This document shows positions 1 to 64,000 of a stretch of DNA of 64,000 nt, one piece after another; position 1 is the stretch's first letter; every line of letters begins with the position of its first letter. The notes under the pieces are model-generated. The model had not been told where the DNA came from and did no database searches. It worked only from the letters and a program-made list of their open reading frames with translations. The DNA is taken from assembly GCA_027623675.1 (NCBI GenBank), contig JAQBVF010000012.1:24350-88349 (forward strand), written 5' to 3'. The position numbers and the translations under genes are program-made. The stretch comes from Chloroflexota bacterium (lineage in GTDB: Bacteria; Chloroflexota; Dehalococcoidia; Lucifugimonadales; UBA3495).

Positions 1-391
1 CGCTCTCCCCCACCCGGTCCTCAAAGTCCTTCAAGAATATGTTGTGCATCCAGTTGTGGACCGAGTCCGGGGTGTCGAACAGGTGGACCACCGAAGCCGC
101 CATGAAGTTGAACCCGTCGATCATCGCCATGTTGGATGTGGGGCCAAGCTCCCGCATGACTCCGGTGACCCGCCCCGCCTGAATGAAGCGCGCGGCGGTG
201 CTCCCTGCGAACCCGTTCTGGGCCAAAGTTTCGTTATCGAGAACCCCTTCCCGAATCACCTGGTGACTTTGAAATTCCTCTGGGAACTGCAGCTTCTCCA
301 GGACCATGCTATCCAGGGCGCTCTCGCCGATGCTGTAAGTCGCCCTGTCGAGTGAGAAACTTGTCAAACCTGTCTCCTGTTTCTTGGACAT
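1..391 (-). CDS. Hypothetical protein, 5' part (runs off the window start)
   Basis: Manual translation from ATG at 391 (preceded by AGAGG): MSKKQETGLTSFSLDRATYSIGE...WMHNIFLKDFEDRVGES, open to base 1. Not in the ORF track. Confidence 0.7.
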   Translation of the reverse strand, partial: MSKKQETGLTSFSLDRATYSIGESALDSMVLEKLQFPEEFQSHQVIREGVLDNETLAQNGFAGSTAARFIQAGRVTGVMRELGPTSNMAMIDGFNFMAASVVHLFDTPDSVHNWMHNIFLKDFEDRVGES

Positions 392-478
392 GCCTCTAAT
401 GCCCTTACGCCGGGCTGCTTGTCCGGGCTGTTAGTTAAGAAGCCGTGACCCCGTGATCAGCGTGACTAGATTGAAGGG

Positions 479-1537
479 CTAGCCGCAGACCATGGGGTAC
501 ACGTGCAGGGACCGGGAGATCTCGCGGGGGAGGTTGCTCCTGGACCAACTGGCGCCCCGGTCAGAGCTGCTGTACACCTCGCCGCTGTACGCCGCGCAGT
601 AGATGTGGTCGGGGGCGGCCCGGTCGATGGCGATCCCCATCATGCGTCCGGGCGCGGTCTCGCCCAGGTCCAGCCGGTCCCAGGTCTCGCCCACGTCTTG
701 GCTGCGGAATAGAGCACCGGCCTGGACCGTGTCGGGAGGAGCGGCCCCGCCGCCGGCCCCGGCTGCCAGGTAGATGGTCTTGGGGTCGTCGGGCGCAACC
801 AGCAGGTCGCGGCAGTACGAACCGCCGGGGAACATCTCTTCCACCTGAACGTGCTCCCAGCGCTTGCCTTTGTCCCGGCTGCGGAACATGGCCGTCTGCG
901 TGGCAATGTGCACGGTGCCCGGGGCGGCCGCGCTGACCTGTACCTGGTGCAGGTCCAGGGTGTTGTTCTTGATGTATGGCCCGTCGATCATGGACACCCA
1001 GGTCTCGCCGCCGTCACGGCTCGCCAGCAGGCCGCCGACCTCGATGGCCGCGTAGATGTCCTGGGGATGGGACGGGTCGTAGGCCATGCCGATGACCCGC
1101 TTGCCGGTGGGAGGCATATAGGTCGTGATGTGGGGGTAGGTTACCTGGCTGGTGTCCATCACTTCCCAAGTGTCGCCGCCGTCCTTGGAACGGGAGACCG
1201 AGCAAGGGTCGTAACCGGCCAAGATCACATCGGGGTTATCTGGATGTATCGCAAAGGACCAGACCTCCCCTGGAGCGCCCGTGCCGGCCAATTCTTCCCA
1301 AGTCTCACCCCGGTCTTTGGAGCGAAAGACGCCCTTGTGGGTGCCGGCGAAAACGACCTTGGGGTCGTCGGGCCGGATGGCTAGGGCGCGCACCTGCGGG
1401 TTGTCGGGCAGGCCCTTGGCGATGTCGATCCAGTCATCCTCACCGTCGGCGCGGCGCAGCATGCCGCCCTCGCCGATGTAGTCGCCTTCTCCGGCCAGGC
1501 CGATATATACGTAAGTCCGGTGGTCTGAGACTACCAT
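479..1537 (-). CDS. BNR/Asp-box repeat beta-propeller protein (YCF48/VPS10/sialidase-like)
   Basis: Repeated SxDxGxTW Asp-boxes (SKDRGETW, SKDGGDTW, SRDGGETW, SQDVGETW, SSDRGASW); GGAGG RBS. Confidence 0.85.
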   Translation of the reverse strand: MVVSDHRTYVYIGLAGEGDYIGEGGMLRRADGEDDWIDIAKGLPDNPQVRALAIRPDDPKVVFAGTHKGVFRSKDRGETWEELAGTGAPGEVWSFAIHPDNPDVILAGYDPCSVSRSKDGGDTWEVMDTSQVTYPHITTYMPPTGKRVIGMAYDPSHPQDIYAAIEVGGLLASRDGGETWVSMIDGPYIKNNTLDLHQVQVSAAAPGTVHIATQTAMFRSRDKGKRWEHVQVEEMFPGGSYCRDLLVAPDDPKTIYLAAGAGGGAAPPDTVQAGALFRSQDVGETWDRLDLGETAPGRMMGIAIDRAAPDHIYCAAYSGEVYSSSDRGASWSRSNLPREISRSLHVYPMVCG

Positions 1538-1765
1538 GTTCTACCTCCAGCCTTATTTCAGTCCGAGTTTAAGATACATGAATTCTTGGTAAATTCCACC
1601 CAGATGTCAAGTTGAACATTTCGTTGATGACTTCGTTAATGATTTCGACGAGCGTGGATCCGCGCGGCCTATGGCGCGCCGCACCAGTCTGCGGTAGTAT
1701 TTAACGCGCACGGCAGCGGGCCTTAAAAGAGCCCAATCAGGCCAGATATATTCGCAGGGTTATTC

Positions 1766-2464
1766 ATGAAAAACAAGATTTACGAATCCATGGATGCCGC
1801 AGTCGCGGACATCCCCGACGGCGTCACCATATTCAGCCCCGGCTTCGGCGGAGTGGGCGTGCCCCGGAACCTGCTGGCGGCGCTGAACCGGCAGGGCGCC
1901 AAAGGCTTGACCGCCGTGTCAAACAACGCCGGGTCATTGGACAACCTGGTGGATGTGGGCACGCTGGTGGAGGCGGGACAGATCAAGAAGATGATCTGCG
2001 CCTTCACTGCTTCGCCGCACCCGTCCAACGTCACGCCATTCACCCGGATGTACAACAACGACGAGATCGAAGCCGAGTTGGTGCCCCAGGGCACGCTGGC
2101 TGAGCGTATCCGCATCGCCGCCGCTGGCATCGGCGGCTTCTACACGCCAACCTCGGTGGGCACCGAACTGGCCGAGGGAAAGGAACACCGGGAGATCAAC
2201 GGCCGGATGCAAGTGCTGGAACACCCGCTGCCGGGCGATTACGCCCTAATCCGCTGCTGGAAGGCGGACACCGCCGGCAACCTGGTCTTCCGCCTAACCC
2301 AGCGTAACTTCAATCCTCTGATGGCCATGGCCGCCAAGGTAACGATCGTGGAAGTGGAGAACGACATCTTGGAGGCTGGGCAGCTGGACCCCGACCTGAT
2401 CCATGTTTCAGGCATCTACGTCAACCGCATGGTGCGCATCCCCGAAGACGGCATCTGGGAATAG
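1766..2464 (+). CDS. 3-oxoacid CoA-transferase subunit A (ScoA/PcaI family)
   Basis: AVADIPDG, GFGGVGVP, PQGTLAERIR, GIGGFYTPT, RNFNPLMAMAA motifs. Confidence 0.92.
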   Translation: MKNKIYESMDAAVADIPDGVTIFSPGFGGVGVPRNLLAALNRQGAKGLTAVSNNAGSLDNLVDVGTLVEAGQIKKMICAFTASPHPSNVTPFTRMYNNDEIEAELVPQGTLAERIRIAAAGIGGFYTPTSVGTELAEGKEHREINGRMQVLEHPLPGDYALIRCWKADTAGNLVFRLTQRNFNPLMAMAAKVTIVEVENDILEAGQLDPDLIHVSGIYVNRMVRIPEDGIWE

Positions 2465-2521
2465 CAAGAAATCGGTCAGCTGTCGGTTAACAGCAACCAC
2501 CTGAAAAACGGAGATCAACGA

Positions 2522-3196
2522 ATGGCTGAAAAAGTGAAACTGGACCGTCAGGCGATGTGCGACCGCCTGGCCATGGAATTCCAAGACGGCTGGATCGTAA
2601 ACCTGGGCGTGGGCATGCCGACCTTGTGTTCCAACTACGAGGACCCCAGCAGGGAGATCATCAACCACTCGGAGAATGGAGTGATTGGCTACGGCCCTCT
2701 GGCCAAGGAGGGCGAGGAAGACCGCCACCTGGTCAACGCTGGCGGACAAAAGGTCACGGCCCTACCGGGGATGGCCTGCGTTCACCACGCCGACTCGTTC
2801 ATGATGATCCGCGGCGGCATGATCGACGTCACGGTGATGGGCGCCTATGAGGTTGCGGAGAACGGCGACTTCGCCAACTGGCGCATCCCCAGCCGCAAGG
2901 GCGGCGGGATCGGTGGGGCCATGGACCTGGCCGCCTGCGCCAAGCGGGTGTTCATCGCCATGGAGCACAACACCAGAGATGGCGGCTTCAAGCTGCTGAA
3001 GAAGTGCTCTCTGCCCATCACCGCCCCCGGAGTGGTGAAGATGCTTGTTACCGACCTGGGTCTTTTCGAGATAACGCCAGAAGGTTTCAAGCTGGTCGAG
3101 CACGCCCCCGGCTGGACCCCGGAAGAGATACAAGAACGGACCGAGGCCAAGCTGATTATCCCCAGCGACCTCAAGCAGTTCCGGTTCCGCGATTAG
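2522..3196 (+). CDS. 3-oxoacid CoA-transferase subunit B (ScoB/PcaJ family)
   Basis: VNLGVGMPT, SENG catalytic Glu motif, GDFANW, GGAMDL; directly follows subunit A. Confidence 0.92.
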   Translation: MAEKVKLDRQAMCDRLAMEFQDGWIVNLGVGMPTLCSNYEDPSREIINHSENGVIGYGPLAKEGEEDRHLVNAGGQKVTALPGMACVHHADSFMMIRGGMIDVTVMGAYEVAENGDFANWRIPSRKGGGIGGAMDLAACAKRVFIAMEHNTRDGGFKLLKKCSLPITAPGVVKMLVTDLGLFEITPEGFKLVEHAPGWTPEEIQERTEAKLIIPSDLKQFRFRD

Positions 3197-3219
3197 CTCC
3201 AAAGCACTGGAATCAGCAC

Positions 3220-3255
3220 AAAAAGCCCGGCCGCATCTTGTGGCCGGGCTTTTTT
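3220..3255. terminator. Bidirectional intrinsic terminator
   Basis: AAAAAGCCCGGCC-GCATCTTGT-GGCCGGGCTTTTTT between convergent genes. Confidence 0.85.
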
Positions 3256-3279
3256 GTCGCTGGTCCCACGGCTGAGGGC

Positions 3280-4029
3280 CTAGAAGAACTGTGTTCCGCC
3301 GTTCACGTGGAGGGTCTGGCCGGTCATGAAGCCGCAGTCGTCGTTGATCAGGAACATGGCGGCGGCCGCGATGTCGTCCACGCTGCCCAGCCGGCCTATG
3401 GGGATGTCCGACGTGTCGGTCATTCCGCCTTGGGGATACCAGGCCAGGTCTCTGGTGGTGTCGATGCGGCCCGGGGATATGACGTTCACGCGGATGTTCT
3501 TGGGCGCGAACTCGGATGCCAGCCCTCTGGCCAGGCCGATGACGCCCATCTTGGCGGCCGACACGTGGGAGCGGGTGGCCGTGCCCGTGAATGCGCCGTC
3601 GCCGGTGAAGAACACGATTCTGCCGTACTCGTTCTGGGCCATGTGCGGCATGGCGGCATGGGCGCAGTAGAAGGCCCCGTCCAGCACCACGCCGCGCACC
3701 CATTCCCAGTCCTCCAATGTCAGTTCGGTGAAGGGTTTGCGGGGCCGGATGGCGGCATTGCTAACCAGGATATCCACGCCTCCGAACTGTTCCGAGGCGG
3801 CGGCGAACATGTTGGTGACCTGTTGGTGGTCTGAAACGTCGGCGATAAACGGGAGGGCCTCCACACCCAGAGCACGGGCCTCGGCGGCCACCGATTCAGC
3901 CTCATCTTTGTTGCTTCGCGCGTTCACCACCACGTTGGCGCCGTCGGCGGCCAGCTTGAGGATGATGGCCCGGCCGATGTTGCGGCCGGAGCCGGTCACC
4001 AAGGCTGTTTTACCTTCCAATCGCTTCAT
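3280..4029 (-). CDS. Short-chain dehydrogenase/reductase (FabG-like)
   Basis: TGSGRNIG NAD(P) motif, SNAA, NIRVNVISPG, TGQTLHVNGG. The catalytic YxxxK appears as VSAAK (no Tyr). Start placed at MKRLEGK (GAGG upstream). Confidence 0.88.
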   Translation of the reverse strand: MKRLEGKTALVTGSGRNIGRAIILKLAADGANVVVNARSNKDEAESVAAEARALGVEALPFIADVSDHQQVTNMFAAASEQFGGVDILVSNAAIRPRKPFTELTLEDWEWVRGVVLDGAFYCAHAAMPHMAQNEYGRIVFFTGDGAFTGTATRSHVSAAKMGVIGLARGLASEFAPKNIRVNVISPGRIDTTRDLAWYPQGGMTDTSDIPIGRLGSVDDIAAAAMFLINDDCGFMTGQTLHVNGGTQFF

Positions 4030-4457
4030 TTCATGACCTCGGATAATGTGTTCGGTCAAGCCTGGCAGTCACGGATGGACCCCGCCTCCAGGCAGTGGGC
4101 GGATTATAGCATGGGGGATTCTGCCCTTTGGCTAACGCGGGAAAGCTCAATCGCAAATGACCCCGCGGGTTCGGCCAACTCCCGGCAGCAAGACCCTCCC
4201 AACCGCCTTTACAAAGGGGGCCAAGGGGGATCTTGCGCTGCGCAGCAGACCCGAGAGTATCCCCAACCGATCCCCGTTGCCGACGGCTCATAGCGAAAAG
4301 GGAATCGGGGCATCTGGCCTGAATTAGACCGGAACCCACATGAACGTCGTATAATTCAGCGCTGTGATGTCAATTATCAAGATTCTATCCGGCCTGTCCA
4401 CAGGCGGTAGGCCAGTGATGACGGGCACTACCGGGCTGGGGGCAAGCTAAGAGGCAC

Positions 4458-7400
4458 ATGCGGCTTCTTTCGTTGGTCCTTTGGCTGTTGCGCCGGCGGC
4501 TGGGCCACTCCTGGCTTTTGCTGGCCGTTACGTCCTTTGGAATCCTGGCATCAGTGACGATCATGTCCACCGGCGCCCTGTACTCCCGCGCACTGGGCGA
4601 GGCCGGCCTGCGCCATTCTTTGGCTTCGGTTAGGCCCGAGGTGCTCGACGTCCAGGTTATTTCCCAGAACCGCCCCTTGGGCCGGGCCGACTACGTGCCG
4701 CTGCAACAACTGGTCCAAGACTCGTCCCTCGACCGCCTGGGTCCCATGCTGCGGGGAACCGAGAGGTACGGCCGCACGCAGCCCAATCTCCCGCTGCTGA
4801 CCACGCCCAGATCGCCGGTCATCGGCGCTCCGTCGGGGCGTCCCTTCTTCCTGTCAGGCTTCGAAGAGCACACCAGACTCACGGAAGGCCGCTGGCCCAA
4901 CAGCGGCAGCCAACGGGAAACCGGCGACATCGAGATGGTGCTGGGGGCTGAGACGTCCCGCAAGCTTAGCTACGGGGTGGGAGACCGGGTTTTCTTGATG
5001 CCGCGCCGCGTGTCGCCGGAACGGATCTCGTTCAGGGTGGTCGGACTGGCCGAGCCGTTGGACGCCCGCGAAGAATACTGGATGGGCGCGGCGGTCTACT
5101 TCGACCTGGGGTCGGTGGGCGAAACGGTGGTCGCGCCCATGTTCGTCACCGAGGACGACTTCTTCGAGGGCATCGGCCGGCCTTACCCCACTCTGGTGGG
5201 CGACTTCGGCTTCTTCCTTTTCTTGGACCCAGGCTACCTGGACGCCGGCAATGCCGACGTGGTGAAGCAGCAGGTCGACGCCCTCGAGACCGACCTGAAC
5301 AAACAGTTCCCCCGGACGTTGGTCCTGAGCCGCCTGGGTCTTACCATTGACGAATTCAACCGGGCTCTCACTCTGGCCAAGGTCCCCCTTTATCTGTATC
5401 TGTCTTTGGTGGTCGTGGTCGTCCTGTACTTCCTGGCTCTGATCACCGGGACCTTGGGGCGCAGTCAGGCCGAGGAAGCGGGGATGCTCCGCAGCCGGGG
5501 CGCCAGCGTGCTCCAGGTGAGCGGCGTGTTGGCTCTGGCGGAGGGAGTGGTGGCCCTGGCGGCAATCATCGCCGGACCGTTCTTGGCCTGGATGATTGTG
5601 AGGTCGCTGCTGCTGGACACCATCAACCCCGGAGGCGAGTTCGACACCCCCATACCCCTGGGTTTGGCCGGGGACATGTTCTGGATGGGGGCGTTGGGCG
5701 GCCTGCTCGCCCTGGTGGTGCTGCTGGCAACCGCGGTGGGACGGGCCAGGATGGGCACGCTGGAATCCATGCTATCGAGGGCTAGACCGCCATCGGTGCC
5801 CTTCTTGCACCGCTACTATCTGGATATTCTGGCCGTCTTGGCGGTCGCCGTGGTCTGGTATCAGGTGCGGGGGCGTGACGGGTTCGTGGCTGAGGGGCTG
5901 GCGTCCCAGGGAGTCGACATCGACCCGACATTGGTGATTGGCCCGGTTATGGGTTTATTCGCCGCCGCCGTCTTGCTGCTGCGGGCGTTGCCCCTGGCGG
6001 TCAGGCTGCTGGCTTGGGCGGGAAACCGCGCCGGCGCCGCCTGGTTCCAATTCTCCGTATTGAGGCTGGCCCGCGACCCCATTCCCCACGGCTCTCTGGC
6101 GGTGATCCTGATGCTGGCGGCGGCCTTGGGTGTGTTCGGGGCCACCTTCCAGTCCAGCCTGTCCCAGGCGCAAAGCGACCGGGCGCGCCATAGTGTGGGC
6201 GGCGACTTGGTTGTGCGGGGGCCGGCCCTTCCCGTCGACGCCCCGGAGAAACTGGCGGCCATACCCGGAGTGCGGACGGTTAGCCCCATCTTCAGGGACT
6301 CTTACATTCCCCTGGACGGTCCACTGGGCGAGAATGTGGACCTGTTGGGGGTGGAACCCCGCGCTCTGACCGAGGCGGCCTGGTTCAGAGACGACTTCTT
6401 CCCCGGCGGTCTTCCGGCCATCAGTAAACTGCTCCGGCCCCGGCCCTTCCCGTCCAACCTGGCGGGCACCGGGATCGTCTTGCCCCAGGACACCGAGTCC
6501 GTGGGCGTGTGGGTCGATAGCAGCGCGATAGCCGGGCGGGGCCTGCTTGCCGACCTAAACATGTGGGCCAGGGTAATGACGGCCTCCGGCTTTTACCGCA
6601 CCATTTCCCTGGGCGGCATCCAGGGTCCGGGCACGAGCAACACGCCGGGACCCACGCGCACCGAGGGCCGGTGGCAGTTATTCATCGGAAACCTTCCCGA
6701 AGCCCGCCCCCCGGCCTCGCTGCCCTTCGAGTTGGTGTCCATCTTCTTCTCCACCAGTCCCACCGCGCGGCTGGCCACGGGGGTGCTGCACCTGGACGAC
6801 ATCACCACGTTCGGCCCGTCGTCTGGCCCTGAAGGTTCCGTCGTGGAAGGGTTCGAGGGAATGACACCTTGGACACCGCTGCCGAATCAGGGTCAGACCG
6901 CCGACGTGGTGCGCCGGGCCGGTGGCAGCGCCAAGAACGGCGGGGCGGGTCTTGAGTTCTCCTGGCAAGAGCCGTTTGGGTTGGGCCAAAGAGGCATCCA
7001 ATTGCCACCGGGCCCGTTCCCCATACCGGCCATCGGCAGTCCCGTGTTTCAAGTGGGACAGCAGCTACGGTTGAGATTGGGGAACCTGGCGGTGCCCCTG
7101 CGATTCGTGGGTCAGGCGACCCATTTCCCTACGCTCGACCCCAGCCGGAGACCCTTCGTGCTGGTGGACCTGGCCGACTACCGCGAATACGTGCGGCGTC
7201 TGCCGGAGAACACGCTGGAGCCGCCCGAAGAGATGTGGCTCGCGTTGGACCCGGATGCCGACCGGAACGGCGTCATCGCCCAGGTGCCGGAGCGGATACG
7301 AGGACTCATCTCCATCAGGGACCGGGAATCGGTGGCGGACTTCGCCGAGCGCAACCCCCTGGCAGGCGGCGGCTGGAACGGCCTCACCATCTTCAGCATG

Positions 7401-7793
7401 GTGGCCATCGGGATCGCCGTGCTGCTTACCCTTACCGTTCACGCCATCGTGTCCATCCGCATGGGCCGCATGGATCTGGCCGTGGCCCGGGTGCTGGGCT
7501 TCTCGCGCCGGCAACTCTTTCTATCGTTGGCCACGGAGCGGCTGATCGTTGCCGTGCTGGCCATCGCCGCCGGCGCCGCCATGGGCTACTGGCCTGGCCT
7601 GGAAGTTCTGGAACTGGTGGACCTATCGCCCCAGGGAGGCGGTTCCGTGCCGCCGTTCGCGCCGTCGGTCCAGGGTTGGCTGATGGCCGGTGTGCTGTCG
7701 GGGCTGCTGGCGGCGTCTCTGCTGTCGGTTGGGTTCGCCGTGGTGGCGGCCCGGAGGCTGAACACCGCCGAAGTGCTAAGGGGCGGCTCCTGA
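4458..7793 (+). CDS. Large FtsX/MacB-type ABC transporter permease (1111 aa)
   Basis: Several hydrophobic segments, two FtsX-type motifs (MLRSRGAS; ARVLGFSRRQL), large extracytoplasmic regions. Confidence 0.85.
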   Translation: MRLLSLVLWLLRRRLGHSWLLLAVTSFGILASVTIMSTGALYSRALGEAGLRHSLASVRPEVLDVQVISQNRPLGRADYVPLQQLVQDSSLDRLGPMLRGTERYGRTQPNLPLLTTPRSPVIGAPSGRPFFLSGFEEHTRLTEGRWPNSGSQRETGDIEMVLGAETSRKLSYGVGDRVFLMPRRVSPERISFRVVGLAEPLDAREEYWMGAAVYFDLGSVGETVVAPMFVTEDDFFEGIGRPYPTLVGDFGFFLFLDPGYLDAGNADVVKQQVDALETDLNKQFPRTLVLSRLGLTIDEFNRALTLAKVPLYLYLSLVVVVVLYFLALITGTLGRSQAEEAGMLRSRGASVLQVSGVLALAEGVVALAAIIAGPFLAWMIVRSLLLDTINPGGEFDTPIPLGLAGDMFWMGALGGLLALVVLLATAVGRARMGTLESMLSRARPPSVPFLHRYYLDILAVLAVAVVWYQVRGRDGFVAEGLASQGVDIDPTLVIGPVMGLFAAAVLLLRALPLAVRLLAWAGNRAGAAWFQFSVLRLARDPIPHGSLAVILMLAAALGVFGATFQSSLSQAQSDRARHSVGGDLVVRGPALPVDAPEKLAAIPGVRTVSPIFRDSYIPLDGPLGENVDLLGVEPRALTEAAWFRDDFFPGGLPAISKLLRPRPFPSNLAGTGIVLPQDTESVGVWVDSSAIAGRGLLADLNMWARVMTASGFYRTISLGGIQGPGTSNTPGPTRTEGRWQLFIGNLPEARPPASLPFELVSIFFSTSPTARLATGVLHLDDITTFGPSSGPEGSVVEGFEGMTPWTPLPNQGQTADVVRRAGGSAKNGGAGLEFSWQEPFGLGQRGIQLPPGPFPIPAIGSPVFQVGQQLRLRLGNLAVPLRFVGQATHFPTLDPSRRPFVLVDLADYREYVRRLPENTLEPPEEMWLALDPDADRNGVIAQVPERIRGLISIRDRESVADFAERNPLAGGGWNGLTIFSMVAIGIAVLLTLTVHAIVSIRMGRMDLAVARVLGFSRRQLFLSLATERLIVAVLAIAAGAAMGYWPGLEVLELVDLSPQGGGSVPPFAPSVQGWLMAGVLSGLLAASLLSVGFAVVAARRLNTAEVLRGGS

Positions 7794-7857
7794 TGGTAAT
7801 GGAGCGTAGATTGGAGATGAAACTCACGGTGACTGCGGACCCGGAAGGCGCAACGCC

Positions 7858-10800
7858 ATGACCGGCATGATTCGTTTCGCCTACGTGATGGCGGTCCGGC
7901 GTGCCGTGTCCGGCTGGCGGCTGGAAGCTGTGCTCTTCGGGGGCATGCTGCTGGCGGTGGCCCTGATGGCCAGCGGTGTTATCTTCTCCGACCTGTTGTC
8001 CAACGCCTCCCTGCGCCACACCCTGCGTCAAGCGCCGCTGGAGGATGTCAACTTCTGGATGCGTTCTTTCAGCAGCCAGGACGAACCGGCCACGGTTGAG
8101 GGACGCCGCGCGGTGTACCGGGAACGCTTGGATTTCGCCCAAAACCGAGTGTTTGAGCCCTTCTCCCCCTACCTGAAGGAACAGGCGCGGATACTGGATA
8201 CCGCCACCTTCTACTTCCGGGGCCACCCCCAACTGGAACTGGCCAATGAGGTGCGGCCCCGAGGCTCAATCATCTACATGTCGGGCTTGACTCCGGACCG
8301 GGTCACCCTGACCCAGGGCAGTTGGCTGGAGGCGGAGAACGCGGTTGGGCCGTCTGGCTCCCCGGTGGACGTGATGGTTGACGGGTTGGGCCTGGAGTTG
8401 CTCGGCTTGGAAGTGGGCCAGGTGATGGACGTCTACCCGGCGGCATCGTTCAGCGACCCGCCAACCATGCCCGTCCGCATCGCCGGCGTGTTCGAGCGGA
8501 ACGATCCGGACGACGAGTTCTGGTTCGGCGTTCAGGGGGGTTTCAGCCTACAGAACGACCGGTGGACGATCATTCCTTTGTTCACCACCGAGGAGATGGT
8601 CACAGACCAGGTCTTGGGCGTTTACCCGACGCTGTACACCGACGTTACCTGGTACTACTACCTGGACCGTGAGCGCCTGCGCGCCAGCGACGTGGACCAA
8701 CTACAAGAAACGGTGCGGCTGGCCGAGCACGAAATCAAGTTCAACCTGAAGAACTCCAGCTCCCACATCCGGCTGGACACCCTGCTCAGCAGCTTCGACG
8801 AGCAACTTTTGCTGGCCCGGGTGCCTCTGTTCCTGGTGGTGTTCTTGATCACCGGGATACTGCTGTATTACCTGGCGCTGGTGGCCGGGTTGGTCGTCCG
8901 TTCCCGTTCCAACGAGATCGCCATGCTGAAAAGCCGGGGCGCCACCACCGCCCAGGTGGGGATACTTGGCCTTGGCGAGGGCCTGCTGCTGGGGATACCG
9001 GCGGTAATCATCGGGCCGTTCCTGGCGATGGGTGTGGTCAAAGTGCTGGGCAACGTCTTTTTCAGCCTGGGCGGGGGATCCGAGGAGCTGGCGGGAGTGC
9101 CGGTGAGCGTGTCGCAAGGGGCGGTCATTTTGGGTCTGGCCGGCGGGGCGCTGGCGGTGGCGGTGTTCACGCTGGCGACATTGGCGGCGGCCCGGCACGG
9201 AATAGTCGAAGCCAGGCAAACCGGCGCCAGACCGCCCACGGTGTCCTTCCTGCATCGCTACTACCTGGACCTGCTGGCGCTGGCATTGATCGGGATGCTC
9301 TGGTGGCAGATACAGAGCCGGGGCGCGTTCCTGGTCCAATCGGTCGGCAGCCGGGAGTTGGAGATCGACTATAGCCTGCTGCTGGGGCCGGTGCTGGGCC
9401 TGCTGGCCGTGGGGCTGCTGGTGATGCGCTTCTTCCCCTGGCTGGCCCTGCTCTTGTCGTGGCTCAGCGGGCCCGTCGCCCCGTCCTGGCTGGTCCACGC
9501 ACTGCGTCATGTGGCCCGCGACCCCATGGTGCCCGGCATGCTGATCGTGCTTCTGACCATGGCCACCGCTTTGGGCGTCATCGGCAGCGCGTTCAGCGCC
9601 ACACTGGAGCGGAGCCAAACCGAGCGCGCCCGGTACGCCGCGGGGGCAGACCTTAGGGTGCGTCACAGTGGGGTTTCCAGCGCGGACCCCGGCGGGAGTT
9701 TCGCCGAAACGGTCCAAGACAACCCCGCCGTGGCCCACGCCGCCGATGTCTTTAGGACCAACGGTCAGATCACGGCCACCGGGTTCAGCACGCCGGCAAC
9801 CGTGCTGGCAGTGGATGCCTCCCGCATCGCCGACGTGGCCTGGTTCAGGGACGACTTCTCCGGAGGAGATTCCCTGCAAGATATCGCGGGGCTGCTTCAG
9901 GACGGCGGCGATCCTCCAAAAGGGATCCCCCTGCCCAGAGGCGCCACGGGGCTGTCCATCTGGGTGCAGCCCGCCGGGTTGGATTCTGGAGCCAATCTCT
10001 GGGCCAGGCTGCGCGACGCCAACGGACGCTACTTCGACACCTGGATCGGCGGTCTGGCTGAGCCAGGTTGGAACCGGCTCGATGCCGACCTTACTCCCGT
10101 GGACGCCGCCGGACGCCGGTTCATCGATCAGACCCGCGAGGTATTCCTGCAGGCACCATATTCCCTTGAGTCGTTCCAGGTGACCAACCGCTTCGGCACC
10201 TTTGGCGGCGATGACCTTGGGTCATTGTTCCTGGGGAGCCTGGACGCCATCACGCCCGGAGGGCAGGTCGAATTGGCCGATTTCCGGACGGCGCGAGGCT
10301 GGTCGGTGATTCAGGATTTCTCCCGGCCCGGACTGTACGCGCTTGAAACCAGCGGGTCGGCGGGTGGCGACCGGTTCCCCTCGTCCACCAGGTTCAGTTG
10401 GGCCAGCGGCGGAGTTGGCATGCGCGGCTTCAGACCCGGCGAAACCGAGGCGCCCGTGCCGGCGGTGGTGAATGAGGATTTTTTGAAGATCGCCGATGCC
10501 TCGGTGGGTGACGACGTGATACTTGGTCTCTCCACCTACTCCCTGATGGTGCGCATCGCGGGCGTGGCCAACTACTTCCCCACCCTGGACCCTGGGGACA
10601 AGCCTTTCGCGGTGGTGGACCTGGACCGCCTCGTGTCCGCGTCCGCTCAGCACAGTCCGGTGACCATGGCCGGGGCCAACGAGTTGTGGGTTGACCTTGC
10701 GCCAAGCAGTGATACCGGGGCGGACCCACGCGTGGGAGATGGGTCCCCGGTGAACGCGGTGGATACCACTGCGTTGATCGGCGCATCGGGGATACGGGTT

Positions 10801-11292
10801 AGGGAGGTATGGGACGCCGAGGCAATGGTGGCCTCGCGGGTGGACCAGCCGTTGGTGAACGCCGGTTGGGGCGCGCTGTTGGTGCTATTGTTCCTGGCGG
10901 TGGCCGTGGCCAGCGCGTCCGGGGTGATGCTGTTCTCCTTCCTGGACACCAAAGAACGGCAGACGGAGTTCGCGCTGCTTCGGACACTGGGGTCCACCGG
11001 CGGACAGTTACGGGGCATCGTTTGGTTCAATCTGTTTTTGATCGTGATCTGTGGCGTCGGTCTGGGGACCTGGGTGGGCCAATTGATCGGGGCCAGTCTC
11101 CTGCCGCTGATGGAGGTGGTGGAAGAGGGAGAGCGGGTCACGCCGCCCATGGTCTTCACCACCGATTGGATGTCGCTGCTGGTGTCCTACGCGGTCCTGG
11201 CGGCGGTGACGGCGGGAACGGTGGTCTGGCTGGCGTGGTTGAGCGCCAAGATACAGGTTCAGCAGGTATTGAGGATGGGAGACGCGAGATGA
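7858..11292 (+). CDS. Large FtsX/MacB-type ABC transporter permease (1144 aa), paralog of the upstream gene
   Basis: EIAMLKSRGAT and EFALLRTLGST motifs; shares FLHRYYLD, ARDP, AWFRDDF, FPTLDP and QVLRxG-type motifs with 4458-7793. Confidence 0.85.
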   Translation: MTGMIRFAYVMAVRRAVSGWRLEAVLFGGMLLAVALMASGVIFSDLLSNASLRHTLRQAPLEDVNFWMRSFSSQDEPATVEGRRAVYRERLDFAQNRVFEPFSPYLKEQARILDTATFYFRGHPQLELANEVRPRGSIIYMSGLTPDRVTLTQGSWLEAENAVGPSGSPVDVMVDGLGLELLGLEVGQVMDVYPAASFSDPPTMPVRIAGVFERNDPDDEFWFGVQGGFSLQNDRWTIIPLFTTEEMVTDQVLGVYPTLYTDVTWYYYLDRERLRASDVDQLQETVRLAEHEIKFNLKNSSSHIRLDTLLSSFDEQLLLARVPLFLVVFLITGILLYYLALVAGLVVRSRSNEIAMLKSRGATTAQVGILGLGEGLLLGIPAVIIGPFLAMGVVKVLGNVFFSLGGGSEELAGVPVSVSQGAVILGLAGGALAVAVFTLATLAAARHGIVEARQTGARPPTVSFLHRYYLDLLALALIGMLWWQIQSRGAFLVQSVGSRELEIDYSLLLGPVLGLLAVGLLVMRFFPWLALLLSWLSGPVAPSWLVHALRHVARDPMVPGMLIVLLTMATALGVIGSAFSATLERSQTERARYAAGADLRVRHSGVSSADPGGSFAETVQDNPAVAHAADVFRTNGQITATGFSTPATVLAVDASRIADVAWFRDDFSGGDSLQDIAGLLQDGGDPPKGIPLPRGATGLSIWVQPAGLDSGANLWARLRDANGRYFDTWIGGLAEPGWNRLDADLTPVDAAGRRFIDQTREVFLQAPYSLESFQVTNRFGTFGGDDLGSLFLGSLDAITPGGQVELADFRTARGWSVIQDFSRPGLYALETSGSAGGDRFPSSTRFSWASGGVGMRGFRPGETEAPVPAVVNEDFLKIADASVGDDVILGLSTYSLMVRIAGVANYFPTLDPGDKPFAVVDLDRLVSASAQHSPVTMAGANELWVDLAPSSDTGADPRVGDGSPVNAVDTTALIGASGIRVREVWDAEAMVASRVDQPLVNAGWGALLVLLFLAVAVASASGVMLFSFLDTKERQTEFALLRTLGSTGGQLRGIVWFNLFLIVICGVGLGTWVGQLIGASLLPLMEVVEEGERVTPPMVFTTDWMSLLVSYAVLAAVTAGTVVWLAWLSAKIQVQQVLRMGDAR

Positions 11293-12215
11293 CCCAGTTT
11301 AGTAATTACGGGACGGCGGCCCAGTATACGGGTCCGTACATAGATTGCCGCGACCTGTTCAAGATCTACAAGCGGGCCGAATTGGAGGTCGTTGCCCTGC
11401 GCGGTCTGGACCTCACGGTCGAGTCGGGCGAGTTGATCGCCATCATCGGGGCCAGCGGCAGCGGCAAGAGCACCCTGTTGAACATCCTGGCCGGGTTGGA
11501 CCGGCCGTCGGCAGGGCAGATACTGGTCGGCTCCAGGGACCTGCTGGACGTTTCCGACAGCGACCTGGTGATGTACCGGCGGTCCGAGGTCGGCTTCGTG
11601 TGGCAGGCCACCGCCCGGAACCTGCTGCCCTACCTGTCGGTGGCCGACAACATCGAACTGCCCATGGCCCTGACCGGCCAGCCGGCCAGGGCCCGCCGCG
11701 CCTGGTCCAGCGAGTTGCTGGAATCGCTGGGCATGGCCGGAAAATCAGACCGCTTCCCCTACCAGCTTTCTGGCGGCGAGCAGCAGCGCGTCGCCATCGC
11801 CGTGGGTCTGGCCAACAAGCCGCCGTTGCTGCTCGCCGACGAACCCACCGGAGAGCTGGACACCGAGAATGCCGACGCCATCTTCCAGATGATCCGCGGC
11901 CTGAACCGCTCTTACGGCGTTACCGTGGTTACCGTGACCCACTACCCGGGCGTCTCCCGGTTCGTCGACCGCGTGGTCCACATCCGGGACGGGCGCATCG
12001 GCTCCGAAACATTCTCCCGGCCCGACTACCGGCGTGACGGCGACACCGTGGTGGACGAATACGTGGTGGTGGACCGTGCCGGCCGGCTGCAGCTGCCGCT
12101 GGAGTACGCGGAACGATTTCGCCGGGAGGGCCTGGCACGGATACATTCAGATGGTGAGCAGATCACCATCGAGCCGCCGGACTCCGATCCCCGACCTCAC
12201 AGAAATAGGAGCTAA
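11289..12215 (+). CDS. ABC transporter ATP-binding protein (LolD/MacB-type) with C-terminal extension
   Basis: Walker [26 protein letters not shown]. Start MTQFSNY overlaps the permease stop (ATGA); the track's longer N-terminus is an artefact. Confidence 0.92.
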
Positions 12216-12218
12216 GCC

Positions 12219-12938
12219 TTGTCGCAAGATGTTTCTCGTAATGCCGGGGCGGCAGCCAACGGCACGGTGATCTCGGCCCAGGGAATAAGCCGGGTCTTCG
12301 GGTCCGGCGCAACCGCCGTTACCGCATTGGAGTCCGTCGACCTCACCGTGGCGCAGGGTGACTTCCTGGCGGTTACGGGCCGGTCCGGCTCCGGCAAAAC
12401 CACCCTGCTCAACCTGTTGTCGGGCCTGGACCGGCCCTCCACCGGCGCCGTCTACTTTGACGGCGGAGATCTGGCCGCGCTGAGGGAGTCCGACCTGGTT
12501 TACATGCGGCGGAACAAGATCGGTTTCGTTTTCCAGTCGTTCGGGTTGATGCCCTTGCTGTCGGCCCAGGAGAATGTTGAATTGCCGTTGCACATCGGCG
12601 GCATGTCCTGGCGTGAGCGCCGGCAGAAGGCCCACGATGCCCTGAACGCCGTGGGGCTGGCCAGCCGCGCCCACCACCGGCCATTCGAGCTTTCCGGCGG
12701 TGAACAGCAGCGCGTGTCCATCGCCAGGGCGTTGGTGGCCGGGCCAGAGGTGGTGTTCGCCGACGAGCCAACGGGAGAGTTGGACACTGCCACCGCCCGC
12801 TCCATCGCCGACACCCTTGGCGAGGTGGCCGCATCCAGGCGCGCAACCGTGATCGTGGCCACCCATGACCTGGAACTGGCCGCCAGAGCCCAGCGCCGGC
12901 TCGACTTGGTCGACGGCAAGATCGTTTCCCAGAGCTGA
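12219..12938 (+). CDS. ABC transporter ATP-binding protein (LolD-type)
   Basis: [28 protein letters not shown]. Confidence 0.92.
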   Translation: MSQDVSRNAGAAANGTVISAQGISRVFGSGATAVTALESVDLTVAQGDFLAVTGRSGSGKTTLLNLLSGLDRPSTGAVYFDGGDLAALRESDLVYMRRNKIGFVFQSFGLMPLLSAQENVELPLHIGGMSWRERRQKAHDALNAVGLASRAHHRPFELSGGEQQRVSIARALVAGPEVVFADEPTGELDTATARSIADTLGEVAASRRATVIVATHDLELAARAQRRLDLVDGKIVSQS

Positions 12939-13030
12939 GGGCGTACTTCGGCGTGTATACTGCCGCGAGAGTCCATTTACCGAGACTGATTTTTAAGGTC
13001 AACCGTAGAGGTTTACCAGGGAGGTCCACC

Positions 13031-13366
13031 ATGATTGTGCGTATCTATACCGGCGATGACGGCCAGTCCCATATGGAAGACATGGAATTTCCGCCCGAGG
13101 GCGTTCAGCGCATCGCCACCAAAGCGGGCGAGGACCTGGTGTTCCGCCGGTCGGCCGAGAACAGCTTCAGCGATTGGCACAACCCGTCGCGGCGTCAGTA
13201 TCTGTTCGTCATAGACGGCCAGATGGAGGTGTCGGTGGCCGACGGCGCCACCCGGCTGTTCAATCCGGGCGACGTGCTGCTGGCCGAGGACATGACCGGG
13301 CAGGGCCACGTTACCAAGGCCATCGGCGGCACCTACGCTTCGGTTTCCATGGGAATACCCGACTAG
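13031..13366 (+). CDS. Small cupin-fold protein
   Basis: RIYTGDDGQSH, WHNPSRRQY, PGDVLLAEDMTGQGH; GGGAGG RBS before ATG 13031. Confidence 0.8.
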   Translation: MIVRIYTGDDGQSHMEDMEFPPEGVQRIATKAGEDLVFRRSAENSFSDWHNPSRRQYLFVIDGQMEVSVADGATRLFNPGDVLLAEDMTGQGHVTKAIGGTYASVSMGIPD

Positions 13367-13501
13367 TTGACGGGGATACCGCCTGATCTGGGGTATACCC
13401 GGCTAGCCCGATGAGGATGCCTAGACCAACGGGCATCGGTGCCTAGGCTGGACCGCGTCCGCCCAGCGATGCGCACAGGTCTGGCGGTGGCTGCTTGGCG
13501 G

Positions 13502-13529
13502 TTGACACCTTTGGGTCGTTATCTATAAT
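13502..13529 (+). promoter_or_regulatory. sigma70-type promoter
   Basis: TTGACA-16 nt-TATAAT, about 75 nt upstream of the LLM gene. Confidence 0.75.
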
Positions 13530-13603
13530 GGCAATCAATTGCCCTGGGCATTATTGCCTGAGGCACTCACACCAGAACCTGAAGTAGAAAAGGCGAGGTA
13601 GGA

Positions 13604-14767
13604 ATGATTACGAAATTTGACAGCCTGTACGCCGGTCACGTCGACATGACCGACATCGGCTACGGCGGCACCGCGGTGAACGACCGCTTGTTCGACAACG
13701 AACACCTGACGACCGTTTTCAGCAAGGCCGAAGCGATCGCCAAGACCCTGGACGCCAACGGCTTCGACACGATGTGGATGGCCGAGCACCACTTTCAGCC
13801 GGAAGGCTACGAGTGCATCCCCAATCTGATCATGCTCAACGTCCACCTGGCCCACCTGACCAAGAACATCAAGTTCGGCTGCGGCTTCAACATCGCCCCC
13901 ATGTGGCACCCCCTGCGCCTGGCCGAGGACTTTGCCACCGCCGATATCCTGACCAACGGCCGCGTGATCTTCGGCGTTGGCCGTGGCTACCACACCCGCG
14001 AGGTTGAGACCTTCGGCTCTCCTCTGACCGACCAGGCCGCCAACCGGGAGAAGTTTGAAGAGGCCGTGGACATCATCTTCAAGGCCTTCAACAACGAGTC
14101 CTTCTCCCACAAGGGGAAGTATTACACCCTGCCTCCAGAGGTCCCGTACCGCGGCTACACCCTCAAGGAACTGACCCTGGTGCCTCGTCCAAAGAACCTG
14201 CCGGTGGAGTGCTGGCAGCCCATCCAGGGCGGCTCCGAAAGGGCGCTGGACTTCATGGTCAAGCACGGCATCAAGGGCATATTGGGCGGCGGCGTCGCCG
14301 AGGGCGGCGTCATGGATGACATCGTCTTTGGCTATCGTGACGCATTGGTGCGGGCCGGAAAGGCCGATGCCCAACCCGGCGAGGGCCTGAGCGTGGGCTT
14401 CCACTTCCACATGGCTGAGACGGTGGAAAAAGCCATGGACGAGGCCCAGGGCTTCTTTGAAGAGAACCTGAAGATGTTCGGCCCGCTGCGCCTGCACCGG
14501 GGCATGACCGATGAGCAGATCGAGATCATCAGCGACCCCCGCCGCGCGCCCAACGGCGGTCTCCCCACCATCCAGAGCGCCGTTGAGAAACAGGCTTTTC
14601 TGGCCGGCCCGCCGGACCGCATCATCGAGCAACTCAAGGCGGTGGAGAAGGAATACCCCGCCCTAGAGCGGATCGGGATGAGCCACCCGATGGGCACCCC
14701 CCAGCATGTGATCACCGAGCAGCTTGAATGGTTCGGTAAAGAGGTCATGCCCGCCTTCAAGAGCTGA
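13604..14767 (+). CDS. LLM-class (luciferase-like) flavin-dependent oxidoreductase
   Basis: WMAEHHF, WHPLRLAEDFATADILTNGRVIFGVGRGY, EVMPAF. Confidence 0.92.
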   Translation: MITKFDSLYAGHVDMTDIGYGGTAVNDRLFDNEHLTTVFSKAEAIAKTLDANGFDTMWMAEHHFQPEGYECIPNLIMLNVHLAHLTKNIKFGCGFNIAPMWHPLRLAEDFATADILTNGRVIFGVGRGYHTREVETFGSPLTDQAANREKFEEAVDIIFKAFNNESFSHKGKYYTLPPEVPYRGYTLKELTLVPRPKNLPVECWQPIQGGSERALDFMVKHGIKGILGGGVAEGGVMDDIVFGYRDALVRAGKADAQPGEGLSVGFHFHMAETVEKAMDEAQGFFEENLKMFGPLRLHRGMTDEQIEIISDPRRAPNGGLPTIQSAVEKQAFLAGPPDRIIEQLKAVEKEYPALERIGMSHPMGTPQHVITEQLEWFGKEVMPAFKS

Positions 14768-14835
14768 GCGGGCGGCTCGCCGCGTTCACTGCCCGCATTC
14801 ATTAACAGAAGATCAGAAAAGAAGATCAGAACGAG

Positions 14836-14865
14836 AAGCCGGCGGACCCTGTCCGCCGGTTTTTT
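14836..14865 (+). terminator. Intrinsic terminator
   Basis: GCCGGCGGAC-CCT-GTCCGCCGGT followed by TTTTT. Confidence 0.8.
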
Positions 14866-14910
14866 GTTGCTAGAGCGCCACTGGCTTGTAACTCAACCCC
14901 CGGCCTGGCG

Positions 14911-14939
14911 TTGACAGCGAATTGCCCCCACACTACACT
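14911..14939 (+). promoter_or_regulatory. sigma70-type promoter of selenoprotein module 1
   Basis: TTGACA-17 nt-TACACT, 35 nt before ATG 14975. Confidence 0.65.
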
Positions 14940-14974
14940 CGCAGGAACCTGCCACCCGAGGGTCGTAAGCAGAT

Positions 14975-16018
14975 ATGGTTTCCAAAGACGCGCTTAACTT
15001 GACCGGCGCCATTGAGCTGATGTTCGAGACCGGCTGGACCGACGGCTTGCCCGTGGTCCCGCCCACCGGCGACCGGGTCAAGCAGTTCGTCGACTACACC
15101 GGGCGAGACCCAGGCGAACTCATCGCGGAACTGCCCCCGCTGGGCGGCAAAGCTACGGTGGAGCGCATCGCCGTTAACGCCGTGATGGCCGGCTGCGTCC
15201 CCGAGTACATGCCGGTGGTCATAACCGCCATCCAAGCCATGATGGACGACCGCTTCAACCTGCGGGGCGTCATGTGCTCCACGGGCATCCACACGCCTCT
15301 GGTCATCGTCAGCGGCCCCATCGTGAAAGAGCTAAACATCAACGGCGGCTACAACTGTTTCGGGCAGGGCTGGCGGGCCAACGCCACCATCGGCCGGGCC
15401 GTCAAACTGGCCCTGGTCAACCTGGGCGGCGCCATCCCCGGCGAGACCAACAAGGCGACCTTCGGCCATCCCGGCGCCTACACCTACTGCGTGGCCGAAG
15501 ACCAGGACATCAACCCCTGGGAGCCGCTGCACACCGACACCGGCCTGGACGCCTCGGATAGCGCCGTGACCGTGTTCCCTGCGGAAGCCCCCCACAACGT
15601 CATGTACCACGCCAACAACCCCCGAGACTTTCTGACGGTGTTGGCCGACACCATGTGCACCTTGGGCAACGTGCAGATGTACGTGATGGGCGACACATTC
15701 GTGGTCATCGGCCCCGAACACGCCCGTTTCCTGCATGACGGCGGCTGGCGCAAGCAGGACATCCGCCAGTTCCTCTTTGAGCATGCCAGGAAGCCGGTCC
15801 GCGAGCTGAAACACGGCGGGCCGCCCCAGGGTGACGCCAACCGGGGTCACTTCTGGCCCCGGTTCGTGGACGCCAATGACGACGAACAGATGGTGCCGGT
15901 GGTGCGTGCCGCCGACCGCATCCATATCATGGTGGCCGGGGGCAGCGGCGGTCCTCACTCGGTGTACCTTCCCGGCTGGGGCTCGCGCCGGGTGACCAAG
16001 AAGATCGAGCGGACATAA
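14975..16018 (+). CDS. Conserved protein of unknown function, partner of UGSC selenoprotein (copy 1)
   Basis: GWTDGLPVVPPT, ATVERIAVNAVMAGC, ANATIGRA, YTYCVAE; clearly paralogous to 62823-63860. Confidence 0.85.
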   Translation: MVSKDALNLTGAIELMFETGWTDGLPVVPPTGDRVKQFVDYTGRDPGELIAELPPLGGKATVERIAVNAVMAGCVPEYMPVVITAIQAMMDDRFNLRGVMCSTGIHTPLVIVSGPIVKELNINGGYNCFGQGWRANATIGRAVKLALVNLGGAIPGETNKATFGHPGAYTYCVAEDQDINPWEPLHTDTGLDASDSAVTVFPAEAPHNVMYHANNPRDFLTVLADTMCTLGNVQMYVMGDTFVVIGPEHARFLHDGGWRKQDIRQFLFEHARKPVRELKHGGPPQGDANRGHFWPRFVDANDDEQMVPVVRAADRIHIMVAGGSGGPHSVYLPGWGSRRVTKKIERT

Positions 16019-16027
16019 GGAGTAGTC

Positions 16028-16627
16028 ATGGCCAGCGTATCTAGAGTGAGCGCGCCCGGTGTGAACGTGCCCGGAGCGAACCAAGCAGAGCGCCTGAAAG
16101 AGCTGGGCCTGCTCTCGCCCATCGACCCGGAGGCCTACTCCCGCTGGAGACCGGCGCCGCGTTTGGAATCCATCCACGGCAAGACCGGCGGTTTCCTGGG
16201 CAACCGCAAGGCCAACGCCAGCCTGTTGCTCCAGGGCGTGATGGAACTGTTGGACAAGGATTTTGAACTGCGCGACGGCGTGACCACCGACAAGTACGTC
16301 TATTCGCGCCCGGCCGCGGATGACATAATCGACGACCTGGCCACCCGGTGCGACTTCGTGGTGACGGCCATCGCCGATTGAGGGTCTTGCACCGCGTGCA
16401 GTGTGCACGACGCAATGGCCCTGGAGAACCGGGGGGTGCCCACGATAGTGATCTGCACCGACCCGTTCTTGAACTCGGCCCACCGCCACGCTAGCGTCTT
16501 CGGGCGCAAGGGCTTCCAGCCGTTGGGCATCCCCCATCCGCTGGGCGGAATCACCCCGGACGCCGTCTCTCAGCGGGCCGGGGAACTGCATCAGCAGGTA
16601 ATCAAGGCGCTGACGACCGGCGAGTAA
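16028..16627 (+). CDS. UGSC-family selenoprotein (199 aa, Sec at TGA 16379-16381), copy 1
   Basis: Track ORFs 16028-16381 and 16403-16627 are in one frame and join as VVTAIAD-U-GSCTACSVHDAMALENRGVPT; AGGAG RBS; hairpin follows the UGA. Confidence 0.88.
16395..16409 (+). promoter_or_regulatory. Putative bacterial SECIS hairpin (copy 1)
   Basis: CGTGCA-GTG-TGCACG; first loop G is 20 nt after the UGA. Confidence 0.6.
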
Positions 16628-16675
16628 ACTTTATGCGGTGAGTAGAACGCTCCCGCTTTATCAAAGGAGATGTGA

Positions 16676-17563
16676 ATGGTCAGAGTAGGGGCAGGCATCA
16701 GGGTATACGAGCAGGCGGAGAACTGGGAAAAATTGCCCGAGGGTTGGGTGCTGGGTCAGACGGCCATCGTCACCGACTCCCAAGACCGGGTTTACCTGTT
16801 CAACCGGGGCGATCATCCCCTGATCGTGTTGGACCGCGACGGCAATTTCCTGAACTCGTGGGGTGAAGGCCAACTGCCCGACGCCCACGGCATGTTCATC
16901 GACGCCGATGACAACCTGTACATGCCGGTCAAGAACAGCCACGTGGTGTTGAAGTACCGGCCCGACGGCGATCTACTGATGACGCTGGGGGAGTGGGACA
17001 AGCCATCGGATACCGGCTGGTCCGGCGACTACAGCGAACCGGCCAAACAGGCCGCCGGCCCCTTCAACCGGCCCAGCGACATCGCCTTGGACCCAGCCGG
17101 CGACCTGTATATATCAGACGGCTACGGCAACTCGAGGGTCCACAAATTCACCGCCGACGGCAAGCTGCTCTTCTCCTGGGGGGAGCCGGGCAAGACCGGG
17201 CCGGGCGAGTTTCACGTGCCCCACGGCGTTTGGGTGCATACCGATGGCCGGGTGTTTGTCGCCGACCGGGAGAACAACCGCATCCAGATATTTGACGCCG
17301 ACGGCAAGTACCTGGAGGAGTGGGGCGGCCTGGCGCGGCCCTGTGACATCTACATCGACCAAGACGATGTCGTATACGTCCCCGAACTGGACGGGTTCAT
17401 GAGCATCCTCAGCATCGAGGGTGATATCATCGCCACTTGGGACAGTCCACAGGACGCCGGCTGGGGCAACGGGGCCCACGCCGTCTGGATGGACTCCCGC
17501 GGCGACCTGTACGTGAACCAGAATGTGGAGGGCCACCGCCTGGTCAAGTACATCCGGCAGTAG
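16676..17563 (+). CDS. NHL-repeat beta-propeller protein (peptidyl-alpha-hydroxyglycine alpha-amidating lyase-like)
   Basis: FNRPSDIA, YISDGYGNSRVHKF, FHVPHGV, VADRENNRIQIFD. Confidence 0.88.
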   Translation: MVRVGAGIRVYEQAENWEKLPEGWVLGQTAIVTDSQDRVYLFNRGDHPLIVLDRDGNFLNSWGEGQLPDAHGMFIDADDNLYMPVKNSHVVLKYRPDGDLLMTLGEWDKPSDTGWSGDYSEPAKQAAGPFNRPSDIALDPAGDLYISDGYGNSRVHKFTADGKLLFSWGEPGKTGPGEFHVPHGVWVHTDGRVFVADRENNRIQIFDADGKYLEEWGGLARPCDIYIDQDDVVYVPELDGFMSILSIEGDIIATWDSPQDAGWGNGAHAVWMDSRGDLYVNQNVEGHRLVKYIRQ

Positions 17564-17757
17564 GCGGGTGACATCAGGGCCTCCGAACCCTGTTATTCCG
17601 AAGTCCCGACGCGTTGGGAAGGAAACCCGTTGCCGCCGGGCCAGCACCGAACAAGAATAAAAAGCCCCTCGCTACATTCGAGGTGACGGTCGAGCAGGAC
17701 GGCTCCAGTCGCCATAAGTGACTGGGGCAGACTCAGCATTAGCGACGGAGGGACTGC

Positions 17758-18771
17758 ATGCGGGCCGGATACCAAGTGGGGCACGTGGTGCTGCGGGGCA
17801 CGGTGGACCATCAACAGCAGTGGCAGGACCTCCTGAGCCAGTACCGGGCGGTCAACGACGCCGGGTTCGACTCGTACTGCTATGGCAACCATTTCCTGAT
17901 CGACCCCTTTCAGCACTTCCAGCCATGGACGGTGCTGGCGCGGCTGGCCGCCGAGCCCGGAAACATGACCCTGGCAACGTCGGTGCTGCTGCTGCCCCTG
18001 CTAAATCCGGTGGAGGTCGCCGAACAGGCCGCCACGCTGGACCACATCGCCCAGGGGCGGTTCGTGTTGGGGGTGGGCTTGGGCTACCGGCCCGAAGAAT
18101 GCGAGGCCTTTGGCATCAAGATGTCGGAGCGCGGCGGGCGTATCACCGAGTCGTTGGAACTGATGCGGCGGCTTTGGACCGAGGACGAGGTGACCCACCA
18201 CGGCAAGTATTACAATGTCACCGGCGCCAAACCGACGGCCCGGCCCTACCAGAAGCCCGGTCCCAAGGTCTGGCAGGCTGCCATGAGCGACCCCGCCATC
18301 CGCCGGGTTGGCCGCACCGGCGACATCTTGTTCGTGGGGCCGGCCCAGGGAAACGAGACGATCAGGAAGCAGATCGACCTCTACCACGACACTATGGAGA
18401 AGAACGGCCACGAGCAGCCCCAGGAGATGGTGGTCGTGAGGGAGTTCTTCTGCGCCGCTACCCACGAAGAAGCCCTGCGCAAAGCGCGGGCCGGCTTTGA
18501 GACCAAGTACCGGGTCTATCGAGAGCAGGGGCTACACGGCGCCGACGGCGAATTGGCCCGAAAGGTGACCGGCGACCTGGAAACGCTGATGGACGACACC
18601 TTTGTGCTGGGCAGCCCCGATGAGTGTCTGGAGCAGATTGACGAATACAAAAAGATGGGTTTTACCGACGTCATCATCCGTTTGTTCTACCCAGAGATGT
18701 CTCAGTCCGAAGCGCTGGAGCACATTGACCTGGTGGGGAGAGAAGTCATCCCGGAGATGCACCGGCTTTAG
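17758..18771 (+). CDS. LLM-class flavin-dependent oxidoreductase
   Basis: LLLPLLNPVEVAEQAATLDHIAQGRFVLGVGLGYRPEE; GGAGG RBS. Confidence 0.92.
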   Translation: MRAGYQVGHVVLRGTVDHQQQWQDLLSQYRAVNDAGFDSYCYGNHFLIDPFQHFQPWTVLARLAAEPGNMTLATSVLLLPLLNPVEVAEQAATLDHIAQGRFVLGVGLGYRPEECEAFGIKMSERGGRITESLELMRRLWTEDEVTHHGKYYNVTGAKPTARPYQKPGPKVWQAAMSDPAIRRVGRTGDILFVGPAQGNETIRKQIDLYHDTMEKNGHEQPQEMVVVREFFCAATHEEALRKARAGFETKYRVYREQGLHGADGELARKVTGDLETLMDDTFVLGSPDECLEQIDEYKKMGFTDVIIRLFYPEMSQSEALEHIDLVGREVIPEMHRL

Positions 18772-18903
18772 ACGAAAGTGCTGGAGCACATCGACCTGGT
18801 GGGACGGGAAGTGATCCCGGAGATGCACCGGCTTTAGAGGAAAGCGCTGGAGCACATCGACCTGGTGGGACGAGAAGTCATCCCAGAGATGCACCGGATC
18901 TGA
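18709..18903 (+). repeat. Three tandem 66-bp copies of the LLM gene 3' end
   Basis: In-frame stops at 18769, 18835 and 18901 (period 66); each copy encodes LEHIDLVGREVIPEMHR. Confidence 0.95.
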
Positions 18904-18916
18904 TCAGGGGAATGGC

Positions 18917-19219
18917 ATGGGCGTCGTGGGCGAAACCGGCATCTGGGTTACGGTGATTCTGGCCGGAATATTGGCTCTGGGAGTGCGGGAATACGTCCGG
19001 GCCAACGGGACCTTCTCCGCCCGGTTGGAGCAGGTCAAACTTACCTTCGCGGCGGGGATCCTGGTGCTGCTGGGCGTGACGTCGGCCGTTCTGGCGGTGA
19101 TGTTCATCTATGCCGTGGTTATCGTGGAGATCTGGCGGCCGCTGCTGGTCGTTCTGGCCGTGATCTCCGGGTTGGCCGCCTGCCTGATCTGGTGGCTGAG
19201 AAGGAGCAATGAGCCGTAG
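18917..19219 (+). CDS. Small membrane protein (about three hydrophobic segments)
   Basis: Hydrophobic 100-aa ORF filling the gap between co-oriented genes. Confidence 0.6.
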   Translation: MGVVGETGIWVTVILAGILALGVREYVRANGTFSARLEQVKLTFAAGILVLLGVTSAVLAVMFIYAVVIVEIWRPLLVVLAVISGLAACLIWWLRRSNEP

Positions 19220-19272
19220 ATCCGCTGGAGAATAGGATCCGCGGGCAAATAATTAAGAGTTAGGAGCAAGAG

Positions 19273-20169
19273 TTGGAAGTTGGAGTGATTTTCCCCCAGA
19301 CAGAGATCGAGCCTGACCCGTCGGCCATCAAGGACTTTGCTCAAGCCGCCGAGGGCATGGGCTACGCCTACATATTCATCGCCGACCACGTGCTGGGCGC
19401 CGACCCGGCCCACCATGATTTCCCGGCGCTGCGCACCTACAACCACAGATCGGTGGTCCACGAAACGCTGACCCTGATGGGCTATCTCTCGGCCATCACC
19501 GAGCGGGTCGGGCTGGCCACGGGCATCCTGATCCTGCCCCAACGCCAGACGGTGCTGGTCGCCAAGCAGGCCGCGGAGGTCGACGTGCTGTCCGGCGGAC
19601 GGCTGCGCCTGGGCATCGGCGTGGGTTGGAACACCGTGGAGTACGAGGCGCTGGGCGAGGATTTCCACAACCGAGGGGCACGCAGCGCCGAGCAGATCGA
19701 GGTCCTGCGGGCGCTCTGGACCCAGGACGTGGTGGATTTTCACGGCAAATGGCACAACATCAGCCACGCGGGATTGAACCCCCTGCCGGTCCAGCGGCCC
19801 ATTCCCATCTACCTGGGCGCGGGCAGCTCCCAGAGTCCCACGCCTCCGGATTCGGTGCTCAAGCGCGTGGCCCGCTTGGCCGACGGCTGGTGCCCCAACT
19901 TCAACCCCGACGAAAGCGGCCGCGCCATCGTGGAACGCACCCACGGTTTCATGAAAGAGATGGGCCGCGACCCCGCCACGTTGGGGCTGGATGGGCGTCT
20001 CCGCACCGGCGGCCGGCAGCCCGAGGACTGGCTGGACGAGGCCAAGGCCTGGAAAGAGCTGGGCGCGGACTACCTGTCCATCGAGAACCGCCAGGGCGGA
20101 CTGACCACCGCCGGAGAGCACATCGAGGCCATGCGGCGCTTCAAAGAAACTATCGGGTTCGACATCTAG
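19273..20169 (+). CDS. LLM-class F420-dependent oxidoreductase
   Basis: ADHVLGADP, ILILPQRQTVLVAKQAAEVDVLSGGRLRLGIGVGWN; TTG start with AGGAG. Confidence 0.9.
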   Translation: MEVGVIFPQTEIEPDPSAIKDFAQAAEGMGYAYIFIADHVLGADPAHHDFPALRTYNHRSVVHETLTLMGYLSAITERVGLATGILILPQRQTVLVAKQAAEVDVLSGGRLRLGIGVGWNTVEYEALGEDFHNRGARSAEQIEVLRALWTQDVVDFHGKWHNISHAGLNPLPVQRPIPIYLGAGSSQSPTPPDSVLKRVARLADGWCPNFNPDESGRAIVERTHGFMKEMGRDPATLGLDGRLRTGGRQPEDWLDEAKAWKELGADYLSIENRQGGLTTAGEHIEAMRRFKETIGFDI

Positions 20170-20174
20170 CGCGC

Positions 20175-20630
20175 ATGGCGACTTTCGAGCCCAGAGACCC
20201 GGAGTTTGAGGCCAAGATTCGCGCCAGTTTTGGCCAGCAGACCGCCATGCAAACCCTGGGCGCGGTCATGGGCAACGTGTCGCCCGGCCAGGTCGAGATT
20301 GAGATGCCCTACCGGGCCGACCTGGCGCAGCAGCACGGCTTCATCCACGGCGGCATCGTCACGGCGATCTTGGACAGCGCCTGCGGGTATGCGGCCTTCA
20401 GCCTGAGCGCCCCCGGCACCGCGGTGCTGACCGTGGAATACAAGGTCAACTTCGTCGCCCCGGCCAAAGGCGAACGATTCGTGGCCCGGGGAGAAGTTGT
20501 GCGGTCCGGCGCCACCATCGCCGTCTGCAAGGGCGACGTTTTTGCCTACGACAACGGTGAAGAGAAGCTGGTCGCCACCATGCTAACCACCATGATGCTC
20601 ACGCCCAACCGCCCCAATCTGGCTAACTAG
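20175..20630 (+). CDS. PaaI-family hotdog thioesterase
   Basis: QQHGFIHGG, DSACGYAA, LTVEYKVNF; start MATFEPR. Confidence 0.9.
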   Translation: MATFEPRDPEFEAKIRASFGQQTAMQTLGAVMGNVSPGQVEIEMPYRADLAQQHGFIHGGIVTAILDSACGYAAFSLSAPGTAVLTVEYKVNFVAPAKGERFVARGEVVRSGATIAVCKGDVFAYDNGEEKLVATMLTTMMLTPNRPNLAN

Positions 20631-20646
20631 GAGCTACGCTTCACAA

Positions 20647-20875
20647 ATGCCGAGACGGTATCGACCCAGTGAAGTCGCGAAGATAGCCTCCAGGTTAGGC
20701 TGGGAATACAGCCATCACACCGGGAACCACGCGATATACACCTGACCCGGCCGACTCCAATGTCACCATACCGGAACACCGAGGCGAGATTCGAGTTGGG
20801 ACTGCGGGAAGCATCATTAAGCAGATGGGTCTCACTCGCCGCGAATTCGATAAGATAGCCGAAGAGGTCTTGTGA
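20647..20875 (+). pseudogene. hicA: Disrupted HicA-family toxin
   Basis: MPRRYRPSEV...HTGNHAIYT then TGA (20743-20745). The +1 frame continues NVTIPEHRGEIRVGTAGSIIKQMGLTRREFD to a TGA overlapping the hicB ATG. Confidence 0.8.
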
Positions 20876-21165
20876 TGGTCAAGAAAAAATTCACGGTTAT
20901 CCTGATCCCTCAGGACGAGGGAGGCTACCAGGCGTTCTTCCCGTATTACCCGGAGTGCACCACGGACGGCGACACTGTGGAAGAGGCTCTGGCCAACGCC
21001 AAAGACGCCTTGGAGGGTATCTTGGTGGTCGAGGCGGAGCGTGGCGGCGATCCGGTTCCGGGTTTTGTCCACGCGCTGCACGTGGTGGTGGGAACCTTGG
21101 ACATCGACGTGCCGGATAGTCTGATTGAATCAAATGTCGGCGCTGGCGAAACCATCATCGCCTAG
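20875..21165 (+). CDS. hicB: HicB-family antitoxin
   Basis: FTVILIPQDEGGY, PECTTDGDTVEEALANAKDAL; TGATG coupling to hicA. Confidence 0.88.
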   Translation: MVKKKFTVILIPQDEGGYQAFFPYYPECTTDGDTVEEALANAKDALEGILVVEAERGGDPVPGFVHALHVVVGTLDIDVPDSLIESNVGAGETIIA

Positions 21166-21187
21166 ATCAAAGCCTGCGAGAATATCA

Positions 21188-21220
21188 GAAAAGGGGCGTC
21201 GGCTTCTGGACGCCCCTTTC
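21188..21220. terminator. Intrinsic terminator between convergent genes
   Basis: AAAGGGGCGTC-GGCTTCTG-GACGCCCCTTT. Confidence 0.75.
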
Positions 21221-21251
21221 CTATTTTATGCCGGGCGTTCGGGAAAGAGCC

Positions 21252-22334
21252 CTAATCGAACATCATTACGCTGCGGGCTACCGAGCCATCCTTCATGTAC
21301 CCGAACGCCTCGTTGACGTCTTCCAGCTTGAGACGCTTGGAGACCAGTTCATCCAGCTTCAGGCGGCCCTGCAGGTAGAAATCTATGTACCGGGGCATGT
21401 CCACCCGGAAGTGGTTTGAGCCCATGCTGCTGCCCTGGATTCGCCGCTCCCGGATGAACGCCGCGCCGTCCAGCTCGATCTTGGTGCCTTGGGGAATCAT
21501 GCCGATGATGGTCGCCGTGCCGCCAGCCCGCAGTATCCCGAAGGACTGCTCGGCGGTCTCCTTCTTCCCGATGGCCTCAAAGGAGTAGTCCACGCCGCCG
21601 TTGGTCAGGTCCTTGACCCGCGCTTCAACGTCGCCGGTGGATGCGTCGATAACGTCGGTTGCGCCGAACTCCCGGGCCAGGGTCAGCTTGTCCTCCACGG
21701 CGTCGATGGCGATGATGCGCAGCGCCCCAGCCAGCCGCGCGCCCTGGATGGCGTTCAAGCCCACGCCGCCGCAGCCGATGACCGCCACCGTGCTGCCCGG
21801 CTCCACCTTGGCGGTGTTCATAGCCGCGCCCAGTCCGGTGGTCGCGCCGCAGCCGATCAGCGCCATCTGCTCGAAGCCGATGTCCTGCTGGATCTTCACC
21901 AGGGAATTCTCGTGGACCAGCATCATCTCGGCGTAGGCGCCCAGGTTGGCGAACTGGGTCACCGGGCCGCCGTTCTGGCTGAGCCTGGGTGTTTCGCCGG
22001 GACCCCGTATCAGCCCGGTGCGGGAGCAGAGCACGGGCCGGCCGGTGGTGCAGCGCTCGCACTGGCCGCAGAACACCGAGAGACAGCAGATGACCCGGTC
22101 GCCGGGAGAGACGTAATCCACCTGGCTGCCCACTGCCTCCACCGTTCCGGAGGCTTCATGGCCCAGCACCACCGGCATGGCGATGGTGTAGAGTCCTTCA
22201 ACGAAATGGAGGTCGCTGTGGCAAACGCCCGAGGCCCTGGTCCGCACCAACACCTCTCTGGGGCCCGGGTCGGCGACGGTGACATCTTCCATCTGCAACG
22301 GCTGGTTCACCTCATGCAACACGGCTGCCTTCAT
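21252..22334 (-). CDS. Zn-dependent alcohol dehydrogenase (MDR family)
   Basis: GVCHSD, LGHE, CGQCERC...C structural Zn site, GCGGVG. Confidence 0.93.
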   Translation of the reverse strand: MKAAVLHEVNQPLQMEDVTVADPGPREVLVRTRASGVCHSDLHFVEGLYTIAMPVVLGHEASGTVEAVGSQVDYVSPGDRVICCLSVFCGQCERCTTGRPVLCSRTGLIRGPGETPRLSQNGGPVTQFANLGAYAEMMLVHENSLVKIQQDIGFEQMALIGCGATTGLGAAMNTAKVEPGSTVAVIGCGGVGLNAIQGARLAGALRIIAIDAVEDKLTLAREFGATDVIDASTGDVEARVKDLTNGGVDYSFEAIGKKETAEQSFGILRAGGTATIIGMIPQGTKIELDGAAFIRERRIQGSSMGSNHFRVDMPRYIDFYLQGRLKLDELVSKRLKLEDVNEAFGYMKDGSVARSVMMFD

Positions 22335-22468
22335 GGTGCGTCCTCCTGTAGGCCGGGGGAGATTATCGGTCTGAATCTTGGTTCGGAATGATACGCCGAA
22401 TCACGTGGAGGCGGCAAACCAACTTGCGTTGGCCAGGACCGCCGAGGTCTTCATCTGCCGGCCGGCGG

Positions 22469-23827
22469 TCAGACGGTCACGCCGGTGAAATTGAAGCTGC
22501 TTAGTTTCAGGGCAGGGACCCTGGTGGCGAACCCAACCTCGTTCAGGACCAGCTTGGACTCGCTGCCCACATGCTCAACCCCGGCCAGGGCCTCCACATA
22601 GGACTGGGTGAACCGCAGGTCCTTCACCGGGTGGGTGATCTGGCCGTTCTCGATCATGAAGGTGCCGTCGCGGGTCATCCCGGTCATGACACAGTTCTTG
22701 GAATGGGCTAGGCGGGTGTAGAAGAAGCGGGTCACGTACACGCCGCGCCGGGTTGAGGCGATGAGTTCATCCAGAGACGAATCGCCTTCCTGCATGAACA
22801 GGTTGCTGGCGATGGGGCCGCCGGTGAAATAGGCCTGGTGCCCGGTGGAAACCGTGCCTTCTTTGCCGGCGGTGTAGGAGTTATACACCGGCGTGTTCAC
22901 CACTCCCTGGGTGATGATGTCCACCCGCTGCCGGGGCACGCCCTCCGCGTCGAAGGGGACGGGCCAGCCGTGAGAGGCCGTGCCCTCGTCCCACACCGTG
23001 ACGCTGGGGCTCATGGCCCGTGCTCCTTCCTGCCCACCCGTTTGACCCTGGCCGAGGTGGTCGTTCATCCAACTGCGGCCTTCCTGCACCGCCTGGGCGC
23101 CCATGCCGTAGAGGCTGAGGGCTTCCAGGATGTCGTCCACGGCGTAGGTGTCCAGCACCACCGGATAGCGGCCCGGCTCCACGGCCACCGGGTCGCGGCC
23201 GTCCACCGCCTTGGCGACAGCCTCCCGGCCCAGGGCTTCGGTGTCCATGTCGGAGAGCCGCCAGGAGCCGCCCTTGGCCCACCCGGCGGAGGTCGCGCTC
23301 ATGGTGTTGATGATCAGCCCAGCGAGGGTCCCGGCGTGGTAGGCCCTGGTCCCGTGGCTGCTGACCACCGCGATCTCCTGCACGCCGGTCCGGCAGGCCC
23401 CGGAGACGTTCAGGCCGTGTTCTTTGCCCTGAAGGCAGACGCCTTCGACGATCTTGGCCCGGGTTTCGGGACTGCACATCGCGGTGGCTTGGTCCCAACT
23501 GTCGACGGTGTCCGGTTCGGGCGGAGTTGGCAGTCCCAGGAACCCGGGGTCTTCGGGCATGAGCAGGGCGTTCTTGTGGGCGGCTGCCATGGCTTTTTGC
23601 ACGCCGGCGTCGCTAAGGTCGTTGGTGGTGGCCCGCCCCAGCCGCTTCCCCGAGACCGAGCGCACGTTAAGGGTGATGTTTCCGTGGGCCACGTTCTGGT
23701 GGATGGCCCCACCGGCGAACCTGGAGAGCCCCAGGTCCTGGGCGCTGAGAAAGATGTCGGCCTCCTCCCCTTTGGAATAGCCCAAGGCTCTATCCAGAAG
23801 GGCCAAAGCGGCCTCTCTTCCCATCAT
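22469..23827 (-). CDS. tldE: TldE/PmbA-family metalloprotease subunit
   Basis: RFAGGAIHQN, PGRYPVVL, FDAEGVP, TGMTRDGTF; lacks HExxGH; downstream of tldD. Confidence 0.85.
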   Translation of the reverse strand: MMGREAALALLDRALGYSKGEEADIFLSAQDLGLSRFAGGAIHQNVAHGNITLNVRSVSGKRLGRATTNDLSDAGVQKAMAAAHKNALLMPEDPGFLGLPTPPEPDTVDSWDQATAMCSPETRAKIVEGVCLQGKEHGLNVSGACRTGVQEIAVVSSHGTRAYHAGTLAGLIINTMSATSAGWAKGGSWRLSDMDTEALGREAVAKAVDGRDPVAVEPGRYPVVLDTYAVDDILEALSLYGMGAQAVQEGRSWMNDHLGQGQTGGQEGARAMSPSVTVWDEGTASHGWPVPFDAEGVPRQRVDIITQGVVNTPVYNSYTAGKEGTVSTGHQAYFTGGPIASNLFMQEGDSSLDELIASTRRGVYVTRFFYTRLAHSKNCVMTGMTRDGTFMIENGQITHPVKDLRFTQSYVEALAGVEHVGSESKLVLNEVGFATRVPALKLSSFNFTGVTV

Positions 23828-23888
23828 GTTGCCGCTCCTTTCACCATCGCTCTCTCTAAATGGACATTTAGGGGTACATTTGGCTCCA

Positions 23889-25334
23889 TCATTTCATCAC
23901 CCCGACCTGGATGTTCCGGAACCGGGCCGGCGCGGCGCCGTGCCCGGTGTGTCCGATCTGGCCCGGCTGGCCCTTGCCGCAGTTGGGAATGCCCCACATG
24001 GTCCAGTGGTCCTCGTTGCAGACGGCGTCGCACGAGTTCCAAAACTCGGGGGTTATGCCCGTATAGGTGGAGTTCTTCAACATCCGGCCCAACTTGCCCT
24101 TCTTGATCTCGTAGCCAATCTCGACGCCGAACTGGAAGTTGAAGCGGCGGTCGTCGATGGACCAGGACCGGTTCATCTCCATCAATATGCCTTCGTCGGT
24201 GTCGGCGATCAGGTCGTCCAGCGTCCAGTCACCGGGTTCCAGGCTCACGTTGGTCATGCGGATCAGCGGGATGCGGTTCCAAGACGACGCCCGCATGGAG
24301 CCGTTGGACTCCAGGCCAAGTCCGTTGGCAGTCTCCCGGGACGTGAGATACCCCTCGAAGCGCCCATTCCGGACCACCGGCGTCGACTGGGCCGGCACAC
24401 CCTCGTCGTCCCAGCCGTAGGAACCAAGGCCCGGCAGGCGGATGCTGTCGGCCGTGATATTCACGTGGCTCGACCCGTACTGGAAATCGTTGAGCTTGTC
24501 CGTGGTGAGGAACGACGTGCCGGCGTAGGCGGCCTCCGAGCCTAGCACCCGGTCCAGCTCGATGGCGTGGCCGCACGACTCATGTACCTGCAATCCCAGT
24601 TGGGACGCGCCGACGATCAATGTGGTGACCCCGGAAGGGCACTGGTCCGCCGATAGAAGGGCCACGGCCTCGGTGGCCGTCCGTTCGGCGTTGCCGGCCA
24701 GGTCCATCGCCGCCACGAACTCCCACCCCGCGCAACCCTGCTGGCGCATGGACTGTGGGTAGGAGCGCCGCTGCACCTCTCCATTCCCCCTAGCTGTGGC
24801 CGCGATGCCCCCTCCGGCCTCATAGATCGTCTGTTCCACGTGGGCGCCCTCACTATTGGCGAAGGTCTTCTGCTCTCTGATGAAGATCAGATTGCCGGTC
24901 CGTGCGGAGATCCCGGCCACGGAGCCCATCCGCCGGTCAGCCTCCAGCAGCAGGCCCAGTTTCACCTCCGGCGACACTGTGAATGGGTCGGTCTGGATGG
25001 GGGTGGTGTATCGGCCCCTGCTGGTAACCGGTGGCCCCAATGATACCGACCCGTTGCTGGACCGGGCGGAGGCTTTGGCGATCTCCACGGCCAGCCCGGT
25101 GATCCGGTCTACCTCCAGCGGAGAGACGATGTTGCTGGAGGCGAACCCCCAGGAGCCGTTGACCAACACCCGCACGCCGATACCCAGGGATTCGTCGTCG
25201 CTGAGGGTGTCGACAACCCCATTCCGGACCACGGCCCGCTCTTGGTGCGTCTCGACCAGCCGCACGTCGCAATACCCGGCGCCACGCACTTCGGCCAGGT
25301 CGAGAGCCCTGGATACCAGATCATCCATCGCCAT
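23889..25334 (-). CDS. tldD: TldD-family metalloprotease
   Basis: HESCGHAIELD zinc motif, WDDEGVP, RMTN, CGKGQPGQ. Confidence 0.92.
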   Translation of the reverse strand: MAMDDLVSRALDLAEVRGAGYCDVRLVETHQERAVVRNGVVDTLSDDESLGIGVRVLVNGSWGFASSNIVSPLEVDRITGLAVEIAKASARSSNGSVSLGPPVTSRGRYTTPIQTDPFTVSPEVKLGLLLEADRRMGSVAGISARTGNLIFIREQKTFANSEGAHVEQTIYEAGGGIAATARGNGEVQRRSYPQSMRQQGCAGWEFVAAMDLAGNAERTATEAVALLSADQCPSGVTTLIVGASQLGLQVHESCGHAIELDRVLGSEAAYAGTSFLTTDKLNDFQYGSSHVNITADSIRLPGLGSYGWDDEGVPAQSTPVVRNGRFEGYLTSRETANGLGLESNGSMRASSWNRIPLIRMTNVSLEPGDWTLDDLIADTDEGILMEMNRSWSIDDRRFNFQFGVEIGYEIKKGKLGRMLKNSTYTGITPEFWNSCDAVCNEDHWTMWGIPNCGKGQPGQIGHTGHGAAPARFRNIQVGVMK

Positions 25335-25910
25335 GAATATCCCCTCAGCCTGAGACTATCGATTATGGAAAACGTATCAAAGTCCGTAAATCAGATTGTA
25401 AACGGCGCAGTCGCTTCCCGGTTAAGTGAATAATTGTTGAAGTAATAGCCTGAATCGATACACCGGATCGGCAAATACCAATGATATTCCAGAATCACAG
25501 AAACAGGATATTCAAAAATGGTTATGGAATAGTTGACATCATGATCAGGGATAACTTATATTTCCGTATCCGCTTCCAGATCTGAGGTTTGTTGGGCACG
25601 AACCGGATCGCCGCAGTGCGAGTGGGGCCGGTTTACCGGCCCGATGCCCAGCCTATCGAAGTTTGGCCAGGTCGTTGTGGGTAGTTCCCGTTTAATGACC
25701 CTGGCGATATCCCGCGCCAAGCGTGAAAGACTGGCGTGCAGGTGATTGGAGGCAGACTAAGGCCACTGGCGGTAGCCGTGCAAAGCAGACCGCCAATAGC
25801 CCTTTGCTGAACGGACGCGTGCCCGTTGGCTTTTTAATTATATGGGCTGCGGCCAACCCGCAACAACCTGGACCGCGCCGAAGCGGCCATGCTACAGAGG
25901 AGGAGACTAG

Positions 25911-27035
25911 ATGAGGAATCTACGGAAGTTTACTTTCCCGGTCTTAGTCGGAATTCTTTTGCTGATCTTGGCGGCGTGTGGTGGGGGTGGCGACAACGGC
26001 GGCAGCACTCCAAGCGGGAGTTCCGGCGGCGGCAGCGTCGCGGACATAGATCAGACCTTCACCTTCCAGTACGTATGCGTGAACCGGACTTTGCTCCCCT
26101 GTCAGTTGGTGCAGCAGTTCATCGACGCCGTGGACGAGCGCACCGATGGAAAGGTTGAGATTCAGATCTCCTCCTACCCCGAGCTCGGCATCAGCGGGTT
26201 CGACATGATTCGCCTGCTTGAAGATGGCTCGGTGGGACTTGGCGAGATCTACAGCGGTTTCGTCGGCGGCGAGTACCCAGTTTTCGACGTGGGGAATCTC
26301 TGGGGCTTGTTCACCAGCACCGAACAATACTACGAGGCCGTTGACGCTCTCAACGATGACATGAAGCGCGTCGTTACGGAAAAGACCCAGGGCGGTAAGG
26401 TAGTCGCGTTCAACTTCTACCCCAGCAACTTCTTCTTCACCAAGCAGCCTCTCGAGGCCCTGAAAGACTTCGAGGGAGTGCGCACCAGGAGCCACAGTAA
26501 CGTGCTCTCCGACCTGGTGAACGAGCTTGGCGGCGACGCCCAGACCATGGCTTTCGCTGAGGTTTACACGGCGCTGGAGCGCGGTATCTTGGACGGAGCG
26601 GTGACCTGTTCCACCTGCGGCTTCGGCCAGAAGTGGAATGAGGTAACCGATTATCTGACCGGGCCCATCCCCGGCAGCTTCGCCCAGACCTTCATAACTT
26701 TCAACTCGAAGGAATGGGAGTCCATGCCCCCCATCTTCCAGCAGATCATCACGGAGGAAGGCGCGAACCACACGGCCAGGGCCAGGACCGAGGCAGCCAA
26801 ATGGGACACCCAGGGCGTGGGCCAGTTGGTGGAAGGCGGAATGAAGTATTCCGAGTTCACCCAGGAGATGCTCGATGTCATCGGCTCGGCTGGTGAGAAA
26901 GCCGTGTTGCCCCGTTGGGTTGGGAGAGCCGGGGGCTACGGCAGTGAGGGAGTCGATCTTTACAACGAGAAGATCGCCGCCATCACCGGTCTCAGGGTCA
27001 ACCCGGACAACACCGTCACGAACATCGGACGGTAG
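25911..27035 (+). CDS. dctP: TRAP transporter substrate-binding lipoprotein (DctP family)
   Basis: Lipobox LAAC plus Gly/Ser linker; FIDAVDERTDGKVEI, DFEGVRTR, AEVYTALERGILDG; GAGGAG RBS. Confidence 0.85.
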   Translation: MRNLRKFTFPVLVGILLLILAACGGGGDNGGSTPSGSSGGGSVADIDQTFTFQYVCVNRTLLPCQLVQQFIDAVDERTDGKVEIQISSYPELGISGFDMIRLLEDGSVGLGEIYSGFVGGEYPVFDVGNLWGLFTSTEQYYEAVDALNDDMKRVVTEKTQGGKVVAFNFYPSNFFFTKQPLEALKDFEGVRTRSHSNVLSDLVNELGGDAQTMAFAEVYTALERGILDGAVTCSTCGFGQKWNEVTDYLTGPIPGSFAQTFITFNSKEWESMPPIFQQIITEEGANHTARARTEAAKWDTQGVGQLVEGGMKYSEFTQEMLDVIGSAGEKAVLPRWVGRAGGYGSEGVDLYNEKIAAITGLRVNPDNTVTNIGR

Positions 27036-27078
27036 GGTTCGGCCTCGACCCGTACCTGATTTGAAATCAGGCAACTAC

Positions 27079-27282
27079 ATGAGTCATCCCGGCGTTTGCT
27101 GGGTGGATGCTGCCGCCTTTGTCATTCCGGCTGCGGTTGTCATTCCGGCTGCGGTTGTCATTCCGATCGAAGAGAGGAATCTCGCGGCTGATGGGAGGCC
27201 AACTGCCGGTCCCGGGGAACGATAGCAACCTTGTAGTCAAGCAAAAATAGGTTCTTTTCCTTCCGTGGAAGGACCAGAATCA
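27079..27282 (+). mobile_element. Truncated copy of a MITE-like palindromic element
   Basis: Begins ATGAGTCATCCCGG and aligns over about 200 bp to the reverse complement of 62590-62792; has an internal 18-bp duplication (GTCATTCCGGCTGCGGTT); second terminal repeat absent. Confidence 0.75.
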
Positions 27283-27349
27283 CATGGGGCGGGCGGGGGA
27301 TAAGTTGGAACAGGGCGCTTGGTGCGGTTTGCGGGCCAGCCGTGCTTGG

Positions 27350-28895
27350 CTCAGGTTGCCGGCAGCTTGAGACGCTGGATCTAGACCGGGGCATCGTTCA
27401 AGACCACAAAGGCCTCGGGCTGGACCAACTCGTCGGAGTCGGGACTCCCCACGACGGCGGCCTCAAGGGTCTTGGGATGCTCGGTCGGGCGGTTCTCAAT
27501 CTCCGCCAGCGGATACCGGATTCAGCCTGCCTTCAGCGTGTCGTCGCTGCGGCCACAGTGCACGAAATACCCGTCCGGGTCCTCGTAATAGGTGTCTCCG
27601 GTGTTCAGCCAGCCGTCCACCATGGTCTCGGCGGTTCTCTGTGGGTTGTTCCAGTAATGGGAGGCGATGGAGTCGCCCCGGACCAACAGCATTCCTGGAT
27701 CGCCCTTGGTCATTGGGTTGCCCTGGCCACCCATTATCTTCACCTGATAGCCAGGGACCGGCTTGCCGCTGGAGCCGGGACGGTAGTTGTCCATCGTGTT
27801 TGAGATGAAGACGTGCAGCGCCTCGGTGGAGCTGATGCCGTCCAAGATCAGCGTTCCGGTCTGCTCCTGCCAGCGCCGGAAGATGTCGGCCGGGAGGGCC
27901 TCTCCGGAGGAAACGCAGCAACGGAGCGACGAGAGATCAGCAGCCATGCCGGTTTGCGCGTTGTCGTCCAATGCCCGCAGCTGGGCGGCATATAGCGAGG
28001 GCACGGCGAAGTAGATGCTGGGCCGGTGCTCTTCGATTATCTGGAAAATAATGTCGGGCGATGGCCGCTGGCTGCTCAGCACTGTCACGCCGCCAACCCA
28101 CAGCGGAAAGGTCATGGCGTTGCCCATCCCGTAGGCCGAGAACAGCTTGGCGGCTGAGAAGCAGACGTCGTCCGGGGTCATCTGCAGCGTGTCCACCGCG
28201 TAGTGCACGCAGGTAGCCGCGATGTCCCGGTGGCGGTGCACCGCGGCCTTGGGCCGGCCCGTGGTGCCCGAGGAGTACAGCCAGAGACATTCCGAATCCG
28301 CCGTGGCCGGAGCGGGCTCCAGCACCGGGGAATAGCCGTCCATCAACCCCGGAAACTGCAGGCCGAAGGACCCCTGGGTGGACATGCCGCCGGGCCCATC
28401 GGTGGCCAGTATGAAGCCCGGTTTGTGGCCCGATGCAGCCAGCGCGGGTGTGATCTCGGACAGGAACTCCGGGGAGTAGACCAGGCCGGCACAGGTGGAA
28501 TCCTCAATCATGTAGCGGTAGTCGTCGGCCTTAAGCAGGGTATCCAGCGGCACGGGCACGAATCCCGCCTTGATGGCCCCCCAGAAGATGTAGAAGAATT
28601 CGGGGCAGTCTTTGACGACCATCAGGACCCGGCCGCCGGGCTCCAACACCAGATTCTTCAGCATGTTGCCGCATTGGTTGGCCCGCACCGCCAACTGCTG
28701 GTAGGTGATCTGCTTCTCTAGGGCATCGTCGGCCGGCGAACCCGGGTCGAAGTCGGCATTGATGATGACCGGGTACCCGCCGCGTCCCTCGGCCAGGTGC
28801 CGGTCAATCATGGGCACGGCGATATTGAACACCGGGGCGAAATCGATCGTTGAGGGCGTTTTTGAGTGGTCGACGGTTACACTGTGGTCCGGCAT
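27350..28895 (-). pseudogene. Benzoate-CoA ligase-family pseudogene
   Basis: YSSGTTGRPK, GEALP, TGD, GRSDD. In-frame TGA at 27522-27524, homology continues (EIE..EHP..EAAVVG..AFVVL), then TAG at 27381-27383 followed by IQRLKL. Confidence 0.82.
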
Positions 28896-29065
28896 GTTAT
28901 CGCTCAAGGCTCCTAGTTGAATCGCAAATATTCGCAGTCCCAGTGATGGCGTTGCTGGCGCGGATGCAGGTTTGGCCCGAGCTGGCGGAGGCGTTTTCCC
29001 TGCCGTTCGGTCCGATCGGAGCGATTCGGTCAATCTTATCAGAACGCGAGCGGCCCTAATTGGCG

Positions 29066-29094
29066 TTGACAGTTTTTGGGCCGGTCAATACACT
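29066..29094 (+). promoter_or_regulatory. sigma70-type promoter
   Basis: TTGACA-17 nt-TACACT upstream of the LLM gene at 29161. Confidence 0.65.
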
Positions 29095-29160
29095 GCCCCG
29101 AAACCGGCGGCGGCCGGATTCGATGATTTTGTGGCATTCCAGTAAAGAGGACAGACCGCG

Positions 29161-30117
29161 ATGAGATACGGGTTCACGATACCGGGAAGTGGACCGCTTG
29201 CAGCCCCCGAGTCGATGCGGGCGCTGGTGCGCCGGGGTGAGGACCTGGGCTTCCATACGGTGGTCTGCCCCGACCATATCGTCTTCCCGAAAGATATCTC
29301 GTCGCCCTATCCCTACAATGAACAGGCGGTGCACCCTGGCACCATCGGCGGCGCCTGTCTGGACCAGCTTACGGTGTTGGCGTTCATCGCCGGCCAGACC
29401 ACCACTCTGCGCCTGGGCACCAGCGTCATGATCGTGCCCCACCGCAACCCCATCGTCGCCGCCAAGGCCCTGGCCACCCTGGACGTGCTATCCAACGGCC
29501 GGGTGACGCTGGGCGTGGGGGCCGGCTGGCTGCGGGAGGAGTTCGAGACCCTGGACCTGCCATCTTTCGACGAACGCGGAGCGGTTACCGACGAATATAT
29601 CCGGGCGTTCATCGAGCTTTGGACGTCGGATGATCCATCGTTCGAGGGGAAGTACGTCAATTTCTCCAACATCCATTTCCTACCCAAGCCGGTGCAGAAG
29701 CCCCACATCCCCATCTGGGTTGGCGGAGAGAGTAACCGGGCCATCCGCAGGGCCGCGCGCCTGGGCAACGCCTGGCATCCGCTGGGCACAAATCCCGGCT
29801 TCCCCCTGGGAACGCCTGAATTGCTCAAGGCGTCCATGGACCGGCTGGCGGCGCGCACGGAGCGGGAAGGGCGCGATCCCAAGGATGTGGAGGTGGCGTT
29901 CAGGGTGTCTACCTTCAATATCTCCGACAGGGATACCGGTGTCCCATTCTCGGGTCCCGCCGATAAAGTGGCCGAGGACATCCGCACCTACGAGGCCTTG
30001 GGCGTGACCAACCTGATCTTCGATTTCGGCGGCGTGGCCAGCTCACGAGTGGGCGACCCCAGCGAGATCATCGCCCTGCAAGCGGCGTTGGCTCTACAGG
30101 TCTGGCCCAAGGTTTAA
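29161..30117 (+). CDS. LLM-class F420-dependent oxidoreductase
   Basis: PDHIVFP, HRNPIVAAKALATLDVLSNGRVTLGVGAGWLREEF, PKPVQKPHIPIWVGG. Confidence 0.92.
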   Translation: MRYGFTIPGSGPLAAPESMRALVRRGEDLGFHTVVCPDHIVFPKDISSPYPYNEQAVHPGTIGGACLDQLTVLAFIAGQTTTLRLGTSVMIVPHRNPIVAAKALATLDVLSNGRVTLGVGAGWLREEFETLDLPSFDERGAVTDEYIRAFIELWTSDDPSFEGKYVNFSNIHFLPKPVQKPHIPIWVGGESNRAIRRAARLGNAWHPLGTNPGFPLGTPELLKASMDRLAARTEREGRDPKDVEVAFRVSTFNISDRDTGVPFSGPADKVAEDIRTYEALGVTNLIFDFGGVASSRVGDPSEIIALQAALALQVWPKV

Positions 30118-30538
30118 CCACCGGCGCCCCCCATTGCCTACCATCTCCAAAGGTGGCCACCGGGCGACCTCACGGCCCTCCCAACTGCCGTTCTTGGCCG
30201 TATCCTTCAGTGTCCGTCATACCGATCCACCAATCAGCCTGACTGCACGCCGCCGATATGGCTGCCTTACAAGCATGGATGCGTGATCACCTATATCTGT
30301 GTGTTCCACTTAGGTGTGATCTGCCCTGATTTCCCCCAGACCTATGCTCCAGACCAATGAATGCGATTGTCTTGTTGAACCTCGCGGTGTGTTCGCTTGG
30401 AATAAATGTTCCATCGCTGGTATTCTCGGAATCGTAGGCCTAGGGTCATTGCAGTTTGAGCCCATGATCAGCCGCATGACCTTTGTAAACTTGCTAAAGA
30501 CTCCGATTGAGATTCCGGTCTCAACGGAGATGAAGATA

Positions 30539-33500
30539 ATGACTTCAACCCAATCTGGGTCACAAGAATTAAACACCATCGTTCAGATAACGGAGATTCT
30601 GACGGGACGCCTCCCGTTTCTGGAGAAGTGTGGCTCCGTACTGGCGGTGTTGGCCGATTTCACAGGGTCTGAGTTGGTCACTCTGCGCGAATTGGACGCC
30701 GAAAATGCCACTTTGGAATTGATCGCCTCCCACAACCATCTGGAGCCACCCGCAGGTGCGCGCGCCTCCATTCCGGCGCACGCCTATCTGTCTGCCGAGG
30801 CCATCGAGAATAGGACCGCATTCGCGATCAATGATTATTCCGCCCTTGGAACGGTGACGCCTGGATATCTGGACGGCATCAAATCCGCACTGAGTATTCC
30901 GATCCAGATCGACGGTGAAGTTGTTGGGACTCTGGGATTCGGATCGACGTCCACCGGTCATTACACGAAAGATATCGTCCGGGTGGTGGGGGCCATCGCG
31001 GTAGTGGTTGGGATGATGGTCGCGAAGGCGGAACTCCAAGAAGGGTTTGAGGTGGAGGCCAGTCTGGGGCGCATCGTCAGCGCTCCGTTGGTCGGGCCGG
31101 ATGTTTTTGACCGGTTTGCGAAAGAGGCGGCGAGAATCGTCGATTTCGATCGCTTGACGCTAAACTCCGTCGATATGGCTGAGAACACCTTTGTGACCGA
31201 ATTTATCATCGGGAACCAGATCCTGGGCTTTCCCATCGGAGTACCCCGAGATATCGGTGGCACGGTGATCGAATCGGTGATCCGGTCCAGGGCTGGCCGG
31301 CGAGTTCGATTGGACAGACTGGAGGATCTGGAGTCCAGATACCCACAGGCGATGCCATTCTTGAACGATGGTCAGCCCTACCTAGCCAGTGTTCCGTTGA
31401 TCGTTAGCGACCAGATCATCGGCACCTTGGGATTCGTTCGAGGCTTACGTCCCTTTTCACAGAAGGAATTGGCCAAAACCGAACTCCTGGGTAATCTTAT
31501 CGCCGGTGCGTTTGCCGATTTCAAGGCCCAGGAATTTAGGACGAAAGCTGAAGAGGAGCTTGAGAAGAGTAGGACCATCCTAGAGGCTGAGGCGGCCATG
31601 GGCCGAATCTTGAGTTCGTCGCTGCCGATCAACGATGCTTTTAAGGGGTTCTCCGTGGAGATCATGAAATTGGTGTCCTGCGACCGCCTGGCCATCATGG
31701 GGGTGGACCTTGAGAAGAATCTGTTCGCGGAGGAATTCCTTTACCTTCCCGGCGGCCAAGCCAATGGCCTGAGAAGCGGGCAGAGCCTGGACGGCACCCT
31801 GATCGCCGCGGCGTTGGCGTCCGGCGGGTGCGTGGCCATCAGCGCTGACGATCTGGAATTCAAGGCCCCCAGATTCAGAATACTGCTCCAGTTGTTGGAC
31901 GACGGCCAGACCGAGTTTATGGCTGTGCCGCTGGTGTCTCAGAACCAGACGGTTGGGGCGATGGGATTTACCCGCGCGGGAGATAAGTTCACCCAAGAAG
32001 ACCAAGATCGGGCGGTTAGGATCGGTAACCTGATCTCCGGGCCGCTGGCCAGTCATATCCTGGAACGAGCCCGTACGGAAGCTGAAACCAAGATCGCCAA
32101 GAACGGAGCGGTCCTCGAGGCGGAGGCCGCCATCGGCCGGATCTTGAGCTCCCCATTGGAGGGGGGTGGCGCGTACGAGAAACTGAGCGCCGAGATAGCT
32201 AACATAATCCCTTTGGACCGTGTCGTGGTCGCCGGTATCGACTTGGAGACACAGACATTCAGTAATGAATTAGCCAGATTCCTCAACGACTCGGGGACGC
32301 CAAACTTTAGCCATAATGGACTTTCATATGCCGGATCAATCACTTCTGAGGTGCTTAAACACGGCGTCGGGCAGTTCGTAAATATCGACGATCCCAGACT
32401 GCTGGCCGGGAGCTTGCCCCGTGTCAACGCCGTTTTTGCTCTGGGGTTCAAGGCGATCATGGCGGTCCCGCTGGTTTTCGACGAAAAGATCATCGGCACC
32501 ATGATCCTGCTGTCAAAAGATGAAAGGGGATACACCGCTGAGGATATCGCCACTGGGGACCGGATCGGGAGAATCTTGGCCGGGGCGCTGGCGAGATTCA
32601 CGTTGACGGCCGAAAGAGACCGCTTCCAGATCGCCCTTTCAGAAAGCGAGGCACGGTTCCGCGAGATCGCCAACAGCATCCGGGGGGTCTTTTGGCTCAT
32701 GGAACTGACTCCCCTGAGGATGGTCTACGCCAGTCCGAACTTTGAAGACCTGTGGGACATCCCCATAGACCAGGTTTACGAGGACATGGAGCAGTGGCAC
32801 GCGACGATTCATCCTGAAGACCTGGCAAAGCATAAACGACTGAGAGAACAGGCGTTCGTTTCAGGGGAATTGGACGTCGAGTACCGGGTCATCAAACGCG
32901 ATGGGACGGTGAGATGGATCCGCTGCTTAGCCTTTCCCATCAAGGACGAGGAAGGCAAATTGGTCAGAATCAGCGGCATCTCGGAAGACATCACCGAGAA
33001 GAAGCAGGAGTTGGACAGATTCACCGAGGCTGGCCGCCTGTTGTCCATCGGAGAGTTGGCGTCGGGAGTGGCCCACGAGATCAACAATCCTCTGGCCAGT
33101 ATCAAACTCTATTCGGAAGCGTTGATGGGCCAAGACCTCCCAGACTCGGCGGTTTCAGACCTAAGGATAATCTCCGAACAGGGCAACCGGGCAGCGGCGA
33201 TCGTGCGGAACCTGCTGCAATTTGCCAGAAAATCGTATCAGGAGATCTCCGCTGTTTCTGCCACCCACTTCGTTGAACGCTGCATCGATCTCAAACGCCA
33301 CGATTTTCGGATCAACAACATCTCGATAACCAGCGATGTTGTGCTGCAAAGCCCCGATATCACCGTCGACGAACATCTGATGACCCAGGTACTCCTGAAT
33401 ATCCTGAACAACGCCGAGCAGGCCTGCATGGACGGAAGGGGGAGCGGTTCCATATCGGTGGGGGTGGGTGAGACCAAGAATTTGATCAAGATCAGTGTTA

Positions 33501-34183
33501 CAGACGACGGTCCTGGGATATCCGCGGAAAATCTTCCGAAGATATTCGACCCATTCTTCACGACTAAAGAGGTTGGCTCCGGCACAGGGTTGGGCCTGAG
33601 CGTTTCCCATGGAATCATCGCCCAGTTGGGGGGCAATCTCTGGGCGGAGAGCGACGGCGAGACAGGCGCTACCTTCCACATCGAGATTCCGAAAGCACCG
33701 GCCGGCAAAGCACCGGCCCCCCACGTAGAGGAACCGGCTGCCGTGGGACCGCCCGAGGCGGCTTCAGCGGGAGAAGACCAGGCGGAGAAAGTTGGAACCA
33801 CCGCCCCCCTTCGCGTTCTGATCGTGGACGATGAGCCGGCTATTCGCGAGATAATGTCCAGGGTACTCGGACGACGAGGCCATCAGGTTGACCAGGCAAG
33901 CGACGGCGAAGAAGCGTGGCTCAGGCTGCAGGAAAATAGATTCGATTGCATCCTGCTCGACGTCCGCATGGCCGGGACCGGCGGCCAAGAACTTTTCGAG
34001 CGTATCAATGCTTTGGACCCCAGCCTGGCCAGGAGTGTTATCTTCCTAACGGGAGACCTGGCGCGCGTGCACACTCATTCCTTCTTGGGCTCGTTGGATA
34101 ATCTGGTCATCGAAAAACCCATCACGATCGAAAGTATCGACCTGGCGCTCGCCAAAGTTTCTTCTGGTCTAACCGGGATCTAG
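30539..34183 (+). CDS. Hybrid sensor histidine kinase (multiple GAF, PAS, HisKA, HATPase, REC)
   Basis: Four GAF-like repeats (xPL...GTL-type motifs), PAS (IHPED, DGTVRWI), H-box VAHEINNPL, DDGPG, GTGLGL, C-terminal VDDE...LDVRM...KP. Start placed at MTSTQSG (GGAG upstream). Confidence 0.9.
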   Translation: MTSTQSGSQELNTIVQITEILTGRLPFLEKCGSVLAVLADFTGSELVTLRELDAENATLELIASHNHLEPPAGARASIPAHAYLSAEAIENRTAFAINDYSALGTVTPGYLDGIKSALSIPIQIDGEVVGTLGFGSTSTGHYTKDIVRVVGAIAVVVGMMVAKAELQEGFEVEASLGRIVSAPLVGPDVFDRFAKEAARIVDFDRLTLNSVDMAENTFVTEFIIGNQILGFPIGVPRDIGGTVIESVIRSRAGRRVRLDRLEDLESRYPQAMPFLNDGQPYLASVPLIVSDQIIGTLGFVRGLRPFSQKELAKTELLGNLIAGAFADFKAQEFRTKAEEELEKSRTILEAEAAMGRILSSSLPINDAFKGFSVEIMKLVSCDRLAIMGVDLEKNLFAEEFLYLPGGQANGLRSGQSLDGTLIAAALASGGCVAISADDLEFKAPRFRILLQLLDDGQTEFMAVPLVSQNQTVGAMGFTRAGDKFTQEDQDRAVRIGNLISGPLASHILERARTEAETKIAKNGAVLEAEAAIGRILSSPLEGGGAYEKLSAEIANIIPLDRVVVAGIDLETQTFSNELARFLNDSGTPNFSHNGLSYAGSITSEVLKHGVGQFVNIDDPRLLAGSLPRVNAVFALGFKAIMAVPLVFDEKIIGTMILLSKDERGYTAEDIATGDRIGRILAGALARFTLTAERDRFQIALSESEARFREIANSIRGVFWLMELTPLRMVYASPNFEDLWDIPIDQVYEDMEQWHATIHPEDLAKHKRLREQAFVSGELDVEYRVIKRDGTVRWIRCLAFPIKDEEGKLVRISGISEDITEKKQELDRFTEAGRLLSIGELASGVAHEINNPLASIKLYSEALMGQDLPDSAVSDLRIISEQGNRAAAIVRNLLQFARKSYQEISAVSATHFVERCIDLKRHDFRINNISITSDVVLQSPDITVDEHLMTQVLLNILNNAEQACMDGRGSGSISVGVGETKNLIKISVTDDGPGISAENLPKIFDPFFTTKEVGSGTGLGLSVSHGIIAQLGGNLWAESDGETGATFHIEIPKAPAGKAPAPHVEEPAAVGPPEAASAGEDQAEKVGTTAPLRVLIVDDEPAIREIMSRVLGRRGHQVDQASDGEEAWLRLQENRFDCILLDVRMAGTGGQELFERINALDPSLARSVIFLTGDLARVHTHSFLGSLDNLVIEKPITIESIDLALAKVSSGLTGI

Positions 34184-34295
34184 GCTTGGCCGAGGCCATC
34201 GGGCCACCGTCATTCGCCACCGAAATCCAGCTGCTGGAGGACCGCATCGAGTTTGCCCGGCGCCTGCCGAGGGAGGCGGGCTAGCGGGGCGAACC

Positions 34296-35171
34296 CTATA
34301 GGACCGCTTCCGCCACTTTTTCGATGGCGTCATGGGCCGACTTTTCGTCGGTGGTGTTCAGCATGTGGACCACCCGGTCGGCGCCGGAGTCGGCGAAGCG
34401 TCGGTTCATCTCCCGGTCGGCGGGCGCGTCCCACATGCTGATGTTCAGGACCGACGCGTCCCGGCCCTTGGCGGTCATCAGCTCTTCGATGTGTCGGCGC
34501 GCTCCCGCGAGCTTGTCGGGGTCTTGGTACTGGGATGTGTTGCGGGCCCTGGGCAGCCAGCCGTCGCCGTAGTTGGCGATACGCCGGGCCGCGCTCTCCA
34601 GCTCGCCGCCAACGAACACGGGCGGGTGGGGCTTCTGCACCGGCTTGGGGGCGCAGACCAACGGCGGAAAGTCGATATATTCGCCGTGGTACTCGGTGAT
34701 CTCCGTGGTCCAAAGCTCTTTCATCACTTCGATGTATTCCCTGGTCTGCTTCCAACGGTGGGGGAAATCCACGCCTAATATCTCCGACTCGCCCCTCAGC
34801 CAACCCGCGCCAACCCCAAAGAGGAAACGCCCTCCGGATATCTGGTCCAGCGTTGCCACCTCTTTGGCCAGGCGGATGGGGTTGCGCTCGGGGACCAGGC
34901 AGATGCCCGTGCCCAGCTTGATCTTGCTGGTGACCGTGGCGGCCCCGGCCAGAAATATCAGGGGGTCGATGATCTGGTTGATGCCGCCCTCGGCGTAGAA
35001 CCGGGGGATGCCGCCCTGCCGCCCCTGGGGCGGGTCAACTTTGAAGTCGATGGGCACGATGCCGTGTTCAGGCGCCCAAAGCGATTCAAAGCCCAGTTCT
35101 TCCACCTTGCGGGCCAGGTCTATGGTGTTGAAATCGTGCTGGGTCATTAACAGGGCTATTCCGATATCCAT
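34296..35171 (-). CDS. LLM-class F420-dependent oxidoreductase
   Basis: WAPEH, ERNPIRLAKEVATLDQISGGRFLFGVGAGW, PKPVQKPHPP. Confidence 0.92.
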   Translation of the reverse strand: MDIGIALLMTQHDFNTIDLARKVEELGFESLWAPEHGIVPIDFKVDPPQGRQGGIPRFYAEGGINQIIDPLIFLAGAATVTSKIKLGTGICLVPERNPIRLAKEVATLDQISGGRFLFGVGAGWLRGESEILGVDFPHRWKQTREYIEVMKELWTTEITEYHGEYIDFPPLVCAPKPVQKPHPPVFVGGELESAARRIANYGDGWLPRARNTSQYQDPDKLAGARRHIEELMTAKGRDASVLNISMWDAPADREMNRRFADSGADRVVHMLNTTDEKSAHDAIEKVAEAVL

Positions 35172-35181
35172 GCTTCTCCTT

Positions 35182-35241
35182 GAAATCTTTTACGGGGAAA
35201 TCTTTTACGGGGAAAACTTTTACGGGGAAAACTTTTACGGG
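35182..35241. repeat. Four tandem 15-bp repeats GAAAWCTTTTACGGG
   Basis: Units at 35182, 35197, 35212 and 35227, abutting the RBS of the minus-strand LLM gene. Confidence 0.95.
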
Positions 35242-35383
35242 AACCCGTCTATGGCCTTAAATCCCGGACAGCCGGACAGATAATGGGGCGGATGATTCTG
35301 GGGCAAAGCAAGAGTCCCCCACTGCGTCGTGCAAAGGAGGACTCGTGATATTCGTTTATGGCCCGTATCGAACCCGCCGGGGC

Positions 35384-35608
35384 CTAGGGGAACAGTTGCT
35401 CGCCGGTGTCGCCGTCCGTTACCGTGATCGCCGCCACTGGGCAGTTCTCGGCCGCCTCCAGGATCAGCGCTTCGGTGTCGCCGTCGGGGTCCGCGGGAGT
35501 TGCCTGCCGGTCCGCGTTCAGCTTGAAGGCCTTGGTAGCGATGGTGACGCACATCGCGTTGCCCACGCACACATCGTGGTCGACGGATACCTGAATCTTT
35601 CTGGCCAT
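35384..35608 (-). CDS. Small ferredoxin ([3Fe-4S]/[4Fe-4S] monocluster type)
   Basis: VDHDVCVGNAMC...AAENCPVAAI. Confidence 0.88.
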   Translation of the reverse strand: MARKIQVSVDHDVCVGNAMCVTIATKAFKLNADRQATPADPDGDTEALILEAAENCPVAAITVTDGDTGEQLFP

Positions 35609-35768
35609 GTTGTCCACCCCGCATTTAGAGCGTTGAGATTGGAATCTTCCTGACGCTGCCTGCCTTTATCGCGTTGGTGATTGCGGCTGCATACCAGCCG
35701 AGTTGCCAGGGTGGGCGCATTCTAACAGTGGCCAATTAGGCGGTCAACCGAGTGTACTCGTCCGGGTG

Positions 35769-36611
35769 TCAGGACTTCCTTGGGGAGGCGCCGATGCTGC
35801 GGGCGAACTCGTCAAGTTCCTTGGCCAGTGCGTATACATCCACAGGTTCCCGGCTAGCCAGCAAGGCTTTGGTCCGGGGATCGGTGTAGGTGGCGGTATT
35901 GAAGATATCCTGAAGGTCTCCGGAAAGTAGATCGTTCAGGCCGCCTCCGCCGATCTGCAAGTCTGGGATGGCCTCCACCATGGTCCGCACCAACGGCTCG
36001 GGGGTGGACCGGCCGCGGCGATGGCCGTTGGGCGTGGAGATGCTAGACGCTTCCTGTGGGCGACCGGTGAGCGGAGGTCCAGTCTCAGGTTCGCCATCAT
36101 CCAACGTGACAACCGCTTCAGCGTCCGTGGACTCTTCGCCGCCCTCCGATGCGGCAGGTCGAACCGGGTCTTCTCCCGGCTCATTGGCCTGATCAGCGGG
36201 TGCGGGCTCATTTGGAGCAGCCGAGGGAGTAGGCCGGGCAAAAATCTCCTCGACCAGTTTGGGGTCAACCGCATCCTCGCCGGCCTGGACCATGCGGCCC
36301 GGCGCAACCGGGGTTAGCCCTGGCATCGATTCCAGGTCTGGGCCGGGTGAAGGCGAAACGGCCGGGGCGATGGCCCCCAACGCCCGCAGGGCTTCAGCGG
36401 CGCTGTCGCTGGCCCTGTCGTTCCCCAGGGTTTTCGTGAAAACACGCTTTAGCACCCGGCCGAACGGGTTCAGTACGGGCGCCATAAACATCTCGTACTC
36501 CACCCGGCGAAAACCCGTGATTATCCGGCCCACGGAATAGGTGTCGTTGTTGAACAGGCGAGGGGTTCGCCTGATCACCGTCTTAACGTTTGGTAACAAT
36601 GGCAGTCTCAT
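35769..36611 (-). CDS. Hypothetical protein at the distal end of the archaellum cluster
   Basis: 280-aa ORF co-oriented with arlJ; GGAG RBS; Pro/Glu-rich middle and a helical-looking C-terminus. Confidence 0.65.
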   Translation of the reverse strand: MRLPLLPNVKTVIRRTPRLFNNDTYSVGRIITGFRRVEYEMFMAPVLNPFGRVLKRVFTKTLGNDRASDSAAEALRALGAIAPAVSPSPGPDLESMPGLTPVAPGRMVQAGEDAVDPKLVEEIFARPTPSAAPNEPAPADQANEPGEDPVRPAASEGGEESTDAEAVVTLDDGEPETGPPLTGRPQEASSISTPNGHRRGRSTPEPLVRTMVEAIPDLQIGGGGLNDLLSGDLQDIFNTATYTDPRTKALLASREPVDVYALAKELDEFARSIGASPRKS

Positions 36612-36687
36612 GGTTGATACTCCGGTCTTTCATTTTTGCCGGCTAAGTGCCCTCAGATGGCTCCTAGCTCCTGGTTAGCAGCGGACC

Positions 36688-38244
36688 TTAGATGCAAAAG
36701 ATCTTTCCGGTGACCACCGGCACGGCGGCCAGTACAAAGCCTGAAACCAGGCTCATCAGCGCAAAGTAGGAAACTATCTTCAGGTGGCTTCCCCCTGCCG
36801 CCGCCTTGGGGGCCAGGGAGTTGGCGATGGTCAGGATCACCACCACCACCACGATCATCAACGTCACCAACCCCATGTCCTGGTTGCCGAACAGGTCGAG
36901 CCCGCCGGCCAATTCGCCCTGGGCCGGAAGCGACACACCCGGCGGGATTGCCAGCCCGTCGGGCACTGCGAAATCGGCCGATCCAGCGCCATCGAGCCCC
37001 GCCGAAGCGGAGCTCAACTTGGCGTTGAAGTTGGATATGATCTCCAGCACGAAGACCAAAATGAACGTCATGGTGGCATGCATCGGCAGGGTCAAGAACG
37101 AGAATGTGGATGCCGTGAGCGCCCGCTTGGCCCGCAGCTGCACCATTTTCAGGGCGTATGACGAGCAGATGTTGCCCACCTGGTCTGGCTGCCCGCCCAG
37201 TTCGGCGCCGTCCTCCATCATGTGGGTGGTGCGCTTGACCAACTCGCTGCCGGTCTCGGCCCTGAAGGCTTCCCAGCATTGCTGGGTGGGCAGGCGTGCC
37301 GCCAGTCTGACGTTCAGGCGGTCGATGTGCGGCTCCAGCGAACCCATCGACTTGGTGTCGATCCGCTTCAGGGCTTCGGTTAGGGTCACACCCGAGGCCC
37401 CGGCGATGTTTCCCACGCTGCGGATGAAGGTGGGAAACTCGGTGTCCAGGTTGGACACGCTCCCGTCGTCCTTCCAGGCGTACCAACCGGCGGGCAACAG
37501 TGATACCCCGATGGCCAGGAAGGCGATGGCGCTGCCCATCATCAGTTCGAATTGGGGCGCAATGACCAGAGCCGCGGCGATGCCCACCGGCCCCAGCAAG
37601 GCCAGGAAACGCCGTGCCTTCTTGCGGTTGGGGGTTAACGCCCCGTCGGCATCGTAGGTGATCTGCTCCACGGGTGCGACCTTGTAGATGATGAAGACGC
37701 CCACCCCGGTGATGAAGAAGAGCGCGAAGCCCATAATCACGATGAAATTCTGGCCCAGAGAACCCATCATGGTGGAAACCAGCGACACCACCATGATCAG
37801 CGTCACCGAGATCAGGATGGCCGCGTAGGCGTCGGTCCACTTGCGAAGGTTCTCCACGCTGCGTTCGTATTCGTTGCCGTAACGCTCACCCTCGGTCTGG
37901 GCCTCTTGGATCATGAACTCCCGCTCCGACTCCCCCGATGATATGGAGGCGGCGAAACGAAGCAGCAGGCTCTTGATGCTGGAGGCACGGGCCTTCTCGG
38001 CGGCAAGCTGAAATGCCCGGGTGTATTCCATGCCCACCCGCTTAGCCATCAGGTAGATGAAATCGAAGAACACGGCCGTCTTGAATCTCTGGCAGGCGCA
38101 GTGCTCTAAGACCTGGTCTCTGGGCAGGCTGCCCAGGCTCAGGACCGACATGTAGGTTAGATTCGAGAGGAGGTCGAACCCGACGTCCAGGTTATCGGAA
38201 GAGACCTTGTCTATAGGCTTGAGAGAGGATCCCATGGAGCTCAT
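36688..38244 (-). CDS. flaJ: Archaellum membrane platform protein ArlJ/FlaJ
   Basis: Two T2SS-F-like halves; LLRFAASISSGESE, YERSVENLRKWTDAY, FPTFIRSVG, ETGSELV; follows arlI. Confidence 0.88.
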   Translation of the reverse strand: MSSMGSSLKPIDKVSSDNLDVGFDLLSNLTYMSVLSLGSLPRDQVLEHCACQRFKTAVFFDFIYLMAKRVGMEYTRAFQLAAEKARASSIKSLLLRFAASISSGESEREFMIQEAQTEGERYGNEYERSVENLRKWTDAYAAILISVTLIMVVSLVSTMMGSLGQNFIVIMGFALFFITGVGVFIIYKVAPVEQITYDADGALTPNRKKARRFLALLGPVGIAAALVIAPQFELMMGSAIAFLAIGVSLLPAGWYAWKDDGSVSNLDTEFPTFIRSVGNIAGASGVTLTEALKRIDTKSMGSLEPHIDRLNVRLAARLPTQQCWEAFRAETGSELVKRTTHMMEDGAELGGQPDQVGNICSSYALKMVQLRAKRALTASTFSFLTLPMHATMTFILVFVLEIISNFNAKLSSASAGLDGAGSADFAVPDGLAIPPGVSLPAQGELAGGLDLFGNQDMGLVTLMIVVVVVILTIANSLAPKAAAGGSHLKIVSYFALMSLVSGFVLAAVPVVTGKIFCI

Positions 38245-40057
38245 AGAAGTTGCTTATTCCCCTTTCGTGGAGTTTGCGCAGGACCACCGCTCTGGCGGTG
38301 ATCTCGTCGTAAATGCGCCGAGTTTCCTTGGGCGGCAGGCCCCGCCGGATGCCCACCACATTCTCCAAAAGATAGGCGTTGTTGAAACCGGGGAACTCGA
38401 ACTTGTCCGTTGCCGGGTTCCACCGGAAGACCTCTATGTAGTTGAACGAGTTGGTCTCGGTGTCGTAGGACACGATCTCGTTGATGCTCATCACCCGGCG
38501 GCCGGTGCTGCCGTCGGGCAGTCTCACCGCGCTCATGATGATGACCAGGTTCAGGCTGTCCACGTAGGTCTTGGGGATGTTAATGGGGTGCCCGGTCAGC
38601 CGCTGGATCAGTTTCTCCACCGACGATGCGTGGAACGTGGCCAGACAGGCGTGTCCGGTCTGCATGGCTTGGAAGGCGATGGCGCCCTCCTCCCCCCGGA
38701 TCTCGCCGATTATTATCTCGTTGGGACGCTGCCGCATGGCCGCCTTTAGCAGGTCGAACATGGTGACCGACGAACTGCCGCCGGCGCTGCCGCGGACCAC
38801 CTCACGGGTCCAGTTGGGGTGGGGCACCTGCAACTCGGCGGTATCCTCGATGCTTACGATCTTGTGGTTGGGGGGTATGAGCGTGGTTGCCGCGTTCAGC
38901 AGAGTGGTTTTGCCCGAGGCCGTCTCCCCTGAGACAAAGCCGTTCATGCCGGTGCCAATCATCAGCGACAGGTAGGCGGCCATCTCGTAGGAGAGGGTGC
39001 CGCCATCGATCAGGTCGATGATGCTCATTGGGGTTGTCTTGAACTTTCGGACGGTGAAGTTGCTGCCCCGTTTGGAAACGTCGCCGCCAAACACGATGTT
39101 GACCCTGGAACCGTCGGGCAGCACCGCGTCCACGATGGGGTCGCGCACGGTCACGGGCCGGCCGATCTTCTCCGACAGCTTGATGACGAACCGGTCCAAC
39201 TCAGACTCGGTGTCGAAAGATATGCCCGCCTTCAGCCCGCCGAATATCTTGTGCTCCACGAACAGGGGGCCGACGCCGCTGCAAGATATGTCTTCGATGT
39301 AGGGGTCCAATATCAGGGGTTCCATGGCGCCCAGGCCCTCTTTGTCGCGGACCATCAGGTAGCGCAACCCTTCCAGTTCCGCCTTGGTGACCCTGATGGC
39401 TTTGCGGTTCCGCATCCCGCCATTCACCGTGCAGATACGCTCCAGGCAGCTCAACAACACCTTGCTGCGGTCGTCGCCGTCGTCGGCCTTGAGTTCTTCG
39501 ATATAGCTGATCAGCTTCCGGTCGACCTGGTCCATGAGACCAGGAACGTTGGGCCCCATGGACGGTTCTATGGCGATGTAGAAGTCCCGGCTGTCGCGTG
39601 GGTCGGGGTACAGGTGGATGAAGATGCCCTCGCTGACCGGGTAGATGATGTTGCGGTATTCCTGCCCGCCCATGCCCTTGGTCAAACGGGAGTGGTACTG
39701 AGGCATGCCGATCTCGTCCATCGGCAACTCCGTCAGGTATTCCCACACGTGGGGATGGGTGCGGGACTGCTCCTGAAGGTCTTCCGTCAGAGAGAGGTAC
39801 AGGTCAGAATCCAGGTCCAGCGGCTGGCCGCCGAGACCCTGGTCCACCGCTGCGTGTTTCTGGCCCGAGAGGGATGGCGGCCAGAAACGCCATGGCAGGC
39901 GCAGGAAAGACCCGGCCTGTTGATTACCCGGCACGGCAACCAAAACGTCATCATTCTCTGCCGGGTCTCTTTCAGGCGGCTCTTCAGAGGGCGCGACGGC
40001 GGCTCCGGCCATTCCGGAACCGCTGTTCATACTGATGTTTAGTGGACCTAATTGCAC
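38192..40057 (-). CDS. flaI: Archaellum motor ATPase ArlI/FlaI
   Basis: DPYIEDISCSG, LPDGSRVNIVFG, GETASGKT, RQRPNEIIIGEIRG, AMQTGH, QRLTGHPINIP, EVFRWNP. Exact start uncertain. Confidence 0.92.
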   Translation of the reverse strand: MQLGPLNISMNSGSGMAGAAVAPSEEPPERDPAENDDVLVAVPGNQQAGSFLRLPWRFWPPSLSGQKHAAVDQGLGGQPLDLDSDLYLSLTEDLQEQSRTHPHVWEYLTELPMDEIGMPQYHSRLTKGMGGQEYRNIIYPVSEGIFIHLYPDPRDSRDFYIAIEPSMGPNVPGLMDQVDRKLISYIEELKADDGDDRSKVLLSCLERICTVNGGMRNRKAIRVTKAELEGLRYLMVRDKEGLGAMEPLILDPYIEDISCSGVGPLFVEHKIFGGLKAGISFDTESELDRFVIKLSEKIGRPVTVRDPIVDAVLPDGSRVNIVFGGDVSKRGSNFTVRKFKTTPMSIIDLIDGGTLSYEMAAYLSLMIGTGMNGFVSGETASGKTTLLNAATTLIPPNHKIVSIEDTAELQVPHPNWTREVVRGSAGGSSSVTMFDLLKAAMRQRPNEIIIGEIRGEEGAIAFQAMQTGHACLATFHASSVEKLIQRLTGHPINIPKTYVDSLNLVIIMSAVRLPDGSTGRRVMSINEIVSYDTETNSFNYIEVFRWNPATDKFEFPGFNNAYLLENVVGIRRGLPPKETRRIYDEITARAVVLRKLHERGISNFYELHGILSQAYRQGLFR

Positions 40058-40119
40058 AAGGTTTTATCGCTCTCTTGGACCAGAATTGGTTCAGCTAAGA
40101 ATCTAGCTCGCGCCCCTGG

Positions 40120-40839
40120 TCACGCCCGGGCTTTAGATATGGGTACGATCCTGATGCCCAGGCCGGGGTCGACCTCGAAGCCCGAGATGTTGCCGGTGGG
40201 AGCGTCGGCCCCCCGGATCTTGGCAACCTCAATGGTTTTCTGAAGCTGGCCCCCGGATTTGACCACCTCCAGGCGCAGGTGGGCGTCGCAGATCGAACGC
40301 ACCCTGGTCAGGATGGCCGGGTCGAAGGCGTCGGCGTGGACGGTGCCGATCACCACCTTGCCCTGGTCGCAGAAAGATTTGCAGCCGTTGAAGAATTCCT
40401 GTATCTGGTCGCCGCCGGTCCGGGAGACGAATGTGGTTAGGGCGTCCACCAAGATGACCCGGCATTCGTCCTGTTTCATGATGTGGCTCCGCAGTTCCTC
40501 GAAGAGGACCTGTGGGGCCGCGGTGTCGGGCGGGATGGATATGGGGTAGACCTGCAGCAGGTCCAGCAGGAAGTAGTCGCGGACGTCCAAACCCAGGCTG
40601 GTCATCTGGCGGAGGAAGCTTTGCACCGTCTGCTCGGTGGTATAGAGCGCAGCCTTCTCGCCGGACTGCAGCGCTCCCCAGACCAGTTGCTGGGCCAGGG
40701 TGCTCTTGCCCGACGAAGACTGGCCCTCGATCAACATCAGCGTGCGGTAGGGAATGCCTCCGCCCAGTGCGCGGTCCACATCATCCGCGCCGGCTGAGAT
40801 GATTTCAGTAAGTTGCTGGTCTTCAAGTGTGGTAGTCAT
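40120..40839 (-). CDS. flaH: Archaellum KaiC/RecA-fold ATPase ArlH/FlaH
   Basis: DRALGGGIP, EGQSSSGKS, YTTE, RSICDAHL, FEVDPGLGIRIVPISKA; single domain of 239 aa. Confidence 0.9.
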   Translation of the reverse strand: MTTTLEDQQLTEIISAGADDVDRALGGGIPYRTLMLIEGQSSSGKSTLAQQLVWGALQSGEKAALYTTEQTVQSFLRQMTSLGLDVRDYFLLDLLQVYPISIPPDTAAPQVLFEELRSHIMKQDECRVILVDALTTFVSRTGGDQIQEFFNGCKSFCDQGKVVIGTVHADAFDPAILTRVRSICDAHLRLEVVKSGGQLQKTIEVAKIRGADAPTGNISGFEVDPGLGIRIVPISKARA

Positions 40840-40880
40840 GTGGTCTCCATGGTCTAGGGGCGCTCGTCTAAAGGCGCCGG

Positions 40881-42530
40881 TTAGGGCAGTCTGATCACGG
40901 TTGGGTACACGGTAGTGTCATACGCCAGCCACATGTCCTTGCTGGCCTTGATGGTGTCGGCAATCATCCTAGCTTCCAACCGGTTCCCCGCGGGGATGGT
41001 GTAGTTCACGTCTGGAATCATTATGGTTTGGGCGACGAAGGTGCCCGACCCCTGCTGCCAGTCCTCGACGAAGATACTGCCGTTGGCAATCTCGGTGTAG
41101 CTGGCCCCGTTGTAGTCCCGAAGGTAGATGGTCATCGCGCCCGATTGTTCGGCCTGGAAATTGCGAACTCCGGCCCAGATGTCGACCATGACATCGCCCT
41201 CGATGCCAAGGTCTTCGCCCAGCGGGCCGGTCTGCCAGACCTGGAACTTGTCGGCGGTCACCTCGGCCAAGCCAAGGTCGGTCCCTTTCAGCAGCAGTCC
41301 GGGGTTGTTGTTGGGAACCCCGTAGCGGTATAGGACACTGCCGGAGCTGCCCGTTTCATCCAGAGGGAGTACGGCTTGGCGGCTGGTGTCGCCCGCTGGC
41401 GGAGACGGATCGTTGTGCAGGTAATAGGAAGTGGACGTCATCGGCGGCAGGAAGGCCAGATTGACCAAAGATGAATGCTGCACCGTGTCGTAGGCCACGG
41501 TCATGTCCTGCTCAGATGCGATGTCGATCTGCAGGCGTATCTCCAGTTCGTTGCCCGCTGGGATGGTGTAATTTATGTCTTTGATCAGAGCCATCCGTTC
41601 CACGAATCCGGTGGCGCCAGACTGCCAATCTCTGGCGAAAACAGCGCTTTCGCCGATCTCTGTATGGGAAACCCCGTCAAAGTCCCGCAGGTAGACGACG
41701 ACTATGCCGATCTGACCTTGAGTTACCGGAGCCAACGCGGCGAAGATATCGACCAGCACACTGCCGTTGATTACCTTGGGAGCGCCCAGAACTCCGGTCC
41801 GCCAGACCTGGTACTTGGTGGTCAGGGATTCGGACAGACCGTTCTGGGTCCGCAGCAGGGTTAGCCCCGGGTCGGCGTCCCGGTTGTTGTCGTAATTGAA
41901 CAGGGTGGTGGCCGAGGGCAGGCCGCCCTCCATGGTCAGCAACAGTTGCGACGCGGTGTCGGCGGTGGGCGGGGTCGGGAAATTGTGCAGGAACCGGCAA
42001 TCGGCATCGGAAACGTCGGTGAAGTTCACGTAGCTTGAGTCGCTCACCCCGTTGGGGGTGACCACGGTGACATAGCCGGAGGTCCCCGGCAGCTGAGGCC
42101 GCAGGAACCGCCAGGTGAATGACAGGGTCTCGCCCGGGTCCCATGCCCCGCCGAAATCCACCGGGTCTACCCCGGTTACCGACCATTCGTCTTGCAAAAG
42201 GTTTCCGCTGGTGTACTGGAACGGCGTAGTCGCCGGCTGGCCTGTTTCGTCGGTGTACCAGGTAAATACGTCCATCGCTTCAAAATCGTCGATTGGCTTA
42301 CTGCCGACGTTCTTGATGTGGGTTCGGACGATGGTGTCGCAGCGGAAGACACTGAAGGCGGTGGCTTCCTGTATGGCGATGGCCGTGGTGGCCTGCTCAC
42401 GGCCAAGAGAGGCAGACCGGCGCACCGCGCCGCCCACCACTTCGTCGCCGTGTAGTTTCGTTTGATACATCATGAATACACTGGTGAATAGAACAGCCAG
42501 GATCAGCAGACTTGTGACTGCGGTCCCCAC
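40881..42530 (-). CDS. ArlF/FlaF-like protein with two tandem C-terminal domains
   Basis: N-terminal TM, KNVGS, MDVF, WDPGETL, TVVTPNGV (ArlF/G-like) followed by a duplicated ~190-aa domain. Confidence 0.75.
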   Translation of the reverse strand: MGTAVTSLLILAVLFTSVFMMYQTKLHGDEVVGGAVRRSASLGREQATTAIAIQEATAFSVFRCDTIVRTHIKNVGSKPIDDFEAMDVFTWYTDETGQPATTPFQYTSGNLLQDEWSVTGVDPVDFGGAWDPGETLSFTWRFLRPQLPGTSGYVTVVTPNGVSDSSYVNFTDVSDADCRFLHNFPTPPTADTASQLLLTMEGGLPSATTLFNYDNNRDADPGLTLLRTQNGLSESLTTKYQVWRTGVLGAPKVINGSVLVDIFAALAPVTQGQIGIVVVYLRDFDGVSHTEIGESAVFARDWQSGATGFVERMALIKDINYTIPAGNELEIRLQIDIASEQDMTVAYDTVQHSSLVNLAFLPPMTSTSYYLHNDPSPPAGDTSRQAVLPLDETGSSGSVLYRYGVPNNNPGLLLKGTDLGLAEVTADKFQVWQTGPLGEDLGIEGDVMVDIWAGVRNFQAEQSGAMTIYLRDYNGASYTEIANGSIFVEDWQQGSGTFVAQTIMIPDVNYTIPAGNRLEARMIADTIKASKDMWLAYDTTVYPTVIRLP

Positions 42531-42602
42531 GGGTTAGCGCCCGCTCTTAACGGCGAATGACCCGGCGGTTTCCGGGTTGGCTAAACATTGGCTAAACATC
42601 GG

Positions 42603-43109
42603 CTAAACACAGGGGGCCATGTCTACCAGGTCTACGCTGTCGGTCACCCCTTGGGGCGTTCCCACCGTGACGGTGGCGGTCCCCGGTTCGGTCAGCAACG
42701 CCTTGCCGTCGACGGTCAGCATCTCCCCTGGATTGAATATCCCCGGCTCGAAACTGCCGGTCAGAGCGGTATCCGTCCACTCTCCAACCGCCAGCGGCCC
42801 CGATGGAACGTAGGTCAGCCGTTGGGCCGCGTTGTTCCCGGAGGCGAACTGGACAATCACATCCATATCCACGGCATCCAGCACCCTGGTAGAGCCATCG
42901 TTTTCCACCTCCAACGAAAACCAGCAAGTGTTGTCTTGGTCCACGTTGCCGATCTTGATCCCAGTGCGGGCGTTCTCGCCCATGACCTTGTTCGCATCCC
43001 GGGTGGCGCCGCTCACTGCCACATCGCCGAACAGGGTGGAGCGGAATGTTAGCAGCGACGTGGTGAGGAACATCGCCAATATCAATAGGCCTGCCAGCGT
43101 CGATGCCAT
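42603..43109 (-). CDS. flaF: Archaellum stator protein ArlF/FlaF-like
   Basis: N-terminal TM, ENDGS, MDVIV, FNPGEML, VGTPQGV; lies between arlG and arlH. Confidence 0.75.
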   Translation of the reverse strand: MASTLAGLLILAMFLTTSLLTFRSTLFGDVAVSGATRDANKVMGENARTGIKIGNVDQDNTCWFSLEVENDGSTRVLDAVDMDVIVQFASGNNAAQRLTYVPSGPLAVGEWTDTALTGSFEPGIFNPGEMLTVDGKALLTEPGTATVTVGTPQGVTDSVDLVDMAPCV

Positions 43110-43115
43110 GGCGCA

Positions 43116-43598
43116 TCACCTGCTGAAAACCCGTTCGGCAACGACGCCGTTGGGGGTGGATATTCGGATGGAATGGCTGCCGCTGACCAACGGATCGCCG
43201 GACGGCAATGTGATCGCGATATGCAGAGTCTGGCCCCGGTCCCATGACGAACCGGCCGGCAGTTCGGTCCAGGTGTTGTCGCCACTGGTGGCGTAGGCCA
43301 TTGCGTCGTAGCGCGTGCCGGGCGTCACCACGAAGACATCCGAGGAGCTCAATCCAAAGATGGGGGCCACGCCCACGTTCTTGATCCAGGCGTCCACCAG
43401 GGTCCCGGCGCTGTTGGCCGCCACGGCGATGACCTCGATGTCGGTTTTGATGATGGCCGAGGCTTCCCGCTGCGCTTCCAACACCGACTGGCTGCTGCCC
43501 GACACAGACGGGCCGATGGTGAGGATCACCACCAACGCCGCCGTGACCGAACCGATGACCAGTAGGCCGGTGACAATGACCTTATCCAACCGGGCCAC
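43116..43598 (-). CDS. flaG: Archaellum stator protein ArlG/FlaG
   Basis: N-terminal TM, IKTDIEVI, AWIKNVG, DVF, WDRGQTL, TPNGV. Confidence 0.8.
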   Translation of the reverse strand: MARLDKVIVTGLLVIGSVTAALVVILTIGPSVSGSSQSVLEAQREASAIIKTDIEVIAVAANSAGTLVDAWIKNVGVAPIFGLSSSDVFVVTPGTRYDAMAYATSGDNTWTELPAGSSWDRGQTLHIAITLPSGDPLVSGSHSIRISTPNGVVAERVFSR

Positions 43599-44457
43599 CG
43601 TACTCTGAGATTTCCCGGCCGTCGTGGGACTCTGGGACCTGGATGGTCCTTATGTTGTAGTTGCTCGTGTCCGAGTCGGCGGAACCGTGGGAGTTCTTCT
43701 TGATATTGGGCTTGCCATTCCCCAACGGCTCCGCCTCGATGCGGACCTCCTCCAGGTTCTCCAATAGGTTCGCCCGGTGATTCTCGGGGAGATTTCCTGA
43801 TAGATTTCCGGGCATATTTCGAGGGAGTTCGTCCTGGCGCATCGCCGAGTAGCCTTCCATGATCCCCACGGCTTGCTCCGACACCACTTCCACGGCGCAG
43901 ATGATGTCGTGTAGTTGGCCGATGCAATCGGCGTATTGCTCGGGGGAGAATTCCACTTCCTGGGGTGTGTAGGCCAACTGGTCCAGGTCGGCCAATGACC
44001 GGAGCAGGACCTTTAGCATGATCGGCGGCAGATAGCCCGACGCTTCATAGGCCTCCAAGAAGGGGGTCACCTGCTGCAGAGACAGGCCCATCCGTTTCAC
44101 GGTGCCCAGCCAATCGATGACGTTGGCCAACATCATTGGGTCCATGCCGTCCGCCCGCGGGCCGGGGGCAGATTGACCAGCCGGGGCGGTGGACCGCCTG
44201 CCGTTGATCCCATTCGTGCTAACCGGAGGCTCCCTGGCGTAAACGACGCGGGCCGGCAGAGGCGACGATATCCGAAGCCTTTCTTCCTCTTCCGTTTGGG
44301 AAAACACCGTTCGGCCCTTCATCATGTGTTCCCGCAGGTCGATCAGCGTCTGCTTGATCTCATTCTTCAGCAGGTCAACCTCGTCTTGGAGGGCTTCGAA
44401 CCGCTCTGCGATGTCGATGGAAACCAGCCGGTCTACTCGGGTTCCTTGTTCCACCAT
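43582..44457 (-). CDS. Putative ArlCDE-like (FlaC/D/E-like) protein
   Basis: Between arlB and arlG; N-terminal coiled coil (FEALQDEVDLLKNEIKQTLIDLRE) and VIDWL...FLEAYEASGYL resembling the FlaD/E core; start MVEQG after GGAG. Confidence 0.5.
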   Translation of the reverse strand: MVEQGTRVDRLVSIDIAERFEALQDEVDLLKNEIKQTLIDLREHMMKGRTVFSQTEEEERLRISSPLPARVVYAREPPVSTNGINGRRSTAPAGQSAPGPRADGMDPMMLANVIDWLGTVKRMGLSLQQVTPFLEAYEASGYLPPIMLKVLLRSLADLDQLAYTPQEVEFSPEQYADCIGQLHDIICAVEVVSEQAVGIMEGYSAMRQDELPRNMPGNLSGNLPENHRANLLENLEEVRIEAEPLGNGKPNIKKNSHGSADSDTSNYNIRTIQVPESHDGREISEYGGPVG

Positions 44458-44653
44458 TGCTATTTCTCCGGTCTGCCGTTTGTCTGGGGTTGTGTTTGGA
44501 AAGTGCCGGTAAATCGGATCTGGAAAGCCGGATCCGTAAGGTTTGAACGGGGATCTGATCCGGAAACCTTGATAAGGATCAGTGGGTGCCTGCCAGGGAA
44601 AGCAGGCACCCACCAACCCAGCCTACGGGGACGTGATTGACGGCGAGTTTGGG

Positions 44654-45505
44654 TTAGCCCAGGTCCATGATCTGGGTGATCTCCACCGGGCTGGTGCGGG
44701 TGACGGTGAACGGAGCGCCTTGGGCGGGGATCAGTTCCACCTTGAAGGGCTCGTTGGTCGGCACGCTTATGCTCTGGTTGGCATCAAGGTCGTAGATCGA
44801 GAGACCGTCGGCGTGGGCGGAGGCCGTGGTGCCATTGTCGCCACGGGTGACCGTGAGGTCGTTGAGGGCGATGCCGGTGATGGTCATCTGCTCGTTCTCC
44901 AGGTAGATGATGTCGTTCGCCGCGAACACGGAGCCGTCGGCGACGGTCAGGGTCGTGTCGGTTGAGGAGAACACGGCCCCCTCGCTGGTGGTGGTGCCGC
45001 TGTCGGTGGTGGAGAAGAAACCAACCGTGATCTCAACCACTTCACCGGAGTCCAGTGAGTTGCCGGTGCCCAGCTTCCACTCTGAATACCACCATGGCGA
45101 GGTCTCGCCGATACCCGTGGGGCTGGCGGAGCGGGTCAGGGTGACCAAGTTGCCGGTGTCGGTGTAGGTTAGCAGGGTGCTAAGGGGGTCCAGTCCCACC
45201 GGGGCGGAACCGCTGTTGGTCATCTTGAACTGGACGGTGGACAGAGAGCTCAGGGCGGGGTTGGCCCTGGCGACCACTGCGCCCTTGGGAGTTAGCGTGG
45301 TCGAGGCTTCGCCCAATCCAGCGGAGGCGGACTCCGCTGCTTTTTCTGAGCTGAATAGCCCGGTGGTGATGACGGCGAAGGCGAACACCGCCGCAACTAC
45401 CACGAAAGCGATCAAGACGATGGCCGTTTCCAAGCCGGTGATGCCACGTTGGTTGTACAAACCAACACCAAAGAGGGGATTTCTGCCGTTCAGAATGCTC
45501 TTCAT
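44654..45505 (-). CDS. flaB: Archaellin ArlB/FlaB
   Basis: Class III signal peptide QRG/ITGLETAIVLIAFVVVAAVFAFAVITTG, LDSGEVVEITV, and C-terminal FKVELIPAQGAPFTVTRTSP...MDLG. Confidence 0.93.
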   Translation of the reverse strand: MKSILNGRNPLFGVGLYNQRGITGLETAIVLIAFVVVAAVFAFAVITTGLFSSEKAAESASAGLGEASTTLTPKGAVVARANPALSSLSTVQFKMTNSGSAPVGLDPLSTLLTYTDTGNLVTLTRSASPTGIGETSPWWYSEWKLGTGNSLDSGEVVEITVGFFSTTDSGTTTSEGAVFSSTDTTLTVADGSVFAANDIIYLENEQMTITGIALNDLTVTRGDNGTTASAHADGLSIYDLDANQSISVPTNEPFKVELIPAQGAPFTVTRTSPVEITQIMDLG

Positions 45506-45539
45506 CTTTAGACCTTCCAACAATTAGGAATCAGGTTGT

Positions 45540-45690
45540 GTCGTGGATAAATATATTCCCGTTAGAAGTTTAAGTAGTGTGGAAATAGTGTGAGAAACCG
45601 AGATTAATTAAACAATACGGAGAAATTTCTGGAAATTATAGGAAATACGGGAAATAATCAACCAAATTGGTACGAAAGGAGTAATAGAGG
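45540..45690. promoter_or_regulatory. AT-rich control region upstream of arlB with phased RGAAAT repeats
   Basis: RGAAAT at 45621, 45631, 45641, 45650 and 45581, in a markedly AT-rich stretch. Confidence 0.5.
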
Positions 45691-45995
45691 TTTGAGGCTA
45701 AAAACGGTAGGCGGAGGAGAAGGTGGGCAGGGCTGCCGCGGAAACGGTCAGCCCCATTTGGTGCGCCGGGGGGCCCACGGCGGGCCGGCCGGCATGCTTG
45801 GCCTATGTTTTGATGTCGGTTCCTTCGTGCTTGGTTGGTCCGGCGTGATCACCTGCCAACCGTTATCGGGCGAACCATGGGACGGCCGTGTGGCTCTCCC
45901 ATTCCACATATCCTCTAGCTGTTGGCGCAACGCTGCCCGGGCCGGACCGGTTGGCTCCGCGTCCCAGGCATCTGGCCTGGGCTGAGACTCCCCGT

Positions 45996-46700
45996 CTAGA
46001 TCACCGGGTCGCACGCCATCGCTAAAGGGACCATGTGGATCTGCTCCACGAATGCTTGGATCGCTTTGATGCGCCGCTCCTGAACGGTACCACCAAGTAT
46101 GCTGAATTTTGCGTAGATGGACTCCGCACAATCGCTGACCTGCTCCTGGTCCAGATGCAACGTGTGGCAGATATAGGCGTCGTCGTAGCCCTCCGCCATG
46201 ACGCCCAGAACGTCCTGTTCGATGTTTGACAGGCCGCTGGTGAGGACGCTGGAGTGCTTGCAATAGAGCCGGGCCATCTTCTGTACGATCCCCGAATCCA
46301 GCACGGTGTGACCTTGGTCAACGGCTTCCACGATACGGATCAACTCCGAGATGTCGGACAAGGAGTTCTTGAGGAGATAGGCTTTGCGGCTGGAACCGTT
46401 CCGCATCAGGTCGGCGACGAAAGAGAGGTCGTCGTAGGCCGAGATGATCACAATGGCCGTGCCGGGCCGGTTGTCCAGAATCTGATGGGCCACACTGATG
46501 CCGTCTATCTTGGGCATGCGAATGTCCAGGATCGCCACGTCGGGCATGGACTCCGCCGCCTTTCTGACTGCCTCCTCGCCGTTCGACGCCATCGCCACCA
46601 CCCTCAGGTTGGACTGGGATTCCAGGATCCGCTTGTACGCGATCCGCATGAATTCCGAGTCGTCGGCAATCAGTATCTGCAGTTGCTCCATATCCATCAC
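45996..46700 (-). CDS. NarL/LuxR-type response regulator
   Basis: LIADD, AILDIRMP, AYLLK, C-terminal LSNIEQDVLGVMAEGY HTH region. Confidence 0.88.
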   Translation of the reverse strand: MMDMEQLQILIADDSEFMRIAYKRILESQSNLRVVAMASNGEEAVRKAAESMPDVAILDIRMPKIDGISVAHQILDNRPGTAIVIISAYDDLSFVADLMRNGSSRKAYLLKNSLSDISELIRIVEAVDQGHTVLDSGIVQKMARLYCKHSSVLTSGLSNIEQDVLGVMAEGYDDAYICHTLHLDQEQVSDCAESIYAKFSILGGTVQERRIKAIQAFVEQIHMVPLAMACDPVI

Positions 46701-46765
46701 TTCCGGTTGAGATTTAGTGATTCCAAATCAGTGCATCAACGGGGGAGTCAGCTCCAAGCCGTACC

Positions 46766-47137
46766 CTATCTAGCTTGGGCCAAGGCCGAGGTAACGGCTG
46801 TCTCCACCACACCACGGCGCCAAGGCTTGGTCACGTGATAGGTGTTGGGCGTGTCAAGAATCTGGTTCTCCTGCTCGGACAGCGAGAATGCGGTGAGCAG
46901 TATGACCGGCAGGTTCTCGGTGGTCGGATTGTCCCGCAGCCTCTGCAGCACCTGGATGCCGCTCATCAAGGGCATCAACACATCCAGCAGGACCAGGTCT
47001 GGGCGGTCAAGTTGGACCTGACTTACCGCGATCTGGCCGTTCTCGGCCTGGGTCACCTGGTGTCCGGCTTCTTCGAGCAGGTCGGCCAACAGGGCCCTCA
47101 TGTCTGGTTCATCGTCCGCGACTAATATCCTTCCCAT
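46766..47137 (-). CDS. Single-domain response regulator (REC only)
   Basis: ILVADDE, LLDVLMP, LLTA, KP. Confidence 0.9.
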   Translation of the reverse strand: MGRILVADDEPDMRALLADLLEEAGHQVTQAENGQIAVSQVQLDRPDLVLLDVLMPLMSGIQVLQRLRDNPTTENLPVILLTAFSLSEQENQILDTPNTYHVTKPWRRGVVETAVTSALAQAR

Positions 47138-47223
47138 TTCTCACATCCTCCTCAATCTATGCGCCTATGCGCGCTCCCGGCGGGCAAAACCGTCCGGGAT
47201 CCAATCACGGTTTTTGTCAGTGG

Positions 47224-48441
47224 CTAGGTTGCGGCGGCCAATCGGTTGCCGGCGCTCTCCCCAGCGGGCCTGGACTCGGCGCTGATGGGCAGCGTTAGGC
47301 TGAAAGTGCTTCCCTTGCCCTCTTCACTCTCCACCCAGATCTTACCCCCATGGGCCTCCACCAGTTGCTTGGTCACGTACAGACCCAACCCAGTCCCCGA
47401 CACCGCCTGTGCCGATGGGCTGCTGGCCCTGTAGAACTGGGAGAACAGGTTGCGCTGGTCTTCTTGGGAGATGCCGAACCCCGAGTCCACCACGTCGATC
47501 TGGGCGAATCTGCCAGCTTCGTGGACCACCACCGAGATAACGGACCCGGGCGGCGAGTATTTACAGGCGTTGCCCAGCAGGTTAACCATGATCTGAGAAA
47601 GCCTCAGCTCATCGGCGCGGACGTGGGCAACCGCGTCGGGGGAGACCAGTTCCAGCGTCATGCTCTTCTCGTTCAGTTGGTTCTGGATGTATCCCACGAC
47701 ATTTTCTAATTCTTTGGCCAGGTACAGGTCGGTGGCATTGAGCTCCAAGGTGCCAGAATCGATCTTGGCCATGGCCATGATGTCGTCCACCAGTGCGTCC
47801 ATGCGGTAGCCGTTCCGTTGGACGGCCCTCAACTGCCTTAGCTGTGTCTCGTTGGGTGCGCCGTTTCGTTCCCAATCGACCAGGATCAGGTCAACAAAGC
47901 CCGAAAGATTGGCTAACGGAGTCTTCAGTTCATGGCTGGCGAGCGACAACACCTCCGTGGTGCGCCAAACAACTTGGTCCAGTTCGCGGGTCTTTTCCGC
48001 CAGTTTGGCTTCCAGCTTGGCCTTGGTGGACCCGGTTGCTACCCCCATTCCGGTCCGCGCCGCCAGGGATGAGCGGACACGCAGCAGCAGTTCGTGCGGC
48101 TGCACTGGCCGGCAAATCACATCGGTTACGCCGGCGTCCACGGCTTTTTGGACACCGGCAGGGTCGTTCCTGTCCACCAGGCCCAACAAGGCGGTCCGTC
48201 CGACGGATAAAGCGTTCTTCAGTCCGCCAGGGAAACCGGGTCCCTCGGTCTCAGCCTCGGCCAGATTGATTATGACCAGGTCGAATCGGGAAAATAATCG
48301 GTCCAGATGATTGAAGCCGGTGTAGCCGGGAGCGCCCCTAACGGTCTCGGCCGCTACCACGCCGGTGTATCCCGCGGACTCAAGTTCAATTTTAAGCTGG
48401 TCCCGGTCCTTGAAGGACCGGTCTATGATTAGAATGTTCAT
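47224..48441 (-). CDS. Histidine kinase with an N-terminal pseudo-receiver domain
   Basis: [30 protein letters not shown]; the REC-like N-terminus has DLVIINL and CRP. Confidence 0.88.
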
Positions 48442-48586
48442 CGATCGTTATGCTCTTGAGTCCAGATCATTCGGACTGCCAAAGTCTGGCTGCCACCCGG
48501 ACGTTCCACCCGAATGTTCCAACCGGACGTACCGCGCAGATGTGCGGGTGTAAGGATAACCGGCTTCAGCTAGGCCACCGTCATGG

Positions 48587-48967
48587 CTACTCGTACACAA
48601 CCTCCACACGCGATAGATACTCCGCCAACCCGTTGACCAGTATCTTGATCTCTTGGACCTGCTTACCTAAGGCCGCGCTCTCCAGAGAGCGGCCGATCAG
48701 CGACATGTCTTCGAACCCAAATGACGCGCCGGTGCCGACCAGGTCATGGGCTACGTTTTGGATGTGCTCAAATTCGCCTTGCTCCAGGGCCCGCAGCAGC
48801 GAACCCACACTCTGACGCCGGTGCTCAAGATAGCTGTCCACGATATCGCCTATCCTTGGGTTTACCTGGACGACGATCGTTCCGCCGGACGAAGTGCGAG
48901 GCGTTTGGTTTGGCGATTGCGAGGTCGGATTTAGGGATGCTCTTGACCGCCGCGCCAAGCTACTCAT
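48587..48967 (-). CDS. Hpt (histidine phosphotransfer) domain protein
   Basis: IQNVAHDLVGTGASFGF...LESAA helical-bundle motif. Start uncertain. Confidence 0.78.
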   Translation of the reverse strand: MSSLARRSRASLNPTSQSPNQTPRTSSGGTIVVQVNPRIGDIVDSYLEHRRQSVGSLLRALEQGEFEHIQNVAHDLVGTGASFGFEDMSLIGRSLESAALGKQVQEIKILVNGLAEYLSRVEVVYE

Positions 48968-49145
48968 GACCAGACTCCTTGGCACGGCGCGGAACCCGCG
49001 CTACCCGGTTTAATTCTTGGCTTGCATAAAATCTATAGATTGTTCTACTCTTAATAGCAAATCCGCAATGGATTGTAGGCACGAAATGCATGTTTTGTGA
49101 TCCGTCCGGTCGTACCGGTGGCATTCGCCGGTCCACGGGGGTCTG

Positions 49146-49829
49146 ATGGCCGATACCAAGGTGTTGATCGTCGATGATGAGCCTGATTTTCTGGCGCTCG
49201 TCGAGAACTGGCTGGAGGATGACGGCTACGAAGTCCATACCGCCGCCAACGGTTTGGAGGGCCTGCAGTTGTTCGCGGAAGTCCGGCCTGAACTGACGAT
49301 CACCGACGTGCGGATGCCGGCCATGGATGGGTTTCAACTCATCAGCCGGATCCGGGAGATATCCGACGCCCATATCCTGGCGTTCACCGCCATGGGCGAT
49401 ACCGAGAATACGGTTCGCGGACTTGATCTGGGCGCCGACGACTACTTGGTTAAGCCCATCGCCAGGCGGGAATTTTTGGCCAGGGTGCGCTCCATCGTGC
49501 GGCGGGCAAAATCTCCCGGCGACGCTCCGGTGGAATACCAAGACTCCGTGATCACTTTGGACCTGCTGGCCCACGGCGCTACGTGCCGGGGTGAAGATGT
49601 CCACATGCGTCCCACGGAATACCGGCTGCTCACCTATCTGGCGCTCAACCACGAGCGGGTATTGGGTCATCAGGAACTCCTGGATAACGTATGGGGCAAT
49701 GAGGGAGGCTCGCTTGATTCTCTAAAGTGGTACGTTTCCGCTTTGAGAGACAAACTTGAGACCGATCCCAAGAAGCCCAACATAATCGTTACTTTTCCCA
49801 GGGTGGGATACCGCTACATCCGTCCCTGA
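49146..49829 (+). CDS. OmpR/PhoB-family response regulator
   Basis: VDDE, TDVRMP, GADDYLVKP, PTEYRLL, LRDKLE, VGYRY. Confidence 0.93.
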   Translation: MADTKVLIVDDEPDFLALVENWLEDDGYEVHTAANGLEGLQLFAEVRPELTITDVRMPAMDGFQLISRIREISDAHILAFTAMGDTENTVRGLDLGADDYLVKPIARREFLARVRSIVRRAKSPGDAPVEYQDSVITLDLLAHGATCRGEDVHMRPTEYRLLTYLALNHERVLGHQELLDNVWGNEGGSLDSLKWYVSALRDKLETDPKKPNIIVTFPRVGYRYIRP

Positions 49830-50071
49830 CCCATACCCATCACCACCGCTCCGGCGTTCGATTTCCCACCCGTTTCTCGGCGGTCTGGTCCGCCTACCTG
49901 TGTTAGTAGTTTGCTCAGCCGGGTCGTTAATTGTGTGTGCGAACGGTGTGCGTTTCGCCGCGCAGACACGAACACGGCCAACCGGTAGGGGGCCCGCAGA
50001 GGGTCCAATGGGACGCTACAAGGAAAAGAGGGCGCCGGCTGGCAGGGCCAAGAAAGGGCGGTGAAAGGGTC

Positions 50072-51205
50072 TTACCCGGCGTCAACCCGGGCCAGCGGGC
50101 TTCGGTCCATCAAGGGATGCCTTTCGCCGTTCATCAGCAGTTGCGTGGTCATCTCGGCCAGGGCCGCCGACATCAGAAATCCGTCCGTGCTGGGCACGTT
50201 GAGGAACACCCCGTCAACCCCAGGCGCCGGGCCCACCAGCGGAATGCGGTCTGGGGTTGAGGCAGCGAACGCGGCTATGTTTTCCACCCCGGATGGCTCC
50301 AAGCCAGGCATGATGGCGGCCACCCGTTCCAGCAGCCATTCCTGCGCTTGGAGCGACGGCTTGGTGTCGAACCCGGCGGGGTCGAAGCTGCTTCCGGCGT
50401 GGACCAGTCCATCCTTTCGCGAGACGATGTTCACGCCGTCCCAGCGGACGGCGCAATGCAGCGGCGGCGGGGTTCCCAGGTTGAGGTGCAGCTTCTGCAG
50501 GCCGTACGGTTCTACCGGCAGTTCCAAGCCCAGCCAATCGGACATGAGTTTGGACGTCCAGGCCCCGGTTGCCAGGATAACCGACGAGCATTCCAACGTG
50601 GTCCCGTCCTGGAGGATAACGCCCTTGGCCTGGCCGGCGGCGATGTCCAGTCCCACCACCTGCGTCCCGCCGACCACGTTCGCTCCCGCCGCGCTGGCCG
50701 CCCTGGACAGTGCGGTCATGAACAGCTTGGGTTCCATCTGGATGCAGTCTTGGTGCAGCGTCCCGCCGGTGATCGACGGTGATAAGCGAGGCTCGATCTC
50801 GCGCGCCGTTTCTCCGTCGACCCATTCGGCTTTCAGGCCGGCAGAGCGCAGGTCGTCCAAGATACGGCGGACATCGATTTCTTCTGGGTCGTTGGTTGCG
50901 GCGTACAGATAGCGGACATCCTGCTCCTGGTAATCCACGCCGCCCCATTCCTTGATCTGGGGCAGGTGCTTGCGCCAGAGAGCAAGGCTCTCGGCCCCCA
51001 GGGCGATCCTGTAGGCGTCGTCGTCCCCCGAAGCCGGTTGGACGTTGCCCGCCGAATTGCCGGTTGCTCCCGAGCCTGGGCCGCCCATCTCCAACAGGGT
51101 TACGGCGGCACCCATGGACGCCAGCCGGTAGGCCGTGAAGCAACCCACCACGCCGCCGCCCACGACCACCACCGTGCTTTGGATGTTGCTTTGGGGAACG
51201 GCCAC
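50072..51205 (-). CDS. FAD-dependent oxidoreductase (glycine oxidase/DadA-like)
   Basis: VVGGGVVG, GATGNSAG, LATGAW, TPDRIPLVG. Confidence 0.88.
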   Translation of the reverse strand: MAVPQSNIQSTVVVVGGGVVGCFTAYRLASMGAAVTLLEMGGPGSGATGNSAGNVQPASGDDDAYRIALGAESLALWRKHLPQIKEWGGVDYQEQDVRYLYAATNDPEEIDVRRILDDLRSAGLKAEWVDGETAREIEPRLSPSITGGTLHQDCIQMEPKLFMTALSRAASAAGANVVGGTQVVGLDIAAGQAKGVILQDGTTLECSSVILATGAWTSKLMSDWLGLELPVEPYGLQKLHLNLGTPPPLHCAVRWDGVNIVSRKDGLVHAGSSFDPAGFDTKPSLQAQEWLLERVAAIMPGLEPSGVENIAAFAASTPDRIPLVGPAPGVDGVFLNVPSTDGFLMSAALAEMTTQLLMNGERHPLMDRSPLARVDAG

Positions 51206-52179
51206 TAGCCGACGTCCACCACGACTTTGCCGATCGCGCCGTGCTCCACGGCCAGGTGGGCGTCTTTCAGTCGCTCCAGCGGGAAATGTGCGCCTGGGAA
51301 AGCCTGCAACTTGCCCTGCTCTAGCCAGGACGTGATATCGGAGACAGCCGCGGTTTTGGCCGACTCGGCCATGTCGTAAACCAAGACCAAGCGGACGGTT
51401 ACATTGGTCGACCTGAAATTAAGTGGCACCGCTGGAGCCTGGCTGCTGCCGGCGGAATAGACCGCCAGCACGCCCGAGGACCGGATCACCTCACGGCTCA
51501 CCGGGAAGTTGGCCGCCAGGTCCACTTCCACCACGTGGTCCACGCCCTGACCTCCGGTCAACTTGAATATCCTGGCGGCGGTATCGCCCTCGCGGTAGTT
51601 GACGGTGTGATCGGCCCCGGCCGCCAAGGCGATCTGGGCCTTCTCGTCGGAGCTGACCGTGCTGATGACCGTCGCCCCGCCCAACTTGGCCTGTTGGATG
51701 GCGTAATGGCCGACGGCGCCCGCTCCGCCGGTGACCAGAACGGTCTTGCCGGTGACCGGTCCATCGGAGAAGACGCAGCGGTGCGCCGTCATGGCGGGCA
51801 CGCCCAGCCCGGCCCCCATGCCGAAATCGGTGTTGTCGGGCAGGCGCACGGCGTGACCGCTGGGCTGAACGGTGTATTCCGCGCCGGTGCCGAATGGCCG
51901 CCCGAACTGGGACTCGAACAGCCAGACCCGCTCGCCGATTCGTGACTGGGCCACGCCATCGCCCACCGCGTCGATCACGCCGGCGCCGTCCTGGTTGGGG
52001 ATGACGCGGGGAAAGCCGATCCGGGCCGTGAGGCCCTGGCGGCGCTTCCAGTCGGAGGGGTTCACGCCGGACGCGGCAACCCGGACCCTGACTTCACCCG
52101 GCCCTGGCTCGGGGTCGGGCATGTCGCCGTATTCCAAGATGTTCGCGGGGCCGTTTTGCTCGTACCAGACAGCTTTCAT
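51205..52179 (-). CDS. NADPH:quinone reductase (zeta-crystallin-like MDR)
   Basis: SGVNPSD, DGAGVIDAVG, TGGAGAVG, GKVVV. Confidence 0.9.
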   Translation of the reverse strand: MKAVWYEQNGPANILEYGDMPDPEPGPGEVRVRVAASGVNPSDWKRRQGLTARIGFPRVIPNQDGAGVIDAVGDGVAQSRIGERVWLFESQFGRPFGTGAEYTVQPSGHAVRLPDNTDFGMGAGLGVPAMTAHRCVFSDGPVTGKTVLVTGGAGAVGHYAIQQAKLGGATVISTVSSDEKAQIALAAGADHTVNYREGDTAARIFKLTGGQGVDHVVEVDLAANFPVSREVIRSSGVLAVYSAGSSQAPAVPLNFRSTNVTVRLVLVYDMAESAKTAAVSDITSWLEQGKLQAFPGAHFPLERLKDAHLAVEHGAIGKVVVDVG

Positions 52180-52227
52180 ATCCTGGCCGTGGTCCTAACG
52201 AATATAGGTAGAATATGGGGATCCTGG

Positions 52228-53394
52228 CTATGACCGGCTGGCGTAATCCGACTTGGCCCGGTCGATGGCCTGCGTCCGCCCGGCCGTCAGGGTTTCCCGG
52301 TGCTCGTATGCCCACTTGTTGGAGGCTGCGGGGCCGAGGGTGGAGCCCTGGAACCGGGGCATGACGTAACGGGCCAGCAGCTCGAAGCTGTGCAGGACAT
52401 GTTCCCGCTGCGCCCAGTCAACGGTCTGGACCATCAACCCGCCAAAGCCGCCGCTGCGCTCTTCAAGTTTGCGGATGCCGGCGGTCACATCGTCGGGGTC
52501 GCCGATGATCCAGGTGCCGTTTTCGACCATGGCGTCGATGATCTTTTCCTGGGGGCCGTCGATGACGGGGTCGCGGCCCATGGTGTGCTCGAAATACTCA
52601 CCCTGGTAGCGGCCGGCGCCCAAACGTGCCTGCTCGAAGGCCTCCTTGCGGGTCTCCGCCACGTGCACCGGGATCACCAACCGCCAGTCGTCGCGGTTGA
52701 CCGTTTTACCATGCTCGGCGGCCGATTCCTCGGCGATGGCCCAGAGTCCGGCCAGATCAGACTGCACCGCCGACGGGTCACGGGGCCGTGTGATGGTCAG
52801 CACCGACGCACCGTACTTGCCGGCCAGGGCAACCCCGGCGGGCGACTGCACCGATGCCACCGCGATGGGCATGTGGGGCTTGGTGTAGGGCCGCAGTTGC
52901 AGCATGGCTTCCCGCAGCTCGAACCAGTCGCTCTTGTAGGTTATGGGCTCGGTCTCGGTCATCAACCGCAGCACCAGGCCGAACGCCTCGTCCATCTTGG
53001 CGCGCTGGGTGGTGGGGTCGATGCCCAGCATGTAGGCGTCGCCGGGCAGCGCGCCCGGTCCCACGCCCAGCATCACCCGGCCGTGGGTCATGTGGTCCAG
53101 TTGTACCATGCGGTTGGCCACCATGAAGGGATGGTGGTAGGGCAGGCTGATCACGCCGGTGCCCAGCTTGATGTGCTTGGTGCGGTCGGCGGCCACGGCG
53201 ATGAACAACTCGGGCGATGAGATGGTCTCCCAGCCGGCGCTGTGGTGCTCGCCGATCCAGGCTTCGTCATAGCCCAGTGAGTCGAGCCACTGGACCAACT
53301 CCAGGTCGCGGTCCAGGGCCAAGGTGGGGTTCTCACCGACGCGGTGGAAAGGCCCCATGAATATTCCGAATTTCAGCCTCTCTGGTAGAGCCAT
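52228..53394 (-). CDS. LLM-class flavin-dependent monooxygenase (LimB-like)
   Basis: FGIFMGPFH, WIGEHHSAGWE, GVGPGALPGDA, ARYVMPRFQG. Confidence 0.9.
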   Translation of the reverse strand: MALPERLKFGIFMGPFHRVGENPTLALDRDLELVQWLDSLGYDEAWIGEHHSAGWETISSPELFIAVAADRTKHIKLGTGVISLPYHHPFMVANRMVQLDHMTHGRVMLGVGPGALPGDAYMLGIDPTTQRAKMDEAFGLVLRLMTETEPITYKSDWFELREAMLQLRPYTKPHMPIAVASVQSPAGVALAGKYGASVLTITRPRDPSAVQSDLAGLWAIAEESAAEHGKTVNRDDWRLVIPVHVAETRKEAFEQARLGAGRYQGEYFEHTMGRDPVIDGPQEKIIDAMVENGTWIIGDPDDVTAGIRKLEERSGGFGGLMVQTVDWAQREHVLHSFELLARYVMPRFQGSTLGPAASNKWAYEHRETLTAGRTQAIDRAKSDYASRS

Positions 53395-53589
53395 GCGATC
53401 AATTCTCCTAACCGGTTGTCTAGCGCTGGTTCCTCCGCCGTGTGATGTGTCGCCCGGACCTAAATGCCGGGGACACAGGCCGACATAACTACTGGCGGTG
53501 GATATTGGGGCGCATTATAGCTTTCTGTTGTTTCATGTGCCAATGTGCTGACCTCAGACCTTAGACCCCAATGGGTAACCCAGGGTAGA

Positions 53590-53618
53590 TTGACGACACC
53601 CGCCGCCGGTAGTAGTCT
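53590..53618 (+). promoter_or_regulatory. Possible sigma70-type promoter
   Basis: TTGACG-17 nt-TAGTCT upstream of the dienelactone hydrolase gene. Confidence 0.5.
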
Positions 53619-53726
53619 ACTGCGTGCCCACCGGCATTATGCGGGCGCCGGATTCCTGTTTCTTCACCTGGACCCACATACGGACTCAAGATCTTGAGCC
53701 CAATATTTGAAAAGGAAGGTCTATTC

Positions 53727-54470
53727 ATGAGTTACGAAGGTATGCTAGCGGAAACCGTGCTTATCAACGGACACAACGGAGACCAGATAGACGCCTACCT
53801 GGCCCGTCCTCTGGGCGCTGGCCCCGTCGGCGGCGTGGTCCTGATCCACCATATGCCCGGCTGGGACGCAGCTTCTAAAGAGATGGCCCGGAAGCTGGCC
53901 TACAACGGCTTTGCCACCATCTCGCCCAACCTCCACTTCCGCGAGGGCAAGGGCAACCCCACCGACAACAGCACCAGCATCCGCGAGGCCGGCGGCATGC
54001 CCGACGACCGCACCATGGGCGACGTGGCGGCGGCGATGGCCTACCTGCGTAGCCTGCCTTATCTCAACGGCAAGGTTGGCCTCATCGGCTTCTGCTCCGG
54101 CGGACGCCAGACCTACCTGGGCGCCTGCACCCTGGACAATGTGAACGCCGCGGTCGACTGCTGGGGTGGCGGAGTAACCAAGGGCAACGATGAGCTGACC
54201 CCCGCCCAGCCCCGCTGGCCCATCGAGTTCACCGACGGACTTAGCTGCCCAATGTTGGGACTGTTTGGTGAGGAAGACGCCAGGCCGTCTCCCGCTGACG
54301 TGGCGGAGACCGAGGCCGAACTGAAGCGCTTGGGCAAGGACTTCGAATTCCACATGTACCCCAACGCCGGCCACGGGTTCTTCGCGGTCGACCGGCCCAG
54401 CTACCGCCAAGAAGCGGCCACCGACGGCTGGGAAAAGGTAATCGGCTTCTTCGGCAAGCACTTGAGCTAG
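53727..54470 (+). CDS. Dienelactone hydrolase-family protein
   Basis: GFCSGG nucleophile motif, FGEED, AGHGF; AGGAAGG RBS before MSYEG. Confidence 0.9.
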   Translation: MSYEGMLAETVLINGHNGDQIDAYLARPLGAGPVGGVVLIHHMPGWDAASKEMARKLAYNGFATISPNLHFREGKGNPTDNSTSIREAGGMPDDRTMGDVAAAMAYLRSLPYLNGKVGLIGFCSGGRQTYLGACTLDNVNAAVDCWGGGVTKGNDELTPAQPRWPIEFTDGLSCPMLGLFGEEDARPSPADVAETEAELKRLGKDFEFHMYPNAGHGFFAVDRPSYRQEAATDGWEKVIGFFGKHLS

Positions 54471-54497
54471 ACGTCCGCACCGGTATCATAGGCTAAT

Positions 54498-54529
54498 AAA
54501 AAGGGCTGCCGCGATCGGCAGCCCTTTTT
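54498..54529. terminator. Bidirectional intrinsic terminator
   Basis: AAAAAGGGCTGCCG-CGAT-CGGCAGCCCTTTTT. Confidence 0.88.
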
Positions 54530-54582
54530 GTTTGTTCCGAGAGTTTTCGCGGAGTTTTTTCGCGGATTTTATGCTACGTGAT

Positions 54583-55539
54583 CTAGTTGTAGCGGATCCG
54601 TGGGTCAAGCCAGCCGTAGAGTAGGTCCACCACCAGGTTGATCAGCAGCACCCCGGTGCCGATGACCACGATCACCGCCTGAATCATGGGGAAGTCCCGG
54701 TGGAAGATGGCCTCGATAAGGATGCGGCCAACGCCCGGAATCAGGAAGATTGTCTCGATGATCACCGCGCCCTCGAATAGACGGGCGAACTGCCAGCCGG
54801 AGATGGTCAGGATGGGCAGGAACGCGTTCTTCAGTCCGTGGCGCACCAACACCACTCTCTCCGAAAGTCCCTTGGCCCGGGCCGTCCGCATGTAATCCTC
54901 GCGCAGAACCTCCATCATGGCCGATCGGGTTACCCTGGCGATGAAGGCCATGTCGTAGATCGCCAACGCCAGCGCGGGGAAGATCATCTGCTGCATGTTG
55001 CGTAGCGGGTCGTCCCAAAGCTCAGCGTAGCCCAGCGGCGGCAGCCAGTTGAAGACATTCAACAGGAAAAGTATCAGCAGGATGGCCATCAGGAAGTTGG
55101 GGATCGCGATGCCGACGATGGTGAAGGTGCGAGCGCCCAGGTCCAACCAGCTATTCGGCTTGATGGCGGACAGTATCCCCAGGGGCACGGAGAGCGCCAC
55201 CGACATGACGATGGCCAGGACCGCCAGTTCCAACGTCCTGGGAACCCGGTTGCCCAACTCGTTCATCACTGGGGCCTTGAACCACAGCGAGTCGCCGAAA
55301 TCGCCCTTCAGGATCCCGCCGATCCAGTCGGCGTATTGCACAACCAGGCTCCGGTCGGTGCCAAGTTCCTGCCTCAGATTGATCAGGTCCTGCTCGGTGT
55401 AGGAGCCGCCGCCGTCCCCCTCCAGCAGGGCGATGGCCGGGTCTCCGGGGACCACGCGCATCACCACGAAAACCAATATGGTCATCAACAGCACCGTGGG
55501 GAGGAACAGGCCGATCCTCTTGATGGCGTATCGGGTCAT
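54583..55539 (-). CDS. Peptide/nickel ABC transporter permease (DppB/OppB family)
   Basis: PGDPA, GDFGDS, TRSAMMEVLREDYMRTARAKGL, DPRIRY. Confidence 0.92.
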   Translation of the reverse strand: MTRYAIKRIGLFLPTVLLMTILVFVVMRVVPGDPAIALLEGDGGGSYTEQDLINLRQELGTDRSLVVQYADWIGGILKGDFGDSLWFKAPVMNELGNRVPRTLELAVLAIVMSVALSVPLGILSAIKPNSWLDLGARTFTIVGIAIPNFLMAILLILFLLNVFNWLPPLGYAELWDDPLRNMQQMIFPALALAIYDMAFIARVTRSAMMEVLREDYMRTARAKGLSERVVLVRHGLKNAFLPILTISGWQFARLFEGAVIIETIFLIPGVGRILIEAIFHRDFPMIQAVIVVIGTGVLLINLVVDLLYGWLDPRIRYN

Positions 55540-55773
55540 TGGGAGGTCCGGATCATCTGGACGGGTTTCTCCAGGTTGGATCGGTCCGCGTCGACGTGTG
55601 TCGGAACGGCTTCACTATATCAGAGCGTTGGTCTGATGGGGCTTTCCCTACCGGCAAGGAGCGGTTGCGAAAAATGGCGTGACAGCGGATTATGTATCCA
55701 GCGATTTTTCCCGGTCGCCAGACCAAGACCAAGTCCGGCCCTGAAGATACTGGAAGACCCTTTAGGAGGAAAC

Positions 55774-56823
55774 ATGGCAGAGATTGTGTTGGGCCTTGGC
55801 ACTTCCCACAGTCCCATGTTGAGCCTGCCCGGCGACATGTGGGGCGAGTACGCCGCCCGCGACAAAGGCAACCCCATGCTGCTGTCTTTGGAGGACGGCT
55901 CCACCAAGACCTACGAAGAGCTGCTCAGCGCAGCCGATCCGTCCATCGCTTCCCGGTTGACAACCGAGGTCTTCCAGGCCCAGTACGAGGCCTGCCAGAA
56001 AGCCATCTCGGCGCTGGAAGACGCCATGAATGACGCCGACCCCGACGTGGTAATCATCGTGGGCGACGACCAGGAAGAGCTGTTCTTCGATGACAACAGG
56101 CCCATGTTTTCCATCTACTGGGGCGACACCATGCTGCTCACCCCCCGGCCTGTGGGCGAGAATGCGTCTCCGGCGACCAAGGCTTCCATGTGGGGTTACG
56201 GCGATGTGGAGATGGACGTGCCCGTGGACGCGGAATTGGGTCTGCACCTGATCCAGAGCTTGATAGAAGACGACTTCGACATCGCCCAAGCCCGCTACAT
56301 GAACGAGGAGGCCGGGGGCGTTGTTGGGCCCATCGGCTACGTGACCAAGCAGAACGTGACCAAGCGCCGCCCCCAGGCCATGCCCCATGCCTACGCCTAC
56401 GTGGTGAAGCGGATCATGAACAACAAGATCAGGCCCATCGTGCCCGTGACCCAAAACACCTTCTATCCGCCCAACCAGCCCACGCCAAAGCGCTGCTACA
56501 GCCTGGGCCGGTCCATCGCCAAGGTCGTCAAGGACTGGGACAGCGATAAAAAGGTTGCCATAGTCGGCTCTGGCGGTCTGAGCCATTTCTTGGTTGACGA
56601 AGAGATCGACCGAATGGCCATCAAAGGCATGAAGGAAAAAGACGCCGACGCCCTGGCCGCTCTGCCCCGCTACCGGCTGAACTCGGGCAGCTCGGAGATA
56701 CTGAACTGGATCACCGCGGCCGGAGCCTGCGAGCACCTGGACATGGACGTTGTGGACTACGTTCCCGTCTACCGCTCTCCTGCCGGCACCGGCGGCGGTT
56801 GGGGATTCGCCCTCTGGCGTTAA
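55774..56823 (+). CDS. Extradiol ring-cleavage dioxygenase, LigB-type
   Basis: GTSHSPML, PDVVIIVGDDQ, SGGLSHF, SEILNWI; AGGAGG RBS. Confidence 0.85.
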   Translation: MAEIVLGLGTSHSPMLSLPGDMWGEYAARDKGNPMLLSLEDGSTKTYEELLSAADPSIASRLTTEVFQAQYEACQKAISALEDAMNDADPDVVIIVGDDQEELFFDDNRPMFSIYWGDTMLLTPRPVGENASPATKASMWGYGDVEMDVPVDAELGLHLIQSLIEDDFDIAQARYMNEEAGGVVGPIGYVTKQNVTKRRPQAMPHAYAYVVKRIMNNKIRPIVPVTQNTFYPPNQPTPKRCYSLGRSIAKVVKDWDSDKKVAIVGSGGLSHFLVDEEIDRMAIKGMKEKDADALAALPRYRLNSGSSEILNWITAAGACEHLDMDVVDYVPVYRSPAGTGGGWGFALWR

Positions 56824-56927
56824 ACCCGGCCGGCGCATAGATCACGCAACATACGGCCCGCCCGGACCAAACATCTCGGCGGGCCGGTCTGAGTCCGGAG
56901 TAATCAGGCTATATCGAGGTCTTATCA

Positions 56928-57833
56928 ATGGCAGAGGCCCCTAGAGCGCAGGCCCCTAAATCAGATGCCCCCAGGGAAGAATGGGTAACAGTAGATGGCA
57001 TGAGCTTTCATTACCGAGACTGGGGCGGTTCCGGCCAGCCGATAGTGTTGCTGCATGGGTTGGCTTCCACCTGCCATATCTGGGACATGGTTGCACCCAT
57101 CTTGGCCCAGGGCCAAGCGGTGATCGCCCTGGACCAGCGGGGCCATGGGGAGAGCGCCAAACCCAACGAGGGCTTCGATTTCGCCTCGGTGACCAACGAT
57201 GTTATCGGCGTGATCAAGCAGTTGGGCGTCGGCCCGGCCTTAGTGGTCGGCCATTCGTGGGGCGGCAGCGTGGCCTTGGAATTGGCGGTCAGAGCGCCCG
57301 AGTTGGTTAAAGGCATGGTCTGGGTCGACGGCGGCATGATAAACATCACCGCCAGGTATTCCAACGTCGAAGACGCCAAATTGGAGATGGCCCCGCCGGA
57401 CTTCACCGGGGTGAAGGTGGGTGATTTCATGGACCGGGTCCGCACCCGCCACCTGGGAGCCGGCATGGCGCCGGCGGTTGGCGACATCGTGCTGGCCAAC
57501 TTTGAGGTCCTGGAAGACCAGACCATCAAGGCCCGTCTCTCGCGGGCCAATCATCTGCGAATCATAGAAGCCCTCTGGGACCACCGGCCCCAGGACCTCT
57601 ACCAGAAGGTGCAATGCCCGGTGCTGGTCTTGCCGGCCCGCCAGAAGAACCAAGCCCAGGCGACCCAAGAGAGGGGCCAGCGGCGAATCATGTCGGTGGA
57701 CCAGGCGGCGGAGCTGCTGCCTCAGAGCAAGACGATCTGGCTTGAGGACAGCATCCACGATGTGCCCATCCAGAGGCCCGAATTGGTGGCGGGGCTGATC
57801 AAGGACCACCTGTCCGCCGGGTTCTTCGGCTAG
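56928..57833 (+). CDS. Alpha/beta hydrolase
   Basis: LLHGL, DQRGHGES, GHSWGG, C-terminal His (SIHDV). Confidence 0.9.
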   Translation: MAEAPRAQAPKSDAPREEWVTVDGMSFHYRDWGGSGQPIVLLHGLASTCHIWDMVAPILAQGQAVIALDQRGHGESAKPNEGFDFASVTNDVIGVIKQLGVGPALVVGHSWGGSVALELAVRAPELVKGMVWVDGGMINITARYSNVEDAKLEMAPPDFTGVKVGDFMDRVRTRHLGAGMAPAVGDIVLANFEVLEDQTIKARLSRANHLRIIEALWDHRPQDLYQKVQCPVLVLPARQKNQAQATQERGQRRIMSVDQAAELLPQSKTIWLEDSIHDVPIQRPELVAGLIKDHLSAGFFG

Positions 57834-57875
57834 ATCGCTATCTCCGGTTCTACCCGCTGATCTGAGGAACGAAAC

Positions 57876-58640
57876 ATGCCTGAAGTGGACTACTCGGCGT
57901 TGGACGCCCCGAACATATCCATGAACTCCTTCTACCCCCGGCAGGGCTGGTCGCCCACCCCCGAAGGAGTCCAAGACTACACGATAAACGTCGGCGGCGA
58001 CATCGGCCTATCCTGCCGGTTCTTCCCGGTGGGGAACAGCGTTCCCACCGTATTGTTCTTTTACGGCAACGGCGAAACGGCCATCGACTACAACTCCATC
58101 GCCCCGCTGTACAACCAGATCGGGGTCAATTTCTTCGTGGCCGACTACCGTGGTTATGGCAAGAGCGGCGGCTCACCGTCGTTCACCACCATGCTCGCCG
58201 ACGCCAATACCGTGCTTGAGTCCATGCAGATCGTGCTGGGCGCCAGTGGCTTCAGCGGGCCGGTTTACGTCATGGGACGCTCCATGGGACGGCACGCGGC
58301 ATTCGAACTGGCCGCCAAAGAGGCGCCGGGCGTCAAGGGAGTTATCATCGAGAGCGGGCGGCCCAGCCTGGGCCAGTTCACCAACGGCCTGGACCCTCAG
58401 CAGGCCCAAGTGTTGGAAGCTGCCTACAAAGCCAAGGCGGCGTCAATTTCCATCCCCGTGCTGGTGATTCACGGCGAGATCGATACGTTGGCCCCCTTGG
58501 AATTCGCCGAGGAGATGTTCCGGAGTTTCGCGTCCACAAACAAGAAGATGCTGATGGTCCCCGGCGCGGGCCATAACGACCTGCTGTTCAAAGGCTTGGA
58601 CGAATACTTCACGGCCATCCGGGATTTCATATTCGGATAG
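57876..58640 (+). CDS. Alpha/beta hydrolase (ABHD13/17-like)
   Basis: GNGE, DYRGYGKS, GRSMG, IHGEID, GAGHND. Confidence 0.9.
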   Translation: MPEVDYSALDAPNISMNSFYPRQGWSPTPEGVQDYTINVGGDIGLSCRFFPVGNSVPTVLFFYGNGETAIDYNSIAPLYNQIGVNFFVADYRGYGKSGGSPSFTTMLADANTVLESMQIVLGASGFSGPVYVMGRSMGRHAAFELAAKEAPGVKGVIIESGRPSLGQFTNGLDPQQAQVLEAAYKAKAASISIPVLVIHGEIDTLAPLEFAEEMFRSFASTNKKMLMVPGAGHNDLLFKGLDEYFTAIRDFIFG

Positions 58641-58705
58641 CGGGTTCCAACAAAAGATCCGTAGAGAAGACCCGTGCCGAAGATTAATGCATGGGATTCC
58701 GGCGG

Positions 58706-59251
58706 CTAGGTCTTTGGGGGGCTCCACTCGTTCTTCAGCAAGCCAAACACCAGGGTGTCCCACCAGCGGCCTTTGAAGAACTCGTTCTCGCGCAACCGGC
58801 CCTCTTGTTGCAAGCCCAGTTTCGCTAGCACCCTGGCCGACGCGCCGTTGCCGGCGATGCACCATGACGAGACGCGGTGGAGCCCCATCTCGGTAAATCC
58901 ATGTTCGATCAAAGCGGCGGCGGCCTCGGTGGCGTAGCCCCGCCCCCAATGCTCCGGTGCGATCTCATAGCCGATGTCGGCCTCCTGATCGCTGTCCGGC
59001 TTGCGGCGGATGCCACAGTTGCCAATGAGCGCGCCGGTGTCGCGCCTGACCACGGCCAGTTGGAACCGGCGTCTTGGGGACTCGGCCTGCTCGTCCAGGA
59101 ACCATTGGACGAATTCCTTTACGTCGGACTCCGTGCGGGTGGACCAGGGGTAAAACTCCAGGTAGCGTGGGTCTTGCTGGTAGGCGAGAACCGCCGGCCA
59201 GTCGTCCGACTCAAATTCGCGCAGCGTCAGCCGCTCAGTCGTGATCTGCAT
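58706..59251 (-). CDS. GNAT acetyltransferase, RimJ/RimL family
   Basis: TERLTLR, IGY, WGRGYATEA, NGASARVLAKLG, EGRLRE. Confidence 0.9.
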   Translation of the reverse strand: MQITTERLTLREFESDDWPAVLAYQQDPRYLEFYPWSTRTESDVKEFVQWFLDEQAESPRRRFQLAVVRRDTGALIGNCGIRRKPDSDQEADIGYEIAPEHWGRGYATEAAAALIEHGFTEMGLHRVSSWCIAGNGASARVLAKLGLQQEGRLRENEFFKGRWWDTLVFGLLKNEWSPPKT

Positions 59252-59418
59252 GATCGCTCCGGGTAAAGCAGCGTCCCTTTTGACAGGAGCACGTTGGGGT
59301 TCTAGCATATCGTAGTTGAAATTACGGCGGCACGAGAGAGTCTGGGACCGGACGGGCCTGACTTAACCAGGCAACCCGTGTCCGCCAAGCCCGTGTCTAG
59401 TAAAAAGGAGCCCCTGCG

Positions 59419-59877
59419 ATGGAAGCAACCTGTGTGACCCACGTCGGCGTGTGTGTCCGAGATATGGCCAAGTCCTTGGAATTCTACCGGGACGCTTTGG
59501 GCATGAAGGTCATCGGCGAAAAAATGACCGACATCACCGAGGGCGGCACCCAGACCGCGCGCCTGGATAACTACGCTGAGGAGCGCAACACCCGGCATTG
59601 GGTTAGTCTGTCCTACGGCGACGGCGCCACTCCGACACTGACATTGACCAGCCATCCAGGGGAGAAACCCTCCGGCCAGCCCATATTGCTCGACCAGGTT
59701 GGCATCAGCCACATATCCTTTGGCGTCGCCGATGTGGCCGGTCTGGCCGACGAACTGGCCGCCAAGGGGTACGAACTGGCCGGGTCCAGAGAGTCATACA
59801 CCGACGCCAACGGCGAGATCCGGAGCATTTACGTCCGCGACCCCGACGGCATATTGGTGCAATTCAACACGCCGTAA
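59419..59877 (+). CDS. VOC/glyoxalase-family protein
   Basis: HVGVCVRDMAKSLEFY, HISFGV, YVRDPDG. Confidence 0.88.
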   Translation: MEATCVTHVGVCVRDMAKSLEFYRDALGMKVIGEKMTDITEGGTQTARLDNYAEERNTRHWVSLSYGDGATPTLTLTSHPGEKPSGQPILLDQVGISHISFGVADVAGLADELAAKGYELAGSRESYTDANGEIRSIYVRDPDGILVQFNTP

Positions 59878-59938
59878 ATACCAAAAAATCGGCAGAACCT
59901 TTAGAACAACGGAATAACTAAAAAGGAAGTTTTCAGAT

Positions 59939-61552
59939 ATGCCTAAAATGACCGGAGGCCAAGCGTTGGCCAAGTCCCTGTACCGGGAAGGCGTCCGCGT
60001 GATATTCGGACTGCCCGGAGTGCAGCTCTACCACATGATGGACGGGCTGTACGACGAGCCTGGCATCCGTTTCATCACCGTGCGCCACGAGCAGGCCACC
60101 GCCTACATGGCCGACGGCTACGCCCGGGCTGGGGGACAGGTCGGGACCGCGCTCACGGTGCCCGGTCCCGGACTGCTGAACGCGTCGTCGGCCTTGTCCA
60201 CAGCATATTCAGCATCTTCACCGGTGCTGATGGTTACGGGCCAGATCGAGCGGGACCACATCGGCGGCGACAGCGGCATGCTCCATGAGGTCAACGACCA
60301 GATGGACGCCATCAGTCCCGTCACCAAATGGGCCCGCCGGATATTGGACCCGGCGGAAGTGCCCGCGGCGGTGCACCAGGCGTTCTATCATCTGAAGAAC
60401 GGCCGGCCCCGCCCGGTGGAGATTGAGATTCCGCCGGAGACGCTGGCTGAGGTCGGCGAAGTGGAACTTATGGAGCCGGAGGAGCCTCGCCAGGTCGTGG
60501 CCGGCAAGGAGCAGATCGAAGCGGCTGCCGATGCCCTGGCTGCAGCCGCCAACCCGCTCATCTGGGCCGGCGGCGGCGTCATCTCCTCCCAGGCTTCGGA
60601 AGCGCTGACCAAGCTGGCCGAGCACTTGCAGGCCCCGGTGGTCACCACCGCCGAGGGCAAGGGCGCCATATCCGATCACCATCCGCTGGCCCTGGGCGCG
60701 CTCTGGCTGCGGAACGACACCATCGCCAAAGAACGATTCGGTCACGACGTCATCTTCGCCGTGGGCACCAGGCTGGTCACGGCCCAATGGCTGGAGGGCC
60801 AGAGGGTTGTCCAGGTCGACATCGACGCCGAGGAACTGGGGCGCAACTACGAGAACACCCTGGGCGTCCAGGGCGACGCCAAACGGACCATGGAAGACAT
60901 CCTGACCGCACTACAGGCCAAGATGCCGGCTAAGGCCGACCGGTCCGCCCAGGTCCAGGCCCAGAGGGACCAGCGCTCCAACGACGTCATCAAGGTCGAG
61001 CCCCAAGGTGAGCTGCTGGCGGCGGTCAGGAGGGCCATGCCCGAAGATGGCATCTTGGTCTCCGGCATGACCCAACTCGGCTACTACAGCCGCGCCCATT
61101 TCCCGGTCTATGAACCGCGCACCTTCATCACTTCGTCTTATTCCGGCAACCTGGGTTACGCCTACCCAACCGCCCTGGGCGCCAAGGTTGCCCAGCCCGA
61201 CAAGGCGGTGGTGGTGCTCTCCGGCGACGGTGGTTTCTTGTTCAACTCCCAGGAGATGGCCACCGCCGTGCAGCACAACATCAACGTGGTGGTGATCGTC
61301 TTCAACGACAACGCCTACGGGAACGTGAAGCGCGACCAGATGAACCAGTTCCAGGGCCGGACCATCGGCGTGGAACTGCACAACCCCGACTTCGTTAAGC
61401 TGGCTGAGGCCTACGGGGTCAAGGGCTTCGTGGCCAACGGCCCCGCCGAGCTTGAGGCCACCCTCAGGGACGCCCTGACCCTGGACTCGCCGGTGCTGAT
61501 CGAAGTCCCGGTCGGCCCCATGCCCTCGCCGTTCTTCAGGCCGCAAACATAG
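59939..61552 (+). CDS. Thiamine-diphosphate-dependent enzyme (acetolactate synthase-like)
   Basis: IFGLPG, VRHEQ, PGPGLLN, GDGGF...FNDNAYG. Confidence 0.92.
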   Translation: MPKMTGGQALAKSLYREGVRVIFGLPGVQLYHMMDGLYDEPGIRFITVRHEQATAYMADGYARAGGQVGTALTVPGPGLLNASSALSTAYSASSPVLMVTGQIERDHIGGDSGMLHEVNDQMDAISPVTKWARRILDPAEVPAAVHQAFYHLKNGRPRPVEIEIPPETLAEVGEVELMEPEEPRQVVAGKEQIEAAADALAAAANPLIWAGGGVISSQASEALTKLAEHLQAPVVTTAEGKGAISDHHPLALGALWLRNDTIAKERFGHDVIFAVGTRLVTAQWLEGQRVVQVDIDAEELGRNYENTLGVQGDAKRTMEDILTALQAKMPAKADRSAQVQAQRDQRSNDVIKVEPQGELLAAVRRAMPEDGILVSGMTQLGYYSRAHFPVYEPRTFITSSYSGNLGYAYPTALGAKVAQPDKAVVVLSGDGGFLFNSQEMATAVQHNINVVVIVFNDNAYGNVKRDQMNQFQGRTIGVELHNPDFVKLAEAYGVKGFVANGPAELEATLRDALTLDSPVLIEVPVGPMPSPFFRPQT

Positions 61553-61579
61553 GGCCGCAGATCTAATAATGAGATTGGC

Positions 61580-61617
61580 AGGGCCTGCTTGACACCGAAT
61601 TCAGCAGGCCCTAGCCT
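61580..61617 (+). promoter_or_regulatory. Possible promoter overlapped by an inverted repeat, upstream of selenoprotein module 2
   Basis: TTGACA(61589)-17 nt-TAGCCT; inverted repeat AGGGCCTGCT/AGCAGGCCCT at 61580-61612. Confidence 0.5.
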
Positions 61618-61731
61618 TCGGGACAGACTAAAGAGAACATTTCACCCTCACTCTAACTCTTCCCATTGCGAGGGGGCGTTACCAAAAAGTAATTTTGGAG
61701 AACGGTCTAAGGGTATGAACGGCGCCCCTCA

Positions 61732-61835
61732 AATGTCACCCTGAGTCCTTCCGCGGAAGGGCGAAGGGTCTGCCTAGTTGAAGATTGGCAGATTCTTCCT
61801 CATCCTTCTGCGGAAGGACTCGTCAGAATGACATT
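61732..61835. repeat. REP-like palindromic element
   Basis: AATGTCA...TGACATT ends, two internal CCTTCYGCGGAAGG hairpins; related to part of the MITE-like element. Confidence 0.7.
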
Positions 61836-61923
61836 GTCGGGGTAATGCGCATTGAAAGGGGGAGAATCAGCCCATTCCCCCGCGAAAACTAAGTTCCCAG
61901 TCTATCTCCAGCTAAGGAAACAC

Positions 61924-62472
61924 ATGACTATAACTGAAACGACCAAGCTGATAGTCCTGGACCCCACGGCGGCGCCCCGAAAGATGGAACAGGCCATGGC
62001 TCCGAGCCTCGACGGTCTGGGTGGGCGGTCGGTGGGATTTTTGTGGAACAGCAAGCCCAACGGCGACCTGCTCTTCGAGCGGCTGGAGAAGCTGCTCCGG
62101 GAGAAATACGAGATATCGGACGTGGTCTATAAGCGCAAGCCGACGGCGTCCATCCCGGCCACCGACGCAGTGATCGACGAACTGGCCGGGTCGGTCCAGG
62201 CGGTGGTCGTCGGGCTGGCCGATTGAGGGTCCTGCACGTCGTGGAGTATCCACGACGCGGTTGAACTGGAGAAGCGGGGCGTCCGCGCGGTAGTGGTGGG
62301 CACCGACCGTTTCAAGCGGCTGGGCGACGTTGAGCGGCGTTCCCTGGGCATGCCCGAACTGACCATGGCCACCGCCGAGCATCCGCTGGGCGGGCTGAAG
62401 GCCGACCAACTCCTAGCCAAGGCCGACGGGTTGTTGGAGCAGGTGGTCAAGGGCTTAACCGGAGGCCGCTAG
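61924..62472 (+). CDS. UGSC-family selenoprotein (182 aa, Sec at TGA 62224-62226), copy 2
   Basis: The frame stays open for 81 codons after the TGA: VVGLAD-U-GSCTSWSIHDAVELEKRGV...EHPLGG...GLTGGR-TAG; paralogous to copy 1 on both sides of the UGA. Confidence 0.88.
62237..62257 (+). promoter_or_regulatory. Putative bacterial SECIS hairpin (copy 2)
   Basis: Perfect 9-bp stem CGTCGTGGA-GTA-TCCACGACG starting at position +11 after the UGA; loop G at +20. Confidence 0.7.
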
Positions 62473-62514
62473 GCGGATCTTCCCCGGTGTGCAGATTCTG
62501 GTATGCAAGCTAAT

Positions 62515-62792
62515 ATGAGTCATCCCGGGCAGCACGCTACCGAGCAGATGCCGTCATCTCGGCGAAAGTCGAAATGACGGTCGGGCAGAGCAACCACACT
62601 CGCTACCTGTCATTCTGACCCTTCCGCAGAAGGAGAAGAATCTCTTCGCTTACCTTCAAGGTTGCTATCGTTCCGCGGACCGGCAGTTGGCCTCCCTTCG
62701 GCAACGAAATTCCTCTCTTAGCTCGGAATGACCAAGGCGGCCGGAATGATAAAGCTTGCGGCATCCACCCAGCAAACTCCGGGATGACTCAT
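62515..62792. mobile_element. MITE-like non-autonomous element (278 bp) with 14-bp terminal inverted repeats
   Basis: ATGAGTCATCCCGG at 62515 and CCGGGATGACTCAT ending at 62792; internal hairpins; second copy at 27079. Confidence 0.78.
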
Positions 62793-62822
62793 GTTTATAT
62801 TTTCCCGTAGCTGGAGGGCACA

Positions 62823-63860
62823 TTGGCCGACCTAGTATCAGAACGATTGGAAGTTAACGACGATTTCGAAGCGGTCCAAAACCTCTACCTAGATCGGGGT
62901 TGGACCGACGGCCTGCCCATCGTTCCGCCCACCGCTGAGCGGGTCGAGGCGATGCTGGCGGCCACGCCCCTGAACCCCCAGGACATCATCGGCGAGATAC
63001 CGCCCAACTGGGGTTCGGCCACGGTGGAGAAGCTGGCAGTGAACGCCGTGATGGCCGGCTGCCGCCCCGAATACCTGCCGGTGGTCATTGCCGCGGTGGC
63101 GGCCATGTGTGATGAGGCCTTCAATCTCTATGCCATCCAGGCCACCACCCACCCCTGCGCGCCGCTGATCATCGTGAACGGACCCATCTGCGACGACCTG
63201 GGCCTGCACGGCGGCTCGGGCGCTTACGGGCCAGGCTGGCAGGCCAACGCCACCATCGGGAGGGCGGTCAGGCTGGTTCAGTTAAACGTGGGCGGAGCGC
63301 ATCCGGGCGTGGGCGACATGTCCACCCAGGGCGCTCCTTCCAAGTACACCTACTGCGTGGCCGAGAACGAGGAGGCCAACCCCTGGCAGCCCCTGCACAT
63401 CGAGCGAGGTTTCCAGGCCGATCAGAGCACGGTGACCGTGTTGGCCGGGGAGCCGCCCCACAACATCAACGACCACGCGGGCAGCAGCGCCGAGGACATC
63501 CTGACCATCATCGCCGGCGCCATCTCCATCACCGGGGCCAACAACGCCTACACCGGCGGCGAGACCCTGCTCGCGTTGGGACCGGAGCACGCCGCCACCA
63601 TCGCCAACGACGGCCTGGGCAAGCAGGAGATAAGGGAGTGGCTGCACCGGAACGCCCGCATCCCCCTGGAGCGGTACACCCACGAGACCATGATGGAGCG
63701 GTTCCAGAAGATCCCCGACGGCCCGGTGCCCATGGTGGTCGACCCGGACCTGCTCACGATCATCGTACTGGGTGGCCCCGGCAAGCACTCGTCATGGGTG
63801 CCCACCTTCGGCGGGAGTACCCACTCGGTAACCAGGGAGATACGGCGCGTTGGCCAGTGA
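62823..63860 (+). CDS. Conserved protein of unknown function, partner of UGSC selenoprotein (copy 2)
   Basis: GWTDGLPIVPPT, ATVEKLAVNAVMAGC, ANATIGRA, YTYCVAE, GGPGKHS; TTG start with GGAGG. Confidence 0.85.
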   Translation: MADLVSERLEVNDDFEAVQNLYLDRGWTDGLPIVPPTAERVEAMLAATPLNPQDIIGEIPPNWGSATVEKLAVNAVMAGCRPEYLPVVIAAVAAMCDEAFNLYAIQATTHPCAPLIIVNGPICDDLGLHGGSGAYGPGWQANATIGRAVRLVQLNVGGAHPGVGDMSTQGAPSKYTYCVAENEEANPWQPLHIERGFQADQSTVTVLAGEPPHNINDHAGSSAEDILTIIAGAISITGANNAYTGGETLLALGPEHAATIANDGLGKQEIREWLHRNARIPLERYTHETMMERFQKIPDGPVPMVVDPDLLTIIVLGGPGKHSSWVPTFGGSTHSVTREIRRVGQ

Positions 63861-63961
63861 CCGGTCCGGCGATCCTACTTGGGTCCGGCGTCAACCGAAT
63901 ATTCCTAGGACTCTATCGCCGCCCGCATCAGGTTGAATTTCCTTTTTGAATTTTGGTGAAT

Positions 63962-63993
63962 ATGCATGCGGCCCCAATCGGGGCCGCATGCAT
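63962..63993. other. Perfect 14-bp hairpin (possible terminator)
   Basis: ATGCATGCGGCCCC-AATC-GGGGCCGCATGCAT; flank cut by the window end. Confidence 0.5.
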
Positions 63994-64000
63994 CGCTAAC

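Follow-up and report, generated by a model that had tools for sequence, protein, structure and literature searches.

The window analysed here, by which we mean the whole stretch of DNA of 64,000 nucleotides, contains a two-gene module on its forward strand. The first gene (14975..16018) encodes a protein of 347 amino acids belonging to the family known as ‘Unknown_1’, here called the partner, which carries the motifs GWTDGLPVVPPT and AVNAVMAGC; two conserved cysteines only, Cys74 and Cys172, are seen in it. The second gene (16028..16627) encodes a UGSC-family selenoprotein of 199 amino acids, with selenocysteine (Sec) at position 118 and cysteine at position 121 inside the motif D-U-G-S-C (residues 117–121). 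The TAA stop of the partner gene is followed by 9 nt (GGAGTAGTC) and then by the UGSC start codon at 16028, and the UGSC ribosome-binding site, AAGGAG (16017..16022, forward strand), overlaps that stop, which is, as far as sequence can tell, a case of translational coupling. A sigma-70-like promoter match (TTGACA-17-TACACT, 10 of 12 positions; 14911..14939, forward strand) lies 36 nt 5′ of the partner ATG; it is a consensus match only, from a scan giving 2 matches in the region against 1.2 expected. Upstream of this, a G+C-rich hairpin with a T run behind it (14839..14869; CCGGCGGACCCTGTCCGCCGG TTTTTTGTTG) was read directly on the forward strand as a terminator-like element closing the preceding luciferase-like (LLM) gene unit, the consensus scan having reported this stem on the minus strand only. 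Downstream of the module on the same strand, profile matches and locus comparison place a gene for an NHL-repeat beta-propeller (16676..17563), a lineage-specific neighbour outside the module core, and a gene for an LLM oxidoreductase (17758..18771) that is syntenic in the close ortholog group only.

The frame from 16028 to 16627 is interrupted by one in-frame TGA only (16379..16381), which is read as the codon for Sec118. The readthrough product has the form ...AIAD-U-GSCTAC...LENRGVPTIVICT...GIPHPLGG...VIKALTTGE, with AIAD-U-GSCTACSVHDAMALENR as its Sec-containing peptide. It scores 163.1 bits against Pfam PF24696 (cut-off 25), where residues 29–196 align with positions 3–171 of the 172-position model, and 136.5 bits against NCBIfam NF041046 (cut-off 125). 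A single PF24696 model covers both halves of the TGA-split gene from end to end, and all eight UGSC copies in the genome contain exactly one TGA, in the same column. The original prediction had joined two short open reading frames through this TGA into a 199-residue UGSC-family selenoprotein encoded 9 nt behind a 347-residue protein; the sequence is exactly as it described, direct reading gives the same spacing, and the scores above both cut-offs bear out the family assignment. As a gene model, 16028–16627 is confirmed as a true Sec readthrough gene of a UGSC family member.

The original prediction also proposed looking for the Sec machinery in the genome and for the residue that homologs carry at the UGA position, and both point the same way. 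The genome encodes tRNA-Sec (70.4 bits; anticodon tca in ARAGORN), selA (554.8 bits), selB (347.7 bits) and selD (380.3 bits), all above the curated cut-offs, and its selD gene has one in-frame TGA of its own. Of 135 homologs that span the Sec column, 131 have Cys there, 10 further database proteins stop exactly ahead of it, and the 64 UGSC matches at 80 loci of other genomes have TGA in 59 cases, Cys in 3 and an unreadable codon in 2. At the resolving position, 8 of the 135 homologs have Ser in place of Cys121. A predicted hairpin (CGUGCA-GUG-UGCACG; 16395..16409, forward strand), identified from the minimum free energy structure and from covariation as the apical part of a bacterial SECIS element, stands 14 nt past the TGA with the loop GUG, and the lower stem of this copy extends it to 16381–16422. 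Searching the whole window with Rfam at the gathering score gave 0 matches, the SECIS element included, and support is therefore drawn from covariation instead: in an alignment of 60 distinct sequences 95.8% of cells are paired, both-side changes occur in four of six pairs, and 0 of 500 shuffles reached this level of pairing. Sec decoding of the gene is well supported. The notion that the TGA is a genuine stop, leaving two small genes or one broken gene at 16028–16381 and 16403–16627, can be dismissed, since although standard gene calling divides the gene there and some database proteins terminate at this point, the TGA recurs at the exact column across phyla with only Cys codons replacing it, the hairpin right after it is conserved with compensatory changes, the Sec machinery is complete and both halves fit one Pfam model.

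The family corresponds to the ‘UGSC-containing protein’ of Zhang and Gladyshev (PMC1976440, PMC2398784), and the gene is fully alike in its cut-off scores, its D-U-G-S-C motif and its alternation of Sec and Cys. The passages of these two papers that deal with the family give its function as unknown and its fold as ‘likely Trx-like’, and a 2026 review still lists the function as uncharacterised (PMC13188914). In the Global Ocean Sampling data, UGSC ranked fifth of 51 prokaryotic selenoprotein families, with 255 genes (PMC2398784). A fusion of UGSC with ‘Unknown_1’ already appears in Fig. S1A of Zhang and Gladyshev 2008; our partner protein aligns with the published Unknown_1 block and Unknown_1 is this partner family, so that calling the pair undescribed, as the original prediction did, was too strong.

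A likeness between the UGSC protein and the Sec region of the B subunits of glycine and proline reductases (GrdB and PrdB) had been put forward in the original prediction, and it proves to be real homology. In hhalign, 90 UGSC sequences and 21 true GrdB-family sequences aligned across 72 columns (Prob 93.4, E 2.5e-7), U being placed on U, C121 on the cysteine of UxxC and IPHPLG on IPHPLG. UGSC residues 98–176 align with GrdB 332–405, LENRGVPTIVICT falling on EIERTGLPVVHMCT, and true GrdB proteins read STUGTCTRCGAT...IPHPLGNP. When the 90 UGSC members were matched to families, TIGR01917 was found for 26 (E ≤ 0.01), TIGR01918 for 10, GrdF for 10, PrdB for 7 and GrdH for 5, and no family beyond the Grd/Prd B proteins recurred. 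On these alignments the C-terminal half of UGSC is truly homologous to the GrdB/PrdB Sec domain. It differs from GrdB, GrdF, GrdH and PrdB (TIGR01917, TIGR01918, TIGR04483) in being without their N-terminal GRDB region of about 330 residues (PF07355), and in its hosts, which are aerobic lineages of sea and soil and not Stickland fermenters. The 199-residue protein does not match PF07355 and falls below the full-length cut-offs of TIGR01917 (21 against 602.2 bits) and TIGR01918 (18.1 against 65.45 bits). Three PrdB-like proteins of this genome do match PF07355, at 40.6–47 bits, and UGSC compared with this three-sequence template gave a weak result (Prob 3.5, E 0.012) in an unchanged register.

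The AF2 model of UGSC (pLDDT 90.7) predicts five beta-alpha units in succession with the Sec immediately past strand 3, and the nearest structures found by Foldseek and VIA are flavodoxin-like, CheY-like or PBP-like domains with Z of 9–11.3. No thioredoxin stands among the best 50 Foldseek and the best 50 VIA rows, an absence that does not exclude the fold, and a profile search against PDB sequences returned chance matches only (coiled coils, cysteine synthase) and no GrdB or PrdB chain. UGSC resembles thioredoxin in being a small protein with a redox pair at the N-terminus of a helix (UxxC in the one, CxxC in the other), but differs from it in its five modelled beta-alpha units with flavodoxin-like matches and in being tied to a single dedicated partner and not a general reductant. 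Where the published proposal was a probable Trx-like fold, the present model is flavodoxin-like, and the family is linked to the GrdB Sec domain.

The partner matched no family in Pfam or NCBIfam. Among 8000 scored candidates, taken as clusters at 90% identity, 7993 are relatives at E ≤ 1e-3, and those with a name are all ‘hypothetical’. No TGA falls within any partner match, and the idea of Sec in the partner was rejected. In Poribacteria-type partners an in-frame stop had seemed to be present, but this is only apparent, as these proteins are a shorter variant with about 35 residues fewer. The AF2 model of the partner has a pLDDT of 91.6; Foldseek, a wide VIA search and a second look with VIA gave no Z of 8 or above, and the partner profile found nothing at E ≤ 10 among PDB sequences. 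Neither the partner nor UGSC has a solved structure to serve as template. Its C-terminal subdomain (about residues 200–340) is modelled in a common chorismate-mutase/RidA-like arrangement, with Z up to 7.1. We do not claim a new fold for this model, and its match to a solved fold is not clear. The ESM Atlas returned unnamed clusters, one automatically named ‘Thioredoxin family protein’ and one UGSC-carrying cluster at 0.89, and gave no functional lead. We also considered whether partner and UGSC together might be a split or permuted GrdB and rejected this, as the partner, compared with a profile of 17 GrdE/PrdA sequences, reached Prob 0.35 (E 0.17) and showed no detectable homology to full-length GrdB, its N-terminus included, or to the PrdB-like proteins of this genome.

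The two genes are closely tied to each other, as the original prediction held in treating them as a pair. All eight UGSC genes of this genome adjoin a partner gene, and one of these pairs is an in-frame fusion. At 80 partner loci, which are spread over many bacterial phyla and include a haloarchaeon, UGSC lies within 4 kb in 62, and the 64 UGSC matches near partners are nearly all on the same strand (63) and no more than 303 nt away (61). Sampling of 121 Chloroflexota genomes found both genes in 11, the partner only in 2 and neither in 108, every genome with UGSC also having the partner (11/11). Partners with no UGSC nearby occur at 18 of the 80 loci (some of them on short contigs), in one further copy in this genome (C26) and in 2 of the 13 Chloroflexota genomes with a partner, which suggests that the partner can work alone or with another donor. 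Fusion is frequent: the partner domain is carried by 15 of 24 long UGSC representatives, and the best 120 longer partner relatives include 80 with PF24696 and 28 with a thioredoxin reductase (TrxR)-like flavoprotein (PF07992/PF00070). Each of these 28 TrxR fusions has one CxxC, read as CAVC in 26, CATC in 1 and CADC in 1, and a Sec-UGSC gene stands directly upstream at all seven of the partner–TrxR loci for which upstream DNA is available. Within this genome the identity matrices of the eight paralogous pairs correlate with r = 0.59, a value equalled or exceeded in 49 of 5000 permutations, and the eight pairs have diverged together.

Interaction was also addressed by complex prediction, run on the two halves of a Cys-form homolog in which the proteins are naturally fused (P0207) rather than on the pair encoded here. 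It scored 0.50, the best control 0.00. Of 78 solved complexes 51 meet the mark used, as do 2 of 108 mismatched pairs, but those meeting it at 0.60 or below include only 5 of the 78 solved complexes and all 4 of the mismatches that pass (of 180). The runs showed at least 93% contact agreement and a partner pLDDT of at least 83, with no contacts given. This lends an interaction weak support, and two halves of one fusion may dock trivially.

We infer that the two proteins are subunits of one thiol/selenol-dependent reductase, to which we assign a probability of roughly 0.6. In such an enzyme UGSC would be a small flavodoxin-like alpha/beta subunit with Sec118 at the start of a helix and Cys121 one turn on. 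The selenol of Sec118 would serve as the attacking or reducing group, by analogy with what has been proposed for PrdB and GrdB, and Cys121 would resolve it to form a selenenyl-sulfide, while the partner would provide the substrate site through invariant polar residues and the conserved Cys74 and Cys172. The conserved polar residues D23, N68, T103, N113, R134, N136, R141, E175, H249 and H328 would line its pocket. An NAD(P)H flavoprotein of the thioredoxin reductase type would probably return the oxidised Se–S bond to its reduced state, which we propose because other lineages have the partner fused to a TrxR-like flavoprotein; no TrxR-like gene adjoins any of the nine partner loci in this genome (eight pairs and the unpaired copy). 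The layout recalls the thioredoxin/low-Mr thioredoxin reductase system, with the partner fused to a CA[VT]C TrxR-like flavoprotein and UGSC directly upstream, and from this position UGSC would occupy the place of thioredoxin. To judge from the catabolic genes that variably adjoin the module, the substrates may be small organic acids or other organic compounds in solution, and the presence in one genome of eight pairs that diverged long ago suggests that each pair may have a substrate of its own.

The neighbourhood could be taken to widen the module. In the close ortholog group the NHL and LLM genes might act with the two module genes in one pathway, as a fixed unit of four, a reading against which the balance leans fairly clearly. 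The order partner–UGSC–NHL–LLM is kept in Dehalococcoidia/Chloroflexota orthologs of about 80% identity, where NHL is found in 11 of 11 (one of them weak, E 5.5e-22) and LLM in 11 of 11, the cluster has a single promoter-like site upstream, with no terminator-like site found on the forward strand within it, and the second pair in this genome with an NHL neighbour (C13) makes 2 of 9 partner loci here. Descent alone, though, would give synteny among close relatives, and NHL is present at 12 of the 80 loci, 11 of which are those orthologs, leaving 1 of 69 elsewhere. Clustering the neighbouring open reading frames of the 80 loci gave no third conserved gene, as none occurred at more than 7 of the 69 non-orthologous loci. 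The NHL propeller, which the original prediction had offered as a possible third member, is accordingly not a general one.

A different division of labour is suggested by the partner model. UGSC might be a dedicated thioredoxin-like electron carrier, activator or repair factor, and the partner a non-redox enzyme that needs reduced cysteines or a reduced cluster, such as a relative of class I fumarate hydratase among the Fe–S-type hydro-lyases. The alpha/N-terminal domain of these Fe–S enzymes (7xky_A, 6mso, 5l2r) gives the best solved Foldseek matches, over most of the length of the partner (7xky_A, E 2.8e-5, prob 0.99; the Leishmania enzyme is another), and the VIA likeness has Z of 5.2–5.3 over 172–177 aligned residues (6mso_A, Z 5.3 over 177). 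It would also be in keeping with the two conserved partner cysteines, the partners found without UGSC, the enoyl-CoA hydratases, CoA-transferases and carboxylate transporters encoded near the module elsewhere, and the placing of UGSC among Trx-like redox proteins in the literature. Yet the TM scores are 0.31–0.36 at an rmsd of 5–12 Å, and the Z values, 5.2–5.8 across the fumarate hydratases and below 8 throughout, lie in the range that VIA calls a common arrangement. There is no sequence signal, the profile search of PDB sequences being empty, and the partner shows two conserved cysteines against three that bind the cluster in fumarate hydratase. That the two genes are tightly coupled, are often fused and have diverged together in each pair further favours a stoichiometric subunit over a general carrier, and we consider this division of labour unlikely; the weak fumarate hydratase likeness of the partner model would nevertheless fit a non-redox hydro-lyase equally well.

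More improbable still is a true Grd/Prd-like enzyme, the kind of reductive C–N or C–S cleaving enzyme that the original prediction raised as a possibility, in which a pyruvoyl or other carbonyl group of the partner would bind an amine and the UGSC selenol would cleave the C–N or C–S bond. The homology between the C-terminal half of UGSC and the Sec domain of GrdB, in which the UxxC motifs line up, agrees with it, and the two-subunit layout may be seen as analogous to PrdA/PrdB. Against it, the partner has the negative result with the GrdE/PrdA profile given above and no Pfam match, PF09338 included, no self-cleavage site is discernible in it, and it is unlike the GrdB N-terminus, while UGSC is without PF07355. 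This genome, which is 91.4% complete, yielded no PF09338 gene in a search that detected the family in each of five genomes with known GrdB. A partner unrelated to the pyruvoyl subunits GrdE and PrdA argues that the pair is not a Grd/Prd enzyme.

The reductase reading can be extended, tentatively and with the odds somewhat against it, to a widespread class of selenoenzymes driven by NAD(P)H and thioredoxin reductase, each combining a minimal GrdB/PrdB-type selenol domain with a catalytic subunit of unsolved fold. The eight co-evolving pairs might then be substrate-specialised reductases that contribute to degrading recalcitrant dissolved organic matter. For annotation, the practical consequence is that standard methods cut every Sec-form UGSC gene in two. 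The question of UGSC function is now testable, given a selenol domain of the Stickland reductase type, a near-constant partner with no Pfam family and recurrent TrxR-like fusions, and the eight pairs within this single genome of 3 Mb form a natural specificity panel. If the extended reading is true, substrate-specialised reductases in this SAR202-like genome would explain the abundance of UGSC in ocean and freshwater metagenomes.

The partner gene (14975-16018, plus strand) is an ORF of 347 amino acids with the N-terminus MVSKDALNLTGAIELMFETGWTDGLPVVPPT. The UGSC gene follows on the same strand at 16028-16627, from an ATG at 16028 to a TAA at 16625-16627, and an in-frame TGA at 16379-16381 is the sole interruption of its frame. 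The partner TAA and the UGSC ATG are 9 nt apart, with an AAGGAG overlapping the partner stop. Upstream lie a promoter-like match (14911-14939, TTGACA-17-TACACT) and, at the 3' end of the preceding LLM gene, a hairpin then a T run (14839-14869). Read-through gives a protein of 199 amino acids with the motifs AIAD-U-GSCTAC, LENRGVPTIVICT, GIPHPLGG and VIKALTTGE. The re-read sequence matches the original prediction, which described two ORFs joined through an in-frame TGA, 9 nt behind a 347-aa protein.

Four lines of evidence, namely family match, Sec machinery, Cys homologs and a hairpin, identify this TGA as selenocysteine. The read-through protein is a full-length family member (PF24696, 163.1 bits against a cut-off of 25; NCBIfam NF041046, 136.5 bits against 125). 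The host genome (3.07 Mb in 48 contigs, 91.4% complete) encodes tRNA-Sec (70.4 bits; anticodon tca by ARAGORN), SelA (554.8 bits), SelB (347.7 bits) and SelD (380.3 bits). A HMMER search of 1.84 billion representative proteins gave 879 UGSC relatives with E<=0.001; the Sec column is spanned by 135 of the top 150, with Cys in 131 and another residue in four, while a further 10 terminate exactly at ...A(I/V)(A/G)D, as expected if gene callers truncate Sec forms at the TGA. Both the machinery and the Cys homologs agree with the selenoprotein that had been predicted. The selD gene itself (C3:53424-54344, locus L035) contains one in-frame TGA, so SelD is presumably a selenoprotein too.

The fourth line is a SECIS hairpin, CGUGCA-GUG-UGCACG (16395-16409), which lies 14 nt behind the TGA and was identified by folding and covariation. 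We aligned the window gene with 65 Sec-form genes (58 from other genomes, seven paralogs; 60 distinct sequences) and found 95.8% of cells paired, with both-side changes in four of the six pairs. At pair 21-27, 41 sequences have C-G and 18 have G-C, a change that links a Cys/Trp codon with the third, synonymous position of a codon for Val, Ile or Leu. This pairing was approached by none of 500 shuffles and by no slid register, and no Rfam family matched the hairpin at gathering score. The Ser codon in the loop (window 16400-16402, alignment columns 22-24) is almost always the rare AGT in the 60 distinct homologs, with G23 and T24 nearly invariant even in genomes of about 61% G+C, and its choice appears to be dictated by RNA structure.

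The conserved unit is the UGSC-partner pair. The host genome has eight UGSC genes, with one TGA each, and nine partner genes, and a partner adjoins all eight UGSC genes in either gene order; on contig C46 the two are joined in frame as a UGSC-partner fusion whose motif reads H-U-G-G-C. The eight paralog pairs separated long ago (UGSC copies share 21-41% identity and partners 28-44%), and their identity matrices correlate (r=0.59; 49 of 5000 permutations as high), so each UGSC has diverged together with its own partner. A wider survey using one genome per species gave at least 608 partner loci, and the best 80 were analysed. These come from Dehalococcoidia, Methylomirabilota, Binatia, Poribacteria, Beta-, Alpha- and Gammaproteobacteria, Actinomycetota, Acidobacteriota, Nitrospinota, Ktedonobacteraceae, a Bacillaceae isolate and the haloarchaeon Natrialba. 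UGSC lies within 4 kb at 62 of the 80 and is absent at 18, several of which are on short contigs. The 64 UGSC matches at these loci are nearly all on the partner strand (63) and within 303 nt (61), with the partner first in 44 and UGSC first in 20; the Sec column is TGA in 59, Cys in three (Candidimonas, an actinomycete MAG and Natrialba) and unreadable in two. Across 121 evenly sampled Chloroflexota genomes UGSC occurs in 11, the partner in 13 and neither in 108; all 11 genomes with UGSC have the partner, and the host genome has by far the most copies. A C-terminal partner domain is present in 15 of 24 long UGSC representatives, and PF24696 is carried by 80 of the best 120 longer partner relatives. 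The proposed pairing of the UGSC and partner genes is upheld by their proximity at 62 of 80 loci and by frequent fusion.

The window holds a second pair, with UGSC at 61924-62472 (TGA 62224-62226) and the partner 350 nt downstream at 62823-63860; it lies behind a TPP-dependent enzyme gene (59939-61549), with glyoxalase, GNAT, alpha/beta-hydrolase and LigB-like genes around it. In the C20a pair, UGSC and partner are about 1 kb apart (L044:9045-10076, minus strand), and the small ORFs between them resemble a toxin-antitoxin pair (HicB/HicA) and a DUF433-like protein. An ORF of 125 aa on contig C20 (L044:12645-13019, minus strand) matches the C-terminal half only of the iodothyronine-deiodinase family PF00837 (126-235 of 237) and may be another selenoprotein cut at an upstream in-frame TGA. 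Between partner and UGSC of the C13 pair is an ORF of roughly 200 aa (L046:8529-9236, minus strand; motif C-N-C-x-x-G-C-P-C), perhaps DUF1326-like, and upstream of this pair are NHL propeller, glyoxalase and GMC oxidoreductase genes. The ninth partner copy (L043:7917-8999; C26:103059-104141) has no UGSC nearby and lies 3' of a UvrD helicase gene; the small ORF after it looks dodecin-like.

The NHL propeller gene 3' of module 1 (16676-17563; nearest in NCBIfam to a ScyF-like model, at 135.8 bits where the cut-off is 350) had been put forward as a possible third member. This does not hold generally, as NHL occurs at 12 of the 80 partner loci, 11 of which are orthologs of about 80% identity that also keep the LLM gene, and at two of the nine in the host genome. 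In the ortholog group of module 1, NHL and LLM may be part of a local pathway, but neither is a general member of the module. After all neighbour ORFs were clustered, no family was found at more than seven of 69 non-orthologous loci (enoyl-CoA hydratase 7, family III CoA-transferase 6, SDR 6, TctC 5). Neighbours at the nine host loci include LLM oxidoreductases (four loci), a flavin reductase, an IMPDH/NMO-like FMN protein, Amidohydro_2, GMC oxidoreductase, TPP enzymes and SDRs. Three luciferase-like (LLM) oxidoreductase genes surround module 1 (13604-14767, 17758-18771 and 19273-20169) and others lie next to the C12 and C46 pairs, in keeping with the expansions of flavin/F420 monooxygenases described for SAR202.

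A likeness of UGSC to the Sec region of GrdB and PrdB, the Sec subunits of Stickland reductases, had also been predicted. Window UGSC gives sub-threshold matches to the GrdB model TIGR01917 (E 1.3e-4, residues 97-195 on model 325-420 of 431), TIGR01918 and GrdF. Among 90 diverse UGSC members scanned singly, 26 matched TIGR01917 (best 2.9e-6), 10 TIGR01918, 10 GrdF, seven PrdB and five GrdH, with no other recurring family in the scan. True GrdB was sampled from Bacillota genomes, where 61 of 201 contained a gene scoring above the cut-off of 602 bits, with a single TGA in every case, and a profile was built from 21 translated genes among these matches. They read ...AVILTST-U-GTCTRCGATMVKEIERTGLPVVHMCT...AIPHPLGNP, confirming the motif given in the original prediction. 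With hhalign, UGSC 98-176 aligned on GrdB 332-405 (Prob 93.4, E 2.5e-7, 72 columns, 29% identity), pairing Sec with Sec and Cys121 with the cysteine of UxxC. This alignment and the 26 TIGR01917 matches bear out the likeness, which on sequence grounds is real homology confined to the Sec domain. However, the roughly 330-residue N-terminal GRDB region of GrdB is absent from UGSC, and scores are far below the family cut-offs, so UGSC is not GrdB or PrdB itself. The host's three PrdB-like selenoproteins, as a template of just three sequences, gave a weak match (Prob 3.5, E 0.012) in the same register. Their genes, of the GRDB family, lie at C5:31238-32497, C18:39342-40214 and C10:78607-79803 (loci L039-L041); the products match PF07355 at 40.6-47 bits and have U-P-[AG]-C motifs, in a genome where a search for GrdE/PrdA (PF09338) found no gene.

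An AlphaFold2 model of UGSC from a 90-sequence alignment (pLDDT 90.7) has five beta-alpha units, and places Sec118 immediately behind strand 3, where helix 119-134 begins. Foldseek and a wide VIA search matched it to flavodoxin-like, CheY-like, lumazine-synthase and periplasmic-binding-protein-type domains (Z 9-11.3; 298 chains at Z>=8). No thioredoxin was among the listed matches, so the Trx-like fold of the literature is not what the model shows, absence from a list being short of proof.

The partner matched no Pfam or NCBIfam family, yet its own family is very large (7993 of 8000 scored candidates at E<=0.001), with all named entries among the 120 relatives listed called "hypothetical protein". 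Conserved columns include G20-W-x-D-G-L-P-x-x-P-P-T31, N68-x-V-M-A-G-C74, N113-G-P, G130-x-G-x-R-A-N-A-x-I-G-R-A142, C172-x-x-E175, W182, H249 and G322-G...H328-S. Cys74 is retained in at least 75 of 82 genomic copies, and no TGA falls within the partner match in any of the 82. Partner genes at loci L069, L072, L075, L082, L083, L107 and L112, mostly Poribacteria-type, are without about 35 residues (profile ~283-317), and no UGSC lies within 4 kb of them; these genes keep Cys74 and Cys172 and appear to be a stand-alone variant of the family.

The partner's AlphaFold2 model is confident (pLDDT 91.6, pTM 0.91) but is without a clear solved relative, and a profile search of PDB sequences found nothing. 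Its best Foldseek matches are class I Fe-S fumarate hydratases (7xky_A, E 2.8e-5, prob 0.99, TM 0.31-0.36), which VIA places at Z 5.2-5.8, below its maximum of Z 7.1 for a chorismate-mutase/RidA-like match to residues 200-342. That the partner is a non-redox Fe-S-type hydro-lyase kept reduced by UGSC is possible, though rather improbable. A true pyruvoyl enzyme of the Grd/Prd type, as the Sec domain homology and the original prediction might have it, is unlikely, since profile comparisons show no detectable relation of the partner to GrdE/PrdA (Prob 0.35 against a profile of 17 sequences from GrdB-holding genomes), to full-length GrdB (Prob 0.64) and to the PrdB-like proteins (Prob 0.13), and no PF09338 gene was found in the 91.4% complete host genome by a search that found the family in five of five genomes known to have GrdB.

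A reductase of two subunits, driven by thiol/selenol chemistry, is the best-supported explanation, and we give it a probability of about 0.6. Its Sec-x-x-Cys redox centre, of the GrdB/PrdB type, would come from UGSC and its substrate site from the partner, with electrons drawn from a TrxR-type system. Pyridine-nucleotide disulfide oxidoreductase domains (PF07992/PF00070) occur in 28 of the best 120 longer partner relatives, seven of them named thioredoxin reductase by JGI. The partner domain forms the N-terminal part of 27 of the 28, and each has one CxxC: CAVC (26), CATC (one) or, in the fusion of reverse order, CADC (one). Thirteen metagenome loci are related to one of these fusions, and in all seven of them that extend upstream of the gene a Sec-UGSC gene lies directly upstream. 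No TrxR-like gene lies beside the host's nine partner loci (eight pairs and the unpaired C26 copy). Complex prediction used the halves of a natural Cys-form fusion, database protein P0207 (partner half 215-561, UGSC half 1-200), in place of the window's own pair. The score of 0.50, against 0.00 for the best control, reaches a mark attained by 51 of 78 solved complexes and two of 108 mismatched pairs, in a range (0.60 or under) that holds only five of the 78 and all four passing mismatches (of 180). Runs agreed in at least 93% of contacts, with partner pLDDT at least 83. Taken together, the prediction weakly supports a complex of the two P0207 halves.

In the passages available to us, UGSC is a selenoprotein family without assigned function (Zhang et al. 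2007, PMC1976440; PMC2398784; reviews of 2022 and 2026), among the most abundant in Global Ocean Sampling data (255 genes; PMC2398784) and "likely" of Trx-fold. Figure S1A of Zhang and Gladyshev 2008 (PMC2398784) shows UGSC fused to a domain Unknown_1, whose printed block AVNGVMAGCRPEYMP...NGP... corresponds to AVNAVMAGCVPEYMP...SGP of the window partner. The link has therefore been in print as a fusion since 2008, and to call the pair undescribed, as had been done, goes too far; taken alone, the UGSC gene belongs to a catalogued family and is unremarkable in it. UGSC passages of papers naming both families list UGSC and GrdB side by side and state no homology. What goes beyond the searchable literature is the tested homology of UGSC to the Sec domain of the Stickland reductases, a model fold that is not that of thioredoxin, the near-constant operonic pairing with the partner across phyla, the partner-TrxR fusions with UGSC upstream, and the presence of eight co-diverged UGSC-partner pairs in one genome.

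Follow-up and report, generated by a model that had tools for sequence, protein, structure and literature searches.

Within the 64,000-nucleotide stretch of DNA that we analysed (the window), part of a metagenome-assembled genome (G000; 91.4% complete, 8.6% unassembled, 5.7% estimated contamination), ORF calling revealed nine co-oriented minus-strand genes between positions 35769 and 45505, where an earlier note on this DNA had proposed an archaellum cluster (Table 1). Their order is arlB, an arlCDE-like gene, arlG, arlF, a long arlF paralogue, arlH, arlI, arlJ and a conserved unknown gene. All nine ORFs are intact, with no stop codon or frameshift, and from arlCDE to the last gene the gaps measure -53 to +76 nt. 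Several of the starts have an SD-like motif ahead of them, and the earlier note had read bacterial ribosome-binding sites there. Family assignments were obtained for all eight arl genes using Pfam/NCBIfam, hhalign, orthologue profiles and structure comparison, and every proposed gene name, including 'extended arlF' and 'arlCDE-like', held. Family HMMs, suggested as a check on each gene, placed archaellin, ArlH (through PRK06067) and ArlI over their cut-offs; the equivalogs for ArlJ, ArlH, ArlF and ArlG scored under NCBI's curated cut-offs.

Table 1. Features of the archaellum locus and its upstream region, in window coordinates.
Feature	Position	Strand	Remarks
Conserved gene after arlJ	35769-36611	-	280 aa; no TM helix
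arlJ, polytopic membrane platform	36688-38244	-	518 aa; 53-nt overlap with arlI
arlI, assembly and rotation ATPase	38192-40057	-	621 aa
arlH, KaiC/RecA-like ATP-binding regulator of ArlI	40120-40839	-	239 aa
Long arlF paralogue	40881-42530	-	549 aa; TM helix, ArlF Ig domain (~40-170), two jelly rolls
arlF, canonical short stator cap protein	42603-43109	-	168 aa
arlG, stator filament protein	43116-43598	-	160 aa; N-terminal TM helix
arlCDE-like	43582-44457	-	291 aa; ATG at 44457 set by alignment with the L001 orthologue
arlB-arlCDE spacer	44458-44653	-	196 nt; perfect 13-bp GC-rich hairpin
arlB, archaellin	44654-45505	-	283 aa; ATG at 45505
Probable arlB promoter/regulator-binding region	45506-45995	-	490 nt; AT-rich, upstream of arlB
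NarL/FixJ-type response regulator	45996-46700	-	REC and degenerate LuxR HTH
Single-domain receiver	46766-47137	-	Pfam; conserved upstream in L001
Histidine kinase, N-terminal pseudo-receiver	47224-48441	-	Pfam; conserved upstream in L001
Stand-alone Hpt protein	48587-48985		Follows the histidine kinase

The translation of arlI contains a Walker A (GETASGKTT) and a Walker B motif (IIIGEIRG) and scored 627.5 bits against the archaellum equivalog NF058587 (cut-off 550), versus 188 for BasE, the bindosome ATPase, 158 for TadA and 51-60 for PilB/GspE/PilT (51-52 for PilB/GspE). Among PDB entries it matched FlaI (4ii7) at E 2.9e-130 and CpaF at 6e-47. In the ArlI tree, the 84-row ArlI clade stood apart from PilB-like ATPases on a branch 4.92 changes per column long (SH-aLRT support 100%); five PilB-like rows lay on its other side, and no archaeal pilus ATPases stood among the rows. 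A bacterial type IV pilus, Tad or T2SS identity was rejected on these scores and the tree, and the grouping of ArlI with Tad or T2SS proteins, which the earlier note had named as counter-evidence, did not appear. ArlH carries the Walker A motif GQSSSGKST and is an archaellum-specific KaiC-like protein, with 244.1 bits against PRK06067 FlaH (cut-off 194) and 201.3 bits against the ArlH equivalog, under its cut-off of 215. The arlJ product aligned with NF004703 over residues 14-517 of 518 (E 1.6e-114; 383 bits, under the cut-off of 570) and matched Pfam T2SSF (29.6 bits versus 25.2), and we assign it as the ArlJ membrane platform, although it lies under the equivalog cut-off.

The arlB product matched Pfam Arch_flagellin with 76.9 bits (cut-off 29.5) and TIGR02537 with 32.9 bits (cut-off 20). 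One Arch_flagellin match over the cut-off was recorded for the whole genome, with arlB as the only archaellin gene found. The best PDB match of ArlB was the archaellin of Litorilinea aerophila (9i5h/9sie/9sii, E 2e-16), whose chain begins ITALET and aligns from ArlB residue 22, which would be mature residue 1. The outer domain of ArlB contains a Thr/Ser-rich insert of ~75 residues. Upstream of the gene, alignment with the sister locus L001 revealed a conserved block of ~60 nt, and the start codon is preceded, at 8 nt, by an SD-like GGAAGG; a sigma-70 scan of this region returned nothing above shuffle expectation. Downstream, the RNA of the arlB-arlCDE spacer folds at -72.8 kcal/mol (z -3.82; 0/200 shuffles as low), and its hairpin, since it has no U-tract, was not called by the terminator scan. 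We hypothesize that this hairpin may act as an attenuator, terminator or mRNA stabiliser, separating high arlB expression from lower expression of the motor genes.

The arlCDE-like protein returned no direct Pfam or NCBIfam match, even at E 10. When 13 Chloroflexota orthologues were compared by hhalign with six Methanosarcinales proteins encoded at the corresponding place in the operon, the match reached 98.9% probability and E 3e-17; all six of these counterparts matched PF04659 at E <= 0.024, one of them over the cut-off. Through this profile-profile match, the protein is assigned to the ArlCDE (euryarchaeal type)/ArlX component; a coiled-coil motif at its N terminus is followed by an ArlD/E-type domain (residues ~104-190) and by a tail specific to the lineage. 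The arlG product scored 36.2 bits against Arch_flagellin (cut-off 29.5) and E 9e-7, under the cut-off, against NF052591; its profile of 25 orthologues reached Sulfolobus acidocaldarius FlaG (5tug, E 2.3e-16) and gave no FlaF match. Short ArlF matched NF052590 at E 2e-5, under the cut-off, and its own 25-orthologue profile found FlaF (4p94, E 5e-13) before FlaG (1.9e-7). The direct NCBIfam scores of these two proteins (25-29 bits) lie far under the cut-off of 110, and it is the reciprocal profile matches, with the fold of the long paralogue described below, that identify an archaellum-specific ArlF and ArlG stator. By gene order and these profiles, arlG precedes arlF, which defines the arl2 type (PMC12488501).

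Type IV filament cores are homologous, and this, together with the sub-cut-off equivalog scores of ArlJ, ArlF, ArlG and ArlH, could also fit a non-rotating, archaeal-type adhesion pilus borrowed by the bacterium. We consider such a pilus extremely unlikely: ArlI exceeds the archaellum cut-off and scores far lower with the bindosome model, the archaellum-specific ArlH, ArlG, ArlF and ArlD/E-domain proteins are all present, the gene order matches Methanosarcinales arl2 loci, and the nearest solved filament subunit belongs to the archaellum of a swimming bacterium.

Given the estimated contamination of this metagenome-assembled genome, archaeal DNA might have been placed on a bacterial contig during assembly or binning, a chimeric join that the earlier note had likewise set against its own reading. 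We ruled this out because composition, sister-genome synteny and independent contigs over both borders all speak against it, and give it practically no weight. Composition matches that of the genome: GC is 0.608 in the cluster and 0.609 in the genome, and the tetranucleotide correlation is 0.968, compared with 0.975 ± 0.015 for 200 random chunks. The order HK-REC-RR-arlB...arlJ-unknown-LLM is identical in L001, and both cluster junctions recur in the independently assembled sister genome. A 23.5-kb Logan contig covers positions 32000-50000 with 0 differences and tiled Logan contigs from a second run cross both borders, also with 0 differences, though the source sample may underlie both runs. 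Near-identical fragments of the arl genes and the flanking kinase were also present in a run belonging to another study, and the closest ArlI relatives are all from Dehalococcoidia. An intact archaeal-type archaellum gene cluster in a Chloroflexota chromosome is confirmed.

Searches of the genome returned no PBP transpeptidase and, for Mur ligases, a single match, and the available part of PMC10444878 likewise reports the absence of peptidoglycan genes in SAR202; the host is a member of Dehalococcoidia that lacks peptidoglycan. We regard it as very probable that the locus represents an entire archaellum operon of the arl2 type, that it is carried by the chromosome of a SAR202-like, peptidoglycan-less Dehalococcoidia bacterium, and that it belongs to the published archaellum lineage of Chloroflexota.

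The long ArlF paralogue combines its N-terminal ArlF domain with two tandem jelly-roll domains (residues 171-362 and 363-549, ~185 aa each) that share 43% identity, with an internal repeat score of 376 versus 31 ± 5 for shuffles. Its AF2 model (pLDDT 87.9, pTM 0.79) had FlaF 4p94 as the top Foldseek match (E 6.9e-9), and in VIA it superposed on FlaF with Z 16.8 and on the CocE/PepX_C-type jelly roll with Z 12-15.8. The Atlas comparison returned TM 0.63-0.72 to PepX_C, and the tandem CBM22 entry 4xup was also among the structural matches. ArlF-like ORFs of at least 300 aa occurred in 14 of the 80 fetched loci, all from Chloroflexota, and the fusion of ArlF to extra domains recurs. Fold, position and conservation make the paralogue, with its two CBM-like jelly rolls, a candidate envelope anchor. 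On the same evidence we tentatively suggest, at somewhat less than even likelihood, that a wall-less bacterium anchors an archaeal stator through it.

Most of the protein whose gene follows arlJ is disordered and acidic/Pro-rich (AF2 pLDDT 50.7); three short motifs are conserved in it, namely KEYxVF, VEEIFAR and a helical block at the C terminus. The protein gave no family match in Pfam or NCBIfam, and its 17 environmental homologues are all unnamed. According to a family HMM, the gene directly follows arlJ in four loci (the window, L001, L002 and L025); its dN/dS versus L001 is 0.46. Its position points to a probable cytoplasmic accessory or scaffold. At the other end of the operon, the response regulator matched Response_reg with 76 bits and GerE with 12.1 bits, the latter rising to 28.6-29.5 (cut-off 23.5) in the L002, L018 and L025 orthologues. 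The starred ArlI clade comprises 14 loci, and in 13 of them an orthologue with at least 41% identity adjoins arl; this position and conservation make the NarL-type protein a candidate transcriptional regulator of the arl operon. The receiver/kinase region is syntenic in L001, at 65-78% identity.

As the earlier note had observed, the window contains no A24 peptidase or che domain (49 of the 58 called ORFs scanned), and the genome-wide search for PilD/ArlK and che genes that it had suggested found none at 91.4% completeness. Peptidase_A24 (PF01478) gave no Pfam match in the genome, which at such completeness does not prove absence, and a lineage HMM for the prepilin peptidase, run on the genome with --max, did no better than E 1.4; the search for a class III signal peptidase (PibD/ArlK/PilD) thus found none. 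The same assembly yielded no PilB, PilC or T4P/Tad genes, and at the syntenic site an unbroken G000 contig holds ~1.5 kb where sister genome G002 has a 23-kb PilB-PilC-PilD island. Two orphan N_methyl pilin genes in the genome likewise have no peptidase. These observations, the patchy occurrence of the cluster in the genus (5/19 genomes) and an IS that interrupts the sister's long arlF would be compatible with a recently disabled relic, in which the operon is still intact in sequence, the sole prepilin peptidase has been lost along with the type IVa pilus island so that no filament can be made any more, and decay lies ahead. We consider a relic rather unlikely. All nine genes are free of stops and frameshifts, the eight arl genes have dN/dS values of 0.09-0.27 versus L001, though these average over the whole divergence and recent loss is invisible to them, and the peptidase gene may be missing with the unassembled 8.6%. 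Moreover, among 84 arl-positive Dehalococcoidia genomes at least 90% complete, the A24 peptidase was present in 77 and absent in 7; given a 5-7% chance of missing any gene, at least 7 such absences are expected with probability 0.13-0.37, and genome incompleteness could explain them. The peptidase that processes ArlB is most likely encoded in the 9% of the genome missing from the assembly, or else was recently lost. It seems very unlikely that the archaellin and the two orphan type IV pilins are matured without an A24 peptidase, through an unrecognised class III peptidase or by unprocessed assembly.

The 91.4%-complete genome also gave no match to CheW, MCPsignal, CheA, H-kinase_dim or CheF-arch, so that the F1 CSS with CheY and CheF of a chemotaxis-coupled archaellum was not found, and no flagellin was found.

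Archaellum clusters have been described in 243 of 3,780 Chloroflexota genomes, with the arl2 order, arlF duplication and, for Litorilinea, swimming and cryo-EM (Sivabalasarma 2025, PMC12488501). A SAR202 cluster is already published in the available part of Lim 2023 (PMC10444878), which reports that no archaella were seen in SAR202 isolates under the microscope. The earlier description of the system as known but rare in bacteria stands for its presence in Chloroflexota (PMC10444878, PMC12488501) and its overall rarity, but not within Dehalococcoidia, where 84 of the 401 sampled genomes passed the ArlI cut-off. The locus is one more example of this published, functionally shown kind of archaellum (2023-2025), with a few unusual accessory parts.

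With Litorilinea aerophila (PMC12488501; 9SIE/9SII), the window shares the set and order of arlB, arlCDE, arlG, arlF, arlH, arlI and arlJ, the arlF duplication, a signal peptidase that is not in the locus, the lack of CheF and of a flagellum, and an archaellin whose cleavage site aligns with that of ArlB. In contrast, its host belongs to Dehalococcoidia rather than Caldilineae, with no peptidoglycan genes found; the cluster has no pilN or pilO-LysM neighbours, and shows the two-jelly-roll second ArlF, the archaellin insert and the disordered gene after arlJ, in a genome with no A24 peptidase found at its completeness. 'Candidatus Lucifugimonas marina' shares the class, a ~3.1 Mb genome, the peptidoglycan-less envelope and the flaGFHIJ order, according to the available part of PMC10444878, and SAR202 MAG loci fall in the same starred 14-row ArlI clade with an adjoining NarL-type regulator. 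That part also lists six tandem and six scattered flaB genes and a candidate FlaK with PF01478, whereas our genome has one arlB and no A24 match; for the same organism, the available part of PMC13747009 describes a complete F1 chemosensory system, of which no CheW, MCP, CheA or CheF was found here.

Methanosarcinales arl2 loci (for example L068, on a Methanosarcina sp. chromosome) have the same order, just one ArlD/E-domain gene separating arlB from arlG, ArlI proteins 49-60% identical to ours and, after arlJ, a ~260-300-aa ORF with an acidic disordered middle, although these last ORFs match ours by hhalign at E 0.07-0.09 only. They differ in host domain and envelope, and in those archaeal loci that we inspected ArlF is a short protein of 154-174 aa. 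Compared with the S. acidocaldarius proteins, the N-terminal domain of long ArlF superposes on 4p94 with an rmsd of 1.7-2.0 A over 112-115 residues, and the short ArlF and ArlG profiles find their namesakes, yet identity is only 20-24%. The crenarchaeal ArlF binds the S-layer by a single domain, whereas here the paralogue adds two CBM-like domains.

Our model draws on homology with archaeal and Litorilinea archaella, on the function of the homologous system (PMC12488501) and on the stator logic in the available part of PMC13319060. Pre-ArlB would be cleaved after a 21-residue class III signal peptide, and an ArlI hexamer on the ArlJ platform would build the ArlB filament and then rotate it by ATP hydrolysis. 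ArlH would modulate ArlI, the ArlCDE-like protein would form the cytoplasmic ring, and ArlG and ArlF would constitute the stator, which the second ArlF may tether to the wall-less envelope through its S-layer or through a surface glycan. We hypothesize that arl expression is set by the adjoining NarL-type regulator, kinase and receiver rather than by a chemotaxis system, none having been found in the assembly, and that the disordered protein after arlJ may be a lineage-specific cytoplasmic accessory.

Cross-domain transfer of the archaellum is already settled, so the locus adds no new principle and its value is in the details. Published work has left open how the motor is controlled without CheF, and the NarL-type regulator and the disordered protein after arlJ are candidates for this role. 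Equally open in that work is what holds the stator in a bacterial envelope; of 244 archaellated Chloroflexota, only 3 have the PilO-LysM fusion that was put forward for Litorilinea, according to the available part of PMC13319060. Here the locus supplies a concrete candidate, an ArlF with two carbohydrate-binding-like domains, and stator anchoring by this jelly-roll ArlF, if true, would be relevant to the question of anchoring that PMC13319060 leaves unanswered.

All nine ORFs that the earlier note had assigned to an archaellum (arl) cluster were found, on the minus strand at 35769-45505. Family searches gave matches over the cut-off for ArlB (Arch_flagellin, 76.9 bits against 29.5), ArlH (PRK06067, 244 against 194) and ArlI (NF058587, 627.5 against 550). 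ArlJ matched NF004703 over its full length (E 1.6e-114; 383 bits against a cut-off of 570). ArlG, too, passed Arch_flagellin (36.2 bits) and matched the ArlG equivalog at E 9e-7, under its cut-off; the scores of the two ArlF-like proteins with NF052590 (E 2e-5 and 1.4e-5) fell well short of the cut-off. Two ORFs of the cluster had no family match even at E 10. We then used profiles of 25 orthologues each, taken from the fetched comparison loci. The ArlG profile matched S. acidocaldarius FlaG (5tug) at E 2.3e-16 and did not match FlaF; the ArlF profile matched FlaF (4p94) at E 5e-13, better than FlaG (1.9e-7). Thus, arlG precedes arlF, and the gene order, as read from these assignments, is of the arl2 type, which the accessible text of PMC12488501 reports for Chloroflexota.

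For the arlCDE-like ORF we take the ATG at 44457 as the start (291 aa), since its orthologue in the sister locus (L001) aligns from residue 54 of the longer ORF. Six Methanosarcinales loci carry a single gene at this position, and their proteins matched Pfam Arch_fla_DE at E ≤ 0.024 in all six cases, over the cut-off in one. Profile-profile comparison of 13 Chloroflexota orthologues with these six gave 98.9% probability (E 3e-17) across the ArlD/E domain. The gaps from arlCDE to the last gene measure -53 to +76 nt, and SD-like motifs lie 5' of arlB, arlCDE, arlH, arlJ and the last gene. Relative to the archaellin of L. aerophila, the outer domain of ArlB is longer by a Thr/Ser-rich stretch of ~75 residues (residues ~164-239; window 44760-45010), perhaps an additional surface domain or a region for glycosylation.

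The earlier note had raised the possibility that the region is a chimeric join with archaeal DNA. The contig that contains the window is 88 kb long and belongs to a 3.07-Mb MAG (48 contigs, 91.4% complete, 5.7% contamination), and the cluster's flanks are bacterial and typical of SAR202, with six luciferase-like monooxygenase paralogues in 64 kb, TRAP and MacB/FtsX transporters and CoA-transferases. The nearest ArlI relatives come from Dehalococcoidia MAGs (81% and 71% identity), followed by SAR202 (~63%) and Methanosarcinales (49-60%). The GC content of the cluster is 0.608 against 0.609 for the genome, and its tetranucleotide correlation, 0.968, does not stand out from that of random chunks (0.975 +/- 0.015). 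From the histidine kinase to the luciferase-like monooxygenase (LLM) oxidoreductase, the window and L001 share one gene order. Finally, one 23.5-kb Logan contig spans 32000-50000 with zero differences, and in a second run tiled Logan contigs continue over both cluster borders; both runs, X1 at ~52x and X2 at ~10x on this contig, possibly represent the source sample. Because relatives, composition, L001 order and read-derived contigs all fit residence in this chromosome, a chimera is ruled out. In addition, a groundwater metagenome run from a second study (X3) held fragments of 150-258 nt, at ~2-3x and with 0-1 differences, from the arl genes and the flanking kinase. Therefore, a near-identical population seems to occur in another habitat record.

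We next placed ArlI in a tree of 84 ArlI rows (the window, 79 of the 80 best-match loci and four loci from genome searches) and five PilB-like rows; L024 and L101 (ORFs <480 aa) and L081 and L091-L093 (own genome or partial) were left out. The identity of ArlI, for which the earlier note had suggested a phylogeny as a check, held: between the ArlI clade and the PilB-like rows lies a branch with 4.92 changes per column and an SH-aLRT of 100%. The window and L001 pair (100%) within a 14-row clade (99%) that includes the SAR202 loci, and the ten Methanobacteriota rows form one clade (99%) amid Chloroflexota clades. As the tree rests on the 80 best matches to the query, neither donor nor direction of transfer can be inferred from this tree; a published tree gives Methanotecta as sister (accessible text of PMC12488501). 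Of 19 genomes of the genus, five have true ArlI genes, which fall into three separate lineages; one genome (G003) carries two of these. There are hints here that arl clusters were exchanged within the phylum, or that old paralogy was followed by differential loss. Compared with L001, the eight arl genes have dN/dS values of 0.09-0.27 (Nei-Gojobori; dS 0.7-1.2, near saturation), and the last gene has a value of 0.46.

In the genome as a whole, no T2SSE-family ATPase other than ArlI exceeds the cut-off, and there is one archaellin gene. No bacterial flagellin, CheW, MCP, CheA dimerisation domain or CheF was found in this 91.4% complete genome; the lack of a chemotaxis match fits a survey in which chemosensory systems (CSS) were absent from most archaellated Chloroflexota (PMC13747009). 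We found no PBP transpeptidase in it and only one Mur-ligase match, in agreement with SAR202 genomes, for which the accessible text of PMC10444878 describes no peptidoglycan synthesis and an S-layer-like coat.

The genome also gave no prepilin peptidase, either with Pfam Peptidase_A24 or with an HMM of eight relatives' peptidases applied unfiltered (best E 1.4). An A24 gene is present in 5 of 18 same-genus genomes, within an IS-rich island of ~23 kb that also carries PilB, PilC and pilins. In the sister genome (G002), the 23-kb island contains PilB, PilC, PilD, two pilins, a small HK and REC pair and three rve transposases. Its flanks map onto one unbroken contig of our genome (G000), only ~1.5 kb apart, and a search of all of G000 gave no equivalent of PilB, PilC or PilD. 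G000 does retain two orphan genes for type IV pilin-like proteins, which sit among metabolic genes and have their N_methyl motifs intact. The missing peptidase is thus a real gap in the assembly and at the ancestral site. Is it also a sign of a new enzyme? We surveyed 401 Dehalococcoidia-class genomes that were at least 90% complete. The ArlI cut-off was passed by 84, of which 77 had an A24 match and seven, including G000, had none; among the genomes under the cut-off, 165 of 317 had a match (164 of 316 without G236, an unpublished genome). If each gene has a 5-7% chance of being missed, at least seven misses in 84 have a probability of 0.13-0.37, and the absence is therefore not good evidence for a new enzyme.

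The non-coding regions include 490 nt of AT-rich sequence 5' of arlB and, 3' of arlB, a 196-nt spacer with a 13-bp GC hairpin (z -3.82; 0 of 200 shuffles as low). Scans for sigma-70 promoters (5 against 4.0 expected) and terminators (9 against 11.0) yielded about as many matches as shuffled sequence, or fewer. Of the five TATTTCC heptamers in the window, three fall in a 76-bp stretch 5' of arlB (45581-45656, minus strand), beside a block conserved in L001; window-wide the motif is not enriched, 24 of 100 shuffles also reaching five. A NarL-type response regulator is encoded 5' of arlB. Its LuxR HTH is degenerate here (GerE 12 bits against a cut-off of 23.5), and three orthologues have a clear HTH (28.6-29.5 bits). 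Of the 14 loci in the window's ArlI clade, 13 have an orthologue with at least 41% identity next to the arl cluster, and the exception (L016) is a 5.4-kb contig. A single-domain receiver and a kinase are common to the window and L001. Together with the flanking hybrid kinase, Hpt protein and OmpR-type regulator, the HK, REC and response regulator 5' of arlB look like a multi-step phosphorelay.

Location of features in the window and in comparison genomes
Feature	Location	Strand	Remarks
Six luciferase-like (F420/FMN) monooxygenases	13604-14767, 17758-18771, 19273-20169, 29161-30117, 34296-35171, 52228-53394		SAR202-typical paralogue expansion
GAF-GAF-PAS hybrid histidine kinase, 1279 aa	30344-34183	+	Flanks cluster; lower GC3 (0.68)
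Stand-alone Hpt protein	48587-48985	-	Flanks cluster
OmpR-type regulator	49146-49829	+	Flanks cluster
Other same-genus arl loci	L094 (G011), L095 (G014), L102 (G003)		ArlI 56-60% and ~80% identity to window
Type IVa pilus island site	G000 C20 ~41958-43451; G002:C7 ~473.4-496.4 kb (L103/L104)		Own genome versus sister genome
Orphan N_methyl pilin gene	L106:6412-6984	+	G000 C5
Orphan N_methyl pilin gene	L107:6182-6907	-	G000 C43
ArlF-like proteins, 358-678 aa	L027:7553-9049, L035:13854-15890, L005/L010/L015/L048 ~5230-6500		Other Dehalococcoidia arl loci

The second ArlF-like protein is 549 aa long, and we modelled it with AlphaFold2 from 40 homologues (pLDDT 87.9, pTM 0.79). Residues 40-170 superimpose on S. 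acidocaldarius FlaF (Z 16.8; rmsd 1.7-2.0 A over 112-115 residues), which was also the top Foldseek match of the model (E 6.9e-9). The rest consists of two tandem domains of ~185 residues each, identical at 78 of 182 aligned positions, with an internal repeat score of 376 against 31 +/- 5 in 200 shuffles. In the predicted model, these domains resemble the jelly-roll C-terminal domain of CocE/PepX-type hydrolases (Z 12-15.8); the ESM Atlas pointed the same way (TM 0.63-0.72), and a tandem CBM22 entry (4xup) was among the Foldseek matches to the model.

Searching 5.8 billion proteins returned 79 matches besides the window's own protein, 56 of which cover at least 85% of it; these 56 have no Pfam family and are named only 'hypothetical'. 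With an HMM of the jelly-roll domain, only the window's close relatives matched among the fetched loci, and the own genome held a single copy. ArlF-like ORFs of at least 300 aa occur in 14 of 80 fetched loci, all Chloroflexota, a count that includes a truncated copy in L001, and ArlF measured 154-174 aa in the archaeal loci inspected. In the 8 of 12 other long-ArlF loci that were scanned, the extensions had no named domain except a PD40 propeller in L027. The extra domains of the 358-678-aa proteins listed in the table are unlike the window's jelly rolls and mostly unnamed. In L001, an IS630-like element (6260-7432), with two transposase ORFs on the opposite strand, has removed the TM helix and the first ~84 codons of the long arlF, leaving the rest of the operon intact. 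The accessible text of the two papers that treat ArlF along with Chloroflexota mentions only 'duplication of arlF', and our literature search gave no paper in which both occur with carbohydrate-binding.

The last gene, 3' of arlJ, encodes 280 aa and has 17 homologues, all environmental and unnamed; the family lies directly 3' of arlJ in the window and in L001, L002 and L025. The protein is predicted to be mostly disordered (AF2 pLDDT 50.7), with three conserved short motifs. Searches with the family gave no match in PDB profiles (best E 0.46) and, in the Atlas, only unnamed Chloroflexota clusters (0.86-0.89; structure TM ≤ 0.25). In Methanosarcinales loci, too, arlJ is followed by an acidic, disordered ORF of ~260-300 aa. 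In each of two hhalign runs it was the same C-terminal segment that aligned, with E-values of 0.066 and 0.091 and a probability <1%, so homology between the two is not established.

Archaella of this lineage were first noted in SAR202 isolates (accessible text of PMC10444878) and have since been reported in 243 of 3,780 Chloroflexota genomes, with cryo-EM and swimming described for L. aerophila (accessible text of PMC12488501). Several features are particular to the window's copy: no prepilin peptidase could be detected, a NarL-type regulator is conserved, a disordered protein is encoded after arlJ, and an ArlF paralogue has two jelly rolls. The cluster belongs to this lineage, the Chloroflexota arl2 archaella, and would work as they do.
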